Origin: a virus
Lineage: Duplodnaviria > Caudoviricetes
DNA: 64,000 nt
IMG/VR virus record: IMGVR_UViG_3300033073_000738
Span: 32,001 to 96,000 of that record
Reading direction: 5' to 3' (one strand)
In this document: positions 1-64,000 of the stretch, piece by piece
Position numbering within the stretch: the first letter of the stretch is position 1
Layout: each line of letters starts with the position of its first letter
Notes under the pieces: generated by a model
Database searches by the model: none
What the model saw: the letters and a program-made list of their open reading frames with translations, nothing else
What the model was told of the DNA's origin: nothing
Position numbers and translations under genes: made by a program

Positions 1-1890
1 AACTGTTTCATAGGTGTGTTTGTGCACTATAAAGACAAATCTATCTCTAGGTTGTTTGTTATACACGGGGACCAGAATGATTTCCCACAGATGGTTAAGT
101 TCCTTAACGACTGTGTAAAACATAACCAATGGCATATCTCTTATAACGGACTTGCATTTGACGCTCAGATTACTCAGTGGATGATTAGCAACTCTAAAGG
201 TCTGCTCTCTCTTCCCACTGACTTACTCATTAAAGAGATATACGGAAAAGCTCAAGACATCATCGACAGAAGCAACCAGGGTATGTTTCAACAATACAGA
301 CCCGACCAGATCAAAGTGAGGCAGATTGACTTGTTCAAAATGAACCACTGGGATAACAAAGCTAAGATGAGCAGTCTCAAATGGATCCAGTATAGTATGA
401 ACTGGGAGAACGTTGAAGAGATGCCTCACAAGCATTCAGATCCTGTAGAAGATGATGAGACCCTCAAGAAGGTGATTGAGTATTGCTACAATGACGTTTA
501 TAGCACACAACATATCCTTGAGCACAGTAAAGAGCAGATACAACTACGCCAGACACTCACCAAAGAATACGGCATAGACTTATATTCTGCATCAGAGCCC
601 AGGATATCAAAAGAACTGTTTCTTCATTTTCTTAGTCAGAAGCTTGATATACCTAAAACAGATATCAAAGCAATGAGAACACCTAGACCCATCATCTATT
701 TGGGTCAGTGTATTCTACCCTACGTATCGTTTAAAACACCTGAGTTCCAAGGTGTTCTGAACTACTTTCAAACAAAGGTGATTACATCTACAAAGGACGA
801 CTTCGAGTATATCCTTGACTACAAAGGTGTACAAACCAAGTACAAACTGGGTGGCATACACGGTGCTATCAAAGCCGGCATCTATGAAGCTAAAAACGGG
901 TATACGATTGTTACATCAGATGTGACATCATTCTACCCCAACCTGGCTATTAAGAATGGTTTTCATCCTCAGCATCTTCCTAAGAAAGAGTTCTGTGAAC
1001 TGTATGAGTGGTTCTTTGAGGAACGTAAAAAGATACCCAAATCAGACCCCAGGAACTATGTGTACAAGATCATTCTGAACAGCACCTATGGTTTAACAGG
1101 TGACGAAAACTCTTTCCTGTTTGACCCTAAGATGACTATGCAGATAACTATCAACGGGCAGCTGTTGATAAGCATGTTGTATGAGATGTTAGCAGAAAGG
1201 ATTCCAGAAGCTATACCGCTGATGCAAAACACAGATGGTATAGAAATGATGATACCTGAAAGCAAACTCGATGAATACATGCAGATCTGTGACGAATGGT
1301 GTCTTCTTACCAAGCTTAGTCTTGAGCATGACTACTATTCCAAAATGGTCATACGCAATGTCAACAACTACATAGCGGTCTACAAAAATGGTAAGGTGAA
1401 ATGCAAAGGTGCTTACGAATGGGAAGACCTAGAGAAAAAGAAAGTTTCTGTCTTTCACAAGAACAAAAGCTTTCTCATTATACCCAAAACCATATTTGCC
1501 TATTTCGTAAATGGTATAAAGCCTGAAGACTATATCAGTGGAAACAAAGACATCTTTGATTTCTGTGCCGGTATAAAAGCAAAAGGTGGTTGGTATTTCG
1601 AAGAAAGATATATAAGGCAAGGAGAGCTTTTTAACCGTAGACTTCAAAAGATAGTAAGGTATTACATAAGTAACTCTGGTAGCAAGATTATCAAATGCAA
1701 CCCAGATGGTAGAAACATACAGGTAGAAGCCGGTGAATGGTTACAGACAGTTGTAAACGAAGTGCACCCAGATGAACCATTTGAGAACTATGATATTAAT
1801 TTCAAGTACTATCTGGAAGAAGTGTACAAGGAGATCAATGAAATAGAGAAGCACAAATTTCAACACAGTCGTCAACTTTCTTTATTCTGA
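1..1890 (+). CDS. polB: Family B DNA polymerase (crAss-like PolB), 5' end probably outside the window
   Basis: ExoII YNGLAFD, ExoIII YCYND, motif A SDVTSFYPN, motif B YKIILNSTYG, motif C NTDG. Frame is open back to base 1 and ExoI is not seen. C-terminus is QLSLF. Confidence 0.95.
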   Translation, partial: NCFIGVFVHYKDKSISRLFVIHGDQNDFPQMVKFLNDCVKHNQWHISYNGLAFDAQITQWMISNSKGLLSLPTDLLIKEIYGKAQDIIDRSNQGMFQQYRPDQIKVRQIDLFKMNHWDNKAKMSSLKWIQYSMNWENVEEMPHKHSDPVEDDETLKKVIEYCYNDVYSTQHILEHSKEQIQLRQTLTKEYGIDLYSASEPRISKELFLHFLSQKLDIPKTDIKAMRTPRPIIYLGQCILPYVSFKTPEFQGVLNYFQTKVITSTKDDFEYILDYKGVQTKYKLGGIHGAIKAGIYEAKNGYTIVTSDVTSFYPNLAIKNGFHPQHLPKKEFCELYEWFFEERKKIPKSDPRNYVYKIILNSTYGLTGDENSFLFDPKMTMQITINGQLLISMLYEMLAERIPEAIPLMQNTDGIEMMIPESKLDEYMQICDEWCLLTKLSLEHDYYSKMVIRNVNNYIAVYKNGKVKCKGAYEWEDLEKKKVSVFHKNKSFLIIPKTIFAYFVNGIKPEDYISGNKDIFDFCAGIKAKGGWYFEERYIRQGELFNRRLQKIVRYYISNSGSKIIKCNPDGRNIQVEAGEWLQTVVNEVHPDEPFENYDINFKYYLEEVYKEINEIEKHKFQHSRQLSLF

Positions 1891-1891
1891 C

Positions 1892-2227
1892 ATGGACGAC
1901 AAAGGAACTATTGGGGAACTCTTCATGTGCGTTATGCAACACATGAAATGTATAGAAGTTAGAATAGAATGTTGCAAAGCTTTGTTGAGTCAAAAGCAAA
2001 AGTATGCAATGGGTCAAGCATTAAGGAAGGTGGAAACAGCTATTGATAATATCTGTGACCTCCTTCCCGACTCATCAGCTGTTAGAATGGTCAAAAAAGA
2101 GCTTGACAATCCTAACCTTGTATATGTGATGTTACTTACAGAAAAATTTAGTGCTCTCACACCAGATGAGCTAGAAGAAATTGACCAAATTTTAGAAGAT
2201 TTCATTATTAAAAAACGCAATCTATGA
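1892..2227 (+). CDS. Hypothetical helical protein
   Basis: 111-aa ORF packed between polB and the dNMP kinase, with an ATGA overlap downstream. Confidence 0.75.
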   Translation: MDDKGTIGELFMCVMQHMKCIEVRIECCKALLSQKQKYAMGQALRKVETAIDNICDLLPDSSAVRMVKKELDNPNLVYVMLLTEKFSALTPDELEEIDQILEDFIIKKRNL

Positions 2228-2865
2228 TTATTGGTATCAACGGTTACTCTGGATCCGGTAAAGACTTAACAGGTCAAATCATCCAAAAGCTCACAGCTAA
2301 AGAAAATTATGGTTACCTAGAAAACACCTGGGAAATCAAGAAGTGGGCCGGTAAACTAAAGACTATAGCTTCTATTCTTACGGGTATACCTGTAGACAAG
2401 TTTGAAGACGAGAAGTTCAAAAAGACTAAACTACCCAGGTGCTGGGATATTGAAGATTCTTATGGTGTAGGTGCAACTTATGGTAATGATTTTGACCATG
2501 ACGATATTGATATTCCGTATGAACGCAGAATGTCAGTACGTGAATTCCTACAAAGACTTGGAACTGAAGCAATGAGAGAAACACTTCATGAGGATACTTG
2601 GGTGAATGCTCTAATGGCTGACTACAATAAGAAATGCAACTGGGTAATTACTGATACAAGATTTCATAACGAAGCTTACGCTATCAAAAAGAAAGGTGGC
2701 ATCATCATTCGTATAGATCGTCCTGGTGTTAGACCTACTAATGATCATGTTTCAGAGACCAGCTTAGATAATTGGAATTTTGATTACAAGATTCTAAACG
2801 CATCAGATATTGTATCACTTACTGCTACTGTGTCAAATATTCTGAAAAAGGAAAAGCTTTTATAA
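2224..2865 (+). CDS. Deoxynucleoside monophosphate kinase (T4 gp1-like)
   Basis: N-terminal P-loop IIGINGYSGSGKD, REFLQRLGTE, VITDTRFHNE, HVSE motifs. Confidence 0.9.
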   Translation: MIIGINGYSGSGKDLTGQIIQKLTAKENYGYLENTWEIKKWAGKLKTIASILTGIPVDKFEDEKFKKTKLPRCWDIEDSYGVGATYGNDFDHDDIDIPYERRMSVREFLQRLGTEAMRETLHEDTWVNALMADYNKKCNWVITDTRFHNEAYAIKKKGGIIIRIDRPGVRPTNDHVSETSLDNWNFDYKILNASDIVSLTATVSNILKKEKLL

Positions 2866-2884
2866 ATCACAAAATCTCTCTTAT

Positions 2885-3121
2885 ATGAAAGACAAATGCA
2901 TCATGTGCAACAAAGAAACTCTCTTTGACGTAAACGACCATATCGACATGAGGTATGGGTATATAGAAGGAGCCGGTCAACTCTGTATTGATTGCTATTG
3001 CGACAAAACATCCATGACATCACAGATCACAATCCCTAAAGAACTTATTCTGAACGTTTCTAACGACCAGGAACTAGGTGGTATAGTTAGGAACCTATTT
3101 TACAAACACTTAAATCATTAA
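2885..3121 (+). CDS. Hypothetical small protein with two CxxC pairs
   Basis: CIMC ... CIDC; ATG start, co-oriented in the operon. Confidence 0.7.
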   Translation: MKDKCIMCNKETLFDVNDHIDMRYGYIEGAGQLCIDCYCDKTSMTSQITIPKELILNVSNDQELGGIVRNLFYKHLNH

Positions 3122-3124
3122 GCT

Positions 3125-3349
3125 ATGTCGATTTCCAAATCTGATATAGTTACTATTGTTCTTGCTGTTTTGTTCATTTCCATTATGTCATGCCCCTTGA
3201 CTAATCATCAAGGGGCTGACTTTTCTACTCAGAATGTAGACAGCCTTGAGAAACAATGGTATCTAAAACAATTAGAATCATATCCTTACGATCACAGTAA
3301 AATACCTACAGATGACAGCAACCCTACAATTCAATCTTCCAGAAGATAA
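3125..3349 (+). CDS. Hypothetical protein with N-terminal hydrophobic segment (possible lipoprotein)
   Basis: IVTIVLAVLFISIMSC hydrophobic stretch ending in Cys. Confidence 0.6.
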   Translation: MSISKSDIVTIVLAVLFISIMSCPLTNHQGADFSTQNVDSLEKQWYLKQLESYPYDHSKIPTDDSNPTIQSSRR

Positions 3350-3533
3350 TGAAGAATTTCAGTTTGCAATAAATGGAACCAAATGGCACTCTGTCCTATG
3401 GGAATTAGACCAGGACCTCAGAGCAAAGATCAAACACGACGATTCATTGACAAATGATTACCATTCTGCACTTGAAGATACTCGAATGAAAATCAATGAG
3501 TTAATGCATGACTATAACATTTCTTTCGACTGA
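3312..3533 (+). CDS. Hypothetical phage protein
   Basis: 73-aa ORF, ATLQFNLPED...WELDQDLR pattern resembling common small phage proteins. Confidence 0.7.
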   Translation: MTATLQFNLPEDNEEFQFAINGTKWHSVLWELDQDLRAKIKHDDSLTNDYHSALEDTRMKINELMHDYNISFD

Positions 3534-3587
3534 GTCTTGTAGAACTCAACCGAAGTCTCTATTTTAGTTCTCTAAATGTAGAACTAT

Positions 3588-3698
3588 ATGAAACGAGCCA
3601 ACTGGACTTTTATTGCAACTTGGGTATTTATTTTAGCTATCACCTCTGTCATGTGGTGGTGCGTTATTAAAATATTGACAGATATATGGTCAAAGTAA
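3588..3698 (+). CDS. Small membrane peptide (36 aa), not in the ORF track
   Basis: Hand translation MKRANWTFIATWVFILAITSVMWWCVIKILTDIWSK*. Fills the gap and has a single TM-like segment. Confidence 0.6.
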   Translation: MKRANWTFIATWVFILAITSVMWWCVIKILTDIWSK

Positions 3699-4114
3699 GT
3701 TTTGATTTTGATGAAACTCTTTCTAGAAAAGAGGTACAAGAATACGCAAAAGAGCTATTAGATCAAGGTATAGAAGTGTGGGTGGTAACCACCCGGTGGG
3801 ACGAGAACCATAAGCACAAATACGATTTCAATCCCACTTTAGACGATCTGTGGGAAGTAGTAGACAAACTGGGTATACCCAGACATCATGTAAGATTCAC
3901 CTGTATGGAATGGAAACATACTTATCTAGATGGTACCAACTTTATCTGGCACCTGGATGACAACCCCAGTGAATTTTCTGCTGCAAAAAACAATGGATGT
4001 AACGTTCCCATGATACAAGTAGACAGTAACGGTTGGATGCTGAAATGTAACCGGTTATTAAACAACGCTATAAACGCTATTGAAAATGGAGATAACAAGT
4101 ACCAAGACTTGTAA
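3686..4114 (+). CDS. HAD-superfamily phosphatase-like protein
   Basis: Motif I VSFDFDETL, motif II VVTTR, a Lys, and motif IV HLDD. Confidence 0.8.
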   Translation: MVKVSFDFDETLSRKEVQEYAKELLDQGIEVWVVTTRWDENHKHKYDFNPTLDDLWEVVDKLGIPRHHVRFTCMEWKHTYLDGTNFIWHLDDNPSEFSAAKNNGCNVPMIQVDSNGWMLKCNRLLNNAINAIENGDNKYQDL

Positions 4115-4250
4115 AATTTGTCACAAAGAAAAAGAACTCTATTGGTTTCACAAGAACATTCGCAGACCTGATGGGAAGAGTTATATGTGTCGCGTTTGTT
4201 GGTCTAGATATATAAGAAGATGGAGAACTAAAAAAGCAAAACGATTATGA
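4086..4250 (+). CDS. Small zinc-finger protein (54 aa), not in the ORF track
   Basis: Hand translation MEITSTKTCKICHKEKELYWFHKNIRRPDGKSYMCRVCWSRYIRRWRTKKAKRL*. ATGA overlap with the next gene. Confidence 0.7.
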   Translation: MEITSTKTCKICHKEKELYWFHKNIRRPDGKSYMCRVCWSRYIRRWRTKKAKRL

Positions 4251-4630
4251 CTAATTTCACTATTGATTTTTTTGAACTAAGCTTCTTAGCAGAAGCCTGT
4301 ATACCACCCAGACCTATTGCCAGAGCTTGTTTCTGGATCAATCTCACTGATAAATACTGGGCCCAGATGACAGAAAATGAGAGAGCTAGACTCTATGAGT
4401 GGCTGAACAGAAACATTCGTTATGAAGAAAGCCTGAAAGAAGAAGAAGACACCCAGATATTTGATGCCAGGTTCAATCCAAATAACCAGTATATGGTGTC
4501 TTATGATAAAGGTGATGAGAAAGGTACAGTGAGAGCATTCTTAAGAAACGATACATACTGGGTAGGTACAACAAAGTATATAACAGAAGAGTATATCACA
4601 AGTATTGAAAAACTAAATCTTACAGTATGA
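4247..4630 (+). CDS. Hypothetical protein
   Basis: 127-aa ORF with ATGA overlaps at both ends. Confidence 0.75.
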   Translation: MTNFTIDFFELSFLAEACIPPRPIARACFWINLTDKYWAQMTENERARLYEWLNRNIRYEESLKEEEDTQIFDARFNPNNQYMVSYDKGDEKGTVRAFLRNDTYWVGTTKYITEEYITSIEKLNLTV

Positions 4631-5172
4631 TCTTAAGTGACAAGACTATCCTTCATGAGCTAAGATGGGGTAACGTTATTATCGACCCCTTTGAACCTAA
4701 GAACCTAAATCCTAACAGTGTTGATCTTACGCTGGCTCCTCACTTCAAACGTTATGTAGCTGATATCCTTGACACTCGTAAACCTAACGAGACTGAAGAG
4801 TTTGTCATTCCAGAAGAAGGCTACGTACTTATTCCAGGTGAAGTGTATCTATACGCCTGTAATGAGCGTATAGGGGTGAAAGATAACATCCGTGCCAAAG
4901 TAGAAGGTAAGTCTAGTCTGGGTAGACTGGGGTTGTTTGTCCATGTAACAGCTGGGTTCATAGACACCGGGTTTGTAGGTAGTCTTGTATTAGAGCTTGT
5001 AGCTACAAGACCTATTCGCATCTACCCTAATATGAAGATTTGTCAAGTAGAATTTGCTAGAGTAGAAGGTGAAATTATGGAAACCTATGATAAGAAACTG
5101 GGATCCAAGTACATGAATCAAACTGGAGTTCAAGAATCCTTAATGCACAAGAACTTTGATAAAAATGAGTGA
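4627..5172 (+). CDS. dcd: dCTP deaminase
   Basis: MILSD start, PNSVDLTL, EGKSSLGRLGL, TAGFIDTGFVG, LVLEL, KICQ, SKY.NQ motifs. Confidence 0.93.
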   Translation: MILSDKTILHELRWGNVIIDPFEPKNLNPNSVDLTLAPHFKRYVADILDTRKPNETEEFVIPEEGYVLIPGEVYLYACNERIGVKDNIRAKVEGKSSLGRLGLFVHVTAGFIDTGFVGSLVLELVATRPIRIYPNMKICQVEFARVEGEIMETYDKKLGSKYMNQTGVQESLMHKNFDKNE

Positions 5173-5608
5173 GCAAACAAAGAAAACAGCGTTGTACCTT
5201 GACGACGTCCGAACACCTACTGAAACTCTCCCTGGTTACAATGAATGGAACATAGTGAGAAACTACGATGAGTTTGTAAACTGGATTACCAATAATGGCA
5301 TACCAGATCTCATCAGTTTTGACCACGACCTTTCTAAAGAACATACAGACGACTACTTTTCACAAATCTCTCTCTATGGATTTCAATATCCAACTTATGA
5401 AAAGTATCAAGAGAAAACGGGCCTCGACTGTGCAAAATGGTTGGTAGAACACATACAAGCCAATGACTTAGTATTGAAGTCTTGCTGTATACATTCACAC
5501 AACCCCGTAGGTAGCCAGAATATTCACAGCTATCTCAACGGTTTTAAGAAGCACATGGGGTGGCAACAGGATTGTTTCATGATGAAACATCCCTTTACAA
5601 TCGGGTAA
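5165..5608 (+). CDS. Cyclic-phosphate-processing receiver (cREC)-like domain protein
   Basis: LYLDDVRTP, ISFDHDL, TGLDCAKWL, IHSHNPVG motifs. ATG at 5165 preferred over TTG at 5156. Confidence 0.8.
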   Translation: MSEQTKKTALYLDDVRTPTETLPGYNEWNIVRNYDEFVNWITNNGIPDLISFDHDLSKEHTDDYFSQISLYGFQYPTYEKYQEKTGLDCAKWLVEHIQANDLVLKSCCIHSHNPVGSQNIHSYLNGFKKHMGWQQDCFMMKHPFTIG

Positions 5609-5630
5609 GTTAAAGAGAAAATAGAAACAA

Positions 5631-5663
5631 GAAAGGCACCAGTAAAATGGTGCCTTCTCTTTT
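5631..5663. terminator. Probable bidirectional intrinsic terminator at the convergence of the two genome arms
   Basis: Stem aaggcacca/tggtgcctt with a 6-nt loop, T-rich tract on the right and A-rich tract on the left. Confidence 0.85.
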
Positions 5664-8600
5664 TTATCTATTCAGTGATTCAAATCCTTTCACCGCATCT
5701 ATTGGGTGGAACGTCTTACCTGTATATCCAGAGAATGAGTTCACAATCTCTGCCAGTAATTTGGAATCACCTTCATCTTTCAAACCACTCTGGTCAACGT
5801 CTTTCTGGTAGTACAATTGTTTCTGATAGTCAAAACCTGGTAGTACATCAAGTGTATGAGATATCATCAAATTACCCATCTTGATGTATGAATTAGCTTC
5901 ACTCAAAAGCATAGACGGGTTGGACCAAATACGTTTTAATTCTTGAATATTGAATCCAGGTAGGAACTGTTCAGTCTCAGATTTCACTTTCAACAAAACA
6001 TAAAGAGCACTCTGACTACCCCATGATTTCTTACGCAGCTTTTTGAAACGATCCGGGTCATCTGGGTCGTAACCAAGTGCAAGATGATAGAGCAGTATAA
6101 TTGATAACACAAATCCGGCATCTGCAAGAGACTTCTTAATAGCTCTCTTTTCGTGTTCAGAATAGTTGTTCCAGTTAGCCACTATATTCAGCTTCATCTT
6201 GGCAATGTCTTTTACAAATGTCCTAAAGAACGTCAGATAAAAGCCTTCTTCTACAGACATGGATTCGTAGTTAACACGACGAACCCCGAGACGATTCAAA
6301 CCAAGAGGTATGAAGTACTTTCTGAAGAAGAACATCATACGACCAATACTGGTCTTCTCAGCATATGTCTTGTCTATCTTTGCATAAGAACCGTTTATCT
6401 TCTTCTGCATGGCATGCAACTTAGCCACATAGTCGCTGAACTGCTGAGATCCAAATTCAAAAACATCTTTGAATTGGTCTTTTACAACAAGCTTACCCTG
6501 CTTGTCCAGCTCCATGACGTCTAACAAATTCGTGTCTAATGCGTCAAATTCTTTCAGAGCTTCCAGACGTTTGTTTGTAATCTCTTCTAAAGACATGTTT
6601 TCACGGTCCCCCAGTTTCTCATTGACAAAGGTTTCTTTATCAATCATCTTACCCTGATACACTTTGATGTTTTTAAGAAAAGAGATGAATGCACTAGACT
6701 GAATCTCCCACTCACCAAATATCTTACCTGAGAATATACCCAGCTGAAAAGGATTCTTGACCTTAGAGAAGTTAGTGTTATGACCATACTCATTCTCAAA
6801 CTCACCCTGTATAGGGTCGAACACTTCAAACACTTGACCCCAGAAAGAACGATTACCCAGTTTACCATAGTCTGCCATCATATCATTTACTACAGATCCA
6901 TGTTTATCGTCCCCTTTAAAGAGCATTGCTTTATCTCTTGTAAACTGTGACATGTTAAAATACTGTCCGCCGGCAGCTTCTACAATGTTTTGTATGTTAC
7001 CAGACATCCAGTTAACCGTCCAGTTAAAAGGTGCTATACCCAGGGTGGTATAACTGGTCAATGCCATAAGCTGTGACACGGTCTTTTGTGTATTAACGCC
7101 TAATACGTCAAACCCTTTAAAATACTCCTCGTTGTACATCACAGAGTTTATAAAGCTCCTGAGCACTTCAAGACGAGTGTTACCCCCTTCGTTGATCTTT
7201 TGTTTAAGTTCTGGCATATACTTCTTAAACACTTTGTTGATCACCATGTTGGACGCCTCACTCTTAGGTTGATTCTGGGTATCTGCCAATATTTCCTCGA
7301 GACCGTTAACGAATGCCAGCTCTTTCTCAAGCTCTTTCTTACGGTTTATAGAAGCGTTATAGTTGAGAAACCCTGACCACACGTTATAAGACGCGTTTTC
7401 AGCCTCACCACGGCGAGAAAATCTCACCGGTACAAACTTAGCTTGATTGTTATCTATGGTCGCCATAAGCTGTAAATCGCTTATAGAAGACTCTGAGGTA
7501 CCTGTCTGGTCAATATCCTGGTCTGTACGGCTGAATTTCCGCCTTATACCCTGTATAATAGACTCAGCTCGGCTATTTACCCCCTGTTTGATATTCTCAC
7601 CCTTGGTCTCAATAGTACGCTCAGTGAGGGTCTTTTCCATAAAGGGTACAGCTAACCCCAATCTCTGGGAAAGTTCGATGTCTTCCTGTGCAGCCAGGGT
7701 GCTTGTGCTGATATATAATAGATTTTCATAATCTACTTTCTCAGCAGCTGTAGCTGTCTTGTTCCTCATCTTGGTTTCCAGATCTACGAAATCTTTCAGC
7801 CTATAAGGATGGTCTACACCATATTGCTTTCTGTAAACATCGTTAGCTTTTGGCTTGAACCTATTGAGAACATCTCTATTCTCGTTGTTCATTAGTTGTA
7901 CCTCCTCCCCTTTCTCGTTGGTATAGCTTTCTTTCATTACCCGTTTACGATACTGTAACCCAGGTTTTCTATCCAGATATTTAGCGTTGGGTTCAAATCT
8001 CTTCCAGGCATATATGGGGCTTTCGCTTTTCTTTACATCTTCGTCATCCTCGTAGAGCTTGAAATACTCAATGTTATGATTCTCTAGGTACCAAGGTGTA
8101 TTGGTAAATTCCTCATACAAGGATGCATCTTCATTTAGCTCATCTACACTTATACCCCTGGCTTCTGCAAACAGCTCCATTTGGTGCTGCATCTCTTCGA
8201 TGTAATACTTACTCTCAGACATTGTACGCATTGTACCAAGTTCGGCGTTGATCTCTTTCAACCTGGCAACTTTCAATGCATAGTCAGGGTCTGATTCAGA
8301 TCTTAGAAGACGTCTCACCTCAGCTTCTTTATGTATACTTGCTATAAGGTATTTGTTATACGGATGACCCAGCTTTTTCTTCATGTTCTCTTTAGCCAGG
8401 GTTTCCTGCTCTTCAGGTGTGTAACCATTGATACTGATGTTGTCACTACTGTCCATGAGAGAAGTACGCTCTTCTTCAAGCTGCTTCATCTTTATCTTCT
8501 TTTCAGAAGACATCAATTGAGCTTTGACTATACCATCTCTGTCCTTATAAGGACGTGTAAGTAGATTCAATTCTCTGTTTACCTCGGCAAGCTTTACAGA

Positions 8601-11600
8601 TTCTGTATTTTGCAATATAGCAGCCTTCTCATCAAGAAGCTCTTGCATACGTTGAAAATACTCATCTTTGATAGAAACCACTGTGTTCAACTCAAGCCAT
8701 TTCTTATACTGCTTGCTATTCTCACCCAGTTCAAGTTTCTTCTTATCATCTATCTTACGGAACATCTCCTCATCAATATAGTCGTCATAAAGCTTCTTAG
8801 AGTTTTCTTCATACTTCTCCAAAGCTTCGGCAATCTTTAGAGCATCCCCGGTCTTCATCTTATTCTTACTGTCCCGTTTTTCTTTTAGAGAGTAATATCT
8901 CTCCCATACTGATTTGATATCCTCTAGGTCAGAAGGAGATATTTCACCAGAAGCCCAGGCTTCTTTAGAATATTGCACCTGTATTTTCCTCAGGTCATCA
9001 AAAATGGCCCCTGTTATCTCACGTATTGTCTTGGTCTCTCCCTGGAAACTAACTGTCTGCTCAAGAGGAGCTGTCAGTTTATAATACTCTTCTGTATACT
9101 GTGACTCAAAATACTTCAGCTCAAAATCCTTCTTGGCTTTCTTAGCTGCTTTGATCTTGTCTTTGTCTTTCTCAGTCTCAGCATCTACCAGATTCTTCTG
9201 CAGAACAGCATAGTCATAATAAAGACGCTCGTCAAACTCACTCTTGAAGAACATCTGCTGCATCTCTTTACCATTATATGGATTGAGTACAGTGGTTATA
9301 TACACCAAACTTTCGTTCATCTTCTTTTGGTCAAGACCTCTGCCATACACTTGAGCACGCTTATTAAACTCAACTGAAGTGTTATCCCTCAGTTCTTTAT
9401 TCATCAAACGAACTCTGTCCAGGGTGGCTTTTAACTTCTTTGCAGCACCTGCTAATATGATATCAGGGTTGGATATTGTAGCTACAAGTTTACCAAAGAA
9501 CCAACCCACATCACCCTTGTCACCTTTTAAGAAATCAGTTATAACTGCTTCACTGGGTAGGTCAGCCATTTCTTGACGCAGTTTCTCCTCGAGTTTTTTG
9601 TCACCCCTTTGTTTGACAGCGACAATCATCTCTTGATACTCCCCTTTAAGATTACCTATAAGGTCATCAGAAAAACTGGTCTGCAACATCTTAGCAATAG
9701 TGGGCTCAATACTTGCAACATAGTCTTTACGAATCGCCTGGATAACCCCTATCAGTTTAGTAAGATGACTTACCACCGGATTATTCTGGTCAGTTGTTTC
9801 CATGTATCCCAGTAGCTCTTCAAACATTGTCTGATAACCAATAAGAAAATCTCTCATCTTACTGAGCTCATTTAACCTTTGACTTGCTGACTTGGTATCT
9901 GTAGGAGTAGTATTACGAAGCTCCTCAAAAGCTTTACTTACAGACTCTATTACAGGCACTGATAGATCCAGAACAGATAGAAAGTTCTTCTGTATCATCT
10001 CCATCTTGGACGCATCGTCGTTTTCCAACATACTTTCGAGTGTGGTCTTCAAGATGTCCTCTTGTACTCTCAGACTATTGGTTCTTGTACGTTGGTCAGT
10101 AATGAGGTCAAGTATCTTTTGTGCGTCCTTGTTCTTGGTAACAAAGTTTCTGAGCTGCTCCAAACGAGCTGTAGATTTTGTAAAAGCTTTCATAAGCTTT
10201 TCTCTGCTCATCTTATTCAGAAACGCCAACCGCTCATCAGGAGTAAGCTCTACTGTTTCACTATTAGCATCTTTATCCAGGTCAAGATTGGGAAACAAAT
10301 GGTTACCCAAACGAGTATCAAACTTAGAAGGAGGCATTTTCTCTACAGCAAACTTGTCAATCATGTTGGTCTTCTCATCCAACATATAGGGTATACCAAT
10401 GATCGCTGTATCACCCACGTTAAACCCGGCTTCCATAAGAAGCTTCTTGTATAAGGTAAGCTGCTGACCCCATTTATCAACCAGTCGACGTTTCTTGTTC
10501 TTGAGTTCATTCAATACACCAGGTTCATTCTTTACCCCGTCTTTTGACAAGAGTCGTATAACACTATGGAACTCCTCCAAAATAGTGTCTTTGTTGTCAG
10601 CTCTCTTTCTTAGATACTTGTTCTTAAAGTCATATATCTCAAGACTACCGTCAGGACGAATACGAATGATGTCAATGATGCCACCCATTTTAGAGTTACC
10701 TACAGCCACCTCATTAAGAAGTATAGACCCGTCGCTACGTAGCTCTTTAAGTACATCAACAATACCGTCTTTACCGAATATCATCTTGTTCAATGTCTTA
10801 CGGTCCATCATATTAAAGACAGCACTCAATATCTTGTTCACCTCTTCACCCATATCGTTGAGGTCAATACCTTGGTCTTTGTTAATCTCTTCAATGATTC
10901 TATGCATCGCTGTACCAAAAAGAGTCTTTCTCTTGTTCTCAGATGCCATAAAGAGAAGGTCAACTATCCGGGTAGAATTGTTGGTCATCTTTAACAACTC
11001 TTCCTTTGTAATAGCCTGGTTACTTATCTTGTCTGTAATCAGATCTACCAATGCACGAGCCACCTTTTTGTTGTCACCTAAGTCACCGGTGCTAAGCATT
11101 GTCAAGTCATCAAAATAGAGATCTTCAAAGCTGTCAAGAATAGATTCAATAACAACCGGGTCTTCTAATTCAGAGGTGAAGTCAGAACCCAAGGAGGCTG
11201 TTACAGAACGCAACAAACTACCTTTAACTGTTTTGGTTGTCTTATTACCCTGGTTATCTGTGATAGTCATGTCAAACTCTTCATCAGATGATGCATCAGC
11301 TTTCACAAGCATGTGCTTGTCTTCATCAAATGCTATGCTCGAGTTGAACTGTAGTATCTTCTGAAGAGTCTCTTTCTGCTTTTCATTCATGTTCTGAGCC
11401 TCATAAAAAGCTTTATCTTCATCAGACATCTGATTGTATATCTCATTACTGTTCAGGTTAAGATTGAGGTTGTCAATCTGCTCACTCATGAACATCTCTT
11501 TGAGAATCTCAATAGGGTCACGTTGTATCTTCTTACCCTTGATCCATTCTAATATCTTCTTTACAAGCTTTGTAATGAAGTTATCTTCCGTCTCACGACC

Positions 11601-12377
11601 CCTGGCAGCAATTTCTTTTGCCAGAGCTTCTTTCTTTATCTTGTCAAACCGGATGTTCCCCTTACTGTCTTTGTAGTTGGGGTTGTTCTTATATTGCTCA
11701 AAGGCTTTCTTATACGTATCAGTGCTTCTTATCTTGTCTAAAGCCTCCATAAGAGCTTCATCGTTCTGAGGCATCATATCAAGAAAGAAGTGTAAAGCTT
11801 CTTCTGGTAGAGCTGTATCTTCCAGACCACTTTGTACCATCACCATTCTTTTTGCAAAGTCTGCTATGGCATTGACACCATACTCTTTGATAACGTTGTC
11901 CTGACTAACTACAGAAACCCCTACTCTTTGTAAGAATCGTTTTGCGTAATCAGTCATTGTTAATGAGTCATTGTTATAGTTGAATACCATTCTGTTCCAG
12001 TTGTCCATCACCTTGTCATCAACTGTTACATAGTCTTGCATGTATTCTAATACAGGATAAGTCTCAGAGAATGCAGACAATTGTTGAGCTATATCCGGTG
12101 TGTCTTTTACCTTGTACCAGGTTTTACCCTTATCACGAATAGGTTCAGGATTAATCAGATCTCTTTCAGCAAGTGTTGCTACAACAGTGTCAGCTGAAAG
12201 CTTAGGAAGAGAATCCAAAGACTTCAGTACACCATTATACTTAAGAAGCTCATTTGCTTTGTTAACTGATGGGACAACTCCATTGTTTCTGAAAAAAGCC
12301 AACATTGCTTTATCTTCACCAATCTCACCAACTAACGATTTCCATTCACTTGATTTCTTGTTAGGACAGATTAACAT
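5664..12377 (-). CDS. Giant virion-ejected protein (2237 aa) with a PD-(D/E)xK nuclease-like domain and degenerate zincin-like motif
   Basis: M.xCPN...WK.L N-terminus typical of crAss RNAP-neighbour proteins; PEEALH; GTAMH...E...IDII...IYDFK...QQLTLY; C-terminal hydrophobic helix; position directly downstream of the RNAP. Confidence 0.85.
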   Translation of the reverse strand: MLICPNKKSSEWKSLVGEIGEDKAMLAFFRNNGVVPSVNKANELLKYNGVLKSLDSLPKLSADTVVATLAERDLINPEPIRDKGKTWYKVKDTPDIAQQLSAFSETYPVLEYMQDYVTVDDKVMDNWNRMVFNYNNDSLTMTDYAKRFLQRVGVSVVSQDNVIKEYGVNAIADFAKRMVMVQSGLEDTALPEEALHFFLDMMPQNDEALMEALDKIRSTDTYKKAFEQYKNNPNYKDSKGNIRFDKIKKEALAKEIAARGRETEDNFITKLVKKILEWIKGKKIQRDPIEILKEMFMSEQIDNLNLNLNSNEIYNQMSDEDKAFYEAQNMNEKQKETLQKILQFNSSIAFDEDKHMLVKADASSDEEFDMTITDNQGNKTTKTVKGSLLRSVTASLGSDFTSELEDPVVIESILDSFEDLYFDDLTMLSTGDLGDNKKVARALVDLITDKISNQAITKEELLKMTNNSTRIVDLLFMASENKRKTLFGTAMHRIIEEINKDQGIDLNDMGEEVNKILSAVFNMMDRKTLNKMIFGKDGIVDVLKELRSDGSILLNEVAVGNSKMGGIIDIIRIRPDGSLEIYDFKNKYLRKRADNKDTILEEFHSVIRLLSKDGVKNEPGVLNELKNKKRRLVDKWGQQLTLYKKLLMEAGFNVGDTAIIGIPYMLDEKTNMIDKFAVEKMPPSKFDTRLGNHLFPNLDLDKDANSETVELTPDERLAFLNKMSREKLMKAFTKSTARLEQLRNFVTKNKDAQKILDLITDQRTRTNSLRVQEDILKTTLESMLENDDASKMEMIQKNFLSVLDLSVPVIESVSKAFEELRNTTPTDTKSASQRLNELSKMRDFLIGYQTMFEELLGYMETTDQNNPVVSHLTKLIGVIQAIRKDYVASIEPTIAKMLQTSFSDDLIGNLKGEYQEMIVAVKQRGDKKLEEKLRQEMADLPSEAVITDFLKGDKGDVGWFFGKLVATISNPDIILAGAAKKLKATLDRVRLMNKELRDNTSVEFNKRAQVYGRGLDQKKMNESLVYITTVLNPYNGKEMQQMFFKSEFDERLYYDYAVLQKNLVDAETEKDKDKIKAAKKAKKDFELKYFESQYTEEYYKLTAPLEQTVSFQGETKTIREITGAIFDDLRKIQVQYSKEAWASGEISPSDLEDIKSVWERYYSLKEKRDSKNKMKTGDALKIAEALEKYEENSKKLYDDYIDEEMFRKIDDKKKLELGENSKQYKKWLELNTVVSIKDEYFQRMQELLDEKAAILQNTESVKLAEVNRELNLLTRPYKDRDGIVKAQLMSSEKKIKMKQLEEERTSLMDSSDNISINGYTPEEQETLAKENMKKKLGHPYNKYLIASIHKEAEVRRLLRSESDPDYALKVARLKEINAELGTMRTMSESKYYIEEMQHQMELFAEARGISVDELNEDASLYEEFTNTPWYLENHNIEYFKLYEDDEDVKKSESPIYAWKRFEPNAKYLDRKPGLQYRKRVMKESYTNEKGEEVQLMNNENRDVLNRFKPKANDVYRKQYGVDHPYRLKDFVDLETKMRNKTATAAEKVDYENLLYISTSTLAAQEDIELSQRLGLAVPFMEKTLTERTIETKGENIKQGVNSRAESIIQGIRRKFSRTDQDIDQTGTSESSISDLQLMATIDNNQAKFVPVRFSRRGEAENASYNVWSGFLNYNASINRKKELEKELAFVNGLEEILADTQNQPKSEASNMVINKVFKKYMPELKQKINEGGNTRLEVLRSFINSVMYNEEYFKGFDVLGVNTQKTVSQLMALTSYTTLGIAPFNWTVNWMSGNIQNIVEAAGGQYFNMSQFTRDKAMLFKGDDKHGSVVNDMMADYGKLGNRSFWGQVFEVFDPIQGEFENEYGHNTNFSKVKNPFQLGIFSGKIFGEWEIQSSAFISFLKNIKVYQGKMIDKETFVNEKLGDRENMSLEEITNKRLEALKEFDALDTNLLDVMELDKQGKLVVKDQFKDVFEFGSQQFSDYVAKLHAMQKKINGSYAKIDKTYAEKTSIGRMMFFFRKYFIPLGLNRLGVRRVNYESMSVEEGFYLTFFRTFVKDIAKMKLNIVANWNNYSEHEKRAIKKSLADAGFVLSIILLYHLALGYDPDDPDRFKKLRKKSWGSQSALYVLLKVKSETEQFLPGFNIQELKRIWSNPSMLLSEANSYIKMGNLMISHTLDVLPGFDYQKQLYYQKDVDQSGLKDEGDSKLLAEIVNSFSGYTGKTFHPIDAVKGFESLNR

Positions 12378-12385
12378 GTTCAGTA

Positions 12386-15300
12386 TTATTTAATTTTACC
12401 AAGACAACTCATACGATTAAAAAACTCTTCAGCTGATTCATTCTCAAGCTGCTCCTTCTTATAAAGGTCCGCTATCTGTTCTGCAGACATGCTGAAACTC
12501 AATGTTGAATCCACCATCAATTTGGTGAAAGCTCCCACAACATCAGTTGTAGTGGCTCTATCAGCACTTGCTGTTGCTTTACCAAAGTTGTTAAAGATGT
12601 TTCTACTTTTAGCTGCAGCATCTGCCAAGTCATTCATCATATTTCCACTATGACCCTTGACCCATTTTATAGATACAGAACCACCGCTGGCTTCGATCTT
12701 CTTTATAAGATTCTCAGCAGCATTTACAAGAGTTATGATGTAAGCTTCCTTTGCTTTCCAAGGCTTAGGTTCTCTTTGCTGACTTCCTTCACTGTAGTTC
12801 CATAACCCGTTATAGTTTACAGCCCCTTTGTAATCCTGGTTGATTACAATGTGTTCACCCCCTACATTTGCAAAATGGGTAAGTACAGACACCAGGGCCA
12901 TCATTTCCATGGTAGGATTACTAAACTTAGCATCTGGGTGCAGCTCTTTCAATCGTTGCACCTCTTTACTTTCTTCTGTACCAGATAGATCATAAACTTG
13001 ACCATTTGCTTTGAATACAGCACCAAACCCAATCTTACCGGTACCCTTGATGTCAGACCCATCTGAGTAAACTTGCAATGGATTCTCTTTAGTGGAAAGT
13101 TTAGTTGGTGTAACAGATTTATCTGAAGACTCATATTGTTTATAAATAACTAACTCTCTACCAGCATCTTTCTTAGACTCTTCAATCCATCCAATTAATG
13201 CAGTGTAACCATTAGCAATCATGGCTTTTGTAACAGCATCATTACTTTCTTTTATCGAAGAGAATACCTTATTCTCAAGAGCTGCTCGTTTAATTAACAT
13301 AAACTTACTTTGTCCTTCTTCTGTTGTAGCATCTAATGTTGTTGCAGGCTCATAAGATACTTCTACCGTTGTCACTTTACCAGAACTTCCTATTTCTTGA
13401 AATGGTCTATCTAACGCATAATAAGTACCACCACCTCTTTGTGCATAATTAACCTTAGAAGAAAATGTATCCGATGTTCTAAAGGCTTTAACTGTAACAG
13501 TTGCTTGCTGTTTAATAGTAGTTGTAGCAGGTTTGACAACATCAGATTTACTCCATCTTGAATAACCATCAAGTCTTTCTTCTGTGTAACCCTTTAGCTT
13601 AAGATAGGATGCAATAAGTTGATCAGAAAGATTACCCTTAGCGTATTGATTACCCACTCTAAACGATGCACCGGCTGCAATAGCTTTTTCCAAAAGTGAT
13701 TTGTATTTACTACTAAGAGTTTCTTTGATCTGAGCTTCTGTAACACCTCTAAACAACCCACTACCAGATACCATCACTACATCAGATGCGGTATAGTTTC
13801 CAGTATTTGCTTTACTACCCCAGGCTTGACGATATTTATCTGTAGAACTAATGGAAGCATTACCAGACTTATATCCTATAAACTGAGTAGATTCCTGAGC
13901 CATCTGAATGTCTTTACCTGCATTACCATACATATCAGTAGGTTTGACACCTGCCTGTAGTAGCGGGTTTTCTTTAACAGTATCTTGTTGTTGAGATGAC
14001 ATCAACCCAGCTTTTTGTAAAGCTTCTTTTATAGCCGGCATGTTAGATCTAGTGGCATCAGTTCTTACTGTGGCTTGTCTACCAAGACTAACATCCTCAG
14101 AAGGCAATACAAGTTTGATATTATCTGTAGCAGAAATAGTTTTAATCAGAATAGGTAGTATCTCCTTTACAGACCCTTCACCATGACCAAGACCAGCTAG
14201 TGGCAGAAGTATTGTCTTGTCTTTATTCTCTCTTGCATATACAATGATCTTACGCAGACCGCTTTTCATCAACTCAACATTGTTACCTGTCACTGATTCA
14301 GAATAAGCCCCTTTACCAGGTTTTCTGGTAGAAGGTTCATTACCCTTAACTGGTAGTTGTATCACATTGTCTTTGATCTTGAATTCACCGTCTCCACGTG
14401 TAATCAACCCTTTAGATGCAGCAGCTTGTGCTAACCCAGCACCATGTACACCTTCTAGGTTTGTAGTGATTACAGGAATACCTTGCATTTGGAATATATC
14501 TCCCTCTACAACTTTCTCAGATTGATTTTGAATTACCTCAAACTCAATAGCTGCAGCACCAGGTAAGAATTTATCAATCACATTAACATCTTCTGCTCTC
14601 CAGCCTTCTTTGTGCCAAGTACCTTTCCACCCAGGTGAACCTTTGGGATGTATAGCAGTGACACGTGCATACACTTCTTTCTCTACTTTATAATCAGAAG
14701 TTGTACTAATGTGCCTTACAATATCTCCCACTTTTACATTATATTTATCCATCTCTGTATTTGACCTTGTTGTACGAGTACGGAAACCATGTATTATCAT
14801 ATCAATACTTGTAGGATTGGGCCCCAATGCATCAATAACTTTTTGATTAGCCGTAACTAAACTACCGAAACTCATAACCCCACTTACCTTGTTCTGTGGA
14901 ATATCAGCAACACTTGCTATAGATTTCTGAGCAACTGGTGTAGGCAATAACCCTTTCTCTTGTTTAGATGCCCACTCTAAAGGTATACTAGAGTACCACT
15001 TACCTTTTGTTGCTATTTCACGAGTGAGGGTTTGTTTAGAACCTTTACCAAAAAACGTGGGATTATTACTGCCAAATTTAGAATAAAAATCTCTATAGAC
15101 TGTTTCTTTATACAATCTTTTCTGTTCAGAATCTTTTCTTTCATCTACACTTTTCTGAAACTCATCTACAGCATACCCATACAGCTTATTTATAAGACCG
15201 ACAGGTACAGCTGAAATGTAGCTGTATCTGTTTGAGTTCAATCCGCTCTGGAAAATAGAATACAAAACAAGATCCCTGAAGAACTTTCTTACTTGTATAT

Positions 15301-18300
15301 TGTCTTCATCTGATTGTTCAAGGTTTGCCAGGTTTTCTAATTGAGCAATCACACTCTCTTTCTCTATGGTATTACTGCTGTTCTCAAGAAATCGCCAAGT
15401 GATTACACGAGAGTTTCCTTCACCTCTTTCAAAAAACAGGTTTCTAACAATTGGATATTGTTCTTCAAGAGATGAATACCAGTCTTTTTTCTTGATGGCA
15501 TTCCAATCATCCACCATCTTATTAGACTGAATCAATTCTAACAAATACTCATCAAGTGATTTGTCAGTCTGCCAGTTTTCTTTGAAATACTGTTTCCCTT
15601 CTTCACTACGATCTATGAAGTTTTGCAATACATAATTGACAAAGTCATTCTTAGCTGTGCGAGCAAACTTCAAAAGGTCATCGTTTGTTTTCAGTTTTCT
15701 ATCTTCTGCAAAACCCATCATCAGATAACCACCTTCCTTAAGCAAAAAGTTATTTAACTGAATGTCATTTCTAACAGGGAACAGAGTATTGAGACCTAAT
15801 AGTATCTCTTTTGCTACATTCAAAGGCGTAATTATACTATTAGTAGCAATGTTCTTGACAGTTTCACGAGTCAATACAGACGAAGGTTCGTTAAGATCTA
15901 TAGCTTTTTTATACAATTCTCCTCTTGCAAATACATCAAAACCGGAAGCATAGGGATTGGTATCCCATTTCAAAGCTGTTTGAATGTTAGTTAAAGAATC
16001 TGTGTTATCCTTCAACCCAAGCATCTCTATCAAATATATAAGTTGCTCAAGCTTCATGCTTTCAGAAAGAGTGAATAAGTCTGTACCATCTGGCATCACT
16101 GTTTCTTTCAACTTTTCCTTGCTGAACAACTCATCAGTATTTAGAACATACTCACCTTTAAGTCTATTAATCTTATCGTTAATTACACTTCTTATGGTCT
16201 TTCTGCTTACGCTTTTTGCAACTGCATCTCTTTTTATGACACCCATTTCTTTCATAAGTTCTGCAAGAGCCATTCTCCTAGCTGATACTTTGCTATCTTT
16301 TGCACTATCCAAGAACTTGTTATCATACAAGCTGATCAGTTTGGTATACCTTCTGATGATGGGCTGATTCACAAAGTTCAGTATCTTATCACTTGATATC
16401 CCCATATACTTCATGAAAAACATCAAAGGAGAAAGCTCTGTCACCACATTCACTGCAAACACATAGTCATCTTTAGCCACGTCAACAAACGCATTGATAA
16501 ACTCACTGAAGAACTCACTTTTAAGATTACCATCTTCATCATAAATGCTTGACAAAGACACCTCTTCTATTTTACCCCCTACGGTCTTTTTTATAAACTT
16601 GTTTGAAAACAATGTATTAACCTGTTTGGGGTTCAACTTAGCATCAGAATACTGGAACAATACGTTGAATGTATTAGCAAGAGCTGCAATACCCAGGTCG
16701 TTCTTACCTGTTAATAGACTCAGGAACTTCTTAATGTTCTTTTCTCTATCTAATATCTCTGAGTGTTTGTAGTCAGTCTTTTGTCTTTTAGTACCGTACA
16801 GCTTGTAATAGATTTCGTCTACTATAGGCATTATCTCGTAGTTGGTACTGGGGGTGATAAGCTCAATATAGTTAGCCGGGTGCAGTATCACCTCGCTCAT
16901 TGTATTGATCAGCCTGTTTTGTACAACACTTTTGATGTTGTTGTACTTACTTAAATCAGTGAGGTCACTCTTTTTATAGGGCATATCCATTACTTCCCCA
17001 TCGTAACTTAAAGATGGGTAGAGTATGAACATCTTGTCAATGTCAAAGTCAGAACCGGATTTGATAACAACCTCAGAAGGCATTACAATAGCATCACCAA
17101 ACTGAGCTGGTAGAAACTCTGCTATTTCCATTACGTCCTGGAAGTTCTTACCCTGTGTAGGAATACGATATGCCACCATTTGAACACTCTTTCTATTCTT
17201 GTTCATCCATTCTTCGTCTTTGAGCATCTCGTTCATCCTATGAATAGACTCTATCTTCTTACCATCTTTATGTTTCATCTGTAAAAGAGGTAGCCAGTTT
17301 CTTGTCATACCCACCTTCACCTGCATAGGAGTAACTACTTGCTTTCCATTCACTTCTTTTAGGTCGTAATACTTAAGCTCTGTATTACCAAATGTCTCAA
17401 GAGCACGATCACTGAGTTTTTTAGAATAGTTTATACGCTCCATACCTGTAGTGGCTACTTGTATGAGCATTGTTCCATTTGCCTTATATCTTACCAGGTT
17501 GTTGTTTATAGCAGATATGATGATGCCCTCTATCACCTGAGCTTGCACTGTAGCATCCAGGGGTACAGTGAACTTACCTGTTGCTGCATCATAGTTAAGG
17601 GCCTTGATAACGTTGCTGTCTTGGTTCTTCTTTTTGACTTCTGACAGAAAGTAGTCAACCATCTTCTTGAGGTCGTCCACTTTCAGTTTACCTTCTTCTT
17701 GGCTGAAACGAATCCCAAGCTTATTAAATAGAGTTGCTTTCTCTATTTCTACAAGCTCATCTATGTACCTTTTGTAATCTTGATACAGACCTTTGAAATC
17801 TGGATGTTCCAGATTCATCATGATCAGCTTCCTGATCTGTGAACCAAATACAGAAGTGTCGTGAATCTCTGAGTCTATTGTTACCTGCTCTTTCAAATGG
17901 TTGAAGAACAAAGTGTTTGCACTTTTGAAATCCAAACTCTTGATTAGTTCTTTTCTTTCTTTATCGGTGAGCCCATTGATCTCATTTCTCTCCATACTAA
18001 GAAAAGGAGTAATAGTACGTTCACCGGGATTATTACCATCAAAGCTTTTGTAATAATCATCCATGTCTTTAGGCGTCTCTACCTTGCTACCGCTTTCAAA
18101 CTTTACATACCCATATCCACCAAACTCCATTCTCTTAGCTAGATGCTCATCTGCTGTTCCTTTAATCAATGTAGGAATCAAAGGTTGTATAGAGAACTTA
18201 TCAAATACCGGCACCAGGGTCGTATAACTACCGTTATCTACTGTTCTATTATACTCCATAGGGCCAGCATACTGGAACTTCTTAGGAGGAAAATACACCT

Positions 18301-21286
18301 CAGCTAATGGATCATATCCAACCGCGTCACGTTTCTTTATAAGTTCGCTACGTAACTTGGGGTCTTTTTCTGCGTCAGCAAGTTCATCATAGTGGGCAAA
18401 GTCAACGATCTTCTTATATGTCTCCTCCTGTTCATTCGACCATTGACCAGTAAGAATGGATATATTACGATAGAAGTCAAATGTACATTTACCCTGACCA
18501 TCAGCTTCTGTACCCTTGTATTCATTCTCGATTACAGCTTTAATCTTCTCGTCATAAAGCTTGATCATTTCAGGGCTGAGCAAACCTTTTTCTTTCTTTA
18601 GCTTCTCAATGTTTGCTATAATCTTATCCTTATAAGATGATACAAAGTTGACATCTTTTAACACAGCACTTCTAAATCCAAAATCTACAGACTGACGAGC
18701 TAATGCCTCAGTGTATTCGTTTTTGTTCAAATAACCTTTCTTATACAAACGTTCTATCAAATTCCTACCGGATAGATTTGTGTTTGCACCATACCCTACA
18801 GAGTTTGAGTAGTTATTGAAATCCTCTATCAGGTTCTTATCAAGGGAGGCAAAAATACCTGTAGCTGAATCTTTGGGAGATCGTTTATGAAAGTCTTTGA
18901 AATAGATGGAGTCACCAAAGAATACTTTCATCTGGTCAATATCCATTAAGAAAGTATTAGCCAGGTAGTCATGTATAACGTTGGTCCATGGGTCTTTACC
19001 CATTTGCAGCTCGTCTTTACCAAAATTGAATACTTTAAATCTCTTATTGCTCCACAGTTTCTCAGCAGGTTTCAATCTTTCATAGAACCTCTGAGCATAG
19101 TTGTTCATGTAATCTGTAATCTCATTCTTTACATTGTTATGCAGCTCACTGTTTGGAACCAATGCTACTTCATCAACACTCTTTGCTTTACTTAATATTG
19201 CATCCAGTTTGTCCCTGATATCAGAATCTTTGATGATGTCTTCAAACAAACCCCAGGTATTCAAACTATTTACAGAAGCTCTAGTGAGGTCTTTGAAAAA
19301 CCCTTTCTTAGCCAGGTAACGCATTTGCATAGTGTCCTGAAGATGATCCACCACCTTAGATAGAAATACTTCATTACTAAATATTTTAGCAGTGCTGTTC
19401 TTAAAAAAAGACACTATAGGTCTCTTCTGAGGTAGCTCAAGATTCTTATCAAAATAGTAATCCATCTTTACACCCAGGTCAGTAGACTTATCTCCCAGAC
19501 GTAATACCGAGTTATAGCCCTGCATACGAAATGAGTTGATGTCCTGGAGGAGTTTATCAATGTCATTCAGATCTGTACTACTTGCACCATCTGTATCTTC
19601 CCCTTCTTTCTTAAGCTGTAGACCACCTGTATTGCTTATCTCAAGACGATTGTATTCTCCTTCGGTAGCAGACCATTCTAGTATATTAGTGTCTACATTC
19701 TTCTTTATACGACGACGCTTGCCGTAGTTTTTACTACTGGGGTCAAAAAAGAAAAGAGAATTCATGAACATACTGTTACGTATGGATGGGTTTCTCTCTG
19801 GGTCTAAGAAAGCAAGCGATGGTTCATTCTTTAATATATCTTCTAGAGTGGGATACTTCTCAAAATCATTAAGAGCATTGTTGATAACAGTGAAGTTATT
19901 GTGCAACTGTAACGCGTGCATCCTGTTTCCCTCTGAGGTGATGACGTTACGGTCCATGTTATAACTCTTGTTGTATTTCAACTCCAATGCTATAAGATCT
20001 TTGATAAGGTTGTTTTGACCGTCGCTAATCTTCTTTGATACCCATTTACCTTTTTCTTGAGTTCTGGTATAAAGATCCTGGGTAACAGCTTTAAGGGGGT
20101 TTGTTATAAACTTATCATCTTGTATATTCCTTACAACTGCAAGAAAATGATTGTATATATACTGAAAAGCAGTTGTATAACCCTGACCTTTAGGTCCTAG
20201 AGCTCTACTCGACATCAGATGCTTTTCTGTCTGTGGAGAAAACTCAAATCCCAGACCTTTTAAAAATGACAATTGAGTTGCTTTTAAAGACGGCCCATCT
20301 ATATTCTTGAATATATCTTCCAGTCTTTCTATAGCATTCTTATTAATCTCCCATGCACCATTGTTATTGTCAGCAAGATTCACCTCAGTACCATCTGGTA
20401 GAGTGATGGGCATACCCACCCTATTGAAGTTAGCTTCAATCTTCATTTGATAACCAGAGGTCTTACCGGTAGCTGCCATGAAGTTCTTCAACAACCCATT
20501 GTCTTCTAAGCTCATTTGATATATAGGCATAAAAGCCTTGGCAAATGAGTTCCTGAAATTGATTCTGAACTGCGTCTCTTCTTTTGTATGGTCTTTCTTG
20601 TGTTTCAGCTTGTCTATAATCTTGCTGTACTGAGGTATGTCATTTACATACTTTTCCATCTTAGTAATGATCTGGTCAAGACTTGTAGAGTTCTCTACAT
20701 GAGTCATCAGATTCCTTACAAAGTTGGAATAGTTTACAGAAGATGTAAATCCATATTCATCAAACACCTCGTCATCTTGTAGGCTCCTGATGAAAATCTC
20801 AACAGATTTGTCTACATCATCCAATGGATCTATCTCATTAGCTGACACATCAAAGACCATTCTTTGTATGGCTTTATCGTCATCACCTATTTGAGTGAGG
20901 TCTACCAACCCGTCTTCGCCGGTCACCAATTTATTACGAAGCTCAAATACCGTAGAGAACTTAATGAAGTTAGCTTGAACACTTTTCCATGAAGCTTGTA
21001 TCTCAAGAAGATTTGTGACAATCTTCTTAAACTCTTCTGCATTCTCAGTGTCACCAGATGCTTCAAGACTTGCAACTTTAGCTGCATAGCTTTGAATGTA
21101 CTGAGGCAACACTTTGTCTCTTACTGAATTCAATAAGTTTTCAATAACACTCTTCTTATTCTTTCCTACAAGGTCAAATACAGAAACGCCTTCTTGTTCC
21201 ATAGCACGAAACATGAAGTATTCCAATTTGGAAACAACCTTGACCATTTTGTCTTTCGTAATCTCAAGTGAACAGTTAGCAGACAT
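12386..21286 (-). CDS. Virion RNA polymerase (double-psi beta-barrel, phi14:2 gp66-like) with C-terminal multidomain extension ending in RNase HI
   Basis: SGSDFDIDK (DFDID at 17036-17050), YRIPTQG and ADGQG motifs. ATG at 21286 preferred over TTG at 21295. Confidence 0.93.
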   Translation of the reverse strand: MSANCSLEITKDKMVKVVSKLEYFMFRAMEQEGVSVFDLVGKNKKSVIENLLNSVRDKVLPQYIQSYAAKVASLEASGDTENAEEFKKIVTNLLEIQASWKSVQANFIKFSTVFELRNKLVTGEDGLVDLTQIGDDDKAIQRMVFDVSANEIDPLDDVDKSVEIFIRSLQDDEVFDEYGFTSSVNYSNFVRNLMTHVENSTSLDQIITKMEKYVNDIPQYSKIIDKLKHKKDHTKEETQFRINFRNSFAKAFMPIYQMSLEDNGLLKNFMAATGKTSGYQMKIEANFNRVGMPITLPDGTEVNLADNNNGAWEINKNAIERLEDIFKNIDGPSLKATQLSFLKGLGFEFSPQTEKHLMSSRALGPKGQGYTTAFQYIYNHFLAVVRNIQDDKFITNPLKAVTQDLYTRTQEKGKWVSKKISDGQNNLIKDLIALELKYNKSYNMDRNVITSEGNRMHALQLHNNFTVINNALNDFEKYPTLEDILKNEPSLAFLDPERNPSIRNSMFMNSLFFFDPSSKNYGKRRRIKKNVDTNILEWSATEGEYNRLEISNTGGLQLKKEGEDTDGASSTDLNDIDKLLQDINSFRMQGYNSVLRLGDKSTDLGVKMDYYFDKNLELPQKRPIVSFFKNSTAKIFSNEVFLSKVVDHLQDTMQMRYLAKKGFFKDLTRASVNSLNTWGLFEDIIKDSDIRDKLDAILSKAKSVDEVALVPNSELHNNVKNEITDYMNNYAQRFYERLKPAEKLWSNKRFKVFNFGKDELQMGKDPWTNVIHDYLANTFLMDIDQMKVFFGDSIYFKDFHKRSPKDSATGIFASLDKNLIEDFNNYSNSVGYGANTNLSGRNLIERLYKKGYLNKNEYTEALARQSVDFGFRSAVLKDVNFVSSYKDKIIANIEKLKKEKGLLSPEMIKLYDEKIKAVIENEYKGTEADGQGKCTFDFYRNISILTGQWSNEQEETYKKIVDFAHYDELADAEKDPKLRSELIKKRDAVGYDPLAEVYFPPKKFQYAGPMEYNRTVDNGSYTTLVPVFDKFSIQPLIPTLIKGTADEHLAKRMEFGGYGYVKFESGSKVETPKDMDDYYKSFDGNNPGERTITPFLSMERNEINGLTDKERKELIKSLDFKSANTLFFNHLKEQVTIDSEIHDTSVFGSQIRKLIMMNLEHPDFKGLYQDYKRYIDELVEIEKATLFNKLGIRFSQEEGKLKVDDLKKMVDYFLSEVKKKNQDSNVIKALNYDAATGKFTVPLDATVQAQVIEGIIISAINNNLVRYKANGTMLIQVATTGMERINYSKKLSDRALETFGNTELKYYDLKEVNGKQVVTPMQVKVGMTRNWLPLLQMKHKDGKKIESIHRMNEMLKDEEWMNKNRKSVQMVAYRIPTQGKNFQDVMEIAEFLPAQFGDAIVMPSEVVIKSGSDFDIDKMFILYPSLSYDGEVMDMPYKKSDLTDLSKYNNIKSVVQNRLINTMSEVILHPANYIELITPSTNYEIMPIVDEIYYKLYGTKRQKTDYKHSEILDREKNIKKFLSLLTGKNDLGIAALANTFNVLFQYSDAKLNPKQVNTLFSNKFIKKTVGGKIEEVSLSSIYDEDGNLKSEFFSEFINAFVDVAKDDYVFAVNVVTELSPLMFFMKYMGISSDKILNFVNQPIIRRYTKLISLYDNKFLDSAKDSKVSARRMALAELMKEMGVIKRDAVAKSVSRKTIRSVINDKINRLKGEYVLNTDELFSKEKLKETVMPDGTDLFTLSESMKLEQLIYLIEMLGLKDNTDSLTNIQTALKWDTNPYASGFDVFARGELYKKAIDLNEPSSVLTRETVKNIATNSIITPLNVAKEILLGLNTLFPVRNDIQLNNFLLKEGGYLMMGFAEDRKLKTNDDLLKFARTAKNDFVNYVLQNFIDRSEEGKQYFKENWQTDKSLDEYLLELIQSNKMVDDWNAIKKKDWYSSLEEQYPIVRNLFFERGEGNSRVITWRFLENSSNTIEKESVIAQLENLANLEQSDEDNIQVRKFFRDLVLYSIFQSGLNSNRYSYISAVPVGLINKLYGYAVDEFQKSVDERKDSEQKRLYKETVYRDFYSKFGSNNPTFFGKGSKQTLTREIATKGKWYSSIPLEWASKQEKGLLPTPVAQKSIASVADIPQNKVSGVMSFGSLVTANQKVIDALGPNPTSIDMIIHGFRTRTTRSNTEMDKYNVKVGDIVRHISTTSDYKVEKEVYARVTAIHPKGSPGWKGTWHKEGWRAEDVNVIDKFLPGAAAIEFEVIQNQSEKVVEGDIFQMQGIPVITTNLEGVHGAGLAQAAASKGLITRGDGEFKIKDNVIQLPVKGNEPSTRKPGKGAYSESVTGNNVELMKSGLRKIIVYARENKDKTILLPLAGLGHGEGSVKEILPILIKTISATDNIKLVLPSEDVSLGRQATVRTDATRSNMPAIKEALQKAGLMSSQQQDTVKENPLLQAGVKPTDMYGNAGKDIQMAQESTQFIGYKSGNASISSTDKYRQAWGSKANTGNYTASDVVMVSGSGLFRGVTEAQIKETLSSKYKSLLEKAIAAGASFRVGNQYAKGNLSDQLIASYLKLKGYTEERLDGYSRWSKSDVVKPATTTIKQQATVTVKAFRTSDTFSSKVNYAQRGGGTYYALDRPFQEIGSSGKVTTVEVSYEPATTLDATTEEGQSKFMLIKRAALENKVFSSIKESNDAVTKAMIANGYTALIGWIEESKKDAGRELVIYKQYESSDKSVTPTKLSTKENPLQVYSDGSDIKGTGKIGFGAVFKANGQVYDLSGTEESKEVQRLKELHPDAKFSNPTMEMMALVSVLTHFANVGGEHIVINQDYKGAVNYNGLWNYSEGSQQREPKPWKAKEAYIITLVNAAENLIKKIEASGGSVSIKWVKGHSGNMMNDLADAAAKSRNIFNNFGKATASADRATTTDVVGAFTKLMVDSTLSFSMSAEQIADLYKKEQLENESAEEFFNRMSCLGKIK

Positions 21287-21288
21287 TA

Positions 21289-24200
21289 TTAACAAACTTT
21301 AGTATAAATAGTATTTAGTTTCGGAGCAAAGAACTTCTTCTTCTTAGGAGGATTGGGTATGTTAATAGGTGCAGCATTTTTGCTGTCCTTACTCACCTCA
21401 TCTGTCTTATTCTTGATTGAGTTGGGGTCATCTACAACCTCTTGCTCTGTAATTGGAGCAGGTGCTTTGTAGTTTAGATCTTTGGGTGAAACAAACTCAA
21501 CAATAGAATTGTAACGCTTCAGGTTATTTACATCAGGTATATCCTGGAATGTAACCTTTAGACCAACTTCGTTAATCAAAAAGTCCTTGAAGTTCTTCTG
21601 TACAAATGTAACTTTTTTAACACCATCCTGCTGGTCTAATACCGGAAACATAAACGGCACAACACCGTTGAACCATTGTGAATAGATATTTATAGGCAAC
21701 CTACCAATGTAGTTCATAACCTTCTTGAGATTGTTCTCATCCACAATAACCTTTTTAGAATTCTTGTCCAGTGTGAATATATTATACGTAACACGTTCCT
21801 TGTTTTCTATAATGGTTACATCCTGTAGATTATTACTAATCCTGAGGTTATATTTGTCGCCGGTCAACCAGATGTTCTGTACAAACATTCTTAGGTTGTT
21901 ATATATACCACTTTCTGCAGGTATCTTCTTCTCCAGGTTTCTTTCTAAGAATGTTCTAATAATAGCAAATGTATAGGGAACAAAAGCAATCTCTTGGTCA
22001 TTAAGTTCTACCCTAGCATTTCTTGAAAAAGGAGGAAGCAAACCACGTCTGTTGATAGCTCCACTGGCATCTTTAATCAAGGCATTTAGTTCACCTGACT
22101 CTTTGTTTATTACAATGTCCACATGATCTTGACTAAGTTGTCTCCTAAGCTCAGGGCTTGTCAAAGTATTTGGTGAAGATGTTGCATTAAGTAATGACAC
22201 ATCTTTAAGATTCATTACACCTGCTGTAATCCTATTCAGTCTAGCAATCTTTGTACGACCATCTTTCACCTCACTGACCATCTTGTCATAAGCCTCTTTT
22301 GCATTAGGGTCAAGCTTATTCTCAACTACGGCATTGCTGAACTCGTTCAACATGTTGAAATAGACAATCTGATTCTCTCCACTTTCTCTCAAACCTTTGC
22401 TGTCTTGAAGATTGTTCTTGTCGATCACACCCACTTGTTCACCCTCTTTATTGAATATGATGGGGTTGCCGTCTTTATCAGATATATAACCAATGACGTC
22501 GCTGCTATACTCCAGGTCGTACATTGTTGAATCACTACCATCCCAACGCAACATTGAATTGTTCTTGGTGATAGTGACCCTGTAATCTTTTAAAGACTCC
22601 ACAGGCTTAATATGAAGCTTGTTGATTATATCTCTCACCTTGTGATAGTAGCTTGTAAAGTAGTTACTCTCCACCGGCTCACCTGTCTCAACATCATAAT
22701 ACAAATCATTAGACGTGCTTCTAAATGGATTCTCATTCTGAGCTGACTTGTCAGAAGCTAATGGTGTTCTCAACACAAGCATGTAATCAAGAGGCTTCAT
22801 AGAACCAGAAGCAACCTCGTCTTTGAATGTAGAAGAAGCTTTTACAACTGGTATACCTGATTCTTTCTCTTCTTCACTAGGCACTTTGAACTCAAACTCT
22901 ATCTTCTTCTGTAGTTCTTTAGATATGGGAATTCCAAAATAGTCTTTTAGAGCTGCGTTTATCTTTTGTTCAGTGGCTTCAAGTTTAGACTTGTCAAATA
23001 AACCACCTCTATCTACCCATTGTAGGAAGTCCATCACCTCATTGTTAGTATCATATATGAGTTCTTTGAGATTATTACTTCCCTTGGTTACACTCAACGC
23101 ACCCACTTTAATCAGCTTACGGATCTGCTTTACATCACCAATAGCAGAATATACCTCACCATAGTTCTCAACAGCAACAGCAGGATAACGTGTTCTCAGC
23201 TCACCAAACACTCGACTGAAACCCATTTTAGATAGTTTCTTAGCAGCCGTATATTCTTTCTCAAAACTATTGAACTCATCCACACTTCTAAATCCAAGTG
23301 AGGGAAGTTTGAAATCTGGTGTTACCTGGAATGCATTCTCTTCCAAACTGTACATACTAGGGAACATACTGTACCCTTCCATTACATCACTCATGTTGCC
23401 GCTTGCATATGTTCCATTCTCATCTAACGGACCCATGAGTTCACGGATGTACTCAGCTACAGTATCTTCTATAAGAGGAATGTATCCATTCTTTTCAGCA
23501 AGCTTTGTCAATACAGCTTCAACCCTTGCTTGTGACCTAACACGACGAGGATTGTTGCGTCCCAGGGTGTAGATCTCAAACTTAGACATCCCTGTAGCAT
23601 CAGTTACATAATAATATGTACGACCTTCCACCTCAACACTAAAAGCATGTTTGAGTTTGTTCTTATATTCCTCTATACGGAAGCGTCGCTTGTTAGCTGT
23701 TATAGCACTTGATAATGTATCATACTCAGATTCAGATATAGCATCTTTTGAGTATAGCTTTTTGAATTGCTTTCTTAGTTGGTCAAGGTCTGTAAGAGAT
23801 TTTGCTAAACCAATCTTCTCCAGCATTTCACCGGATGACGTGTTTAGTATCTCAGAGGTGAGATTCAACACTTCACTCAGTGCAGTTTCATCTGTCATTA
23901 CACCAAGTTTCTCCAAGAGTTTCTTGATGAAATCCATGAACACCTGCCAGGTAGTCTTCTTAGAGTTAGCATAAGGTATCTTAGCTAACAGATATTGAAA
24001 CGCGGGGTTGGTAAAAGCTTCTGTTACAAACTCCCTAAGTTGCTCGTCAGGTGATAAGTCACTATTAAAAGCATAAAAATGACCGGCCAGTTCAGAATTC
24101 TTTACAGCATTGTATACAGATCTGAGTGCCCTGGTGTATTCACTTTTAGGATCAGCAATAGCTGTCTCTATCTGCTTATGGATTAACTCATGCAGAATGA

Positions 24201-27200
24201 CAGTTTCTAAAGCACTACTTGGATATCCTTCCCTATAGGCTGTAGCTGAGAGGTCGATGTTAATCTCACCGGTCTCTGGGTCAAAATCACCTACACCTTC
24301 TATTGTATTATCAAACTTGATGGTGTCTGAGTCATTGAACAAAGACATCATATTTCTTGCAAGAAGCTTCTCAGTATCTGTAGCAAAGTCACTGTCAATA
24401 ATAAACTGCAGAGCTTGCTTGATACCAACCTTGTCATCTTTAGCCCCAATAGCTTTCCTAAGGTCTTCCTCGTTTCTTAAATCAGTCGCGTCTTTAGGAC
24501 GAAGACTAAGGAATGCTAACTTATCTATACTTATCCCAGATTCATTGTACACCAGATTGCCACCCATGTCTACAGACGTAGATGAGAAACCGGTTGCAGC
24601 TTTGAATTTAGTCTTGATATCTTTTAACAGCTCCTCAGAAAAGTCTTTCACCTGTGCAATCTGACCGTTGTCTAATACGGGTGTCACTCCAGGATTCTCT
24701 ATAATATCAGCTATTTGGTCAAACGTAAGTTTAACACCGGAGTCTGTATTACCAACCGCACTCTGAGCTTCAATCATTGCTGTAAGCAATATCTTTATAA
24801 GGTTGGTTCCAGTATCAGCATTCCACATTTTTGCTGTAGCCAGCTCTACTATCGGCAACCCAACTTGTGATGTCTTAGCACCTTTTTGTATACTGTCGTA
24901 AATAGAAAGTATCTCGTTTTTGAAAGCATTCAGGTCTTTGCTAGCTTTAGGACCAGACAAAAGCTTTTCAAACATACTCATGGTTGCAGTATCCAGGAAC
25001 TCATCAGCATTCTTTATACCATTTGTTATAGCGTTCTGTTTTCTTTCCTCAATACTTTGAATGATGTTCAATGTATTGGCATCACTCATGTTGCTGTTGA
25101 TCTGCTTTCTGAATTCCTTATACTTACTATATTGTTCGTCACTGATTTCTATGGTCTTATTAAAACCAAACTCATTCAGGATATCATCTACAGTGTTGAT
25201 GGACTTGTCTGCAAGAACGTCTCTTACCTTTTCTTCGGCCACTTTATAGACATCACTTGACTTACCGCCCTCATTTGAGTCTTCATATAGATTCAAAATG
25301 AGTTCCTGTAACTCTTTCTCATTTGCCTTATCTCGTGGGTTTTTTACATATTTCTCAGCAGCCTTGTTAATCTGAAGAGCAAAGATTCTCGACACACCCA
25401 GATTAATCAGCTCACTGGCTGTACTAAGTTGATTACGACTATACTTTTTAAGGTCATCATCACCAATGGTACCACTCGCAATCATGTTATCTATTGCCTC
25501 AGACTGACCAAAAGTTGCATCAACATCAATAGGTACCTTTCTGTTTCGTTTGTTTACAGTGGTGCTAAAGTCCCTTTTGATCTCTGTGGCTAATACAAAT
25601 TCTCCACGGAGGCTATTCAAATCAGCAGCTTTCTGTTTGAAATTCTCAAGCCTTGTCTTGATAATCTCTATATATCTTTCCCTGTCTTTGATGTATTGGT
25701 CTAACAAAGGACTACCGCTGCCAGCTACACTGGTCATGCGTTTTTTCAGTTCATCAACCCTTTTGTCAATAGCTTTACGATATGCGCTCTCAAAATAAGC
25801 TATCACCTCATCTTTAAACGAAGGGTCAAGCTCCATGTCCAATACTTCAAATATCTTCTCAACAGCGTCAGTAATTAACAAGTTGGGCTTGTTGAATACG
25901 CTGTCGATAAACAACTTGATCTTCTTTGCATCCTTTGATATCTCCCTTCTCTCTAGTTCTTTGACGGCTTTACTTAACTTCTCTTTTAATGGCACTTTAT
26001 ATTTAGACTGCACACCTGGCTCAAGCTGATTGATTAACAGTTGCATCTTAAGCCACAAAGCTTCTACAGCTTTTCTTGTCGCATCAGGAGAAGAAAGCAA
26101 AGCATTCATCTCACTTATCAGATCGTTATACTGATTGACAAATTCACGTGAGGTTTCAGAAAGTGGTTTGCTTTCGTTACCACCTTGCTGGTTCTTTTTG
26201 TTACGTTCTGTCAACTTGTTGACTATCTCATCAGCTTGTTTATCATCTATCTGACCACTGAGAATACCTTCCTCAAGCTTCTTCTCTATATCTGATTGAG
26301 GGACACCATCAGCAATATCCTTAAGAATACTCTGAAAGAAGTTGACTTTAGAACCTCCACCGCTTTGTCCTCGTTGATTACCACCCGGACTACTACCAGG
26401 TTGTTTACCATCTAGATCAGCTAATTCTGCATCATACAAAACTTCCCCTTTTTTAGCAAGAATTTTTCCAGTTCCATATTCTTTTACCTCATCTTGAGAA
26501 ATAACTTGTTTTATAATATCAATACTAACATATCCTTCAGGAGTTAGTACTTCATTACTCATTAATGTTTCAATTCTAGTAGTAGTTTTACTACCATCAA
26601 TTAAAACAATTATGGGATTTACAGCCTTTTGAAGAGCAGCTCTAATTAATGATCTCCTTCTTTCTATATCAGACAATGGTGTAGTTGCTGTAGATTGTTT
26701 ACCATCAAATGCAGCTAACTTTGCATCAATTTCATTCTTAATTTTATCAGCAAGAATCTGACTATAAGACTTGTTTTTACCATTGATTACTTCATCTTTT
26801 CCAATTGAAGAATCTAATAGCTTATCTCCATAGAATTCTTTAGCTACTTCTAAAGCTAATTTTGCATCAGCTTCAGTATAACCATGCATCACAACCTGGT
26901 CACTTAATGCAGGACCTTGAGCTTCCAGATCTTGAAATATCTTAACTCCCCCATTATAACCCCTCTCTTGAAGTTTCACCATAAATTCTTTAAGAACTTC
27001 TGGCGAAAAATCATTCAGGTCTTTTAGAGAAAAATAGCTTTTATGCGTAACGCTATCATTATCATTTGTACCGTTGTTAATAGAGAAGAACAACCAAGAA
27101 TTTGAATCCTTTGTGCCGGATAAGAGTCTTACATTTTTAGCAAGATATCTTTCTACTTGTGGTTTGTCCACAATAGACATCATTGCATTATAAAAACTAT

Positions 27201-30200
27201 CAAATGCTTTCTTAGACTCCTCTGACAAAGAAGCTCTGTCAGCCTTCATCATCTCTGTTATCTCTTGAACACTTGTAGCGTTTCTATGTTTTACATTAGC
27301 TCTTAATTGACTATCATCTATTTTTAGATAGTTCTTTATTGCATAATCTGCATACTCTTCCCTTGATAGCTTGGATAAATCAACACCTTCTTTCTTGGCT
27401 ATTGCAGCAAGTTCATAAGAAGCACTCCACCCTGTTAACTTTCTCCTTTTCTCTATTTCTGCTTTGAATGCAGGGTCATTCTCATTAATTATACTTGAGC
27501 TTGTAGGTTGTTCTTCTTCATCATTCTTCTCAGTTGTTTCTTCTGTCTTCTCTTCTGTTTTCTCTTCTTCTTCTTTGCCTACAACAGGCTCACCAAACTC
27601 TGCTTCATACAGCTGGTCCAGAATGTTATATATCAAATCTGTATCTTGGGCTACAGAAGCATCTTCCAACTCTTTGATAAGAGCACTGTGCTTGAAACGA
27701 AAATCAATATCGTTAAGAATAAGAGGCCAAAGTTTGTCATAGTTACTATTCTTCTCTTCCCTGTGTTTGAGCAATTTCTGATAAGCTTCTCCCATCAGTT
27801 TTGAATGTTCTAGATGAAGATTCAAAAAGTTCTCTGGGTCAGCCAGGTAATTAAGATTCTTAATAGTAGTGCGCTGGTCTTTGTCCAGTCTATACAAATC
27901 ACTCAGATCATTAAAAGCATCACGTAACTTATCTGCTTCCAAAGGCGGCAACAAAGCTTGCTCTTGGAACATATTCAGATAGTCAACAAATACTTTAGAT
28001 GGTGTAGCCGGTGCAGATATTTGACCAGGTTCTATTTTTGTAGAAAGCTCTGCCCTCCATTTAGTTAATAGTTCCTGACGTTTCTTGTAGCTCTTGAGTT
28101 GATCACGCTGTTCAGGCGAGAGAACATCAGCACTACTCAACATTCTAATATTATCCTTAATGAGATTGAGCTCTCTCACTACAAACTCATCGTTTGTAAG
28201 AGTGTAGAAAGCAGGGTAAGACTGTGCACCTAAGTTCTCCTGGTTCTTAGAAAGAATATCCTTATAACGAGTGACAATGTCTTTGTGTGTATCCCGCATG
28301 AACACATAGTCTTCAAGAGCTTTGTTCCATGACAGATAACCAAACTCAGCTTTAATTCTCTCGTTAGTACCCTCTTTATATTGCTTGTAGTTATAAGGGT
28401 TGGGCATTCTACGAGATACATCATCTAGCTCCTTTACAAAATCTTTAGCTTTTGTTTTAAGAGAAGATACATAGTCAGCTGAAGCTTTTCTACCTAAACT
28501 ATCTGCCTCAAATCCGTATGCTTCTTTAAACTCTTCATCAGTGAGATCTTTAGAAGACTGTTCCAACATGTCTAACATTGCATCAAGCTTACCGGCTTTA
28601 TGTGCAGTCATGACAAACTCTTGGAAAGCTTTGCGTTCAAGATTCTTAAAAGCATATGGATTACGTTCCATAGCTGCTCTCTTGAAACCTTCTGCTATCT
28701 CATTCTGATTTACGTATCCTTCAAGATTCCTATTGAATACTTGCATAGGACTATTAGCCCACTTGTTCAAAGAGTTAACAGTCTCCTGTAGCTTTTGCTC
28801 ACGAGCTGCGTATTCTTTAGAATATATCTTTCTTTGGGCTAACCCAATACCTCTGTTCATCACTACAGAAGGAACACCAATGATAAATCCAGAAACGAAT
28901 GTATCTAATCCTTCTAGACTCATTTGCTTACCCAAAGCTTTGCTCATAGCTTTACGGGATATACCCATCAAGTGACCCCAGTCATTACGAGCTTCTTCTG
29001 TAAGTGTAGCTTTCTGTTCGTAATAGCTTTGCCAATAGTCATGAGAAATACCCTGGGCATTTTCTTGAATACCCTCCCATGCAGAGTCTGCACCCCAACG
29101 GAACATATTGTTACCCTTGCCTTTGAACCATTCTGCAGAAAACATCTTTACTTCAGATGCTTTCATAAATGGATCTTTGACCATTTTACTTCCGGCTTGT
29201 GCAGCCATTTTCTCTGTTTCTTTAGCAGCTTTCTTTTTAAAATACTTTGTCAACAGACTTTCTCCTGAAGACTTAGCAGAACGCATTATGATGTCATCTG
29301 CAATTGTACCTGCCTCTGCAGCTATTGCTTTAGACAGACCAAACCCGGAACGCAAAACGTTCCCCATGTTCAAACGATTCATTGCCAATAGAAGAGCAAC
29401 GTTTGTAATACCGTTTGCATTGGAAACTTTCAGAGCATCTTCTTCTACAGCTTTACGCTCATCATCGTTCATATCTCTACCGTACTTCTCAAAGAACTCA
29501 AGCTCTTTGCCTTCTACATAGTCGGCATAACTTTGGGCACGTTCAAAACGAGCTTCAGATGCAGCAAAGTTGTATTCTTTAGTAGCCTTATAGAAATTGC
29601 CAAATGCTTTAATAGGACTTGTCTTACGCAGGTCGTTAAAAGTGTTGAACATCTTGGCAATCTTACTACTATCCAAATAAGCATTCTCAAACTTCATGAT
29701 GTTCTTGAACGCTTTGTTCATTGTATACAGCTTCTCTAACGTGCCGGCAGTCTTTACAGCGCGTCGTGTGAGATTACCTATCTCTGCAAGAATAGATCCA
29801 CCTACAGTACCTGGTGCTGTCAGTGCAGTGACTGCAGTCTCAAGAGCTGTTTGCTCTAAGAACTGAGCAGTTGTACCCAGGGTAAAACCAAATTGTTGTA
29901 AACCTCTAGAGAACTTACCCATGTTAAAAGACCCCTCACGTTGCTCTTGAGTAAGAGGAACATAGTGGCTATTATTCACCTCATTAGATAACTCATTGAG
30001 TTTCAATAAGTCATCTTTATCCATGGTGAGTGATAGAGCTTTATTAAGATCACCTTGTACTAACCCGGCCCACATATCAGCTTCTGACTTCCAGGCTTCG
30101 TTGTGTGCTATACCAGCTAGAGGGAGAATACCTTTTATACCTTGCCACAATTGACCAGACTTACCCAGTTCACGGGCATAGAGATCCTCGTTATCCCTAT

Positions 30201-30525
30201 AAGGAATAAAACCTTCTGTTCTATACAGTGTGTCTTTGAAACTGTTATAGAGAGGGTCGAAGCCCGACTCTCTTGCATTAAACTTAATAGGAGTAAAAGC
30301 TTGTACTTCAGCTCGATTAGTAGGCACTTTAGAAAGCTGTCCCCTGATATAACTATCATAGTTAAAACTTCCACCTCCAGTTGCATTACCTGTTAGACCT
30401 GAAGAATAGCTGTTGAAGTCCACCTGAGGCATAGGCTCAGCTGGTATATAAGAAGGTAGCTGTTCAGGTGTCTGTATTTCCCCAGGTGCGTAAACGTTTT
30501 CTTGGGTGAGAATAGGGTCGGCCAT
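21289..30525 (-). CDS. Giant virion-ejected protein (3078 aa) with zincin metallopeptidase domain
   Basis: VILHELIH (HELIH at 24178-24192) followed by LREFVTEAFTNPAFQ; N-terminal hydrophobic helices; directly upstream of the RNAP as in crAss-like phages. Confidence 0.85.
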   Translation of the reverse strand: MADPILTQENVYAPGEIQTPEQLPSYIPAEPMPQVDFNSYSSGLTGNATGGGSFNYDSYIRGQLSKVPTNRAEVQAFTPIKFNARESGFDPLYNSFKDTLYRTEGFIPYRDNEDLYARELGKSGQLWQGIKGILPLAGIAHNEAWKSEADMWAGLVQGDLNKALSLTMDKDDLLKLNELSNEVNNSHYVPLTQEQREGSFNMGKFSRGLQQFGFTLGTTAQFLEQTALETAVTALTAPGTVGGSILAEIGNLTRRAVKTAGTLEKLYTMNKAFKNIMKFENAYLDSSKIAKMFNTFNDLRKTSPIKAFGNFYKATKEYNFAASEARFERAQSYADYVEGKELEFFEKYGRDMNDDERKAVEEDALKVSNANGITNVALLLAMNRLNMGNVLRSGFGLSKAIAAEAGTIADDIIMRSAKSSGESLLTKYFKKKAAKETEKMAAQAGSKMVKDPFMKASEVKMFSAEWFKGKGNNMFRWGADSAWEGIQENAQGISHDYWQSYYEQKATLTEEARNDWGHLMGISRKAMSKALGKQMSLEGLDTFVSGFIIGVPSVVMNRGIGLAQRKIYSKEYAAREQKLQETVNSLNKWANSPMQVFNRNLEGYVNQNEIAEGFKRAAMERNPYAFKNLERKAFQEFVMTAHKAGKLDAMLDMLEQSSKDLTDEEFKEAYGFEADSLGRKASADYVSSLKTKAKDFVKELDDVSRRMPNPYNYKQYKEGTNERIKAEFGYLSWNKALEDYVFMRDTHKDIVTRYKDILSKNQENLGAQSYPAFYTLTNDEFVVRELNLIKDNIRMLSSADVLSPEQRDQLKSYKKRQELLTKWRAELSTKIEPGQISAPATPSKVFVDYLNMFQEQALLPPLEADKLRDAFNDLSDLYRLDKDQRTTIKNLNYLADPENFLNLHLEHSKLMGEAYQKLLKHREEKNSNYDKLWPLILNDIDFRFKHSALIKELEDASVAQDTDLIYNILDQLYEAEFGEPVVGKEEEEKTEEKTEETTEKNDEEEQPTSSSIINENDPAFKAEIEKRRKLTGWSASYELAAIAKKEGVDLSKLSREEYADYAIKNYLKIDDSQLRANVKHRNATSVQEITEMMKADRASLSEESKKAFDSFYNAMMSIVDKPQVERYLAKNVRLLSGTKDSNSWLFFSINNGTNDNDSVTHKSYFSLKDLNDFSPEVLKEFMVKLQERGYNGGVKIFQDLEAQGPALSDQVVMHGYTEADAKLALEVAKEFYGDKLLDSSIGKDEVINGKNKSYSQILADKIKNEIDAKLAAFDGKQSTATTPLSDIERRRSLIRAALQKAVNPIIVLIDGSKTTTRIETLMSNEVLTPEGYVSIDIIKQVISQDEVKEYGTGKILAKKGEVLYDAELADLDGKQPGSSPGGNQRGQSGGGSKVNFFQSILKDIADGVPQSDIEKKLEEGILSGQIDDKQADEIVNKLTERNKKNQQGGNESKPLSETSREFVNQYNDLISEMNALLSSPDATRKAVEALWLKMQLLINQLEPGVQSKYKVPLKEKLSKAVKELERREISKDAKKIKLFIDSVFNKPNLLITDAVEKIFEVLDMELDPSFKDEVIAYFESAYRKAIDKRVDELKKRMTSVAGSGSPLLDQYIKDRERYIEIIKTRLENFKQKAADLNSLRGEFVLATEIKRDFSTTVNKRNRKVPIDVDATFGQSEAIDNMIASGTIGDDDLKKYSRNQLSTASELINLGVSRIFALQINKAAEKYVKNPRDKANEKELQELILNLYEDSNEGGKSSDVYKVAEEKVRDVLADKSINTVDDILNEFGFNKTIEISDEQYSKYKEFRKQINSNMSDANTLNIIQSIEERKQNAITNGIKNADEFLDTATMSMFEKLLSGPKASKDLNAFKNEILSIYDSIQKGAKTSQVGLPIVELATAKMWNADTGTNLIKILLTAMIEAQSAVGNTDSGVKLTFDQIADIIENPGVTPVLDNGQIAQVKDFSEELLKDIKTKFKAATGFSSTSVDMGGNLVYNESGISIDKLAFLSLRPKDATDLRNEEDLRKAIGAKDDKVGIKQALQFIIDSDFATDTEKLLARNMMSLFNDSDTIKFDNTIEGVGDFDPETGEINIDLSATAYREGYPSSALETVILHELIHKQIETAIADPKSEYTRALRSVYNAVKNSELAGHFYAFNSDLSPDEQLREFVTEAFTNPAFQYLLAKIPYANSKKTTWQVFMDFIKKLLEKLGVMTDETALSEVLNLTSEILNTSSGEMLEKIGLAKSLTDLDQLRKQFKKLYSKDAISESEYDTLSSAITANKRRFRIEEYKNKLKHAFSVEVEGRTYYYVTDATGMSKFEIYTLGRNNPRRVRSQARVEAVLTKLAEKNGYIPLIEDTVAEYIRELMGPLDENGTYASGNMSDVMEGYSMFPSMYSLEENAFQVTPDFKLPSLGFRSVDEFNSFEKEYTAAKKLSKMGFSRVFGELRTRYPAVAVENYGEVYSAIGDVKQIRKLIKVGALSVTKGSNNLKELIYDTNNEVMDFLQWVDRGGLFDKSKLEATEQKINAALKDYFGIPISKELQKKIEFEFKVPSEEEKESGIPVVKASSTFKDEVASGSMKPLDYMLVLRTPLASDKSAQNENPFRSTSNDLYYDVETGEPVESNYFTSYYHKVRDIINKLHIKPVESLKDYRVTITKNNSMLRWDGSDSTMYDLEYSSDVIGYISDKDGNPIIFNKEGEQVGVIDKNNLQDSKGLRESGENQIVYFNMLNEFSNAVVENKLDPNAKEAYDKMVSEVKDGRTKIARLNRITAGVMNLKDVSLLNATSSPNTLTSPELRRQLSQDHVDIVINKESGELNALIKDASGAINRRGLLPPFSRNARVELNDQEIAFVPYTFAIIRTFLERNLEKKIPAESGIYNNLRMFVQNIWLTGDKYNLRISNNLQDVTIIENKERVTYNIFTLDKNSKKVIVDENNLKKVMNYIGRLPINIYSQWFNGVVPFMFPVLDQQDGVKKVTFVQKNFKDFLINEVGLKVTFQDIPDVNNLKRYNSIVEFVSPKDLNYKAPAPITEQEVVDDPNSIKNKTDEVSKDSKNAAPINIPNPPKKKKFFAPKLNTIYTKVC

Positions 30526-30534
30526 GAAATTAAA

Positions 30535-33500
30535 TTAGTTGATGTTAATACCTTGCTTTTTCAGCTGTTCCTTCATACGTACTATAGAAGTCATAGCTTC
30601 TGGGTTAGCCTGTACGTTAGCTTTGCGAGTCTGCTGATTCATCTCACTTACATGATATAGACTTCCATACATTACACGTAAGAGCTCATCTACATCTGTG
30701 CTTTCATCATGGTTTGTAATAGTAGTCGGTGTCTTTACAAACTCTTTAGTTTTAGGATCAAGTGTATAAACATAACTGGACACCTGGAATCCACCACCAG
30801 CAGGTAAGTGTTTAATACTGAACTTACCCATCTTTAAATTATCCAAATAGTCAGGGCTCGAATAAGGAGCATCTCTAACCAATGTAGCAATAGGACTAAG
30901 TCCTGTAAAAATATCACCAGGCTGCATACCAGGAGGTGCAGCCACTTTAAAAGTCTTCATGAATTTATCTACTGCAGCGTTCATATCTACATCTTCGTTA
31001 AGCTTGTCCAAACTTAAACCAAGAGATTCAGCAATAGTCTTTTTGTCAATAACAGGTTTATAAACAGGTCTACCGGCTTCTGTGTCGTAAGCATAAACGT
31101 CCAATGAGAAACCATCTTTCTTTGAAGACATGTTAGGAAGATTACTTGCAACAGAACGCACAACTTTCATGAAACTACTGTCTTCTTTTAGATCAGCTTG
31201 ACTGACTCCATAGAATGAATTGTATCTGTTATTAAAATTGTCATCGCTAAACAACTGTGCCATAGCTACCTCAGCAGGTTCTGACAGACTTTTCTCGTTT
31301 CTTGCTGTATACCTTACAACACCATAGTTGAACATGTCATTTTTACGTTGAAAGTCAGGTGTGCTAAACTGCAAAGAAGGAGCCAGTCGTTCAAAGTCTT
31401 TATTATAATCTGCTCTCAATTCCTCAAGCTTTTGAAGCATTGGTTGGTTAATCATCTGACTCACCTCATTAACCTTACCATCTTTCAAACTAGTCATTAG
31501 GTTTGGTGAAGAAGAAAGGTGATTATATATCTTACCGTTTATATTGATTGTACTTGTGTATGTTCTTCCTGTTGTTCCAGAACCCAGAACATAAACACCA
31601 TTATCTGACTCAGTATTGATAGACCTTCTATTAAGAAGAATGTCAGAAACTTTTACGTTCTCCATTTGTCCATCTTGATTCCTCATAGGGATAGTAATTT
31701 CCCCCACTAACTCATCTGCAGTGCCGATACGCAAATGACCATTTTCATTTACAGTATACCCTTTATACTTGTCCTGAGCTAAGATCTTCTCATCTACTTT
31801 TTTGGCATCAGCTTGCAGACCTCTGTATATATCGCCCATTGCGATTAGATTCTTAATATCTTCTGTCATACCACCCATGGCTTGTACATCAGCTTTATGC
31901 TCCTCAGTGGCCATGTAGTCAACAGTATTCTTCTTAATAAAATCCAATACTTCTTTGTATGTCCAGTTATAGGTTCTACCTGGTTCCAGTTTTAACTGAC
32001 CCTTATCAATAGCATCCTTAAATATCTTATACTCCGGTGACTGATCATTCTTAGAAAAAAATGCTTTATCACCCATACCAGCTTTTACACCTTCATATAA
32101 CTTATTTACAAAAGGAAGATTTATCTTGTTATTCAAAGTAGTTTCAAATACACGTATTGCTGCATCCCCTGCTATCTCATCTACTTTCTGATACATGTTT
32201 TTCCACTCTTCAGCTTTGGTCATCTTCATATTACTTTGAGGACCTCTGCCCATATAAAGAGGCGTGTCATCAACAGCTTCCCCTTTTGCTATTGCAGCTT
32301 TGCGAGCAGCTGTACGAGCTTTTAAGTCAGCTATCTCCATTTTAGTATCGTTGTTCATATCAGCAACTTCCATACGAGCTTGAATACCCATACGAGCTGT
32401 CATTACATCCTGGATACCTTTCCAAGCTGCATCTGCTTCTGACTTATGACTGTTCAAGAAGTTAGCCCTACTCTTAGCCCAACTACTTGCATATTGACCT
32501 ACAATGGTGCTAGTATAAGCTTCGTTGTACCCCTCAGATGTAGAATACAAATCAGAGTGTTTTTGATATACCTCTGAGTTCTTATCTTTCAAACCGGCTA
32601 ATAGATCTGAGCTCTCCTTAAGTTTTGTCTTATAGCCAGCAATAGCTTCTGTATACTGTTTGATAATCTCTTCGTCATCAGCACTTAGACCCGCGCCGGT
32701 TGCTTCACGTTGAGCAACTATTGTACGTATCTTGGATTCAGCATCACCAATTGCAGAAGAGTATTCAGGTATTACTCCTTTCTCAAGAGACTCTTTTCTC
32801 TGCCTGATGATATCATCGGCAACCATTTGTCTAGCTGCTGCTTTATCTCCGTTTGTTTGCTCTAAAGCTATTTCAAAAGAAGAGTGACCTTGTAATCTAC
32901 CCATCATTTGTAGATAAGCCCTGGCATCTGTACTAAGAGAACTTGTAAAGAAGTCAGTAAGAGGTAGTACACTTTCTTTGCCGTACATGTCTACCAGCTT
33001 ATAACCACCGCCATTGGGACTTTCTCTAACTTGTGCATTGGTAATACCCAGGTCTTTGATCATCTGGTCCATTTCCTTTGCTATATCAACCTTCTTTACA
33101 TAGTTTCTGACATTCAATTTATCCAGCTCCTCGGGTGTGGAATTCTTGATATCACTGTTAAGATTGTTCAAATCCTGTATAGAAAATGGATTGTATTGTG
33201 CCCTCACCTTTTCGTCAGTGGAAGTACGCATCTGTTCACCAAATGCAATCTCACTTTGAGTCTTCTTTACAAGACCTATTTCTTTTACAAGACGTCCATC
33301 TTCCCAAAAGGGTTTGAAGACGTCATTTGCCATCTGTTGATTCTGAGGAAGAGATAAGTCTACAGTGGATAGATGTTGAATAGCCTGGTCAGCTTGTTTT
33401 AAAAACTGTTGACGTTTAGCCTCTCCATGACTAGAAAGCAATGGAGCATCAAGAATTCCACGATACATGGAATTAGCTTGACTCCAAGCTTGGTCATACC

Positions 33501-33603
33501 TGTTTTGCTTTAAACGTAGTATATCCCCTATCGCTTCTATAGGTGGTGTGTATAGCTCGGTAGGAACGAAAGCTTCTTTAGCTGATACAAGATAACTTGG
33601 CAT
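30535..33603 (-). CDS. Virion cargo/ejection protein (1022 aa)
   Basis: N-terminal LKQNRYDQ...VDLSLPQN pattern, helical, no Cys seen; synteny before the three giant genes. Confidence 0.7.
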   Translation of the reverse strand: MPSYLVSAKEAFVPTELYTPPIEAIGDILRLKQNRYDQAWSQANSMYRGILDAPLLSSHGEAKRQQFLKQADQAIQHLSTVDLSLPQNQQMANDVFKPFWEDGRLVKEIGLVKKTQSEIAFGEQMRTSTDEKVRAQYNPFSIQDLNNLNSDIKNSTPEELDKLNVRNYVKKVDIAKEMDQMIKDLGITNAQVRESPNGGGYKLVDMYGKESVLPLTDFFTSSLSTDARAYLQMMGRLQGHSSFEIALEQTNGDKAAARQMVADDIIRQRKESLEKGVIPEYSSAIGDAESKIRTIVAQREATGAGLSADDEEIIKQYTEAIAGYKTKLKESSDLLAGLKDKNSEVYQKHSDLYSTSEGYNEAYTSTIVGQYASSWAKSRANFLNSHKSEADAAWKGIQDVMTARMGIQARMEVADMNNDTKMEIADLKARTAARKAAIAKGEAVDDTPLYMGRGPQSNMKMTKAEEWKNMYQKVDEIAGDAAIRVFETTLNNKINLPFVNKLYEGVKAGMGDKAFFSKNDQSPEYKIFKDAIDKGQLKLEPGRTYNWTYKEVLDFIKKNTVDYMATEEHKADVQAMGGMTEDIKNLIAMGDIYRGLQADAKKVDEKILAQDKYKGYTVNENGHLRIGTADELVGEITIPMRNQDGQMENVKVSDILLNRRSINTESDNGVYVLGSGTTGRTYTSTININGKIYNHLSSSPNLMTSLKDGKVNEVSQMINQPMLQKLEELRADYNKDFERLAPSLQFSTPDFQRKNDMFNYGVVRYTARNEKSLSEPAEVAMAQLFSDDNFNNRYNSFYGVSQADLKEDSSFMKVVRSVASNLPNMSSKKDGFSLDVYAYDTEAGRPVYKPVIDKKTIAESLGLSLDKLNEDVDMNAAVDKFMKTFKVAAPPGMQPGDIFTGLSPIATLVRDAPYSSPDYLDNLKMGKFSIKHLPAGGGFQVSSYVYTLDPKTKEFVKTPTTITNHDESTDVDELLRVMYGSLYHVSEMNQQTRKANVQANPEAMTSIVRMKEQLKKQGININ

Positions 33604-33619
33604 ATTTCACAAGGGGGAT

Positions 33620-33635
33620 TACATTAATAATATAC
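33620..33635 (-). promoter_or_regulatory. Candidate phage late promoter, GTATATTATTAATGTA (copy 1)
   Basis: Exact 16-bp match to 48001-48016; intergenic, 16 nt upstream of the ATG at 33603. Confidence 0.7.
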
Positions 33636-33637
33636 TT

Positions 33638-33685
33638 AAAAAATCCTAAAGGTTTACCCTGCCATGGATAAACCTTTGAGGTTTA
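33638..33685 (-). terminator. Hairpin(s) with T-tract after the 1093-aa gene (terminator or operator)
   Basis: aaaggttta/taaaccttt inverted repeat (33648-33677) plus an overlapping palindrome taaacct-ttg-aggttta (33669-33685). Confidence 0.55.
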
Positions 33686-36600
33686 TTGACCATAATCCAT
33701 AGCTTCACTGAACCATGGACTTGTCATATTAGATTGAAGATTAGCACCGGACCTCATCAGCATATTTCTTTGTTGACTGAGGTATCTCTGATATGCGTTC
33801 TCAACATCCATTTGCAACTTAGGATCGCTAGAAGCGTAAGCACTTGCATAACCCTTATTGTTCTTTAGAAACTCTTCCTTGGACATCATCATTGAATTAT
33901 AACCCGTACCAGAATAGTTAGAACCTAGAGGACGTCCTTTAGTGAAATTGAACTGATCCCACAATGGCCCAGATACAGCAAACTGAGGATACATCAAGTT
34001 GTACTTCTGCATTGTAGTTCTGTCATTCACCATTTTGCCGAAGTTCTTCATTACATCGTTGTACTTAAGATTTCTAGCAATGTCCATTTGTTCTTTGGTA
34101 CGTATGTTATTGTCCCTAACCTGGTGAGCTTCTTTTGCCCTCATCAAAGAATCATTGTTGTAGATCTGATTGTTCTGTGCAAGTGTTTGATTACCTATCT
34201 GTAAATTCATACCTCTCACCCTTGCTGTTTCACCTACCAAACCTTCATTAAGTTGAGGATTGTAAGTTCCAGTGGCACGAGCTGCTTGAGCATTTGCAAA
34301 CTGGTTCATATAGTCCATACGAGTGTTATTGGCTGACAGCATAGGGTCGTAGTTAGCCTCATCAAACATAGCTTGTTGACCAGTTAGATTAGGATTGATA
34401 GCTCTATCAAAATATCCATTTACAGGTCGAGTAGCTGCCCAAAGCGTATTAGCTTTCTGTATAGCATTGTAAGGTAGATAATCATTTGGTCTACCAGGGG
34501 GAGGTGTATTAGTCTTACCCTGTGGTGGTGGTGTATTAAACTGTGGTACACCAGGTATAGTCGGTGGAGTTTTTACAGGGAAGTCTATACCTTGTCTTGT
34601 ATATGGTATCTTAACACCTTGTATAGTAGCGGGGTTGTAAAACTTAGGTGCCCTAAAATCCCACTTACCGTCTCTAAACTGATTCATCAGCTGCTCTTCA
34701 GTCAAGTTTGCTGTAGATGCATTCTGACCATAGAGCTGACGTCCTTTATTAGTTAAAGGAACTCCCTTTAGATAGTTAATCAAACGTTCACGTTTGTAAG
34801 GATCTGATTGAGCTTGTTCAACCATCCAGTTTTGCCATTCACCTATATCATTACCGCCTGTATATCCTTGGCGTTTGTAAAAATTAACAACGTCATCTAC
34901 TGTTCCAAAGTCGGCGTCACTACGTTCATCATTAAGTTCTGGTGTGCGTTTTCTGTATTGACCTAGACCAGGTTGTTTATTATTGTCTTTACCTCCGCCA
35001 CCACCAAATGTATACCCACCATAAGCTGCAGTAGCTAAAGACTTATAGATATCAGGTTGTCCTTGAGGATAACCCTTAATTTGTTCCTGGCGGTCAGACA
35101 GCTGTGCAAGCATATCGTTCTTACGTTGCATTGATATATTCATCGTGTTCTTAGTCAATGCATCAGTGTTGGGATTATCAAGAGCTTTCTTCTCCTTTGA
35201 TGTATCAAACTTCTTTGATATCTCTGCATATGAATACCCAGCCTTCTTATAGGGCATTGTGAATTTCTTCAATACCTCAGCATCTTTCTCTTTAAGCTTG
35301 TGTGAAAAGATGTAAGCACCTTGTCCGTTCTTCTCAGGGTCAGGGTTCAGTTGTAGATTAGTCAACTTAGTACCGCCGCTGGATGCAGAGTGAGGGTCTC
35401 CAGATATCTTTTTGAATTCTAAAACACCGTCACCATCTACATCGCTTACATAAGTTTCTTTGTCTTCAGCCATGATAGCATATTGCTCACCATCCTGAAA
35501 CTGATCTACAGGTTTCTCCGTCACTGTACTAGACATACTTTCTGTAGAGTCTTGTGGCATGTCTGCATAGATCTTACGTCTATTCAAATCAAGACCAAAG
35601 TTGGCTTGACCACCATATGCCATTTGATTAAGAGGTGTGCTAGTGATTCTTATTTTCATACTTTGTCCGTTGTTATTTATCTCACCACCATTTGCATAAG
35701 TTGCAGTAGTTGTACCAAAACCGTCGGTTACTAATTTGCCGGTCTTGTAGAAATTATACGCTCCTTGAGGACCAGAGAAATGCACCTTAGTCTTGATCTT
35801 ATCTAACGAATCGTTTACGCCTAATTCATTCTTGATTTTAATAGCCGCCGGTGTAAGAGTATTAGCATCCCAATAGTCAAAAGCTTTTTCTTGAGCTTCA
35901 GGACTGTTAAGAAAATCTTCTTTGCTAGTAACACCTGTCAGCTTAGATATCCATTCTTTGTGTTGACTCCATAAGAATTGATACTTACCTGCTGCAGAAG
36001 AAACAAGATGACCATTTCTCAATGGTAGTGCTCTATAGTTACCACCGCTTTCTTTAGCTGCAATAAGCTCTTTGAAATCAGGAGAAGATTCAAACTTAGC
36101 TCCTGTAACAACAGGTGGGTTATCATCCTCTATTGGAGCTTGTTGTTGCTGTTGTTGATTCATATCACCAGCTACTGGCATAGGCATAGAAGGTGTAAAC
36201 TCAGCCATTGTAGCACCAGGTGCATACACATTGTCTACACTTAACCCTACCTCAGCTCTAAAAGGGTTGAAGTACTTTTGAGTCATCCCCTGCCAAGAGT
36301 TATAACCAGATATCTGATCAGGAATATCTTTATTACGCTGTGTACCAGATACTGCACGAATACCACGTGAAGTGACGTCAGGGCCCTGTTCTCCAAACAT
36401 ACCCATAGTAGATGTATTGTCCCACTGTTTACCGAGTGTTTCTCTACGGTCACGTCTGTTATTTATACCGTCTACAATGTTGCCCGCAAACTTACTGAGG
36501 TTATAAAGACTATAAGGATTACCGAACGTCCGCTTCATAGCGTTGTCAGAAATCTTATTAGCATCAGAAGCAGCTTGTTCGTCTTTAGAAGGCGGATGAT

Positions 36601-36964
36601 ATCCCCACTTTTGTTGAAACCAATTCTTATACTTGTCGTCAGATACCCCATATAGATTCTTGTCGTATGTCTCCTGGTAGTTCTTATCATTGTTATACCT
36701 ATCCTGAATAGCTTGTTCTTCAGGATCTCTTTGTATGTTAACTATACCTTTATTTATAGCATCCTGTTGAGGACTAACCGCAGCAGCTGGTGCTTGTTGT
36801 TGCACTGGTTCTGGTGGTGGTCCTTCTAAAGAAGCATCAGCCCCTTCATTAATTTTAGCTTGTAAAGCTTTCCAATCAATTTGAGTAGGGTCAGTGGTTA
36901 CACTCCCAGCATCTGCATAAGAGCGCATGTTCTTATTGGACCTACCAGTTATACGTATTTTCAT
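33683..36964 (-). CDS. Virion cargo protein with lysozyme/lytic transglycosylase-like domain
   Basis: IAAKESGGNY...SSAAGKYQF catalytic Glu motif; G.PH...GG motif; YANGG/MAYGG repeats. Confidence 0.8.
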   Translation of the reverse strand: MKIRITGRSNKNMRSYADAGSVTTDPTQIDWKALQAKINEGADASLEGPPPEPVQQQAPAAAVSPQQDAINKGIVNIQRDPEEQAIQDRYNNDKNYQETYDKNLYGVSDDKYKNWFQQKWGYHPPSKDEQAASDANKISDNAMKRTFGNPYSLYNLSKFAGNIVDGINNRRDRRETLGKQWDNTSTMGMFGEQGPDVTSRGIRAVSGTQRNKDIPDQISGYNSWQGMTQKYFNPFRAEVGLSVDNVYAPGATMAEFTPSMPMPVAGDMNQQQQQQAPIEDDNPPVVTGAKFESSPDFKELIAAKESGGNYRALPLRNGHLVSSAAGKYQFLWSQHKEWISKLTGVTSKEDFLNSPEAQEKAFDYWDANTLTPAAIKIKNELGVNDSLDKIKTKVHFSGPQGAYNFYKTGKLVTDGFGTTTATYANGGEINNNGQSMKIRITSTPLNQMAYGGQANFGLDLNRRKIYADMPQDSTESMSSTVTEKPVDQFQDGEQYAIMAEDKETYVSDVDGDGVLEFKKISGDPHSASSGGTKLTNLQLNPDPEKNGQGAYIFSHKLKEKDAEVLKKFTMPYKKAGYSYAEISKKFDTSKEKKALDNPNTDALTKNTMNISMQRKNDMLAQLSDRQEQIKGYPQGQPDIYKSLATAAYGGYTFGGGGGKDNNKQPGLGQYRKRTPELNDERSDADFGTVDDVVNFYKRQGYTGGNDIGEWQNWMVEQAQSDPYKRERLINYLKGVPLTNKGRQLYGQNASTANLTEEQLMNQFRDGKWDFRAPKFYNPATIQGVKIPYTRQGIDFPVKTPPTIPGVPQFNTPPPQGKTNTPPPGRPNDYLPYNAIQKANTLWAATRPVNGYFDRAINPNLTGQQAMFDEANYDPMLSANNTRMDYMNQFANAQAARATGTYNPQLNEGLVGETARVRGMNLQIGNQTLAQNNQIYNNDSLMRAKEAHQVRDNNIRTKEQMDIARNLKYNDVMKNFGKMVNDRTTMQKYNLMYPQFAVSGPLWDQFNFTKGRPLGSNYSGTGYNSMMMSKEEFLKNNKGYASAYASSDPKLQMDVENAYQRYLSQQRNMLMRSGANLQSNMTSPWFSEAMDYGQ

Positions 36965-36967
36965 AGA

Positions 36968-39900
36968 TTAAATGATATCAAATGAATACCCTTGTTTCTG
37001 AAGTTCAAAGAGTTGCTGAGGGTCAGTTATATTAACTTCTTCTCCAATAGAATAACCACCCATCTCAAACATTGGATAACCAGGACTTCTTAAACCTCTA
37101 GCAGGTATTTCAAATCCACGTGGTGTAGGCATTGGTGGTGGTTCCGGTAAAAATCCTCTAGGTGTAACAGGTGGTGGTGGTGTTGTAGAATTAGGTAATC
37201 CTTTAGGAATACCAGGTAACCTTTTTGCACCAGGTAATTGCTCATATCTAGTATTTCTAAAGAGACCTCTACTACCCAATCCAAGTGCGATTAATTGAGC
37301 AGCTGACATTGCCTTATTAGCCCAACTTGGGTCATACATCATAGTAGCTCCTTGATTGCGCAGCCATGTAAAAGGACTATCTATAAGTTTTATAAAGTCG
37401 TTATCAGACTCTTCTGCAAAGAAATAAGGATCATTTGGATCAACATATTTTTGATAAGAATTAAGATCCTTTGCAGTTTGAGGATTTTGTGTAGATTTTC
37501 CTTTACCAACTCCCGTTTTATTCATCATATCTAAAAACGGATCAATAGTTTTTCCAGGTGCTTTAGGACGTAACATATTTCCGTCATTGGGATTATATGT
37601 AGGGTTCCTCATTAGTCCAAGCAACATACGATTCTGGTCAGCGGTGCCCTTATAGTTCTTAATACCAAATGTCTTCTCTGCCATGGCTTTGCGTGTAGCA
37701 AAGTCAGACTTCATTCCAACACTGTTCAAATAGTCTACAATACTCTCAGAGCTAGGGCCACGTTTACCCGGTGACTTAACAGGTGCTGCAGTCATATTAC
37801 CATTGGGTATAATACCTCTCAGCTCAGGAGGTAAAGGTCTTTCACCACCACCAGGTATATCACTTGGTATCACTTCATTGATATAACCATCTTGGTCAAC
37901 GGGACCAGCTACACCGTATTGAGGATACATACCCCCATTGGAATACCATACTCCACCTGAATAGGTATCACCACCATTAGCATATATTGAGCCTCCACAT
38001 GATAAACACCCTCCGTATTTATTTGATGGTAGGTTATCTTGACGCATTTTCATAAGTAGTTCTTTATTTTTAGTAGCAGAATAATCATAATCTTCAATAC
38101 CGAGTCTTTGAGCAAGTTCAGCTCTGCTTCTTTTGTCTGAAGCCAAACCCCTTGAATTCATATAGTCAACAATAGATTCGGTTTGAAGATTACCTTGTCT
38201 ATTTGTTCTTGTTTGCTGTCTTTGTTCCAATTGTTGTGGAACTACAGCAGTTGGCATATTTACAACAGGTTGACTATTAGTTGCAACACGCTGGGGCACT
38301 GAATAATCCCGGTTGTTTCCAGGTGTAACAATAACTTTTGTCAAAGGTGTATATTCCTCCCAATCAGCTTGTGGTCTTGTTCTCTCAAGATTCTGGTCAA
38401 TATTTGCAAACACTTTACCGGCATATGAATTCTTGTCCAATAGTTTTGCTCTGTCACCATATTGACTATCTATATAATCATTTATTTCTTGGTTGTATTG
38501 CTCCTCTGTTTTACCATCTTTACTTATTTCTTTCTCTGCTTCTTTCCGTAATTGCTTTATAGGATCTTTGGGTGTGCCACGATACATATAAGGAGTCCAT
38601 CTACCGACACCACCTTTTAACTCATCAGCACTTACACCAGGTTTGCCAATCAATTTTGCAGACAATTCATCACCTTGGTTTTCCATCCATTGTCTGTTCT
38701 TAATATTAATAGCAGTCATTAACGGAAGTACCTTATCCCAGTTATAAAGATCTTTAGGAGATTTGATGTCAAACATTTTCTTTAGATCCTCTGGCACACT
38801 ATTGAACTTAATCTGCCCAGGACCTATTGACCAACTCTTAGGTTTGAATATCTTCTCAATTACTCCTTCAGCACCAAAACCACTACCTGCTAATGTTCTG
38901 TCTTCCCATTTGTTTTCTTGACCTAACTCACCGAACGTATTAAGCAACTCATCATGTATGACGCTTTTTGGTACACCTAATTTTGTAACCAGCTCATTAA
39001 CTCGATCTTGATTATTAGCAAAATCAAAAAACTTTGTCATACCTTCTGGCGCATCACCAGCAAATGGGCTATCGTCTCTAAGCTTATAAGTATAATTTGG
39101 ATCTACATATGTCTGATTTTGAATCATGTTTTCTTTATCAGCCAAAGCTTTAAGAACAACAGGATCTTTAGTAAAGTTTGTTAAATCAGGATGATATGGG
39201 TTAACCTTATAGATACTTGCTTGCCTCTCTTCTGGTGCACGTTTAGGGTCAAGCCATTCTCTTAGTTCGTCTTCTCTATAAGTTTTTTTCTTTTTACTGA
39301 AATTGTCAAAAAACTCATGCTCACCGGTTGACTCATTTTTTCCTAAATAAATCTGAGCATGACTTGGGTAACGCTTCCCTTGATTATTCAAACTCTGTAA
39401 ATGTTGCAGAACATCACCTGCTTCTAGATTACCAAAACCCTTTACACCATATCCTTTATTAGGAAAGCCAAACTCTTTTGCTCGTTTAGCAAAATCAGTA
39501 TTTGACCAAGTAACAGTAGGGATAGCACCGGCTTCGTTAAGAACAGTACAAACACCACCTATACATCCAAATGCTTCTTCTCCCCTATTCTGTGCGGCTT
39601 GTCTAACGTTCTCTGGTATATCAACCCAGTTTTGACTATTGGCACGTTTATTAGCCATTTCAACTACTTTCTTAGCTAATGCACGACGTTTTTCATCTTC
39701 AGGATCAGTAGGTCCACCAGTCACAAAATATCTATCATTAACTAAAGAATAGGGATAAGCAATTCCCCCATACTCATACATACCCCCATAACCCATAGAA
39801 GCTCTAATCTTGGCTTCTTGTTCAAGCATCTCTCTTGTTGGTTTCTTACCACTACCTTTGTTCTCTCTGACATTATCCCACAGTCCCCTACGAGAGTAAG

Positions 39901-39997
39901 AACCATCAGCACGACGTATCATTTGACCGCCATTGGCGTACATGTTCAGAATACTTTGCTCTAAAGCATCTCTGAGTATTTTACCATTTGAGCTCAT
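36968..39997 (-). CDS. Virion cargo protein with NlpC/P60- or CHAP-like peptidase, lysozyme-like region and two DUF3597-like repeats
   Basis: GCIGGVCTVL...GDVL...HAQIYLG; GQE...SIGPGQIK; two SIVDY(M/L)NS.G..SD...R...A....GI..Y repeats. Confidence 0.7.
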   Translation of the reverse strand: MSSNGKILRDALEQSILNMYANGGQMIRRADGSYSRRGLWDNVRENKGSGKKPTREMLEQEAKIRASMGYGGMYEYGGIAYPYSLVNDRYFVTGGPTDPEDEKRRALAKKVVEMANKRANSQNWVDIPENVRQAAQNRGEEAFGCIGGVCTVLNEAGAIPTVTWSNTDFAKRAKEFGFPNKGYGVKGFGNLEAGDVLQHLQSLNNQGKRYPSHAQIYLGKNESTGEHEFFDNFSKKKKTYREDELREWLDPKRAPEERQASIYKVNPYHPDLTNFTKDPVVLKALADKENMIQNQTYVDPNYTYKLRDDSPFAGDAPEGMTKFFDFANNQDRVNELVTKLGVPKSVIHDELLNTFGELGQENKWEDRTLAGSGFGAEGVIEKIFKPKSWSIGPGQIKFNSVPEDLKKMFDIKSPKDLYNWDKVLPLMTAINIKNRQWMENQGDELSAKLIGKPGVSADELKGGVGRWTPYMYRGTPKDPIKQLRKEAEKEISKDGKTEEQYNQEINDYIDSQYGDRAKLLDKNSYAGKVFANIDQNLERTRPQADWEEYTPLTKVIVTPGNNRDYSVPQRVATNSQPVVNMPTAVVPQQLEQRQQTRTNRQGNLQTESIVDYMNSRGLASDKRSRAELAQRLGIEDYDYSATKNKELLMKMRQDNLPSNKYGGCLSCGGSIYANGGDTYSGGVWYSNGGMYPQYGVAGPVDQDGYINEVIPSDIPGGGERPLPPELRGIIPNGNMTAAPVKSPGKRGPSSESIVDYLNSVGMKSDFATRKAMAEKTFGIKNYKGTADQNRMLLGLMRNPTYNPNDGNMLRPKAPGKTIDPFLDMMNKTGVGKGKSTQNPQTAKDLNSYQKYVDPNDPYFFAEESDNDFIKLIDSPFTWLRNQGATMMYDPSWANKAMSAAQLIALGLGSRGLFRNTRYEQLPGAKRLPGIPKGLPNSTTPPPPVTPRGFLPEPPPMPTPRGFEIPARGLRSPGYPMFEMGGYSIGEEVNITDPQQLFELQKQGYSFDII

Positions 39998-42900
39998 CTA
40001 TAACTAGGTGTTATTTTCTGATTAGATAGTTTAACTATAATTTTCAATCCATTACTTGTAACACGCCTCAACCATACCTTATTTGAGTGATGACGGAAAC
40101 GTTTATGTTGCAGTGGATCTTTAGCATAATTTACATAGTCAGGGTTAACCCTAAAGTCTACACCATTAGCTCCTGTAATCATCATAGGGATGTTTACAGT
40201 GGAATCAAACTCACCTCTGTTCTTTGTGATATCCCAAAACTCATTGAACCTGTACTTATTCTCTTCTTTAGAATATTGTATATTGATTGCCTCAGTGTCT
40301 ATCTGAGGATAGCTCAATAGATCTAATGGGTTAATCTTACTTTTCAGGTTCAATTTCAACAACCCGGACACCTGCTCAGAGTTGTATATCATAGCCTGGT
40401 CAAACCCTTCATCAAGAACATGGAACTTATCTGAGCAGTCATTATGAAACTTATAAGCTTCCATGATATACTCTACACTTCTTATAGTGCTTACAGATTG
40501 ACCGGTGCTTGTAACAAACTCAATATCAAATGGATAATCTTTGCCGTAGAAATTACAGAACAGATCGCACCTGGAATTGTGTTTCCATATAGAATCATAG
40601 TTGACACTCATGAAATGATTCTTACTTGGTAGCAAGAACGTGGGCTTCCAATCATGAAAACTTATGAATGACTTTCCTTTAGGGTCGTAGCTTATTGTCC
40701 AGCTTGCGTCTTCCCAATACTTCTCGTCAGTAAAATCACAATACACTTTCTCTTGTACTGTTATCGTAGTAGCTGGTTCTGTTTCAACAGTAATAGGGGC
40801 CGTTACAGTCTTTGTACATACCGGCTGATTACAAGTGGGGTTGTTCAATGTAAACCCGGTAGGGCAAGTATAGAGATTACTATTGAACTCTGTTACATTC
40901 CTTGTAGTGAATACATACTGCAAATTGTTGTAATTGGTCTGAGCATTCAGAAAATCCACTACAGACTGACCAGATGGTCTATTGCTTAAGTCATACACCT
41001 CACAACCAAACCCAGCTTTTTGACCGTCGTTATATCCTTCAAGTCTCAAGATGTGAGAACCCGCTGTAATTGTAACTGGATAGATGTGCAGATAGTTAAA
41101 AGTAGTTGTGGTACCAGTCTGGTCTTCGAGAACCAGTACACCATCAAGTAGGAGTCTATATCTATTATCACCAGCAATTGCTACATGATACACTTTAGTC
41201 TGAGCAATATTTATACAAACGTCAAAACCTATCCAGGTACTTACAGGTGTGAGGTTAGAACCAGAATGATTGTAGTTGTTTAATTCTACACCATTCACAA
41301 TATTCTGTCCCCAGATTGCCAAACGATTTACAGGGCCGTTCCTGGTATCATCTAGATCTAAAGCTTGTTTCTGGTCGTTTGTAAGACTGCTCCAGTTAGC
41401 GGGGCTTGCTGTACGTATCCAGAAAGGATTAGATGTACTTAACGCTGTATATCCTCCTGAAGTGCTAGATGTATTGTAAACACGAGTTCCCAGACTACCG
41501 TACACTTCATATGGTGTGCGACTCACTTTTGTAACAACGCCGGTTTGATCAGCATCAGCTGTAAATATCCTAACACATGTACCGTTCTGTAATGTATAAC
41601 CAGGAGGACAATTTGAACCGTTCTTTACACACACAGTACCATTGTAAGTCCAACCTTTTCTACAAACTTTTTCTTGAGTACTACCCTTTACGTAATAGAA
41701 CCCCTTGCCATCATAGTATAGATCTTTACGCTTAGGTTTATAATCCTTCTTGCTAATGTAGATCATCTCATTGGTGTTGTCATATGTCATCTGAACACCA
41801 ATGCCATTAACTGGGTTATCGTAATATGGATAATCAGGATATACTTTAAGAAGCTCACTTGGTAGATGTTTTGCAAACCACCATTTCATTCCGTTACGTG
41901 ATATTTCATCCAGTTGACCACCAAACTGAAATACCTTACCCTGGTTCTGACTTGTCCAAAACACACCTTGAGGAGTAGCAATAACAGAATACTTATTCTG
42001 ACAAGACCCATATTGATAACTTCTGTCAGCATTCACAACACTCTGCATTGGGGTACTCGAGTTAAGCAACCCTCCATCGCCTATATATACTTTTGTACCG
42101 GCGTCAGTCTGAAGAGTGTCTACACCAACAAACTGCATAGGACTGTCTTGCTCCATCATAAAGATAGCACCCGTCTTACCTATATTCTTTATAGAGGTGA
42201 TTCGGTCACTAAAATCCCTGTAGTTATTAGTAAGGAATATTCTCCAGTTGTCTTTCTTGTTCTCACTGGTTTGCTGCAAAGAGTAGGTAACCCTGTATGG
42301 AAACTTTGTAAAACAAGTTTCATACATCAGCGGTGAGTAATCCAGGGGAAGTAAGAAACTCCAAGGAGTAAAGTTATTATACAGCTTGGTTGTAGAAAGT
42401 GAGTAATCGTACTTATAGTAGTTACTGTCCTTAATTACATCACTTCTAAACAATGTTGACAGATCTGTGAATGTTCCAGCATCGTAATGTCTTTGCCCAG
42501 GATTCTCGCCCCAGTCTCTTTGAGCCAGGTTAACTTCACTTTCTACAAAGAAGTCACGTACACCGTTACAGAACAAATAGAAATAACCAGGTTTCTGATA
42601 AAAGAATCCTTCGTCAGGAGGATTACCATCATTCAAACGATGATAGTTTGATGCCTTATCTAGCATCTTATAATGAACTTGAGTAGTGTCAAGCCAATAC
42701 CTGGGATAAGGAACATTATATCCTTCTCTGTAGTTATACTCAGTTTCATCATCCATGTTCACCATCCAGTCATTAAAGAAAAAGAATGGGTTCTTTTCGG
42801 TGAATCTGTTGATGTATGTGTCACCACCAAATATGATATCAGATGTATACTTTACAGTCTTGCTTGGGGTAGTATACTGAATGCAACTAAATGTCGGCAT

Positions 42901-45516
42901 TTGAAGTATACTGTGCAGTTGTCCATATTGAGAATCTAGAGGAGTTTTCAATGCACCATATAAAGAGCTGATGTCGCTCTCTATGATTTGGTTCATCTCA
43001 ATATTAGAGCCGGTAATAGTTCTGAACCCGGTCATTGTGTTCCTACTGTTATCAATAACAGTGGTTGAATCATTCAGAATACCGTCTATTTGAAGAACGA
43101 CGCCGGTGTTCCTGTATAGATTATTAATAACAAACTCAGAACCAAATGTCTGAACATTCTGATCCATATAGTAGGAACTCTTAATAGTCTTTACAGCATC
43201 TACCTGGTCATATGGAAGAGAGTCATAATAAAATCCATGAGAGTTATACTGAGACGCATATTGTTTTCTAGGAATCAAACCTACCAACAAATGAGTCAGT
43301 TGAGCATGTGTTGCTTCAGTACATACAAAAGCAACAATTGTAGCCATTGCGTAATAGTTGGCTAGTTTTAAACCATAACCAACAGCGTCGACTACTGTTC
43401 CTAAAACACCACCAATTGCACTACCAATAGGACCAAATGCTGAACCTATACCTCTTAAGATATTACCTACAGTTGTTTGCTTATACTCCGGCATTGTAGG
43501 AGTAATCATCACTGTAAAGGGTACATCTTTTGTTGCAGCAGTTGTTACAGTTGGCAGTTTGTCTCCGGCTTTAACACTAAGATTGTTTATAAAACCAACA
43601 ATATCTAATATCTTCTGTATGAAGTCAATACCTTGACCTATCACCTTTGCTTTAGGATGCTTATAAGGATTCTCAAAGTAACCTAATGATTTACCAGTTT
43701 GCAGCTGGTAAACTTTAAGTTGACTCACAGACAAAAATGGCTTAGAGAATGTAGTTTCCGGCGAATGAAATGAAAATATATCCTTCCTATATCTTTCCTG
43801 GGGATCTACAGTGGTATCATTATAAGACCCCTTGGTGAACAAAGATCTATTGGTTGTAAGATAGTAATCAGGTCGTAAATCGTTATAAGGGTAGTTCTGG
43901 AAAAGTCCTTTGATATTAGGACGATCTGGTAGATCAAACTCTCTCATATTATTGAGCTGACCCTTAGCAACAATAGTCTTCTGCCCTTCCCTACTGCCTC
44001 TTAGTATTTCATATCCTACAATAGATTCAATAGGGTTTCCATAATTGTCTACCGGAGTAAGTATATTATCAAACTTAACACCCAGAATAACTATATTCTG
44101 ACCCTTAGAGTTATAGTGATTCAACAGAGGGTTAACCGTTTGGTCAGGGAATTTGTGGTGTCTAATAGGTTTACCACAAAGCTCACCCCACACTTCAGGT
44201 TTGTTATCTATGTAACGCTCTGTACTTTCCCAATAACCCATTTCTCCTTCAGCTATAACTGTACCACCGTCGGCCATTACAGTTTGTGTCAGAGAAGTAA
44301 TGCCAGCTGTATTGATATTAGCAAATATAGAAGCCTCGTCATTACGGGCCTCTCTACCAGGTATGTGATAACTTGCAGACTTGTCTCCTGTGTTGTATAT
44401 CCAACGTATAAAGAAAGCATATTGCTCATCTCTCATATAGCCCGCGTTACTACCACCTTTCTGGTAATAGTCAGCGGGATATTGAACAGCTACCCACTTT
44501 GTCTTAATCTTATTAGCAATGGGCTGATAGTTGAAATCATATTTCCCGTACATACCCACCCTCATCAGATAGTTATTTACGGAATACATTGCATCAGACT
44601 TATCGTAGATCTGACTCTTTAGTGGAATCAGAGAAAAAGGCACCTCTTCTAAACGGGGGTCTACGGTGTCAATTCTTACCCTAGTTTGATTAGTCGAGTA
44701 AAATCCAACTCTTTTAACAGTCTGTACAGCATTTGCAAAATAGATTACCACTAGTTCATACTCATCAAAATTGGGGTCTAAGTTTGTAATACTCACCTCT
44801 AAAGAACCAGAAAGATTCAAGTGGTCAAACAAACTCTGTACATCACTTGGAGTGAAGTAATCAGTAACCCTTATCTCATTGATAGAATATGCAACAGCTA
44901 CCTGGTAAGAACCATTTGGAAGAGTACCAGCACTACGTCCTTTCTTAAGATCTATACAAGGTGTCTTGAGCAAAGGAGCAAGTCTAAGCTGCTCACAGTC
45001 AAGCTCTGTAGTGGGAGTTTCAATAATACAATCCCTGTTCTGTTTATCGTAGCTCTTAATTGTTTTATACGGTATCTCATTGAGATTCAGCACCCTAGAA
45101 GGATTCAGACCATCATCCCAATACACTAAGTCTTCACAGCCAAAACGTTGTCTGGCTACACCATTGATCAAGTTAGATTTCTTAAAACCAAGACAAGGTG
45201 AATTCACTTTCTTCTGATAGAAGCAACGGCTTTCATCAAATACACCAATCTCACAGTTAGTGTCGTCAGTAGTGAATATAACCCACTGGTCATCTCTAAG
45301 AAGAATAGCACCGATCAATGTATACGGCAGCTGTACACATTTAAGATTAGCTGGCTCATTACCCAGAACACCTACTTGACCATCGTGAGAGTTATTAACT
45401 GCATTACGTGCATGTGTCCATAACCCATCGCCAACGAAGGTATCATTAAAGTCTTTCACCATTCCTTTGGTAAAGGAATTTGTGACAGCCCCAGGATTTT
45501 GAGTATTCTCAGCCAT
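39994..45516 (-). CDS. Tail stabilisation/hub protein (crAss-type, P22 gp10-like) with an internal Cys-rich/PA14-like insertion
   Basis: NSFTKGMVKD...W.HARNA N-terminus, YMRDEQYAF, WTISYDP...ISFHDW; size and position match crAss tail modules. Confidence 0.8.
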   Translation of the reverse strand: MAENTQNPGAVTNSFTKGMVKDFNDTFVGDGLWTHARNAVNNSHDGQVGVLGNEPANLKCVQLPYTLIGAILLRDDQWVIFTTDDTNCEIGVFDESRCFYQKKVNSPCLGFKKSNLINGVARQRFGCEDLVYWDDGLNPSRVLNLNEIPYKTIKSYDKQNRDCIIETPTTELDCEQLRLAPLLKTPCIDLKKGRSAGTLPNGSYQVAVAYSINEIRVTDYFTPSDVQSLFDHLNLSGSLEVSITNLDPNFDEYELVVIYFANAVQTVKRVGFYSTNQTRVRIDTVDPRLEEVPFSLIPLKSQIYDKSDAMYSVNNYLMRVGMYGKYDFNYQPIANKIKTKWVAVQYPADYYQKGGSNAGYMRDEQYAFFIRWIYNTGDKSASYHIPGREARNDEASIFANINTAGITSLTQTVMADGGTVIAEGEMGYWESTERYIDNKPEVWGELCGKPIRHHKFPDQTVNPLLNHYNSKGQNIVILGVKFDNILTPVDNYGNPIESIVGYEILRGSREGQKTIVAKGQLNNMREFDLPDRPNIKGLFQNYPYNDLRPDYYLTTNRSLFTKGSYNDTTVDPQERYRKDIFSFHSPETTFSKPFLSVSQLKVYQLQTGKSLGYFENPYKHPKAKVIGQGIDFIQKILDIVGFINNLSVKAGDKLPTVTTAATKDVPFTVMITPTMPEYKQTTVGNILRGIGSAFGPIGSAIGGVLGTVVDAVGYGLKLANYYAMATIVAFVCTEATHAQLTHLLVGLIPRKQYASQYNSHGFYYDSLPYDQVDAVKTIKSSYYMDQNVQTFGSEFVINNLYRNTGVVLQIDGILNDSTTVIDNSRNTMTGFRTITGSNIEMNQIIESDISSLYGALKTPLDSQYGQLHSILQMPTFSCIQYTTPSKTVKYTSDIIFGGDTYINRFTEKNPFFFFNDWMVNMDDETEYNYREGYNVPYPRYWLDTTQVHYKMLDKASNYHRLNDGNPPDEGFFYQKPGYFYLFCNGVRDFFVESEVNLAQRDWGENPGQRHYDAGTFTDLSTLFRSDVIKDSNYYKYDYSLSTTKLYNNFTPWSFLLPLDYSPLMYETCFTKFPYRVTYSLQQTSENKKDNWRIFLTNNYRDFSDRITSIKNIGKTGAIFMMEQDSPMQFVGVDTLQTDAGTKVYIGDGGLLNSSTPMQSVVNADRSYQYGSCQNKYSVIATPQGVFWTSQNQGKVFQFGGQLDEISRNGMKWWFAKHLPSELLKVYPDYPYYDNPVNGIGVQMTYDNTNEMIYISKKDYKPKRKDLYYDGKGFYYVKGSTQEKVCRKGWTYNGTVCVKNGSNCPPGYTLQNGTCVRIFTADADQTGVVTKVSRTPYEVYGSLGTRVYNTSSTSGGYTALSTSNPFWIRTASPANWSSLTNDQKQALDLDDTRNGPVNRLAIWGQNIVNGVELNNYNHSGSNLTPVSTWIGFDVCINIAQTKVYHVAIAGDNRYRLLLDGVLVLEDQTGTTTTFNYLHIYPVTITAGSHILRLEGYNDGQKAGFGCEVYDLSNRPSGQSVVDFLNAQTNYNNLQYVFTTRNVTEFNSNLYTCPTGFTLNNPTCNQPVCTKTVTAPITVETEPATTITVQEKVYCDFTDEKYWEDASWTISYDPKGKSFISFHDWKPTFLLPSKNHFMSVNYDSIWKHNSRCDLFCNFYGKDYPFDIEFVTSTGQSVSTIRSVEYIMEAYKFHNDCSDKFHVLDEGFDQAMIYNSEQVSGLLKLNLKSKINPLDLLSYPQIDTEAINIQYSKEENKYRFNEFWDITKNRGEFDSTVNIPMMITGANGVDFRVNPDYVNYAKDPLQHKRFRHHSNKVWLRRVTSNGLKIIVKLSNQKITPSYR

Positions 45517-45868
45517 GCTTTATTTCAAACTTTTTCTTGTCCAAACTTTTGTAAATAAACTCACTTACGTGCCCTGCAATCCATGCACCAGATTCATCGT
45601 CAGTTATATCTCTGTCTTCCATAACCCTATGCACAATATGAAAAGCCTCATGAGCTATTGTATTGTGAGTTATACATTCAGAATCAATAATCAGATAATA
45701 CGTTGACATATCTGGAGACATCATAACACCTTCTGCTTCATCTTCAAACTCCTCTAATATCTTATGCTTTTTAAACAAGGAGTTCATCACTCCAAATATG
45801 TTATCCGTAATCATCAATACAATCTTACATTCGTAAGTGGTCAGTTTTAGTGTACTTGTTTTTGTCAT
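45509..45868 (-). CDS. Small zincin-like metallopeptidase
   Basis: TIAHEAFH followed by DDESGAW (third ligand Glu). Confidence 0.75.
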   Translation of the reverse strand: MTKTSTLKLTTYECKIVLMITDNIFGVMNSLFKKHKILEEFEDEAEGVMMSPDMSTYYLIIDSECITHNTIAHEAFHIVHRVMEDRDITDDESGAWIAGHVSEFIYKSLDKKKFEIKHG

Positions 45869-45871
45869 ACT

Positions 45872-46732
45872 TTACCATCCCTCAGTTGATTTGAACATAT
45901 CATAATACTTATTGTACATTGCTTTTCTGTTGAGCTCCCATAGTTTATACATCTCGGCAAAATCAGGTGTATTAACAATACTCAGCGCGTTGTTTCTTGC
46001 AACCCTCAAACGCTGTTCTACCAGTTGCATCTTTTGAACTACGTCTTCACCATTCATATAGAGATTCTCAAGTATCCGCTGCTTCAATGCGTATTCATAA
46101 TACTCATTGATCATAGGGTGATCTAAAACCAGAAGATTACCATCGTCATCTTCCAAGGCTCCTTGGTAGTTGATGAACACCCTACCACTATCAAGCTTGG
46201 TGTAGATGAATCCATTCTTTATATAACCTGCGAGATTAGAATCGTTAGGGCTGAAGTTCTTAACCCCGGATATCATCAATCTTTCAAAATGGTCGTATAT
46301 CCTTGTTTCATTAGTTCTCTTCTCTACAACCTGTACATGGATATTCTCCCCTGTTTGACTCTCAATAGTGTAGGTCTTTTCACAGGTGCAATCCAGGTCA
46401 ACATTACCGCATGTACCACAGGTAGCAGGGTCAAGTATCACATCTTCTGTATGACGACCATGGAATCCTTTACTAACCACTTTATACTTACCGCACAGGT
46501 AAGCATAATTGAGAACATAGAAATCATCCGGTAAACGAAGCTTCTTGTTCTCTACATCAAGCAACTTCTGTTTTGTACCATGTATACGTAACCCTAGGTC
46601 ATAATTTACTTTCTGTGCAATCTTAATTAACTGCCCAGGCTCAATCATACCTTCATTGTTGTACAGATACAGATCTGCACTCACCTCGTCAAGAAGCTCA
46701 TTGAATGTCTTATATTTCAATTCAGTTTTCAT
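45872..46732 (-). CDS. Tail ring/tubular protein (crAss-type)
   Basis: RLPDDFY, YIKNGFIYT..DSG.V.INY...DDDG motifs; synteny upstream of the stabilisation protein. Confidence 0.65.
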   Translation of the reverse strand: MKTELKYKTFNELLDEVSADLYLYNNEGMIEPGQLIKIAQKVNYDLGLRIHGTKQKLLDVENKKLRLPDDFYVLNYAYLCGKYKVVSKGFHGRHTEDVILDPATCGTCGNVDLDCTCEKTYTIESQTGENIHVQVVEKRTNETRIYDHFERLMISGVKNFSPNDSNLAGYIKNGFIYTKLDSGRVFINYQGALEDDDGNLLVLDHPMINEYYEYALKQRILENLYMNGEDVVQKMQLVEQRLRVARNNALSIVNTPDFAEMYKLWELNRKAMYNKYYDMFKSTEGW

Positions 46733-47403
46733 CGAAGTGCGTTTTGTTTGTCATTTTGTAAGTCACTAGGAAACTGTGCAACCCCGCTTAAATCTTTCAG
46801 TGTAGCAGCTTCCAATTCACCAAACAAGTAATCAGGTACATTAAAAGGTTGGTCAGACCTTATACGACAATCATCATCTGCACAAGTGAAACCTTGAATG
46901 TCATCTTGGAATATTCCTTCTATACGTACAGCGTCCCATTCCAGATTGGGGAAATAGATGTAGTCATCCAGAAACCAATAGTAAAGTGTCTTGTTATATT
47001 TGAAGTTCTTTGAGTTAGCTGTATGTATATACGTACTGGGAAGAATAGGTTGCAACTCATCACTACCATCCAGACTTGCTATAGTTCTGATCAATGGACC
47101 CCAATAACCCTGCATAAACGTCGGCATCTTTTCTTTGGTCCTCTTGATTGTTATGTCACTCTTGATACCAGTGCAGCAAGCCATTACTTTGTCAACTTCT
47201 ATAAGCTCGACAAACTCAAGAGTTTGCATTACAGAAGTCATACCCAACAACTTTGATTTGGAATCTTCCCTCTTCAAAAGCCATTGCGCATTCTTCAATA
47301 AAAAAGAATAAAGGACTCTATCTGTAAGAAAGAAGTCCTGTTTGGATGCTTTTATCTGGTTGCGTATCCTGGATACAATATTTCCTATAGTAGGTCTTGA
47401 CAT
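46729..47403 (-). CDS. Tail ring protein (crAss-type)
   Basis: LELIEVD...CC, YYWFLDDYIYF, VRIEGIF, C-terminal D.QND pattern; synteny. Confidence 0.65.
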   Translation of the reverse strand: MSRPTIGNIVSRIRNQIKASKQDFFLTDRVLYSFLLKNAQWLLKREDSKSKLLGMTSVMQTLEFVELIEVDKVMACCTGIKSDITIKRTKEKMPTFMQGYWGPLIRTIASLDGSDELQPILPSTYIHTANSKNFKYNKTLYYWFLDDYIYFPNLEWDAVRIEGIFQDDIQGFTCADDDCRIRSDQPFNVPDYLFGELEAATLKDLSGVAQFPSDLQNDKQNALR

Positions 47404-47404
47404 A

Positions 47405-47992
47405 TCAGTCTAAATTAAACTCATCATAATTTTCGAGTAGTAACGTGTCGTCTTGAATTTTCTGATCTTTCTCTTTCTGATAGCGGAACAATCTGGACAC
47501 CTTAGTCAGATTGTCTACCACTACATACTTTTTCCATTCTTTTGGGTAAGTTGCAGCCACTTGCCTTTTAAAAGATCTATATGCAACAAACCCCCATAAG
47601 TCATGATTCTTGAATCTGTACTTTGTCTCAAAGTTTGTATAGAATATCTTGGCAACATGTTGGTCGCTTTCCCAATTCATGGTCTGCAAATGCACACCAT
47701 ACATCTCACTTTTCTTGTGGTCTATAGCAATGAGACGTTTTCTTCTTTCACATGTACCAATGAACATGTAACCCAACTGTTCCGGTAGCTCTACACCATC
47801 TCTGTATTCTATTACCTTTTTCCAGATTGTCTCGTTAAAAAGGTTGATTACATTCTTAAACTGAGAGAAAGAAATAGATGAATACTTAGGGTTGTCTTGT
47901 TTGAACCTTTCAAAAAGTTCGCTATTCAATATGACCAGTCTAGAAGGACGATATCTAGGTGCATTAAGATCTGGTTTCTTGTAAGTCTTCAT
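47405..47992 (-). CDS. IHF/HU-like protein of the crAss tail module
   Basis: Helix then GVELPEQLGYMFI (HU-like strand-turn); basic; synteny. Confidence 0.55.
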   Translation of the reverse strand: MKTYKKPDLNAPRYRPSRLVILNSELFERFKQDNPKYSSISFSQFKNVINLFNETIWKKVIEYRDGVELPEQLGYMFIGTCERRKRLIAIDHKKSEMYGVHLQTMNWESDQHVAKIFYTNFETKYRFKNHDLWGFVAYRSFKRQVAATYPKEWKKYVVVDNLTKVSRLFRYQKEKDQKIQDDTLLLENYDEFNLD

Positions 47993-48000
47993 CAGGGTAC

Positions 48001-48016
48001 TACATTAATAATATAC
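48001..48016 (-). promoter_or_regulatory. Candidate phage late promoter, GTATATTATTAATGTA (copy 2)
   Basis: Exact match to 33620-33635; 8 nt upstream of the ATG at 47992; preceded by aaagttt/aaacttt inverted repeat (48028-48048). Confidence 0.7.
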
Positions 48017-48054
48017 AAAAAATCGACAAAGTTTCCTATCCAAACTTTAAAGGT

Positions 48055-49341
48055 TTAAACAGTATATGTAAGCTCACACACTTTGCCCTTGAGTAGATCG
48101 TGAATCTCCATTACAGCTTGGCGTTTGGAACCAGTGTATTTATTGTGATAGTGCCAATAGTCTGTCTTACATAGACTAGGTAGATGCTTTATAGCAAAAC
48201 CATGCTGCTCATCTTCTGTCACATACTCCATGGTTTTCTTCTTATGCCAGTGGCCTGTGTAGCAGGTTCTATACTGAGTATTACCCCATTCTTGGGAAAA
48301 CTCTGTAGCATAAACCAATGGTGTTGTCTTAGTGCTTACATCGCCGTGCTCAAAAGCAAAGAAATTCTCTCCCCAGGTGACCACCTTTCTTTCAGAATAG
48401 CCTACGTTGAATAATATCTTACTACTATTAAAGCATTTAGACAGCGCATGGGCAAGATGAAAAGAACTCAACCTGTCATGGTTACCTGGCAAGTACAACA
48501 CCTCAAGCTCATTACAGAACTGGGAGATATGGTTTACACTCCAGTAGAGAGCATCAAATGCTGTTAGATAAGCATCTTGAGCTTTCATTTCGTTATCTAC
48601 AACGGTGCCCTTGGTTGTCTGTCCACTAAACGTGTCCATGTTCAACAAGTCACCACCAAACACGTAGATGATTTTATGGAGCTTATGAGAATGATAGCCC
48701 CTTATGACCAGGTTAGACACAGCGTCTTTGAAGTCTTGTACGACACCCTCGCTACCCTCTTTACCAAAGTGGAGGTCCTGTATAGACAAAACCCCTATAA
48801 CAGGGGCGTCATATCGGTCATTGATATGCACCTCCTTTATAGGGGTGTATTGAGGCTTAAACTTATTTATAGCTTCTAATAGCAGATCCTTGGGTTCCTG
48901 CTTTATACGTGATACCATTGCTGATATCAACCAGTGGTCCCGGTGCTGTTTGTTCCAATAAGACGACAGCTTCCATTTTGTCTCGTCAATCTTTAGAATG
49001 CGTATAATCTCTTCAGGACTCTTGGGCTCAACGACAGCTATTCCTTTGAGTTCAGCTGTACCTTCGTCAAGATTTTCTTTGAACTCAATCACTTTGTTCT
49101 TGTAATCCTGGGCAGCACCAAGAAGCTGCTCGTTAGGTTTAGTTACATCATTCTCTTCCAACTTGCTGGTAATAGCCTCCAGCATATATAGATCCAGGTC
49201 GTCTTCTAAATCATTCTTAGCCACTAAAATTTTAGCCTTGATCTCTTGGTAATCTTCTAAAGAAATACCTAATTTTGTAGAACAATAACTGTCAGATCGT
49301 TTCCATTTTAAGGAACCGTACACTAACTGAATGATATTCAT
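48055..49341 (-). CDS. Calcineurin-like metallophosphoesterase with N-terminal extension
   Basis: QDLHFG, GGDLLNMD, PGNHD, FEHGD, TGHWH motifs. Confidence 0.9.
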   Translation of the reverse strand: MNIIQLVYGSLKWKRSDSYCSTKLGISLEDYQEIKAKILVAKNDLEDDLDLYMLEAITSKLEENDVTKPNEQLLGAAQDYKNKVIEFKENLDEGTAELKGIAVVEPKSPEEIIRILKIDETKWKLSSYWNKQHRDHWLISAMVSRIKQEPKDLLLEAINKFKPQYTPIKEVHINDRYDAPVIGVLSIQDLHFGKEGSEGVVQDFKDAVSNLVIRGYHSHKLHKIIYVFGGDLLNMDTFSGQTTKGTVVDNEMKAQDAYLTAFDALYWSVNHISQFCNELEVLYLPGNHDRLSSFHLAHALSKCFNSSKILFNVGYSERKVVTWGENFFAFEHGDVSTKTTPLVYATEFSQEWGNTQYRTCYTGHWHKKKTMEYVTEDEQHGFAIKHLPSLCKTDYWHYHNKYTGSKRQAVMEIHDLLKGKVCELTYTV

Positions 49342-49424
49342 TGGATTGGGATTGGTATACGGGTTACTAAGTTCGTACTATTTGTAGAACTTATAGCTTT
49401 TTTATTGTTTTTTTACCAACATCT

Positions 49425-49462
49425 ATAAAAAATAATAGCCCCGTTGTAGAAACAAAGGGGCT
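49425..49462 (-). terminator. Intrinsic terminator downstream of the Fn3/Cys-rich cluster
   Basis: agcccc-g-ttgt-agaa-acaa-a-ggggct hairpin followed on the minus strand by a T-rich tract. Confidence 0.75.
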
Positions 49463-49504
49463 TTGTTATGTCAGAGGAAACCAACAAAACCGCTGACTAA
49501 TATA

Positions 49505-50827
49505 TTAGTTAGGTAATGCTGCGTTACAAGCTGTTCCACAAGTAGAGTAATGAATGTTATCTATAACATAACCAGGTCCAGAAGTACTTGTTGAAACCAG
49601 TTCATACACATAAAAACCATATTCACTAGCTGACGATAATGGCAAATAAAAATGACCAATTACAGGTGTTACACTAGTAGGTAACGCAACCAGGTAGTTA
49701 GTCTGAGTAGGTGTTGTGCTACAGGTACCAGCTGTACAAGCGTATACGTTAGCGTAATAGTTATTGTAAGTAGGTGATCCACAGCTCACTGTTCCAGTAG
49801 AATTGTAAACACAAACGTTCTGAGTATAAGAAGTGGTTGTGCCGTTCACCAGGATAACAGACAATGTAGCTGAGGTAGCAGAAGAAACCGAGTTTACAGT
49901 TAAGACAGTTGTATTAAATGTTACATATCCATTAGAAGGAACAGTGACGTCCACGTACAAAGTATTACTTGTACCTATAGATGCTGTACCAGTGGTGGAT
50001 ATTACATTTGAAACTTCACTATCAGAAGCCCCTGTACTAGAAGAAATACTTCCCTGAAGTTGAGCACAATAACCTGATGCGTTATTTGTTAAAGATCCTG
50101 ATGCAGATAGCTTTACTCTCATAGTAGTGCCAGCAGGAGCATCTATCCTGTATACACCATATCCCAAAGAACAAGAAGTCTGAGTAATAGTTGGAGTGGG
50201 CACCGAACTACCAGATGCACATGTCATTGCAACAGACCAGGTATCAGTAAAGCTTACATCAGTAACAGACTCCACTACTAACTTATACCAACAAGTTGTT
50301 GGAGTGAATGTAAGTGTACCCGTGTTGCCATTGCTTAAAGTAGCTCCCCAGGGCCCAGAATAACTAGCTGTACCTTTCCAACCAGATGTAGCCACTTCAT
50401 TACCAGAAGGGTCAAATACGGCAAAACGATTAGGTTTGTCTACAGAGTCATAAGCAAGAGAGACCGTACCAGTTGCTGTAGAGCAGTCTAAAATATACTC
50501 ACCGTAGTTATAATAGCCATTGTGAGTATGACTCCCTGTAATAGATCCTGCACAAGTGTACATTGTGTTCTTAGTAGCTGTAACTGTTTGTTCAGTACTC
50601 ACCTGGGAGTTATCACAAACACTTTGTACAACAACATTGATGTCCTCACAAGCAGGTACTGATATAGTTACAGGACTACTAGTAGGGTTTGGACTCACTG
50701 TATTGTAAGTTATAGCACTAGCTGTTTTCCATTTCACAATGTAACCACCCGCAGGGGGTGTCACACTACCTGTGAAGTTCACAGTAAGTGTCTTAGTAAC
50801 CGGACATGTACAGGAAGTAAAAGGCAT
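49505..50827 (-). CDS. Cys/Ser/Thr-rich beta-sandwich virion protein (Fn3-like N-terminus)
   Basis: GYIVKWK...PNPT Fn3-like start shared with 50838-51296; many Cys. Confidence 0.65.
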   Translation of the reverse strand: MPFTSCTCPVTKTLTVNFTGSVTPPAGGYIVKWKTASAITYNTVSPNPTSSPVTISVPACEDINVVVQSVCDNSQVSTEQTVTATKNTMYTCAGSITGSHTHNGYYNYGEYILDCSTATGTVSLAYDSVDKPNRFAVFDPSGNEVATSGWKGTASYSGPWGATLSNGNTGTLTFTPTTCWYKLVVESVTDVSFTDTWSVAMTCASGSSVPTPTITQTSCSLGYGVYRIDAPAGTTMRVKLSASGSLTNNASGYCAQLQGSISSSTGASDSEVSNVISTTGTASIGTSNTLYVDVTVPSNGYVTFNTTVLTVNSVSSATSATLSVILVNGTTTSYTQNVCVYNSTGTVSCGSPTYNNYYANVYACTAGTCSTTPTQTNYLVALPTSVTPVIGHFYLPLSSASEYGFYVYELVSTSTSGPGYVIDNIHYSTCGTACNAALPN

Positions 50828-50837
50828 TTATAATGTA

Positions 50838-51296
50838 TTAACAGTTTGCAACTGAAGTAACAATACCTGCAGAGCTCACTTGATATACTTTAGTACCGTC
50901 TGAATAGAATCCTCCGGTAGTATAAGCTGTGGTCAAAGCTGAATCAGAATACACCTGTGTATTCACAGCCAATGTAGGAACAGCTGCATAGAATGTATAG
51001 ATTCTGTTTGTGTTGGCACAAGCAGCAGCTGAGCTAGAAGGGTCCCTTGAAACATTAAATGTAGCAGGAACAATAACAGCAAATGTAGTTATTGCTCCAT
51101 ATTGACCGTTTCCACAATCACCCTGGATTGTACCCTCATATGAAACACCTGCCCCAAGATTGTCTATTTGAAAAACATTTGTAGTGGGGTTAGGTACCCT
51201 TTGAGTATACGTTGCTGTACCTACTTGTCGGTACTTGACAATGTATCCATTTGTAGGGTTGTTGTTGGAGCTAAAACTAACTGTAATTGTAGCCAT
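50838..51296 (-). CDS. Fibronectin type III-like virion protein
   Basis: GYIVKYRQVG...IDNLGAGVSYEGTIQGDC Fn3 signature. Confidence 0.7.
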   Translation of the reverse strand: MATITVSFSSNNNPTNGYIVKYRQVGTATYTQRVPNPTTNVFQIDNLGAGVSYEGTIQGDCGNGQYGAITTFAVIVPATFNVSRDPSSSAAACANTNRIYTFYAAVPTLAVNTQVYSDSALTTAYTTGGFYSDGTKVYQVSSAGIVTSVANC

Positions 51297-51308
51297 TGGT
51301 TATTATAT

Positions 51309-51938
51309 TTAACAAGTCACAGATCCTGTGGTATATGCTTTTATAATGGTAGTTGTTCCAGAAAGAGCAAGTGTAGGAGATGCAGAAACAACGAATGTAG
51401 TAGAGTCGGTAATTGAACTCACTGTTGTGTTAGCAGCAAAAGCACCAGTACCAGAATATACAAATACTGTCTGACCCACTGAAAGTCCTGTAGTGGATGT
51501 AACTGTCACTGTAGTTCCAGAAGACGTAGCTCCGGCTGAGCTGGTGTAAACAATAGGTCCCTTTATGAGAAATCCTGTACCGCTCATTAACTGAGGGGTA
51601 TTCTCAATAGCACAGATTGTAGCAGTGTTTCCTGCAGTAACTGTACTGGTAGCCAAAGTTTCAGTGCCGTCCAAGTATTCTACAGTGGTAGAAGATTGAG
51701 CAGAGTTAACCAGAATCGTATAAGTCTTGGTAACCACTGTAGTATTTATTGCTTTATAGAGCTTAATGATTACATCCTTCATTCTTTCTCCACTAGAAAC
51801 ACCTAAGCTTGGGAGATTGGGTCCAGTATATTTAACACACTTGCCATTAAGAATCTCCTCACAAGACTCTCCACTAGGGCAATCAGGAAGTGTGTATGAA
51901 ACACTAGGAGGACAATCATTACAAGGATTACAAGCCAT
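51309..51938 (-). CDS. Cys-rich structural protein
   Basis: MACNPCNDC...KCVKYTGPNLP N-terminus; Thr/Ser-rich C-terminal beta domain. Confidence 0.65.
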   Translation of the reverse strand: MACNPCNDCPPSVSYTLPDCPSGESCEEILNGKCVKYTGPNLPSLGVSSGERMKDVIIKLYKAINTTVVTKTYTILVNSAQSSTTVEYLDGTETLATSTVTAGNTATICAIENTPQLMSGTGFLIKGPIVYTSSAGATSSGTTVTVTSTTGLSVGQTVFVYSGTGAFAANTTVSSITDSTTFVVSASPTLALSGTTTIIKAYTTGSVTC

Positions 51939-51959
51939 TTTAATAAAGTATAATAGAGT

Positions 51960-52193
51960 TTAACAATGTATGGTCATAGTTGCACTGGTGATCAAGTCCC
52001 CACTATTCACGCAGACACCCGATATTCTAACGTTGTAATAGACGCCACAGCTCAGTCCTGTGATTGTATAGGTCCCAACTGTGTTAGCGACTTCAGCAAT
52101 TAGATTCCATGTATTAGACGTTTGTATCTTATACTGAATCTGTTGAGTAGTCAGTGTAGAATTAGGTGTCCAGGTAACTACTGCTGAAGCCAT
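51960..52193 (-). CDS. Single Fn3-like domain protein
   Basis: VTWTP...IQYK...W...YTITGL..GVYYNVRI signature; TAATG coupling to the upstream gene. Confidence 0.7.
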   Translation of the reverse strand: MASAVVTWTPNSTLTTQQIQYKIQTSNTWNLIAEVANTVGTYTITGLSCGVYYNVRISGVCVNSGDLITSATMTIHC

Positions 52194-53428
52194 TAGCTAA
52201 TGGTTGCAACAAGGTTAGTAATAGTGGTACAAGGAGCGTATATGGTCTTAACAGTAGACTTATTACAGAGCTGACCATTCTTAGATACGCAAGTCTCAAT
52301 AGTAACTATATAATTGAGTGACGCATTCAAACCAGCACCTGTCAGTGAAATAGATACACCACTGCTGTTTGCTTTGTTAGCAACCACCTGAATGTTTCCG
52401 GTGTACTTGGTGCCAGAGCTATCAGCAATTGTAATCTTACTACCAGCTTGGTTACATTCAGCAAACCCGGTAGGAATCGTAGTAAGACCATTAAAGTTGA
52501 TGGTAACAGTATCCCTTGCTACGTTAGTTGTAGCAGTGAAATCAATCACAACAGTGTTACAATCAACAGTGTAAACGATAGTCTTAATATCAGACATAGC
52601 ACCTCTCATGTCACATACTGTGAGCCAGAGATTATTAATGCTATCAGCAAGAGTAGTAGCTGTGGTTTTCCAACCAGAAATACCACTCATTGTACCTGTT
52701 TGACTAAGAGCGTTGAAAGATGAAAGCCCTGTGCATTGTTTAGCTGCAGCAGAGCTAATGCTTGTATTTGTACCAAGCACTCCTTTAAGACTACATAACT
52801 CTGTAGAAACTGTTTCTAATGCCACATCAAGATCTACTAAAGCAGAAGAACCGTTCAGACATTGAAGTGTCACCTGAGGAAGAGCATCTGCTGAAGTATT
52901 CTCAAGTACGGTTACCCTGGTGTTAAGACCACTAATCAAAGTGGTGTGACTGTCAACAGTTGTTTTCAGGTCACATAGTTTATTAGCAAGTGTAAGTGTG
53001 TACTGATTGTGTACCAGTTGAGTAACAGCTTGACCCTGAGCATTAGTATATTGCAGACAGCTGGGAAGAGTAAGTGTAGGTTCAGTAAAACTAGATCCTC
53101 CACCAGTGCCACCTTCCAATGCTACTGTCCTGGTATTCAAACAACATACTTTATCTATAATAAATTCCAATACCGCTGCCAGGGTCTTAGTAGTAGGAGC
53201 AGGATTGTAAGCGGTGCAGAAACCAACAAGACAAGTCAAATCTAAGTCAGATAGATCCAACTCAGTTTGAACTGTACATAGACTGGTCGCTACTTTATAC
53301 ACTACGTCAGACACTGTATCACCCTTGCAAAGATTGATACAGGGCAAGTCAGCACCTTGCCATATTACACAATTAGAGGAGACAGGAGAACATCCCTGGT
53401 CAGCAGTATTGGAAGAAATTGGTAGCAT
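52193..53428 (-). CDS. Cys-rich coiled-coil structural protein
   Basis: CSPVSSNCVIWQGADLPCI N-terminus, repeated short coiled coils ending in LC.L. Confidence 0.65.
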   Translation of the reverse strand: MLPISSNTADQGCSPVSSNCVIWQGADLPCINLCKGDTVSDVVYKVATSLCTVQTELDLSDLDLTCLVGFCTAYNPAPTTKTLAAVLEFIIDKVCCLNTRTVALEGGTGGGSSFTEPTLTLPSCLQYTNAQGQAVTQLVHNQYTLTLANKLCDLKTTVDSHTTLISGLNTRVTVLENTSADALPQVTLQCLNGSSALVDLDVALETVSTELCSLKGVLGTNTSISSAAAKQCTGLSSFNALSQTGTMSGISGWKTTATTLADSINNLWLTVCDMRGAMSDIKTIVYTVDCNTVVIDFTATTNVARDTVTINFNGLTTIPTGFAECNQAGSKITIADSSGTKYTGNIQVVANKANSSGVSISLTGAGLNASLNYIVTIETCVSKNGQLCNKSTVKTIYAPCTTITNLVATIS

Positions 53429-53455
53429 AGGGTTAGAATTGACCGTAAATTATAG

Positions 53456-53472
53456 TCTACAATATAATATAC
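53456..53472 (-). promoter_or_regulatory. Variant late promoter GTATATTATATTGTAGA (copy 3)
   Basis: Shares GTATATTAT...TGTA with copies 1 and 2; intergenic, just downstream of a terminator. Confidence 0.55.
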
Positions 53473-53492
53473 ATTTTTCCAAGTATTTCTCC

Positions 53493-53527
53493 AAAATAAA
53501 AACCCCCAGTGTAGATACACCAGGGGT
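53493..53527 (-). terminator. Intrinsic terminator downstream of the 166-aa gene
   Basis: acccc-ca-gtgt-agat-acac-ca-ggggt hairpin followed on the minus strand by TTTTATTTT. Confidence 0.75.
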
Positions 53528-53547
53528 CCTAATCACTCAAAAAACTC

Positions 53548-54048
53548 TCAATTTGCGGACTCTGTCTCTTTGGTTGGTCGTAAAATCTTGTAAAAAACTT
53601 TATAATCTTCGTCAGTCTTGAAATCAAAATTTTCTATACGAAACGGATAGTGTTCAATATCTCGAGTTTCAGCCAACAGAGTTTCCATTTCAGCATTGAA
53701 CTCAAGAAACTTGGGATTGATAACCTTGATCACATTGTCTTCTGCATCTTTTACCAAGTTGCCGTTTTCATCAACTTTGTCAACAGACATAGGGATTGTA
53801 ATGCTATCATTATCTCCCTTCTCACCATATTTATTGATAAGCTCGTTTCTAAGCGTATCTACATTCTTTTTGTATTGCTGAATACTGTCAGACAGGTCAT
53901 GTAACCAGTATTTTTGCAAGAGAGATATAGGATGAGAAATCAGACCCTTAGTAAGAACCTCACCGCTTTGAGGATTCTTTTGTCCGTTCAATTCACTATC
54001 TAATACATAAATTTCTCCAAGAGTGAGAGTGTGTTTAGTCATATACAC
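53548..54048 (-). CDS. Hypothetical helical protein
   Basis: 166-aa ORF with LRNELINKYGEK pattern; flanked by its own candidate promoter and terminator. Confidence 0.75.
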   Translation of the reverse strand: MYMTKHTLTLGEIYVLDSELNGQKNPQSGEVLTKGLISHPISLLQKYWLHDLSDSIQQYKKNVDTLRNELINKYGEKGDNDSITIPMSVDKVDENGNLVKDAEDNVIKVINPKFLEFNAEMETLLAETRDIEHYPFRIENFDFKTDEDYKVFYKILRPTKETESAN

Positions 54049-54065
54049 AAGGATTTTTTACTCTA

Positions 54066-54073
54066 CAAATATA
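54066..54073 (-). promoter_or_regulatory. Bacteroidota-type -7 promoter element (TAnnTTTG)
   Basis: Minus strand reads TATATTTG(TAGAG) about 20 nt upstream of the ATG at 54048. No clear -33 TTG at canonical spacing. Confidence 0.55.
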
Positions 54074-54113
54074 AGGTCATTTGTAGACGTTAAGAAATAG
54101 AAAATATCAACAT

Positions 54114-54500
54114 TTAGGATATTTGTATAAATGCCTTACCTGCTACAATAGCAGAGTCTGTGATAGCCCAGTTTGTCTCACGTATAGCAGTGATCTGCTG
54201 AGCTGCGTCAATCCACTCTTGATCGTCAGCTGCAACACCAGCTTGAATCTGAGGAGTGAGAAGTTGCATCATTTCAGTATTGATTCTATTAGCCTGACCT
54301 TCAGGCTTAGAAGCAATATTGGAAAATATTTTTACCAGGTCATAAACTGTAGTATTTACAGTTACAAGGTCATCATCTGCCATTCCTCCACATTGCATAG
54401 CAATACGTTTGATGAGGGTATAAAACTCTTCAGCAGAATAACGTTTGAGATCATTGGCTACAAAATAAAAATGCTTGGCTTTCAATTGTACGGGAATCAT
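54114..54500 (-). CDS. Hypothetical protein
   Basis: 128-aa ATG ORF co-oriented in the tail operon. Confidence 0.7.
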   Translation of the reverse strand: MIPVQLKAKHFYFVANDLKRYSAEEFYTLIKRIAMQCGGMADDDLVTVNTTVYDLVKIFSNIASKPEGQANRINTEMMQLLTPQIQAGVAADDQEWIDAAQQITAIRETNWAITDSAIVAGKAFIQIS

Positions 54501-54518
54501 AGTATTAGGGTTTAAATA

Positions 54519-56210
54519 TTAAGAAAGAGCATAAAGAACATAACAAAGATCATCGGTGGCTCCCGATGTACCTACACTATCATAAGTTGTAAATGCCCAG
54601 GTGGTGCCGTTGTAATACGCACATCTACCAGGAGCTGTGGGTGAACTAATGTCTACTACCACCCCTATCTTGTTACTGGAACTACCACTTGAATACTCAA
54701 TAGCAATCCAATAGATGGTACCAGCAGTCATCGTATAGGGTGATGCAAACGTGAAAGTATATTGTGTTTCTGTAGCAGATATAGTAGATGCTGATATTGC
54801 AGTGGAAGTAGCCAGTGCAGTACCAGTGGGTTTACCAGTAGTACCAAAGGTTCCTCCATCATCTGCAAACAAAGAAGCTGTAATATTACCAGTAGGTGAA
54901 CCAGTAGCACGAAGGTTTACACTCACTTTGCTAAATGCTCCATCTATTCCTGTAAAAGATTGAGCCATTTTAGTGTTCTGTGTAGCAGCTATGTAGTTAA
55001 ACTGGTCACCATTGAGATTGGCATCATAAGTATCAAAAGCTGCTTCTACCAAAGGTGTTGTATATATATAAAAACACATATCTTTTGTAGAAGGATAACT
55101 TAAATAAGTAGTTGTATTTAATACTTGATAAAATGAATTTCCAGTATATGATGATGAACTAGAATCATATTGAATTTGAAAGTAAGGATCTGTAGCAATA
55201 TTTGCTACAGCACAATCTATAACAATTGCGTAAACAGTTCCTGATGCAGCTAAAAATGGTGTTTCAAAATTAAATGTAACTAAAAAATTACCAGAAATTG
55301 GATATTCAGGATATAAAGTAATACTATTTGATTGTGCTAAGAATGAACCAGTTGGTAAATTACCAGATGTCGCAAAAATTTTAGCACTAAAATCACCATT
55401 ACCAGCGTTACCAATTGAGTATATGACAAATCTATTTATATAAGCTCCAGTGCCTGTAAAAGTTATACCAGGATTTTGAATACCAGTTTGACCTATAACA
55501 ACATAAGAATCTGCATTTGACATATTGTATTTAATTGTACTATATGTACCACTTATACCATATAAATTAAAACATAAACTTGTAGAAGTAGTTGCTGTCC
55601 AAGCACCACCAGAAGTTGTTTTATAAGAAGCATTTCCTGCCACAAGACCAGCTGTACTAATAACACCTAAATTCATACTACCTGCTGCAGCTGTACCAGC
55701 ATATTCACAAACAATAAAATAGTTTGTTCCTGATGTAGTTTTATAAGGATCAAGAAATAAATCAGTTGCAACATAAAGTGCATCAGTAGGTACATATGCT
55801 GGAGATATACCAAAACTTGTAGCTAAAGCAGCACCTGTTGGTACACCTGTTGATCCAAAAGTTCCACTATGAGCATATATTTTAAAATAAATTGTACCAT
55901 CACCACTAAAACCTCTAAACTTGAAACTTACTGCTGATATATAAGAACCATCGCCTGTAAAAGATTGACCATAAGAATAATAATTTCCAGTTGCAGCTAA
56001 TGTAACAACAGAATCAACAATATCAAAACTTGTTAATATTATAACTTTTGAGTCTTTACAAAAGTCAAACTTTTGATTATCAAAAACAGTATCTACACCA
56101 TCACCACTTCCTGAAAAATCTGCTGGTTTACCAAATGCAATATTAGCACCAGTACCTACTAGTAAAGGTCTTCGATAAGATTGACCAACTCCTGTACGTA
56201 ATAGAGACAT
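54519..56210 (-). CDS. Putative receptor-binding/adhesin protein with three tandem beta-sandwich repeats
   Basis: Three units of (Q/T)(S/T)FTG...G.PTG..LA.S...(F)..P....GT.Y.I; TAATG-coupled to the fibre gene. Confidence 0.65.
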   Translation of the reverse strand: MSLLRTGVGQSYRRPLLVGTGANIAFGKPADFSGSGDGVDTVFDNQKFDFCKDSKVIILTSFDIVDSVVTLAATGNYYSYGQSFTGDGSYISAVSFKFRGFSGDGTIYFKIYAHSGTFGSTGVPTGAALATSFGISPAYVPTDALYVATDLFLDPYKTTSGTNYFIVCEYAGTAAAGSMNLGVISTAGLVAGNASYKTTSGGAWTATTSTSLCFNLYGISGTYSTIKYNMSNADSYVVIGQTGIQNPGITFTGTGAYINRFVIYSIGNAGNGDFSAKIFATSGNLPTGSFLAQSNSITLYPEYPISGNFLVTFNFETPFLAASGTVYAIVIDCAVANIATDPYFQIQYDSSSSSYTGNSFYQVLNTTTYLSYPSTKDMCFYIYTTPLVEAAFDTYDANLNGDQFNYIAATQNTKMAQSFTGIDGAFSKVSVNLRATGSPTGNITASLFADDGGTFGTTGKPTGTALATSTAISASTISATETQYTFTFASPYTMTAGTIYWIAIEYSSGSSSNKIGVVVDISSPTAPGRCAYYNGTTWAFTTYDSVGTSGATDDLCYVLYALS

Positions 56211-59200
56211 TAAATAATCATTTGATAATTAACAAAAGATCCTACTCTTGGTGTTACAGTACTAGTTGTTCCACCAGATGCAAATTGTGGTTGAATAGTA
56301 CCAGCAGTTGTAACACTCATTGCAAATCCTTCAATTATAACCATATTAGAAATAGTTGAAGAACCAGTGTTTGCTCCTGTTACTCCTAACGCAGCAAGTT
56401 GTTGTACAGCATAAACTGCTGCTCTTGTATATGTTGCAGTGTCATTTGTTGCTTGTCCATTCCATTTTACAGTATAATAAAAAGTTGCAGCAGGTGTTGA
56501 TCCTGTTACACCTACTAATCCCCATCTAGAACCAACACCATTTGCTGTAGTTGAATATGGTATTACAAATTTAAAATAGTAGCTTTTACCAACTACTAAT
56601 GGTAATTGTAAAAATGTAAACGGAACTAATGTAGTGTTAGAACTAGCTGGCATTGTACCTGTAGTTACTACTTTAGTTTGAACAGCATTTCCTTGAGATA
56701 TACCTCCTAGTAAATACCATTGATTTGCTGCTACTTTTAACACAGTTGCTGCACTCCATTGTGCATTAATAGTTCTAGAACCAGTTGATGAATTTAGTGT
56801 AACAGTTCCATCGAATGGAGCAAAACTAGTTGGTCCTGTTCCATATTGTGTAACCATTATTTGAGTACCAATTGGAAAAGGAACTTGTGCATTTGTTGGA
56901 ATAGTAACTGTATTTGCTATTGTATTATCCATTTCAACAACTCTACTAACATCATCTAAAGCAAGAGTATATGCTGCAACACCTGTTTGTCTATTAAATA
57001 ATACTGGACCTGCATTAGGTTCAAAACTCCATACATTTGTTGTAATTTGAATAAGTCTAGCTATACCATAGTTTCCAGATATATAATAACCATTAGTAGT
57101 TGTTGATGTTGATGAACCTGCATATGCTGACGTTAATGTTACACCTGTTGTTGCAGGTCTAATAAAACATCTACCACTACCTGCACTTGAATTCATTCTT
57201 ACATAAAAATAACTACCAACAGAACCAAGACCAGTAGGTATTGTTAAAACACCATCACCATCTAATTGTAAATCAAGTATACCACCTAAATCACCAGTTG
57301 CAACAGCTCTAGATGCGGTTGCACTAGTAAATGTAAAGGTAGTGCTACCACCTGCAGGAGTAGACCATGTACCATCTCCTCGTAAAAAAGTTGTAGAAGA
57401 AGGTGTACCAGTGGCTGATATTTTAGCCATAGTTACTGCACCATTATCTATAGTCCAAACAGTTCCTGTACTTGATACTGTAATATCTCCTTTATCTCCA
57501 TCAGTTATACCTGCACCACCTGTTGCATTCAGTGTACCTGCAGTAATAGATAAGTTAGTTCCAAGGTTAACCAATGTACCATCAGCTGCAAGAAGTTGAC
57601 TTGATGTTCCCGAAATATAAGAGATGGTACCTGTTACTGATTTTACAATTCCTGATCCGCCTGTTAAAGCAGCTTGTTTACTATTAAAATTATCATAGTC
57701 TGATTTACTAATCAATCCAGCAGTAACACTAGTAGCAGATGCTAAAGGTATATTGAGTGTATGAGTACTAGTAACAGAACTCCAGTTAGGTGCTGTACCA
57801 GTTGTACCAGGTGTAGCAAATGTTTGTGTGGCAGCTGTTAATCCATTAAGTGATGTGATTGCTGCAGTAAGATAGACATTGGTATCTAGTGTAAATGTAT
57901 TAGCAGCCGTCATCTTTACAAATGGTGCTCCTGATCCTGGATAAGACAACCCTGCTAAACTAGTTAAATTACTAGCTAAAGGTTGTGCACCTATTGAATT
58001 ATAAGATATAGTGACTGCTGTAGATCCATTGTACGTACTACCACTCGCAGCACCCGTTCCACTATTGTTAATAGTAAGTGCAGCTAAGTTATTACCTAAA
58101 GAAATACCAGAAATAGTACTAGCAGCAAGATCTGTAATGGGTATACTAGAAATGTAGGATACTGTCGTACCACTCATCTTTACATAACCGGTACCACTTA
58201 ATGCGGACTGGTATGCTCCACTTCCGGCAAACTTTACAAAGGTGATAGCTGTTGTACCTACAGTTACCGCATCATTGGTACACACCCACGCACTGTCCTG
58301 GTTCGCTGTACCTTGTTCTACAAAACAATAAGAACCCGGAAATTCTACAGCAGCATCCATATCAGTAGCCCTGGACCATGCACTAGCTGCTACTATATAT
58401 ATCCCATTTTGGGAACCCGTGGTCTGGTCTTTAACCAAGACCCGATCCCCTGCTACTACAGCTATCCCGTCAATGGTTTGTGTACCAGAAAGGGTGATGT
58501 TGGCAGTGGTAGCTACTTTTACAGAAGCTTTGGGATCCAGCCCTTGTAAGAAACTATCCACCTCTGTTTTAGTATAGGCATCGGTGATACCGTATCCAGA
58601 AATAGTAGTAGGTAATCCTGATGTAATAGCTGACCAGGCATGTGTGTGAGAAGCAGCGGCTGCTCCCACTGTAGAATAATCTATGGTTCTAGCTGCAGAT
58701 CCATTGTAAGTTGTACCAGCAACCGCACCACCTGTTGTATTGAATGTTATAGCATTGGTTACTGAACCTGCACTACCGGTTATACTTCCTGTAGAAGTAA
58801 TATAACCACTGGGATTGGTAGAATTATATGGAGTGTAACCTAGTGCTGTTGTAATATCTGTTGAACCTACTGCTGTGTTACCGGTGACTCTTCCCTTGGT
58901 GTCTAACGTGATCTTAACAAAAGAGCTGCCGGCACCTTGTGTAATTGTAGCAAGTGTGGTAGTGATAGCCGTTGTACCTGACCCAGTTACATCTCCAGAT
59001 AAAGTGATGTTTTCATTACCCGATATATACGTAGGGGTAAAGAATTCATAGGCTGTATTTCCAGCATTCCTACGTAAAAGCTGACTAGCAGTACCCGTAA
59101 TGGCTGTTACAGCAGAGGTGCCGTTACCTACTAAAATACCTGTCAGTGTCGTAGCTCCTGTACCCCCTTGAGCTACAGTGACCGCAGCGTTGGTAGTAAG

Positions 59201-60514
59201 TATGGTAGCACTGGCATCAGGAAGTGTAAACGTTTTTTCTGCAGTAGTAGGTCCGGTAAACTTGGTAAATCCGTTACCGGTGCCTCCGTAAGTAGAAGCA
59301 ATAATCTGCGTTAAATCAGCTGACCCGTTAAAACTGTTTCCATAGATAGATCGTGCTGTTGTAAGTGTAGCTGCACTACCTGTGGTATTTGAACCAATAG
59401 TGGCAGGAAGATCAGCTCCAAGAATAGTACGAAAACTCGGTATTCCAGATGTCCCACTTGGTGCAGCCAAGAATGTGTTCTGCGTCTGGGTACTGAAATT
59501 AGAAGGCAATACAGAAAGCGTACCTCCCAAGGTTATTGTCACTGCACCAGAAGAAGTGTTTGAAGAAAGCACTATACCACTTACCGATCCTGATGCACTC
59601 ACACTTGTAATAGTACCATTAGACAACGCTATAGTAGTGCTGCCGTTGAAAAAATACAAAGCACCACCTGTATACCACAAGTCACCAGAAGTGGGTGATG
59701 TAACTGCAACTCCAGAATTAAATCTTATAGATGATTTGATACTTGTAGAAGCTGCTATTTCTAAATAAGTACCCGCACTTGGTGCAGCAGCTAGTCCTAT
59801 ACCTATAGAAGCATTGGTAGAATCATATCTTAATGCAGACCCAAATGTAACGTTTGCACTGAATGTCTTAACACCGGTGATAGTTTCTGTGCCAGCTAAG
59901 TGCACTACACTAGCGTCGGTTGCTCCACCAAGACCTGCTAACGTATAGTTAGGAATGTTTAGAGCTCCTGTACCTGAGTTATACGTAGCTGCACCCGATG
60001 ATCCTGTAGTGGTTAAAGATAGTGTAACACCGCTACCACCAGAAGGAATAGTTTGACTAGATAATACACCAGTATTAGTCACTACAACCATTCTAGTACC
60101 ACTTCCAGATAAATTACTTAATGTAATAATACCAGATAATGTTTTATCACCTGCAAACGTTTGAGTTCCTGTACTAACTAAACCTCTAGCTGTAGCTGAT
60201 GCATCAGGTAAATTAAAAGTATGTACACTACCAGAAGAAGTAATTGTAAAATTAGTTCCTGTAGTAGATGTAGCAAATGTTTGTGTACTAACACTTAAAC
60301 CATTTAATGATAATAATCCACCACCTATACCAGATACATCTAGATTTATAGTGACATCACCAGTACCGCTATCTACACCAGTGGATGTTATAGACACACC
60401 TGTACCAGCAATAATTTTTCTAATTACAGCTTGTGTAGGCGTTGTTGTATTTAGATCATATCTAATTATTGAACCACCTAATATATCTGTTGCACCGTCT
60501 ATGTATTCTGCCAT
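56210..60514 (-). CDS. Long mosaic tail fibre protein
   Basis: Gly/Thr/Ser-rich; VKVATTANITLSGTQTIDG...GDRVLVKDQ...QNGIY module, PTTISGYGITDA, HTH knot, DGDKGDITV, FLRGDG.W. ATG at 60514 overlaps the upstream TAA (TAATG). Confidence 0.8.
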   Translation of the reverse strand: MAEYIDGATDILGGSIIRYDLNTTTPTQAVIRKIIAGTGVSITSTGVDSGTGDVTINLDVSGIGGGLLSLNGLSVSTQTFATSTTGTNFTITSSGSVHTFNLPDASATARGLVSTGTQTFAGDKTLSGIITLSNLSGSGTRMVVVTNTGVLSSQTIPSGGSGVTLSLTTTGSSGAATYNSGTGALNIPNYTLAGLGGATDASVVHLAGTETITGVKTFSANVTFGSALRYDSTNASIGIGLAAAPSAGTYLEIAASTSIKSSIRFNSGVAVTSPTSGDLWYTGGALYFFNGSTTIALSNGTITSVSASGSVSGIVLSSNTSSGAVTITLGGTLSVLPSNFSTQTQNTFLAAPSGTSGIPSFRTILGADLPATIGSNTTGSAATLTTARSIYGNSFNGSADLTQIIASTYGGTGNGFTKFTGPTTAEKTFTLPDASATILTTNAAVTVAQGGTGATTLTGILVGNGTSAVTAITGTASQLLRRNAGNTAYEFFTPTYISGNENITLSGDVTGSGTTAITTTLATITQGAGSSFVKITLDTKGRVTGNTAVGSTDITTALGYTPYNSTNPSGYITSTGSITGSAGSVTNAITFNTTGGAVAGTTYNGSAARTIDYSTVGAAAASHTHAWSAITSGLPTTISGYGITDAYTKTEVDSFLQGLDPKASVKVATTANITLSGTQTIDGIAVVAGDRVLVKDQTTGSQNGIYIVAASAWSRATDMDAAVEFPGSYCFVEQGTANQDSAWVCTNDAVTVGTTAITFVKFAGSGAYQSALSGTGYVKMSGTTVSYISSIPITDLAASTISGISLGNNLAALTINNSGTGAASGSTYNGSTAVTISYNSIGAQPLASNLTSLAGLSYPGSGAPFVKMTAANTFTLDTNVYLTAAITSLNGLTAATQTFATPGTTGTAPNWSSVTSTHTLNIPLASATSVTAGLISKSDYDNFNSKQAALTGGSGIVKSVTGTISYISGTSSQLLAADGTLVNLGTNLSITAGTLNATGGAGITDGDKGDITVSSTGTVWTIDNGAVTMAKISATGTPSSTTFLRGDGTWSTPAGGSTTFTFTSATASRAVATGDLGGILDLQLDGDGVLTIPTGLGSVGSYFYVRMNSSAGSGRCFIRPATTGVTLTSAYAGSSTSTTTNGYYISGNYGIARLIQITTNVWSFEPNAGPVLFNRQTGVAAYTLALDDVSRVVEMDNTIANTVTIPTNAQVPFPIGTQIMVTQYGTGPTSFAPFDGTVTLNSSTGSRTINAQWSAATVLKVAANQWYLLGGISQGNAVQTKVVTTGTMPASSNTTLVPFTFLQLPLVVGKSYYFKFVIPYSTTANGVGSRWGLVGVTGSTPAATFYYTVKWNGQATNDTATYTRAAVYAVQQLAALGVTGANTGSSTISNMVIIEGFAMSVTTAGTIQPQFASGGTTSTVTPRVGSFVNYQMII

Positions 60515-60921
60515 TACACTATGTTTTTCCACCACATCCAGCCCAGTAGCCTTACGATGCAGTATCTTAAATAGTTATCAAACTTGTTTGAGTTGGTTAT
60601 ATTGAGCCAGTAGAGCATCTCATCATCAGCTTGCTTTCTGGTCAAACTGTGTTTTTCCCGGTGTATGTACAGATAGTCATGTATGAGAAAAGCTATGAGT
60701 CCGTCATTAAAGGGTCTTACGATGCTCCACAACCACTTGGGCACCGTAGCCATGTCGTATACAAATCCTCTAGGTATAGAGATAATGTCACCGGTACTAA
60801 GTTGTACGGTGAGCGGTTGTATAATCATCCAATACTTGCTGCTTACATTGGAGTAGACATAAGACTGGATGATCAACAGATCCGTCATAAGTTTCCGTAT
60901 GACATTGTTTTTAGTGATCAT
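60514..60921 (-). CDS. DUF1353 family protein
   Basis: IPRGFVYDMATVPKWLW...AFLIHDYLY...RKQADDEM...VRLLG motif. Confidence 0.85.
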   Translation of the reverse strand: MITKNNVIRKLMTDLLIIQSYVYSNVSSKYWMIIQPLTVQLSTGDIISIPRGFVYDMATVPKWLWSIVRPFNDGLIAFLIHDYLYIHREKHSLTRKQADDEMLYWLNITNSNKFDNYLRYCIVRLLGWMWWKNIV

Positions 60922-60936
60922 TAGTTATCTAACTTA

Positions 60937-63900
60937 TTACCAATGAGCGTTCCACACTGTACCATCCCATGTTTCAATTTTATTCGTTGTTGTGTTATAA
61001 ATAGACAAACCAACAGCTGGTGATGATATTGCATTTCTACTAGTTGTTGTCATTCTGGGTGGTAAGAATCCTTGTGTAGTAGAATCTATTTGTAAAGCTG
61101 CACTAGCACTAGGACTAGCTACATTGGAAAGAGTTCCTGATCCACCTTTGATCCACCATCTAGATGTTAAAGTTTGGGTAGTTGTACCAGTAGTTGTTGC
61201 AGTAGATGTAGCAAAAATAACGTCTCCAGGTGTTCCTGTACCTGTACCTCTACCTGCGTTAATAGTGAAGCTTGCTCCAACCAAATCTGTACCTGTACCA
61301 CTTGGTGCATAAAAGTTCAAATTTGCTGATGCAGGTGTTGTAACAAAAGCACCAGCACCAAAATAAAAATAGTTCATGTATGAAGCACTATTAAAACCAC
61401 CACCAATAAAAGCGTGTGGGCTTGCAGTAGCAGAACCTAATGTTTTTGCTGCATCATTACCTTCATATCCTGTAGGCATCAAATGCAATGAATAAGACAA
61501 ATTACTTGTCAAATTTATAGCATCCGTACCTCCTATAATTATATTATTTACTCCTGTTGTAATACCTCTTCCTGTATTTCTACCAATTAAAATAGAACCT
61601 AATCCACCTGTAGTAATACTACTTCCTGCAGATACTCCAATACACACCATAGAATTATTGGCAGTACCGCTTACACTAGAACCCGCATATGGACCTATAA
61701 ATATACTTTGAGGAGCTGTAGAGGTACCTCCAGCTGAAGTAGTTTCACCGTTTACACCTCCATCTATAACTATTTTTCCATTAGCTGCGTTATTAAATAA
61801 TATAGTACCAGGTCTTAAAATAGTAGTGCTTATTGCTCCATTAACCTCTAACTTATTAACATTAGGTACTGAACCAGAAGCATATCCTATAGCAACATTA
61901 CCTGTATTGTATTTTATAATAAGTCTTTCAGAAAGAGTCTGGAGATTGGTTCCTGAAGAAGTTATACTAGAGGTTTGAAATATAAGGTCGCCTCCATTAG
62001 CTGTACCAGTACCTCTACCTGCTGCTATAGTAAAATTACCACCAAAAATATCAGTACCTATACCACTTGGTGCAAAAAAAGTTATCGCAGAAGTTGAAAC
62101 AGGATAACCATGATTAATGAATGGAGCAGCACCAAAATAAAATTGATTATTAGCATTACCACTTGAATATCCACCTATAAACGTCCAATGATTTGTACTA
62201 GGATAATTATAGTTTGTTCCTTGAGTACTATTTTCACCTGAGGAGTTAATTACTAATATCCCACTTTGAGCACCAGTAAAAAGATATCCAACATTACCAA
62301 TCATTACGTTTGCACTTCCTGTTGATATTCCATTACCACCTAATCCAAAATAGTGATTATTTGTACCGCTTGTAAGAGCTCCACTTGCACTTCTTCCAAC
62401 TATTGTGTTACTAGTACCAGTTATTGAATAAGAGTTAATTGGATTAATTATAACATTCCTAACAGCATCACTACCAACCATAGAAGATCCACCAATATAA
62501 ATACTTCCATCAGTACTACCATTCTTTATTATAATAGGAGTAAATGAAAATGTAGAATCAGCTATAGTAAGAGGTTTATTAAATTTAACTGCACCGTTTA
62601 CCTCAAGTTTGTTAGTTGCAGAAGGTACTGTACCTATTCCAACACTACCACCTTCTATATATACATCACCACTACCTGCATGAAAAGCATAATGATTTAC
62701 TACACCAGTTAGACTATTAACAGTAGGTTTGTAATATATACCTCTAAGAATATGACCTGTTCCATCAGTATAAGCATATGTAGGTGTAATATTCAGTATA
62801 TTGGTTACTATGTTATTTTGAGTTGATAGAATTACACCTATTTTATCATAAGTTGTAGTTAGAGTAAATAAATTACCAATCTGATATGTTCCACTAGAAC
62901 TTACCGTACCCCCATACTTTGCCCCAAAATAATATACAGATTGCACTGATGAGAAAGAACCAAATCTCAAATCACCCATGAAACCTAATGACTTATATTG
63001 CATTGCACTATTAGTAGTATTGTGCTGTGTTGCATAAGTCACTCCATCATTAGTAACACCTATTTGCCCTTGATCAAAGAAATTAATAGTACCTGTATTT
63101 ACCTGTCTACCAAATATATGACCATCAGCTCTTATACCAGCATAGGATGAGACATTGGTTGCAAGAACTTGTTGACTATATGTACCTGTTGTCCAAGCTC
63201 CACCACCACTTCCTAAATCAACAATAGATGTGTTGTTAGAAGACATGGCAAAAGCATCTGTATACGGATTGTTGGCATTTGCAACAGGGTCTTGACCTGG
63301 AGCTAAATATCTTCTAAAAATTCGCCAACCAAATATTCCATTACCTGCATTTCCATTACCTATAGTGATAGTAACCTTACCTGTAGTTACACCAGTACCA
63401 AACGTTACTGCTTGTTCATTAGATTGTGTGGCAATTTGACCAGCCCAATCATAAAACACGACACGATAGTAATAAATACCTTCAACTAATACTCCTGTAC
63501 CTCCTGTAGTTGAAGTTGAAGAAACAAGAGTTAGAGTTGGTGTAGGATTGGTAATATTTCCAACTGCTAAATATGTAGTATCTGTTACGTGAACAGTATT
63601 TATAAGAGTATTATAACTTCCGTTAGCTGTGTATAGCTTTAACTTTTTAGATAGTCCATTGCCAAGACTAAATGTTTGATAACCACCACTGGTAATGAAC
63701 AACTCATACGACCCTTGCTGAATGTAACTCCAGTAGTTACCATCAAAAGCTCCAACAGATGCACTAGAAGGACGTAGCACTATTTGCGTATTTCCAGAAC
63801 CAGCATCTAATACTTGAAATACACCCGATTGATTAGCGTAGGTTCCAGAAAATGGATAAGTTGTATCACCGACAGAAAAACCGACAGCACCAACATACTT

Positions 63901-64000
63901 TGATCCTGTAACACGTGCAGACCCACTTACATCAAACTTATATGATCCACTTGGAACAGCAGAATACCCTATATACGTACTACCTGAAGTAGTATTGAAT
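60937..64000 (-). CDS. Tail fibre/spike-like protein, 5' end outside the window
   Basis: Frame stays open from 63781 to the window end (checked by hand); Gly/Asn/Thr-rich; C-terminal SAALQIDSTTQGFLPPRMTT...GL.IYNTT...W motif typical of Bacteroidota proteins. Confidence 0.8.
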   Translation of the reverse strand, partial: FNTTSGSTYIGYSAVPSGSYKFDVSGSARVTGSKYVGAVGFSVGDTTYPFSGTYANQSGVFQVLDAGSGNTQIVLRPSSASVGAFDGNYWSYIQQGSYELFITSGGYQTFSLGNGLSKKLKLYTANGSYNTLINTVHVTDTTYLAVGNITNPTPTLTLVSSTSTTGGTGVLVEGIYYYRVVFYDWAGQIATQSNEQAVTFGTGVTTGKVTITIGNGNAGNGIFGWRIFRRYLAPGQDPVANANNPYTDAFAMSSNNTSIVDLGSGGGAWTTGTYSQQVLATNVSSYAGIRADGHIFGRQVNTGTINFFDQGQIGVTNDGVTYATQHNTTNSAMQYKSLGFMGDLRFGSFSSVQSVYYFGAKYGGTVSSSGTYQIGNLFTLTTTYDKIGVILSTQNNIVTNILNITPTYAYTDGTGHILRGIYYKPTVNSLTGVVNHYAFHAGSGDVYIEGGSVGIGTVPSATNKLEVNGAVKFNKPLTIADSTFSFTPIIIKNGSTDGSIYIGGSSMVGSDAVRNVIINPINSYSITGTSNTIVGRSASGALTSGTNNHYFGLGGNGISTGSANVMIGNVGYLFTGAQSGILVINSSGENSTQGTNYNYPSTNHWTFIGGYSSGNANNQFYFGAAPFINHGYPVSTSAITFFAPSGIGTDIFGGNFTIAAGRGTGTANGGDLIFQTSSITSSGTNLQTLSERLIIKYNTGNVAIGYASGSVPNVNKLEVNGAISTTILRPGTILFNNAANGKIVIDGGVNGETTSAGGTSTAPQSIFIGPYAGSSVSGTANNSMVCIGVSAGSSITTGGLGSILIGRNTGRGITTGVNNIIIGGTDAINLTSNLSYSLHLMPTGYEGNDAAKTLGSATASPHAFIGGGFNSASYMNYFYFGAGAFVTTPASANLNFYAPSGTGTDLVGASFTINAGRGTGTGTPGDVIFATSTATTTGTTTQTLTSRWWIKGGSGTLSNVASPSASAALQIDSTTQGFLPPRMTTTSRNAISSPAVGLSIYNTTTNKIETWDGTVWNAHW

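Follow-up and report, generated by a model that had tools for sequence, protein, structure and literature searches.

Facing terminal cysteines in three giant cargo proteins of a crassvirus suggest a head-to-tail tether

Three consecutive genes for giant proteins (A, B and C) lie in a 64,000-nucleotide stretch of the tailed-virus record IMGVR_UViG_3300033073_000738 (positions 32,001 to 96,000; hereafter the window). Four of the five Cys residues of their products (8,281 aa) are found at the protein ends that face each other across the two gene junctions. The same Cys positions hold in more than 150 homologues of 25–70% identity, and in related phages with fused forms of these genes exactly one head-to-tail pair of Cys has been removed per fusion. 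This pattern suggests an end-to-end tether between A, B and C, and the tether is probably a disulfide. The original prediction, that C-terminus-to-N-terminus disulfides join the three proteins into a redox-cleavable chain, is thereby supported in part.

The genes of the block are all on the minus strand, in the order muzzle, a 1009-aa ORF, E, D, A, B and C. Gene B, the RNA polymerase (RNAP) gene (2966 aa; 12386–21286 from its ATG), is flanked directly upstream by gene A (3078 aa; 21289–30525) and directly downstream by gene C (2237 aa; 5664–12377). This layout of large partner genes around the RNAP gene, in a block downstream of the muzzle gene, is that of phi14:2. By position, A corresponds to gp67 of phi14:2 and gp47 of crAss001, and C to gp65 and gp49 of the same phages; neither A nor C matched any curated family. 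Gene A includes an HExxH motif at residue 2112, which is adjoined by a weak SprT-like match (residues 2086–2117, E = 0.066, below the Pfam cut-off). Gene D (1022 aa; 30535–33603), upstream of A, and gene E (1093 aa; 33683–36964), upstream of D, gave no Pfam or PHROG match and, judged by position only, each probably encodes a further cargo protein. The crassvirus muzzle protein (1840 aa; 39994–45516; Pfam crAss_MUZ, E = 1.2e-25) marks the tail end of the structural block.

The product of gene B matches gp66 (g066) of phi14:2 (tblastn, E = 2e-16) and contains a DFDID catalytic motif (residues 1413–1417; 17036–17050), whose D1413, D1415 and D1417 do not vary within the family. Judged by this match and motif, B is a crAss-type virion RNAP. 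An RNase H domain (residues 2737–2894; 12605–13078; Pfam PF00075, E = 1.6e-10; phrog_531) is located within a hypervariable C-terminal accessory region. In the conservation profile, the last 30 residues of B (12389–12478), which include Cys2961, have a mean top-residue fraction of 0.57, as compared with 0.14–0.16 in the approximately 400 poorly conserved residues before them. A conserved tail behind a hypervariable region is what would be expected of a docking motif. A single-sequence fold prediction made as a check on docking had a pLDDT of 35, too low for use.

The only Cys of A is its last residue (Cys3078; codon 21292–21294) and the only Cys of C is residue 4 (codon 12366–12368), while B has Cys5 (codon 21272–21274), Cys934 in the sequence GQGKC (codon 18485–18487) and Cys2961, sixth from the end (codon 12404–12406). 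The outer ends, i.e. the N-terminus of A and the C-terminus of C, have no Cys. These positions agree in every detail with those on which the original prediction was based. It is proposed that Cys3078 of A and Cys5 of B would be the donor and acceptor ends, respectively, at junction 1, and Cys2961 of B and Cys4 of C those at junction 2. The five consecutive ORFs A–E include 5 Cys in 10,396 aa (0.048%), none of them in D or E, as compared with 1.36% in the other called ORFs of the window. The muzzle protein has 27 Cys, and hence the scarcity of Cys is a specific feature of the cargo genes. The probability that at least four of five randomly placed Cys fall in the four 8-residue junction-facing ends among 8,281 residues is ~1e-9 by our own arithmetic, for a test picked after the pattern was seen. 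The main weight is therefore carried not by this figure but by the comparative data, in which the pattern recurs.

In a set of 120 RNAP homologues (397,103 aa), Cys was found among the first 8 residues in 96 and among the last 8 in 112, whereas 0.3 would be expected from the interior Cys rate of 0.032%. Exactly two Cys, both terminal, were present in 40 of them. All ten A homologues have exactly one Cys, at position −1 or −2, and Cys occurs at positions 3–6 in each of the 24 C homologues. Cys4 of the window's C lies in a family motif M-x-x-C-P-N-K, in which C4 and P5 are invariant. Among 29 relatives of B, C5 and C2961 are invariant and C934 is kept in 24. Every complete locus with separate A, B and C genes among the IMG/VR relatives has all four junction Cys. 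The tabulation across crassviruses by which the original prediction was to be checked gave the expected outcome: the junction Cys are conserved and the outer ends never carry Cys. Family consensus sequences of B and C start at the called Met. Soft exceptions are a C-terminal Cys displaced to position −13 in L025 and to −50 in cr273_1, and there was no clean fit to the rule in L027 and cr116_1. Phylogenetically independent contrasts gave only 6 pairs, 0 of them contrary (sign test, p about 0.125).

The rule extends to cultured and classified phages. In phi14:2, Cys is residue 1797 of 1797 in gp67, residues 3 and 2179 of 2180 in gp66, and residue 3 in gp65; in crAss001, it is residue 2339 of 2341 in gp47, residues 5 and 2404 of 2412 in gp50, and residue 5 in gp49. 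Both sets consist, like that of the window, of an upstream giant, an RNAP and a downstream giant, and follow an identical terminal-Cys rule, which is further common to DAC15, IAS virus, p-crAssphage, crAss002, cr8_1, cr271_1, FpV4 and seven Suoliviridae. The block of the window is nevertheless far diverged from those of phi14:2 and crAss001 (22–24% identity over the RNAP core and no PHROG match for A and C), and the genome of the window phage is larger (121 kb). Gene A is encoded on the opposite strand in crAss001 (gp47), DAC15, cr116_1 and IAS virus, yet the Cys is kept. Hence the Cys rule stands, though the original wording, that the proteins are joined in gene order, was too narrow. Both TGT and TGC codons are used for the terminal Cys and the rule is independent of gene adjacency, which indicates that selection acts on the protein. 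The cargo proteins of phi14:2 and crAss001 have been found in virions by mass spectrometry (annotation notes; PMC10172136), and purified crAss001 virions contain structural disulfides (PMC10172136). By homology and synteny, A, B and C of the window would likewise be carried in the virion and passed to the host. The phi14:2 and crAss001 papers are silent on cysteines and disulfides in the cargo proteins. As for solved structures, gp66 alone is represented (6VR4), and none was found for relatives of A or C.

Fused AB, BC and ABC polyproteins of other crassviruses have been described (Drobysheva et al., preprint 10.1101/2020.03.07.982082). The number of junction Cys is four where A, B and C are separate, two where A is fused to B (AB + C) or B to C (A + BC), and zero where all three are fused (ABC). 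In AB + C, the N-terminal Cys of the RNAP is gone and the B/C pair is kept; for example, the only Cys of the FpV4 AB protein (4287 aa) is residue 4286. In nine metagenomic RNAP proteins, too, a lone Cys lies near the C-terminus, and in most of these nine DFDxD is found beyond residue 2,950, as for an A fusion. In A + BC, the A/B pair is the only one kept. No terminal Cys is present in any of the four all-in-one giants, which lack a separate A or C gene, and two of the four are entirely Cys-free, in 4286 and 4714 aa. Loss of the facing pair at gene fusions had been predicted, and was found in all three fused architectures. Deletion of one head-to-tail pair by each fusion favours C-terminus-to-N-terminus pairing over cyclisation of B; however, the loss is also expected if each Cys merely requires a free terminus. 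The fused polyproteins have the same modules in the same order as the window, with a peptide bond in place of the Cys pair. They are covalent from synthesis and presumed to need proteolysis, whereas the Cys pair of the window would be reversible by reduction.

A disulfide of the proposed kind is known in cyanopodophage A4 (Anabaena phage A-4L), in which cryo-EM of the pre-ejectosome showed the C-terminal helix of gp27 in a cleft of gp26, with a Cys1715–Cys5 disulfide (PNAS 2025; PMC12002296). A check of the sequences showed that the only Cys of gp27 (1717 aa) is residue 1715 and that of gp26 (1114 aa) is residue 5. As in the window, the genes are consecutive, encode giant ejection proteins, and a C-terminal Cys faces an N-terminal Cys; in the window, Cys 3078 of 3078 in A faces Cys5 of B, and Cys 2961 of 2966 in B faces Cys4 of C. 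The N-terminus of gp26, M-S-K-H-C, resembles M-S-K-R-C of crAss001 gp50. Comparison of gp26, gp27 and gp28 with A–E of the window by blastp revealed no detectable homology (best E = 0.048). The resemblance lies in the putative mechanism and not in family membership. A4 differs in phage family and host, and in having one link between two proteins with no RNAP in the chain. The mechanism had been thought undescribed; no mention of the terminal-Cys rule was found in the searchable crassvirus papers, but the gp27–gp26 bond is a precedent for it. The A4 paper treats the bond neither as a general device nor in connection with gene fusions, and does not take up redox release (PMC12002296).

Cys suppression as such is known in the ejected proteins of Schitoviridae (N4 gp50 and DEV gp71/72/73), where the published rationale is transit of a periplasm with disulfide-forming enzymes (PMC11445570). 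Like the window phage, the N4-like phages combine a giant virion RNAP with companion ejection proteins that are nearly Cys-free as compared with the rest of the proteome. In the N4-like phages, however, Cys is wholly absent and the few that did turn up were put down to annotation errors, whereas the window has a conserved Cys at each junction-facing end. The complete lack of conserved Cys of the N4 type was not found in the family of the window, in which the terminal Cys are invariant.

The reading that we favour, with a fair but limited degree of confidence, is that head-to-tail disulfides join A, B and C into a cleavable pseudo-polyprotein. A, B and C would be cargo of the kind that relatives pack in the capsid and that is thought to be expelled via the tail. 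Their interiors are kept almost Cys-free, as in other ejected phage proteins, with one Cys retained at each junction-facing end (the C-terminus of A, both termini of B and the N-terminus of C). The upstream protein most likely uses its C-terminal tail to dock on the N-terminal part of the protein that follows, and the facing thiols would then oxidise in the finished particle to give an inter-protein disulfide. The product would be a linear chain A-S-S-B-S-S-C from which only stubs of a few residues branch off; it would replace, in reversible form, the AB, BC and ABC polyproteins of related phages. Such a chain would fix a 1:1:1 ratio and the exit order, the cargo perhaps being threaded unfolded, and in the host cytoplasm reduction would take it apart. 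Against a disulfide, conditions are reducing in the host cytoplasm and anoxic in the gut lumen, which leaves the time and place of oxidation in doubt, and the third Cys of B (Cys934) could compete for pairing. For Crassvirales and unclassified relatives at large, the chances are about even that a terminal Cys pair and a gene fusion are interchangeable ways of joining the RNAP to its partners, the former giving a disulfide-linked pseudo-polyprotein of 6,000–8,000 residues that is released by reduction.

The ends may instead dock head to tail with Cys as packing residues or shared-metal ligands, and a disulfide would then form only on air exposure. The Cys conservation, the fusion pattern and the conserved tail of B fit any docking, and gut crassviruses naturally occur under anoxic conditions. 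Nevertheless, this tether is rather unlikely: a pair of thiols on its own binds metal poorly, no conserved His was found next to Cys in the terminal sequences of A, B and C homologues looked at, and packing would have no need for Cys specifically in proteins that otherwise avoid it almost completely. Furthermore, the sole solved example with this signature, A4, has a disulfide (PMC12002296). Somewhat less probable still are disulfides with other partners, such as A–A or C–C homodimers, cyclisation of B together with an A–C link, or links to capsid or portal. Sequence alone cannot assign the pairs where A, B and C are separate, and B has Cys at both ends. However, AB + C and A + BC keep exactly one C-terminal and one N-terminal Cys on consecutive proteins. 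On cyclisation, a fusion would drop one member from each of two pairs and not, as seen, one complete head-to-tail pair. The all-in-one giants point to a role replaceable by a peptide bond, the outer ends never have Cys, and the A4 bond joins two different proteins.

Roles other than linkage, for example a signal for packaging or processing that is read at free termini, or a switch by which redox state controls RNAP activity after entry, are improbable. A signal restricted to a free end also predicts loss on fusion, and the crystals of phi14:2 gp66 captured a self-inhibited form in need of activation (preprint 10.1101/2020.03.07.982082). Neither role accounts for Cys at the junction-facing ends and never at the two outer ends, and the all-in-one giants keep two free ends yet have no terminal Cys. 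Neither chance nor a constraint on the DNA at the gene junctions nor miscalled start codons is at all likely as the cause, even though the window has only 5 Cys and metagenomic start codons can be wrong. Against these stand the recurrence in diverged homologues, the use of both codons, retention of the rule with gene A on the other strand, and the family consensus at the called Met.

No other phages of the human gut are as abundant as crassviruses, and at issue is how crassviruses store and then deliver close to 1 MDa of protein, among it the polymerase by which transcription is started. The structural paper on crAss001 stated that exit order is probably set by protein packing and interactions, and said no more (PMC10172136). 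A conserved end-to-end tether would give a concrete answer, would explain the fusions of cargo genes in every combination, and would tie entry to the redox state of the host. If the favoured disulfide chain is correct, the cargo would leave the tail as one thread in fixed order, with redox-triggered release of the enzyme that starts infection, and the same signature in an unrelated cyanophage would point to a general, convergent design among ejected phage proteins. As an annotation aid, the terminal-Cys rule corrects start codons and exposes genes that were wrongly split, and by it cargo proteins can be recognised in phages with no matches to known families, the window phage included. In crAss002, the true start of gp33 is most likely Met33, which gives M-S-C.

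The minus strand of the window carries a series of giant ORFs in the order muzzle protein, 1009-aa protein, E, D, A, B and C. The crassvirus muzzle protein (39994-45516; Pfam crAss_MUZ, E 1.2e-25) and the 1009-aa protein with peptidase-like PHROG matches (36968-39997) are followed by E (1093 aa; 33683-36964) and D (1022 aa; 30535-33603), and then by three giant cargo proteins, A (3078 aa; 21289-30525), B (2966 aa counted from ATG; 12386-21286) and C (2237 aa; 5664-12377). B matches phi14:2 g066, annotated as 'Catalytic RNA polymerase subunit' (tblastn, E 2e-16), includes a DFDID motif at residues 1413-1417 that is invariant in an alignment of relatives, and has an RNase H domain close to the C-terminus. 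On sequence grounds, B is identified as a virion RNA polymerase (RNAP) of the crAss type. No deposited phage is related at the DNA level to the parent IMG/VR virus record, which is 121 kb in length; a DNA search of both the A/B and B/C junctions against 50,697 phage records gave zero matches, as did an IMG/VR scan with a single sequence. The relatives described here were found solely via protein searches and an alignment.

Re-reading of the window showed that the Cys coordinates assigned to A, B and C in the original prediction were all right. The single Cys of A is the final residue, B has Cys5, Cys934 and Cys2961, the last being sixth from the end, the single Cys of C is residue 4, and D and E have none. 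Cargo ORFs A-E contain 5 Cys in 10,396 aa (0.048%), and the remaining called ORFs of the window 136 in 10,026 aa (1.36%). The probability that random placement would put at least four of the five Cys in the four junction-facing 8-residue ends (the A C-terminus, both B termini and the C N-terminus) is ~1e-9 by our own arithmetic, for a test picked post hoc.

A search with the RNAP core revealed 120 homologues of 1,841-5,061 aa, with 333 Cys in 397,103 residues. In 96 homologues, a Cys lies within the 8 N-terminal residues (at positions 2-8, most often 3-5), and in 112 within the 8 C-terminal residues, where the interior Cys rate of 0.032% gives an expectation of 0.30 proteins per end; 40 of the 120 have precisely two Cys, both terminal. 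Across 29 aligned close relatives of B, the C5 and C2961 columns are invariant and C934 is retained in 24. All ten A homologues have precisely one Cys, at position -1 or -2, and all 24 C homologues have a Cys at positions 3-6, the close family of C sharing an M-x-x-C-P-N-K motif in which C4 and P5 are invariant. Every complete locus with separate A, B and C genes among ten fetched IMG/VR loci includes the full Cys pattern. Tabulation of Cys in the RNAP-locus genes of crassviruses, which had been proposed as a check, thus gave the outcome predicted, and the terminal-Cys rule held across every sampled family and clade.

Relatives with fused genes suggest which ends belong together. Where A and B are fused (FpV4, cr50_1, cr125_1, cr52_1, cr118_1, cr109_1, cr272_1 and cr273_1), the fused protein is without an N-terminal Cys, the C-terminal Cys is retained (at -50 in cr273_1), and the next protein has a Cys at positions 3-6. 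Where B and C are fused (p-crAssphage, crAss002, cr8_1 and cr271_1), A has a Cys at -2, BC starts with M-S-C or has Cys5, and the C-terminus of BC is without Cys. Loci L021, L022, L023 and L026 encode one giant ABC protein, with no separate A or C gene; these giants are without terminal Cys, and two of the four are entirely Cys-free (4286 and 4714 aa). The sole Cys of the 4287-aa AB protein of FpV4 is at position 4286, and nine metagenomic RNAP proteins likewise have a sole Cys near the C-terminus, most of them with DFDxD past residue 2,950, as expected from A fusion. In these proteins, the internal junction Cys are truly gone. Every fusion therefore lacks one C-terminal Cys together with the N-terminal Cys facing it. 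This is the prediction of head-to-tail pairing; with B cyclised and A linked to C, a fusion would instead be expected to take one Cys out of each of two pairs. Hence, the C-terminus-to-N-terminus geometry of the original prediction is supported by the loss of facing pairs on fusion.

In crAss002 (L009, 12644-12760), gp33 as annotated has no Cys before residue 35. With Met33, which is in frame, as the first residue, the protein begins M-S-C-T-P, similar to M-S-C-G in p-crAssphage gp44, and the true start probably lies 32 codons downstream of the annotated one; crAss002 obeys the rule for BC fusions if gp33 starts at Met33. In FpV4 (L004), a 598-aa protein encoded two genes upstream of AB (3266-5062) has its sole Cys at residue 5 (M-K-K-K-C), with no evident C-terminal Cys partner on neighbouring proteins.

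The same signature is present in cultured and classified phages. In phi14:2, gp67 has Cys at 1797 of 1797 residues, gp66 has Cys at 3 and at 2179 of 2180 and none besides, and gp65 has only Cys3. In crAss001, the Cys of gp47 is at 2339 of 2341, those of gp50 are at 5, 1334 and 2404 of 2412, and gp49 has only Cys5. DAC15 and IAS virus show the same terminal-Cys behaviour. Interior Cys-poverty is absent in a few gut phages, e.g. cr272_1, but the terminal pair is kept nonetheless. Cargo genes of the gut crassviruses L003, L006, L031, L033 and L034 are open only if TAG codes for an amino acid (cr109_1 AB has 70 TAG in frame and cr272_1 AB ~37), and the terminal-Cys rule persists when they are read in this way.

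Several other readings of the terminal Cys were considered. An effect at the level of the DNA or of translational coupling is excluded, since the A gene lies on the strand opposite to B and C in crAss001, DAC15, cr116_1 and IAS virus with the A C-terminal Cys and B N-terminal Cys retained, and both TGT and TGC are used for Cys at the junctions. Selection on the junction Cys is thus assigned, from comparison of the sequences, to the protein level. In-frame read-through from A into B is not consistent with the different reading frames of these genes. A lipobox or lipidation was rejected as there is no signal peptide, a split intein because the Cys are at the wrong fragment ends, and an N-terminal nucleophile hydrolase because it leaves both the C-terminal Cys and the loss on fusion unexplained.

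In the family of the window, B ends in a conserved stretch of 30 residues (0.57), preceded by ~400 scarcely alignable residues (0.14-0.16) in which the accessory domains differ between relatives. A conserved tail behind a variable region has the appearance expected of a docking tail. Further, the C-terminal (donor) ends are alike, each with a probably helical stretch followed by Cys and 0-5 residues, and so are the N-terminal (acceptor) ends, with Met, 1-4 residues and then Cys. The tail conservation and the look-alike ends form the basis for proposing docking followed by oxidation. Each C-terminal tail would dock onto the N-terminal region of the next protein, and the docked thiols would then oxidise to a disulfide within the finished particle. 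The product would be a linear chain with side stubs of a few residues and the same topology as the polyproteins that relatives encode, and ordered exit and release by reduction would complete the scheme. The 121-kb genome encodes no thioredoxin (PF00085), so no redox helper from this family is carried by the phage. Complex prediction for residues 1-600 of C with residues 2895-2966 of B gave a score of 0.29 against a mark of 0.34, which speaks neither for nor against binding. The AlphaFold single-sequence model of B residues 2696-2966 has a pLDDT of 35, too low for use, and the only solved structure is of gp66 alone.

The accessory-domain swap zone covers the C-terminal third of the RNAP (window 12389-14000; B residues ~2430-2966; homologues P0002-P0120). 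It contains RNase H in the window and AlkB-like PF13532, PF18760, a PF13671 kinase, DUF1768 (PF08719) or SF1 helicase domains in relatives, and in every case the conserved Cys tail of 30 residues comes after them. The domains could be enzymes that are injected together with the RNAP.

A disulfide as the tether in crassviruses would have a direct precedent in another system, cyanopodophage A4 (A-4L), where a gp27 Cys1715-gp26 Cys5 bond was seen by cryo-EM (PMC12002296). In the A-4L record, the consecutive genes encode gp27 (1717 aa) with only Cys1715 and gp26 (1114 aa) with only Cys5, the same Cys signature as in A, B and C. No sequence similarity of gp26 or gp27 to A, B or C is detectable, and the parallel is one of mechanism and not of family. 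The structural atlas of crAss001 lists gp47, gp49 and gp50 as cargo proteins, includes real disulfides of the tail and portal vertex in proteins other than cargo, and states that extrusion order is probably fixed by packing and mutual interactions (PMC10172136). The word 'cysteine' is absent from the atlas (PMC10172136), as are 'Cys' and 'disulf' from the phi14:2 RNAP preprint, and literature searches found no paper describing the terminal-Cys rule in crassviruses. Ejected proteins of N4-like phages are known to be depleted in Cys, and the published rationale is their passage across the periplasm (PMC11445570).

Co-variation between N-terminal Cys loss and a long N-terminal side was assessed in a phylogeny of 117 RNAP cores, using the position of DFDxD as a crude proxy for fusion. 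The N-terminal-Cys state changed at least 8 times. Among 6 well-supported independent pairs, a mean of ~3.4 were as predicted, none were contrary and ~2.6 were without difference; a sign test on these 6 contrasts (p ~0.125) falls below significance for want of pairs.

Several loci depart from the simple pattern. L025 has its C-terminal Cys at -13, and that of cr273_1 lies inside a disordered acidic tail. The giant protein of L027 has its sole Cys at -67 and is followed by an 804-aa protein with C-x-x-C. In cr116_1 (L029, 17594-20935), B and C are separated by a LAGLIDADG homing-endonuclease ORF of 215 aa, which directly follows the Cys-stop end of the RNAP, and by an additional protein of 833 aa, which ends in Cys and has an annotated N-terminus without Cys. 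The split of gene C in L014 (928 + 1278 aa; 8560-8710), which is without a Cys pair, was rejected as a real junction: it is a frameshift beside an A-run, homology carries on in the next frame past the break, and the break is probably an assembly error.

In A, an HExxH motif at residue 2112 (window 24190-24204, A residues 2108-2116) adjoins a weak SprT-like match (residues 2086-2117, E 0.066); the zincin-like protease reported for crassvirus RNAP-associated proteins would here lie in A, not C. The 1009-aa protein, whose gene lies between that of the muzzle and the cargo genes without Cys, matches the L-alanyl-D-glutamate peptidase and endolysin families of PHROG as well as DUF3597. Its Cys include two pairs (145/150 and 664/667), and the protein is possibly a cell-wall hydrolase that is ejected and has metal sites. 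Three adjacent minus-strand ORFs at 49505-53428 are very rich in Cys (3.6% of 440 aa, 3.8% of 209 aa and 4.9% of 411 aa), the reverse of the Cys-poor cargo genes.

Follow-up and report, generated by a model that had tools for sequence, protein, structure and literature searches.

A gene identified by homology as the virion RNA polymerase (vRNAP) of a freshwater crAss-like phage was found to encode five modules between its polymerase core and a cysteine-bearing C-terminal tail, and the product is probably a packaged polyvalent effector. The gene lies within the 64,000-nucleotide stretch of viral DNA analysed here (the window; Table 1), which is part of a single 121,014-bp contig. The vRNAP would act as a polymerase-based polyvalent effector, whose modules would be in the cell ahead of all phage gene expression. 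CrAss-like phages belong to the most abundant viruses known, and their survival of the first minutes in the host is little understood. If the injected polymerase is a carrier of interchangeable enzymes, its arrays form a catalogue of candidate early effectors and counter-defence activities, comprising, here and in relatives, a predicted ADP-ribose writer and eraser, RNase H, ASCH, AlkB-like, NADAR and helicase domains.

Table 1. Positions of the vRNAP gene, its parts and its two large neighbours in the window.
Feature	Position	Strand	Basis
Whole vRNAP gene, 2966 aa plus stop	12386..21286	minus	ORF calls; identical public gene call P0003
crAss-type two-barrel vRNAP core, about residues 1-2100	14996..21286	minus	homology to phi14:2 gp66
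DFDID catalytic metal-binding motif	17036..17050	minus	invariant D1416-F-D-I-D1420 in near-clade alignment of 14
Cys5 of the polymerase (MSANC)	21272..21274	minus	invariant in near clade
Module A, ASCH (PUA-like) fold	14528..14941	minus	motif R2172-x-x-T2175-x-R2177
Module B, macrodomain fold	13982..14518	minus	loops N2279-x6-AGLA and PLAGLGHGEG
Module C, predicted small Rossmann-/flavodoxin-like alpha/beta domain, no family match	13544..13969	minus	borders from relatives
Module D, ART-like fold (weakly assigned), undescribed family	13139..13501	minus	R2606, Y2625, E2714 invariant
Module E, RNase HI	12581..13108 (Pfam RNase_H stretch 12605-13078)	minus	PF00075, PHROG 531
C-terminal tail, ends ...EEFFNRMSCLGKIK	12389..12580	minus	conserved at extreme C-terminus of near clade
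Upstream giant cargo ORF, 3078 aa, counterpart of phi14:2 gp67	21289..30525	minus	position
Downstream giant cargo ORF, 2237 aa, in phi14:2 gp65 position	5664..12377	minus	position

The assignment of the gene rests on homology of its core to phi14:2 gp66. In a phmmer search, vRNAP residues 1134-1431 aligned collinearly with chain residues 1111-1390 of PDB 6VR4 (phi14:2 gp66; E 5.9e-19), and tblastn with the vRNAP retrieved 101 crAss-like phage records. Sequencing runs containing this sequence carry the labels riverine, lake, freshwater or aquatic metagenome. The two polymerases have in common the two-barrel core, the DFDID motif and a position between two giant cargo genes; they differ in that gp66, about 22% identical over the matched core stretch, is 2180 aa long and lacks all five modules. 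The present protein is thus about 790 aa longer, in line with the statement of an earlier sequence-only reading of this DNA that the phi14:2 enzyme is much the shorter. Three giant ORFs of 3078, 2966 and 2237 aa stand head to tail, in the g067-g066-g065 order of phi14:2 and downstream of further large minus-strand ORFs, a run taken as the structural module by size and position. Residues 2086-2117 of the 3078-aa ORF gave a weak SprT-like (zincin) match (E 0.066), which may represent the zincin-type protease that has been described in crAss-like phages for cargo proteins associated with the RNAP; the literature places the zincin-type domain of phi14:2 in the downstream protein gp65.

The vRNAP ORF runs through 2966 codons without an internal stop, from an ATG at 21284-21286, directly after the stop of the upstream giant ORF, to its own stop codon at 12386-12388. 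The claim that a single ORF continues for some 800 aa past the core therefore stands, and the public gene call is the identical 2966-aa protein. In an alignment of the 13-14 nearest relatives (the near clade), conservation extends to G2098-K2099-W2100, is followed by a variable stretch and returns in the last 45 or so residues. Because near-clade conservation stops at these residues, the core is taken to end near window position 15000 (14996), where the sequence-only reading had also put it. The extension that follows, array and tail together, comprises 869 aa.

With a genome drawn from a metagenome, such a fusion could be an artefact of assembly or gene calling, through contig chimerism or the read-through of separate genes. 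A public contig is identical over 12300-15400, although this sole contig to cover the whole stretch may be the window's own source. Contigs from a second run of the same study tile the array stretch, however, and 99% identical pieces from an independent riverine study bridge the D/C and A/core junctions, so that public contigs agree with the assembly on the point of misassembly raised earlier; no joints or loose ends were seen in the public contigs over the array. Contigs from a lake-water run, 90-95% identical, cover 12300-13625 only, and the missing cover beyond is no sign of a different array. The absence of any stop in 2966 codons, a kind of architecture shared by more than 100 relatives from many samples and a near-clade tail that comes only after the array also count against an artefact, which is very improbable indeed.

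The borders of the modules were taken from BLAST and HMM matches to relatives, independently of the sequence-only reading, whose borders (A 14530-14915, B 14000-14515, C 13545-13970, D 13135-13500 and E 12600-13080) agree with them within a few codons. The linkers between modules are short and rich in Thr, Gln, Pro and Ser. Catalytic or signature residues of the modules are conserved across 17-73 relatives. Only the RNase H module was visible to Pfam and PHROGs: Module E matched PF00075 (E 3.1e-12; 47.3 bits against a cut-off of 25.8) and PHROG 531 (E 2.4e-16), and its DEDD(H) residues D2745, E2797, D2821, H2882 and D2892 are conserved in 51 relatives, which bears out its earlier naming as RNase HI. 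For modules A-D, nothing was returned by Pfam at E values up to 10, apart from one match of Module B to DUF7831, or by phmmer and profile searches of PDB sequences, and no match to C or D was found in the ESM Atlas. Structures were predicted from two checked alignments that included flanks, A6 (modules A and B) and A5 (modules C and D), with mean pLDDT of 81.9 and 82.1, respectively; in A5 about one third of the columns of each row are unrelated flank residues, which may have lowered model confidence. The ASCH and macrodomain assignments of the sequence-only reading held at the fold level.

Module A has the PUA-like beta-barrel fold of ASCH domains. ASCH proteins are ac4C amidohydrolases and RNA binders, and the 103-aa E. 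coli YqfB, with the catalytic set K21, T24, R26 and E74, carries K21-x-x-T24-x-R26. The Module A motif, conserved at 93% or more, is similar, with Arg at the position of the catalytic Lys21; the counterpart of the Glu was not placed. Module A differs from YqfB in being part of a 2966-aa protein and in its added N-terminal IPQN-x-VSG segment, which cellular ASCH proteins, YqfB included, lack. This segment (IPQN-[KL]-[VI]-SG, window 14870-14941) precedes the ASCH barrel in 73 of 73 Module A relatives.

Module B has the three-layer alpha/beta/alpha fold of a macrodomain, although Pfam gave no match to Macro and a profile search of PDB sequences for a solved macrodomain came back empty. Identity to the macrodomains of DarG, TARG1 and alphavirus nsP3 is 12-20%, and the catalytic residues of the MacroD/TARG1 type are not matched. 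As read from the sequence, an Ala occupies the position of the MacroD-type catalytic Asp; the module, whose conserved loops are Gly-rich, may therefore only bind ADP-ribose. Its sole Pfam match, to DUF7831 (E 0.051), was rejected as an identification, the DUF7831 stretches of two relatives (P0061 and P0066) lying elsewhere than their B-like match.

Modules C and D are two conserved families without assigned function. Module C is, in the predicted model, a small three-layer alpha/beta domain with only generic structural matches, and the sequence-only reading had likewise left it unassigned. It is 60-81% identical in many vRNAPs. A divergent paralogue (27-39% identical) adjoins an A or B module, mostly directly upstream of A, in nine proteins (P0007, P0045, P0055, P0057, P0074, P0135, P0178, P0207 and P0228), so that family C has at least two subtypes.

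The catalytic triad of ADP-ribosyltransferases (ARTs) sits on strands 1, 2 and 5 as H/R, Y/S and E. Module D has R2606 invariant in strand 1 (AFRTS), Y2625 in strand 2 (G-x-G-x-Y2625-Y-A-L-D) and E2714 in the last strand (G-R-E2714-L-V-I-Y), and in the predicted model the three residues fall on strands 160-167, 184-187 and 268-277. These strand motifs resemble the GxGxYFA and NEYIVY motifs of PARPs. The ART-like label survives at the fold level, weakly, as the least secure of the four named folds. Membership in ART-PolyVal (PF18760) was rejected, given no Pfam match and an hhalign probability of 0.5% against the ART-PolyVal domains of nine relatives.

Searches with the extension yielded 244 relatives, of which 110 hold the vRNAP core in the same polypeptide. 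Fourteen of the 110 form the near clade, with cores 42-52% identical (about 45%) to the present one; in the remaining 96 the core is about 24.5% identical, compared with medians of 51-63% for the shared module. A recent horizontal origin of the modules was considered and rejected, as third codon positions are only 43-60% identical even at 80% protein identity. Since third codon positions are near saturation, the high module identity is ascribed to purifying selection, and the modules are, judged from these comparisons, far more constrained than the fast-evolving core.

Domain content at this site differed among the 14 nearest vRNAPs. Between conserved core and conserved tail, near-clade arrays comprised A+C, C, C+ART-PolyVal, A+B, C+A or A, with a 2OG-Fe(II) oxygenase in some and further unannotated stretches. 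The same modules recur singly or in pairs in the 96 distant vRNAPs. Most of the 244 relatives share a single one of the five modules, only two others carry three or four, and none has all five. Order also varies (A then D in P0124, B then D in P0202, C then A in P0138), and other domains found in relatives include ART-PolyVal, NADAR, 2OG-Fe(II) oxygenase, cpYpsA, GNAT and helicase. Differing arrays between a conserved core and a conserved tail argue for a cassette site, and from this layout the modules are autonomous units inserted between the core and the Cys-bearing tail; they look like swappable first-minute tools against the host. A cassette-loading site at the C-terminus had been proposed, and the loading of variable cassettes was upheld while its location was not, as they lie ahead of the tail and not at the C-terminus itself. 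The side of the core also differs in other clades: 109 of the 119 module placements are C-terminal of the core, but 10 are N-terminal. Free-standing genes for the modules were not found among the 244 relatives, the short matches being fragments of giant ORFs on short contigs; one (P0163) is the C-terminal part of an ORF that is truncated at the border of its 1.6-kb contig, and others start inside a module. In two distant vRNAPs (P0017 and P0066), ART-PolyVal, RNase H and then NADAR or DUF7831 stand N-terminal of the core, and an ART-type module beside RNase H, as in D-E here, seems to be a recurring pair.

We infer that the whole polypeptide is packaged in the capsid and is ejected either before the DNA or together with it, because the homologues are packaged vRNAPs and the 869-residue extension holds one cysteine. 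Proteomics has identified vRNAP homologues as virion proteins in phi14:2 (Drobysheva et al.) and crAss001 (PMC10172136). The single cysteine of the extension is in the tail, as the short Cys-containing tail of the sequence-only reading had it, and the 244 relatives contain 0.09% Cys overall compared with about 1-5% in most other ORFs of the window. Ejected N4-like vRNAPs and ejection proteins are reported to show a suppressed cysteine content, which has been connected with periplasmic passage (PMC11445570). The extension might instead be cut off before or during packaging, for example by a zincin-type protease, and then act late or not be delivered at all. Flexible linkers do separate the modules, and Drobysheva et al. 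regard it as possible that gp66 is activated proteolytically and that fused polyproteins are cleaved. However, the residues of the extension are Cys-free all the way to the tail, and the conserved tail with its invariant cysteine follows the array and not the core; a late cytoplasmic fragment needs neither low cysteine nor such a tail, which argues against cleavage. The N4 vRNAP, counted as a polyvalent protein, is also packaged unprocessed (PMC5512222). Cleavage is accordingly judged quite improbable.

For a vRNAP delivered whole, a role can be suggested for each named fold. The ART-like module would put ADP-ribose on a host target, as T4 Alt does, and the macrodomain would strip ADP-ribose marks, such as those placed on phage nucleic acid by DarT-type host defence transferases. 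RNase HI would resolve RNA:DNA hybrids from early transcription or host defences, and the ASCH module would bind or deacylate RNA. Counter-defence, which the sequence-only reading had proposed along with transcription support, is a candidate role for the modules. The modules might, alternatively, serve the polymerase itself, as a delivered transcription-support unit and not as counter-defence: RNase HI would clear R-loops behind the polymerase transcribing injected DNA, ASCH would handle nascent RNA and the ART/macro pair would regulate the polymerase or the host RNAP by reversible ADP-ribosylation. The physical joining of modules to the polymerase in at least 110 proteins is consistent with this, as are the adjacent ART-type and RNase H modules here (D then E) and in P0066, and the packaged ART T4 Alt retargets host RNAP (PMC5512222). 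Arrays vary freely even among close relatives, though, which suits accessory, conflict-type functions more than a support machine of fixed make-up; phi14:2 gp66 functions with none of these modules, and in relatives they are supplemented by NADAR, AlkB-like and helicase domains, as are typical of polyvalent effectors. Transcription support as the main purpose is considered unlikely, and the polyvalent effector is preferred.

By the definition of Iyer et al. (2017; PMC5512222), a polyvalent protein of a phage or conjugative element joins two to fifteen unrelated domains, with several enzymes among them, in a single polypeptide, and is associated with genes for packaging or transfer. Here five modules and a polymerase occupy one ORF near large ORFs taken as the structural module. 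A giant, probably packaged polypeptide, unrelated enzymatic domains with a predicted action upon delivery, and frequent ARTs are shared with these proteins, and it is established, as the sequence-only reading had stated, that phage polyvalent proteins collect such domains (PMC5512222; PMC9503650). The scaffold differs, being a crAss-type two-barrel RNAP and not the N4 single-subunit RNAP, MuF or relaxase; the N4 virion RNAP with its MPTase domain is included among polyvalent proteins (PMC5512222), and that paper makes no mention of crAss, ASCH or RNase H. Packaged ART, macro and NADAR proteins are already known (PMC5512222; PMC9503650), and in a 2022 survey phage macro, NADAR and SLOG domains typically stood alone (PMC9503650). 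The head-packaged, injected ADP-ribosyltransferase Alt of phage T4 follows a common logic, with a pre-made ART delivered together with DNA (PMC5512222). Comparison with a pre-ejectosome protein of cyanophage A4 (PDB 9k3a chain B, residues 1418-1594) gave 12% identity at a low Z, which demonstrates no homology. Giant crAss vRNAPs and their fusions with neighbouring cargo proteins are also known (Drobysheva et al.). The crAss-type polymerase as a scaffold for variable module arrays was not found described in the literature searched. Such arrays offer a natural test bed for which proteins pass a podovirus tail.

The more novel side result, of which no mention was found in the literature searched, is a rule for the terminal cysteines of the three cargo proteins, which have cysteines almost exclusively at the termini facing the neighbouring cargo protein; most of the 244 relatives share this pattern. 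In the 3078-aa protein the sole Cys comes last (codon 21292-21294, minus strand), and in the 2237-aa protein the sole Cys is at residue 4 (codon 12366-12368, minus strand), no column other than C4 being invariant in that N-terminus. Cysteines of the polymerase are Cys5, Cys934 and Cys2961, the tail Cys codon lying at 12404-12406 (minus strand) and C2964 being invariant in the near-clade alignment. The same layout was observed in phi14:2, with only C1797 (the last residue) in gp67, C3 and C2179 of 2180 in gp66, so that cysteines again stand near both ends only, and only C3 in gp65. It recurs in crAss001, with only C2339 of 2341 in gp47, which is encoded on the other strand, C5, C1334 and C2404 of 2412 in gp50, and only C5 in gp49. 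All 14 near-clade polymerases have a Cys at residue 3-6 and another within the last six residues, both columns being invariant. More widely, 214 of the 244 relatives have a Cys in their last 12 residues, compared with about 1% expected by chance, and the next ORF starts M-x(1-3)-C in 10 of 10 related loci where it is visible. Many proteins of 3.5-4.6 thousand residues contain exactly two cysteines, one per end. Fusions of the upstream protein with the polymerase have no N-terminal Cys, six of ten have no Cys near the junction, and all keep the C-terminal Cys.

The simplest reading of this pattern is an end-to-end tether, probably a disulfide; crAss001 virions contain structural disulfides according to the literature. 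The tail cysteine would probably tether the polymerase to the next cargo protein. We propose tentatively, as a reading that falls somewhat short of probable, that the three cargo proteins travel as one disulfide-linked thread, with the Cys tail as the coupling to the next injected protein. The C-terminus of the upstream protein would then be joined to the N-terminus of the polymerase, and the C-terminus of the polymerase to the N-terminus of the downstream protein. A coupling at the tail would account for the insertion of cassettes ahead of the tail rather than behind it. The polymerase would serve as a cargo rail, and any Cys-free module spliced between core and coupling would be pulled into the host. 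A complex prediction for the polymerase tail and the downstream protein's N-terminus gave a score of 0.15, which weighs neither for nor against the coupling. How the ejected cargo is ordered and linked becomes testable through the conserved tail and the terminal cysteines.

Some further cysteines and cysteine-free proteins were also observed. Cys934 (window 18494-18496, minus strand, in GQGKCTFDF) is a third, internal cysteine of the polymerase; an internal Cys is present at about residues 920-1018 in 11 of the 14 near relatives and at residue 1334 in crAss001 gp50, and phi14:2 gp66 has none. Upstream of the cargo block, two large minus-strand ORFs of 1022 and 1093 aa (30535-36964) are without any Cys and may encode ejected proteins too. 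In contrast, several small minus-strand ORFs at 49505-53428 are Cys-rich (2.0-4.9%), one of them starting MACNPCNDCPPS, and in two ORFs of this region (50838-51296 and 51309-51938, minus strand) the last residue is Cys.

What the first reader, a model, noticed from the sequence alone, without database searches (positions are those of the whole stretch)
12600..13080. Complete RNase HI domain at the RNAP C-terminus
Seen: VYSDGS, GFGAV, SNPTMEMMAL, INQDY and KWVKGHSGNMMNDLADAAAK give all four acidic residues plus the His loop of RNase HI. Known: the phi14:2 vRNAP transcribes single-stranded or denatured DNA well in vitro, which favours persistent RNA:DNA hybrids. Inference: the tethered RNase H clears R-loops behind the polymerase, matures replication primers, or attacks defence RNA:DNA hybrids such as retrons or CRISPR R-loops.
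Basis: partly seen in the sequence, partly recalled or inferred. Interest (0 to 1): 0.75.

Follow-up and report, generated by a model that had tools for sequence, protein, structure and literature searches.

The report
RNase H cassette on virion polymerase
A freshwater crAss-like phage carries a genuine, well-conserved RNase H enzyme as one of five swappable add-on modules near the end of the RNA polymerase it injects into its host. The module is optional and was acquired from distant relatives, so it looks like an accessory tool, not part of how the polymerase works.

Summary
Residues 2740-2897 of a 2969-aa ORF (window 12386-21295, minus strand) are a type-1 RNase H. Pfam RNase_H scores 42-47 bits against a cut-off of 25.8. 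The DEDD residues and the His are present. The predicted fold matches RNase HI at Z 14.2. The ORF is a crAss-type virion RNA polymerase: it has DFDID and matches phi14:2 gp66 at E 6e-19.

The RNase H is not simply the polymerase's C-terminus. It is the last of five independent modules (A, a macro domain, C, D, RNase H). These lie between the polymerase body and a conserved tail that carries a cysteine.

None of the 119 other listed polymerase relatives carries a Pfam RNase_H, and none of the 56 closest matches this module. Five near-complete related genomes have no RNase H anywhere. Copies 53-80% identical sit at varied positions in more than 50 giant proteins, mostly distant polymerases (core about 21-30% identical), and a few stand alone as genes.

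Nine of nine strain variants inside the domain are synonymous, and contigs from three studies bridge the junction.

Best reading: an active, horizontally acquired, optional payload enzyme that is co-injected with the polymerase. Its hybrid substrate is unknown. This is a new variant of the known polyvalent-protein kind.

The parts
12386..21295 (-). Giant ORF (2969 codons from TTG). The likely true start is the ATG at 21286, giving the 2966-aa form P0003. It is a crAss-type virion RNA polymerase with a C-terminal module array.
   Evidence: PDB 6VR4 (phi14:2 gp66) matches at E 5.9e-19 over residues 1134-1669.
17036..17050 (-). DFDID catalytic metal-binding motif of the polymerase (residues 1416-1420).
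   Evidence: It aligns with gp66 1361-DFDID-1365.
14510..14926 (-). Module A (residues about 2124-2262), family unassigned. An ASCH/PUA-like look is only a guess from reading the sequence.
   Evidence: It recurs on its own in 76 of the collected proteins. No Pfam, PHROG or PDB assignment.
13976..14530 (-). Module B (residues about 2256-2440): macro-domain fold.
   Evidence: Model pLDDT 79. Foldseek hits VEEV macro, DarG and TARG1 at E about 5e-5. VIA gives Z 11.1 over 144 residues to CHIKV nsP3 macro and Z 10.5 to DarTG 7omu. PHROG 335 'phosphatase' at E 2e-7.
13496..13993 (-). Module C (residues about 2435-2600), family unassigned.
   Evidence: It recurs on its own in 54 of the collected proteins. 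No assignment.
13118..13528 (-). Module D (residues about 2590-2726), family unassigned.
   Evidence: It recurs on its own in 14 of the collected proteins. No assignment.
12605..13078 (-). RNase HI-type domain (residues 2740-2897). Catalytic residues D2745, E2797, D2821, D2892 and His 2882.
   Evidence: Nine of nine strain variants inside it are synonymous.
12389..12604 (-). Conserved C-terminal tail (residues 2898-2969) with Cys 2964 six residues from the end.
   Evidence: It matches the extreme C-termini of 35 of the 57 closest polymerases, whichever modules precede it. 162 of 175 family proteins have a Cys in their last 10 residues.
21289..30525 (-). Upstream 3078-aa companion ORF. Its only cysteine is its last residue.
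   Evidence: No Pfam family.
5664..12377 (-). Downstream 2237-aa companion ORF. Its only cysteine is residue 4.
39994..45516 (-). Crassvirus muzzle protein. It places the block in the virion and cargo gene region of a crAss-like phage.
   Evidence: Pfam PF25731 at E 1.2e-25.

Best explanation
The domain is a catalytically competent type-1 RNase H. It was acquired horizontally as a self-contained cassette. It is the last of five interchangeable payload modules, strung on flexible linkers between the body of a crAss-type virion RNA polymerase and its conserved cysteine-bearing tail. This polymerase family is packaged in the capsid and ejected with the DNA. That has been shown for phi14:2 gp66 and is inferred here. 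If so, the RNase H reaches the host cytoplasm at the start of infection, next to the entering genome. There it would hydrolyse the RNA strand of RNA:DNA hybrids. The benefit is conditional, depending on host or defence, and is not a fixed part of transcription or replication. The most economical reading, together with the neighbouring macro domain and the AlkB, NADAR and ADP-ribosyltransferase cassettes of relatives, is a toolkit that keeps the incoming template usable. The hybrids removed could be dead-end products of the polymerase or RNA-guided or reverse-transcriptase-made hybrids from the host. Shown here: domain identity, fold, conserved catalytic residues, purifying selection, cassette mobility and dispensability. 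Inferred: packaging, activity, the substrate in vivo and the benefit.
For: Identity and fold. Catalytic residues are kept in 74-76 of 76 members. All 9 natural variants inside the domain are synonymous, against 7 synonymous and 8 non-synonymous in modules A-D. The host protein is a gp66-type vRNAP in a crAss cargo block. Each of modules A-D matches its own separate set of other proteins (427 hits in all). The modules combine in many orders, and the A-B-C-D-RNase H array occurs only here among about 326 proteins. Module B has a macro fold close to DarG and TARG1. Relatives carry AlkB, ART-PolyVal, NADAR, a kinase, a helicase and others in the same region. Accessory status: none of the other 119 listed core relatives has a Pfam RNase_H, none of the 56 closest matches the module, and 0 of 5 related near-complete genomes has PF00075 anywhere. 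Horizontal origin: the RNase H is 72-80% identical to modules in 4000-5200-aa giants. Their cores are at most about 24% identical or undetectable by BLAST. In the tree it nests among them. It also rides on a giant with a tail-lysozyme domain and no detected polymerase core. It also occurs as a free-standing gene in other phages. The fusion is not an assembly artefact: contigs from three studies bridge the D/RNase H junction, and one runs through the tail into the next gene.
Against: No experiment shows that this protein is packaged, that the C-terminal array stays attached, or that the domain is active. The substrate in vivo is unknown. Co-occurrence with conflict-type domains is not corrected for shared ancestry. 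The domain is the only RNase H in the genome, and no FEN-type nuclease was found, so a replication role cannot be excluded for this particular phage. Virion polymerases that read single-stranded DNA do leave RNA:DNA hybrids; this is shown for the unrelated N4 enzyme (PMC4496689). A jumbo-phage RNase H supports transcription, probably by resolving R-loops (PMC13648698). A transcription-coupled role is therefore plausible.
Confidence: 0.55

Rival explanations
1. Built-in transcription partner. The tethered RNase H works in cis behind the two-barrel polymerase. It removes the RNA:DNA hybrids that this enzyme leaves on single-stranded or unwound templates, so that the template can be reused.
For: [quoted passage not shown] N4 vRNAP forms RNA:DNA hybrids on single-stranded templates and needs SSB to recycle the template. 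Goslar Rhc depletion gives a transcription defect consistent with R-loops. 42 of 55 giant RNase H carriers contain the polymerase core in the same chain, and 3 more show weak polymerase similarity. A free-standing relative lies two genes upstream of a T7-type RNA polymerase gene.
Against: No phi14:2 or reference crAss record matches the module, and no closer relative does either. The position relative to the core varies, with 7 copies on the N-terminal side. The module also occurs on giants without a detected polymerase core. Degrading a hybridised transcript destroys the message, so this could only be a rescue of dead-end products.
Confidence: 0.2
2. Dedicated counter-defence nuclease. The injected RNase H destroys the RNA in host immune RNA:DNA hybrids. 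Candidates are guide-RNA/target-DNA duplexes of CRISPR or Argonaute systems, and template/cDNA hybrids of retrons or defence reverse transcriptases.
For: Delivery at the start of infection suits this role. The macro domain next in the array resembles DarG and TARG1, which remove ADP-ribose. NADAR accompanies the RNase H in 12 of 56 carriers, against 2 of 120 in the general polymerase list. The patchy, horizontally moving distribution is typical of counter-defence genes.
Against: There is no direct evidence. No injected anti-defence RNase H turned up in the literature searched. Hybrids inside Cas or Argonaute complexes are largely shielded. The co-occurrence counts are not phylogenetically independent.
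Confidence: 0.15
3. Replication enzyme. The domain removes or matures RNA primers made by the phage primase or by the virion polymerase.
For: It is the only RNase H in the 121-kb genome, and no FEN-type 5'-3' exonuclease was found. A Toprim primase and a DNA polymerase are encoded. Free-standing relatives lie in replication regions of other phages.
Against: Five related near-complete genomes lack both RNase H and FEN, so the lineage replicates without a phage-encoded enzyme. The gene sits in the virion and cargo block, so only a few injected copies would be present during replication.
Confidence: 0.08
4. Inactive or purely structural relic, or an assembly chimera.
For: None found.
Against: All catalytic residues are kept. 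Nine of nine variants are synonymous. Independent contigs cross the junctions without indels or breaks.
Confidence: 0.02

Closest known systems
Cellulophaga phage phi14:2 gp66, crAss-type virion RNA polymerase (PDB 6VR4)
   Same: Homologous polymerase body with a DFDID motif (E 5.9e-19). Same kind of gene block with giant companion genes.
   Different: gp66 has 2180 residues and no RNase H or other C-terminal cassettes. This protein adds about 780 residues of modules between the body and the tail. Core identity to deposited crAss-like phages is below 30%.
Cellular type-1 RNase H (E. coli RNase HI, S. tokodaii RNase HI 2ehg, human RNase H1 catalytic domain 2qkb)
   Same: Fold (Z 13-14.2), the DEDD residues and His, and a segment aligning with the basic protrusion.
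   Different: About 20% identity. It has an extra helix between strand 3 and helix A and a longer, Trp-rich handle. It is embedded in a 2969-aa virion protein instead of being a free 155-aa enzyme.
Polyvalent proteins of phages and conjugative elements (Iyer et al. 2017, PMC5512222), including N4-like virion RNAPs fused to ART, zincin peptidase, lysozyme or PBECR domains
   Same: Several unrelated enzymatic domains in one polypeptide that is delivered with the DNA. Domains are shuffled combinatorially among relatives.
   Different: That paper has no occurrence of RNase H, AlkB or crAss, and its polymerases are the unrelated N4 single-subunit type. No zincin peptidase was detected in this ORF.
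Goslar Rhc, the RNase H-clamp of nucleus-forming jumbo phages (PMC13648698)
   Same: A phage-encoded RNase H fused to another module, with a reported role in transcription that fits R-loop resolution.
   Different: Rhc is an essential subunit of the DNA polymerase complex. It is not described there as a virion protein and is fused to a clamp-like domain. Here the RNase H is an optional cassette on a virion polymerase.
Retroviral reverse transcriptase-RNase H
   Same: A polymerase and a type-1 RNase H in one chain. The HIV RNase H domain matches the model at Z about 13.
   Different: In retroviruses the RNase H is an obligatory, fixed-geometry partner that degrades the RNA template. Here the polymerase makes RNA from DNA, the modules are about 620 residues apart on flexible linkers, and the pairing is optional.

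Membership tests
Type-1 RNase H (RNase HI, Pfam PF00075) | Profile match above the curated threshold | tested here: met
   41.8 bits on the whole protein and 47 bits on the piece, against a cut-off of 25.8.
Type-1 RNase H (RNase HI, Pfam PF00075) | RNase H fold (mixed five-stranded sheet flanked by helices) | tested here: met
   Predicted model only, pLDDT 91-97 over the domain. Z 14.2, rmsd 2.7 A over 133 residues to 2ehg. All top Foldseek hits are RNase HI.
Type-1 RNase H (RNase HI, Pfam PF00075) | DEDD carboxylates and the loop histidine (E. coli D10, E48, D70, D134, H124) | tested here: met
   D2745, E2797, D2821, D2892 and H2882. They are invariant or nearly so in 76 family members.
Type-1 RNase H (RNase HI, Pfam PF00075) | Basic protrusion (handle) that distinguishes the HI type from the retroviral type | tested here: met
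   Sequence level only. Residues about 2843-2860 align with E. coli 87-101. Trp and Lys positions in this stretch are conserved in the family.
Type-1 RNase H (RNase HI, Pfam PF00075) | Hydrolysis of RNA only in RNA:DNA hybrids | not testable with these tools
   Needs an enzyme assay.
crAss-type two-barrel virion RNA polymerase (phi14:2 gp66 family) | Sequence homology to gp66, and a DFDxD motif with Ile or Val at the fourth position | tested here: met
   E 5.9e-19 to 6VR4. DFDID at residues 1416-1420.
crAss-type two-barrel virion RNA polymerase (phi14:2 gp66 family) | Location in the virion/cargo gene block of a crAss-like genome, flanked by giant companion genes | tested here: met
   Muzzle protein PF25731 lies upstream, with 3078-aa and 2237-aa neighbours. 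All 104 matching phage records fit crAss-like phages by organism name or host.
crAss-type two-barrel virion RNA polymerase (phi14:2 gp66 family) | Packaged in the virion, ejected, and transcribing early genes | not testable with these tools
   Shown only for phi14:2.
Polyvalent proteins (Iyer et al. 2017) | Two or more unrelated catalytic or effector domains in one phage polypeptide, recombined in different sets among relatives | tested here: met
   Polymerase, macro domain, RNase H and three unassigned modules. Shuffling is shown.
Polyvalent proteins (Iyer et al. 2017) | Zincin-like metallopeptidase domain proposed to process the chain | tested here: inconclusive
   No peptidase family was found by Pfam or PHROGs in this ORF. 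About 1100 N-terminal residues remain unassigned.
Macro domain (module B) | Macro fold | tested here: met
   Z 11.1 over 144 residues. Foldseek probability 1.0 to VEEV and CHIKV macro domains, DarG and TARG1.
Macro domain (module B) | ADP-ribose binding or hydrolysis | not tested
   Pfam Macro models do not match. The binding-site residues were not mapped.

The most novel reading that the evidence does not exclude
The RNase H may be the first example of an RNase H that a phage injects as a weapon or shield. Delivered with the virion polymerase, it would cut the RNA of host immune RNA:DNA hybrids (guide-RNA/target duplexes, or retron or defence-RT hybrids) on the entering genome. It would work alongside a DarG-like macro domain as a template-protection toolkit for a polymerase that reads single-stranded DNA.
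Probability: 0.15. Interest if true: 0.75.

Novelty: new variant of a known kind. Interest (0 to 1): 0.45.

Why it matters
Virion RNA polymerases of crAss-like phages are the first phage proteins to act on the entering genome. This case shows that their C-terminal region is a slot for interchangeable enzymes, here including an RNase H under clear purifying selection. That gives a concrete, testable list of activities the phage needs in the first moments of infection. If the RNase H clears the polymerase's own hybrids, it bears on how two-barrel polymerases that prefer single-stranded templates release their products. If it targets host hybrids, it would be a new class of injected counter-defence enzyme. 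The finding also extends the polyvalent-protein concept from N4-type to crAss-type polymerases, with a domain type (RNase H) not listed in the founding paper.

Tried and rejected
- **Joint alignment of modules A-D.** One alignment for a single fold failed twice, because MAFFT stacked the short homologues on one another (A1, A4). Only module B and the RNase H with its tail were folded. Modules A, C and D stay unassigned.
- **Module assignment by profiles.** Pfam and PHROGs on the pieces and on ten divergent homologues gave nothing for A, C or D. A PDB profile search with the module B alignment gave no hit. The ESM Atlas gave no usable hit for module C.
- **Similar DNA in GenBank phages.** Megablast of the region found nothing.
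- **Shared linker motif.** I tested whether a short motif (KENPL) marks all module junctions. It sits at the N-terminal edge of module C and of the RNase H only. It is barely enriched in the giants (48 observed, 30 expected in shuffles), so I dropped it as a general linker.
- **Base composition.** There is no anomaly over the cassettes, so no compositional trace of recent transfer.
- **Helicase co-occurrence.** Helicase cassettes occur in about 5% of proteins both with and without the RNase H, which is uninformative.
- **Expression.** No RNA holder is listed for this stretch, so nothing can be said about expression.
- **Literature.** Searches combining crAss-like phages, virion RNA polymerase and RNase H returned no paper.
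- **Earlier scan notes.** The scan holds no notes for this genome.
- **IPI_T4 hit.** The weak Pfam hit to IPI_T4 (E 0.13) overlaps the first strands of the RNase H, and I treated it as spurious.
Full report
**The observation**

The finding lies on the minus strand, inside one uninterrupted ORF at window 12386-21295 (2969 codons). The database copy starts at the ATG three codons further in and has 2966 residues.

All five quoted motifs are in this frame at 12608-13072, which is residues 2742-2896. The evidence that this is an RNase H is as follows.

- Pfam RNase_H matches residues 2740-2897 at 41.8 bits on the whole protein and 47 bits on the piece alone. The cut-off is 25.8.
- PHROG 531 'RNase H' agrees.
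- Sequence matches to E. coli RNase HI are weak but cover the full length.
- In an alignment with 19 relatives, D2745 is nearly invariant, and E2797, D2821, H2882 and D2892 are invariant.
- Over 76 family members these five residues are kept in 74-76.
- An AlphaFold model of residues 2725-2969 has pLDDT 91-97 across the domain.
- Foldseek ranks RNase HI structures first (E 4.5e-8).
- VIA gives Z 14.2 (rmsd 2.7 A, 133 residues) to S. tokodaii RNase HI, and Z 13.4 to human RNase H1 bound to a hybrid.

The 'non-RNase H fold' refutation is ruled out as far as a predicted model can rule it out.

**The host protein**

The ORF matches the solved phi14:2 gp66 virion polymerase (6VR4) at E 5.9e-19 over residues 1134-1669, including DFDID at 1416-1420.

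A crassvirus muzzle protein (PF25731) lies upstream. Giant ORFs of 3078 and 2237 residues flank the gene. All 104 matching phage records fit crAss-like phages by organism name or host, at under 30% identity.

The genome is a 121,014-bp IMG/VR record, estimated 93% complete. Near-identical contigs occur in riverine and other aquatic metagenomes.

**Where the RNase H really sits**

It is not simply the end of the polymerase. The shortest close relatives (2147-2158 residues, about the size of gp66) stop soon after the segment that corresponds to residues 1700-2120 here.

An exhaustive HMMER search with residues 2120-2735 found 427 proteins. Their matches fall into four separate blocks:

- module A, about 2124-2262
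- module B, about 2256-2440
- module C, about 2435-2600
- module D, about 2590-2726

Then come the RNase H (2740-2897) and a 72-residue tail.

Module B folds as a macro domain. Foldseek hits VEEV macro, DarG and TARG1 at E about 5e-5. VIA gives Z 11.1. Modules A, C and D could not be assigned.

In the roughly 326 proteins collected, the modules occur singly and in many orders: A-C, C-A, A-D, B-C, B-RNase H, C-RNase H. The array A-B-C-D-RNase H is found only here.

Compared with relatives of architecture A-C-tail (P0049, P0010), this protein has two extra insertions: B, and D plus the RNase H. The tail is of the protein's own lineage.

**Distribution of the RNase H module**

- *Polymerase relatives.* Of the 120 best polymerase-core relatives, only the window's own protein carries PF00075. 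The 56 closest (32-68% core identity) have no match to the module. In the same region many carry AlkB or an ADP-ribosyltransferase.
- *Related genomes.* Five related genomes that are complete or nearly so, three of them with terminal repeats, have no RNase H anywhere and no FEN-type nuclease.
- *GenBank phages.* No record in the collection, phi14:2 included, matches the module, apart from a 25% match in Staphylococcus phage Twort.
- *Other carriers.* Modules 53-80% identical occur in more than 50 giant proteins of 2000-5200 residues.
- *Link to the polymerase.* Of 55 such proteins, 42 contain the polymerase catalytic region in the same chain. Three more show weak polymerase similarity. Where BLAST detects their cores at all, they are mostly only 21-30% identical to this one.
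- *Position.* The module is within 100 residues of the C-terminus in 27 of 56 carriers and in the N-terminal half in 12.
- *Non-polymerase carriers.* At least one carrier has a tail-lysozyme domain and no detected polymerase core.
- *Free-standing genes.* True stand-alone genes exist in other phages. One lies two genes from a T7-type polymerase and near a DNA polymerase.
- *Tree.* A quick maximum-likelihood tree puts the window's module among the C-side modules of the distant 4000-5200-residue giants. The tree needs several switches between the fused and free states.

The module is therefore mobile, optional and recently acquired in this lineage.

**Is the fusion real and maintained?**

Contigs from three studies lie on the region at 95-100% identity with no indels or breaks. 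X2 record 2 spans 12313-13156, which covers the junction with module D, the whole RNase H, the tail, the stop codon and the start of the next gene. X4 record 17 also bridges the D/RNase H junction. X3 record 11 ends about 27 bases past it, short of the tool's 31-letter bridging rule.

Of the 24 strain differences, all 9 inside the RNase H are synonymous third-position changes, one of them in the E2797 codon. Modules A-D show 7 synonymous and 8 non-synonymous changes. The contigs have low depth, but sequencing errors would not favour third positions. This argues for purifying selection on an active enzyme.

**Mechanism**

*Shown:* domain identity, predicted fold, kept catalytic residues, selection, cassette behaviour and dispensability.

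*Inferred from the family:* the protein is packaged and ejected with the DNA, as shown for gp66. If so, the RNase H is present from the first moment next to the entering genome.

My best reading, at about 0.55, is an accessory payload enzyme that removes RNA from RNA:DNA hybrids on or near that genome. Its benefit would depend on the host. It fits with the neighbouring macro domain, and with the AlkB and NADAR cassettes of relatives, as a set of nucleic-acid-cleaning activities.

It has real precedents. N4 vRNAP leaves hybrids and needs SSB to recycle its template (PMC4496689). Goslar Rhc supports transcription (PMC13648698). But the distribution of the module does not fit an integral role, so I give it about 0.2.

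A dedicated counter-defence role gets about 0.15.

Primer processing gets about 0.08. In its favour, this is the genome's only RNase H and no FEN was found. Against it, relatives replicate with neither enzyme, and the gene lies in the virion block.

**Comparison and novelty**

Polyvalent proteins, including N4-type virion polymerases fused to effector domains, are a described class. The founding paper has no occurrence of RNase H, AlkB or crAss.

Full-text searches combining crAss-like phages, virion polymerase and RNase H returned nothing. Yutin et al. 2021 speak only of multidomain proteins and never use the term RNase H.

Earlier notes of this scan, on other genomes, had already seen swappable enzyme cassettes on crAss-type polymerases and terminal cysteines. 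My results agree with them and add RNase H as a cassette type.

The verdict is a new variant of a known kind, of moderate interest.

Noticed in passing
window 12404-12406 and 21272-21274; neighbours 21292-21294 and 12366-12368: Terminal-cysteine pattern. The polymerase family is almost free of cysteine (frequency 0.0009). Yet 120 of 175 proteins have a Cys in the first 10 residues and 162 of 175 in the last 10, where 0.9% is expected. In this window the upstream 3078-aa ORF has a single Cys, its last residue. The polymerase has Cys at position 5 (from the Met) and at position -6. The downstream 2237-aa ORF has a single Cys at residue 4. This suggests a head-to-tail disulfide chain in gene order. 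Earlier scan notes on other genomes report the same rule.
   Followed up: partly
window 13976-14530 (-): Module B of the array is a macro domain closest in fold to alphavirus macro domains, DarG and TARG1. No Pfam Macro model detects it.
   Followed up: yes
window 14510-14926, 13496-13993, 13118-13528 (-): Modules A, C and D each form a widespread, independently moving family: 76, 54 and 14 of the collected proteins. None has a Pfam, PHROG or PDB assignment.
   Followed up: partly
P0138 and P0152 (relatives, not in the window): Two RNase H-bearing relatives start with M-DIDH, inside the DFDID catalytic motif. Their polymerase genes therefore seem to be split or interrupted exactly at the active site.
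   Followed up: no
window 13946-14002 and 13061-13117 (-): Module C and the RNase H both begin with the same short peptide, K-E-N-P-L. The same edge is conserved in free-standing RNase H relatives. It is not a general linker.
   Followed up: partly
window 36968-39997 (-): A 1009-aa ORF in the cargo block has a region at residues about 734-805 that matches L-alanyl-D-glutamate peptidase and endolysin PHROGs. It may be a virion-borne cell-wall hydrolase.
   Followed up: no
window 48055-49341 (-): A DNA-repair-exonuclease-like gene (PHROG 704, E 8e-46) lies among the structural genes.
   Followed up: no
window 12300-15000: Near-identical strains occur in riverine and other aquatic metagenomes from at least three studies, so the habitat is freshwater or aquatic.
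   Followed up: partly
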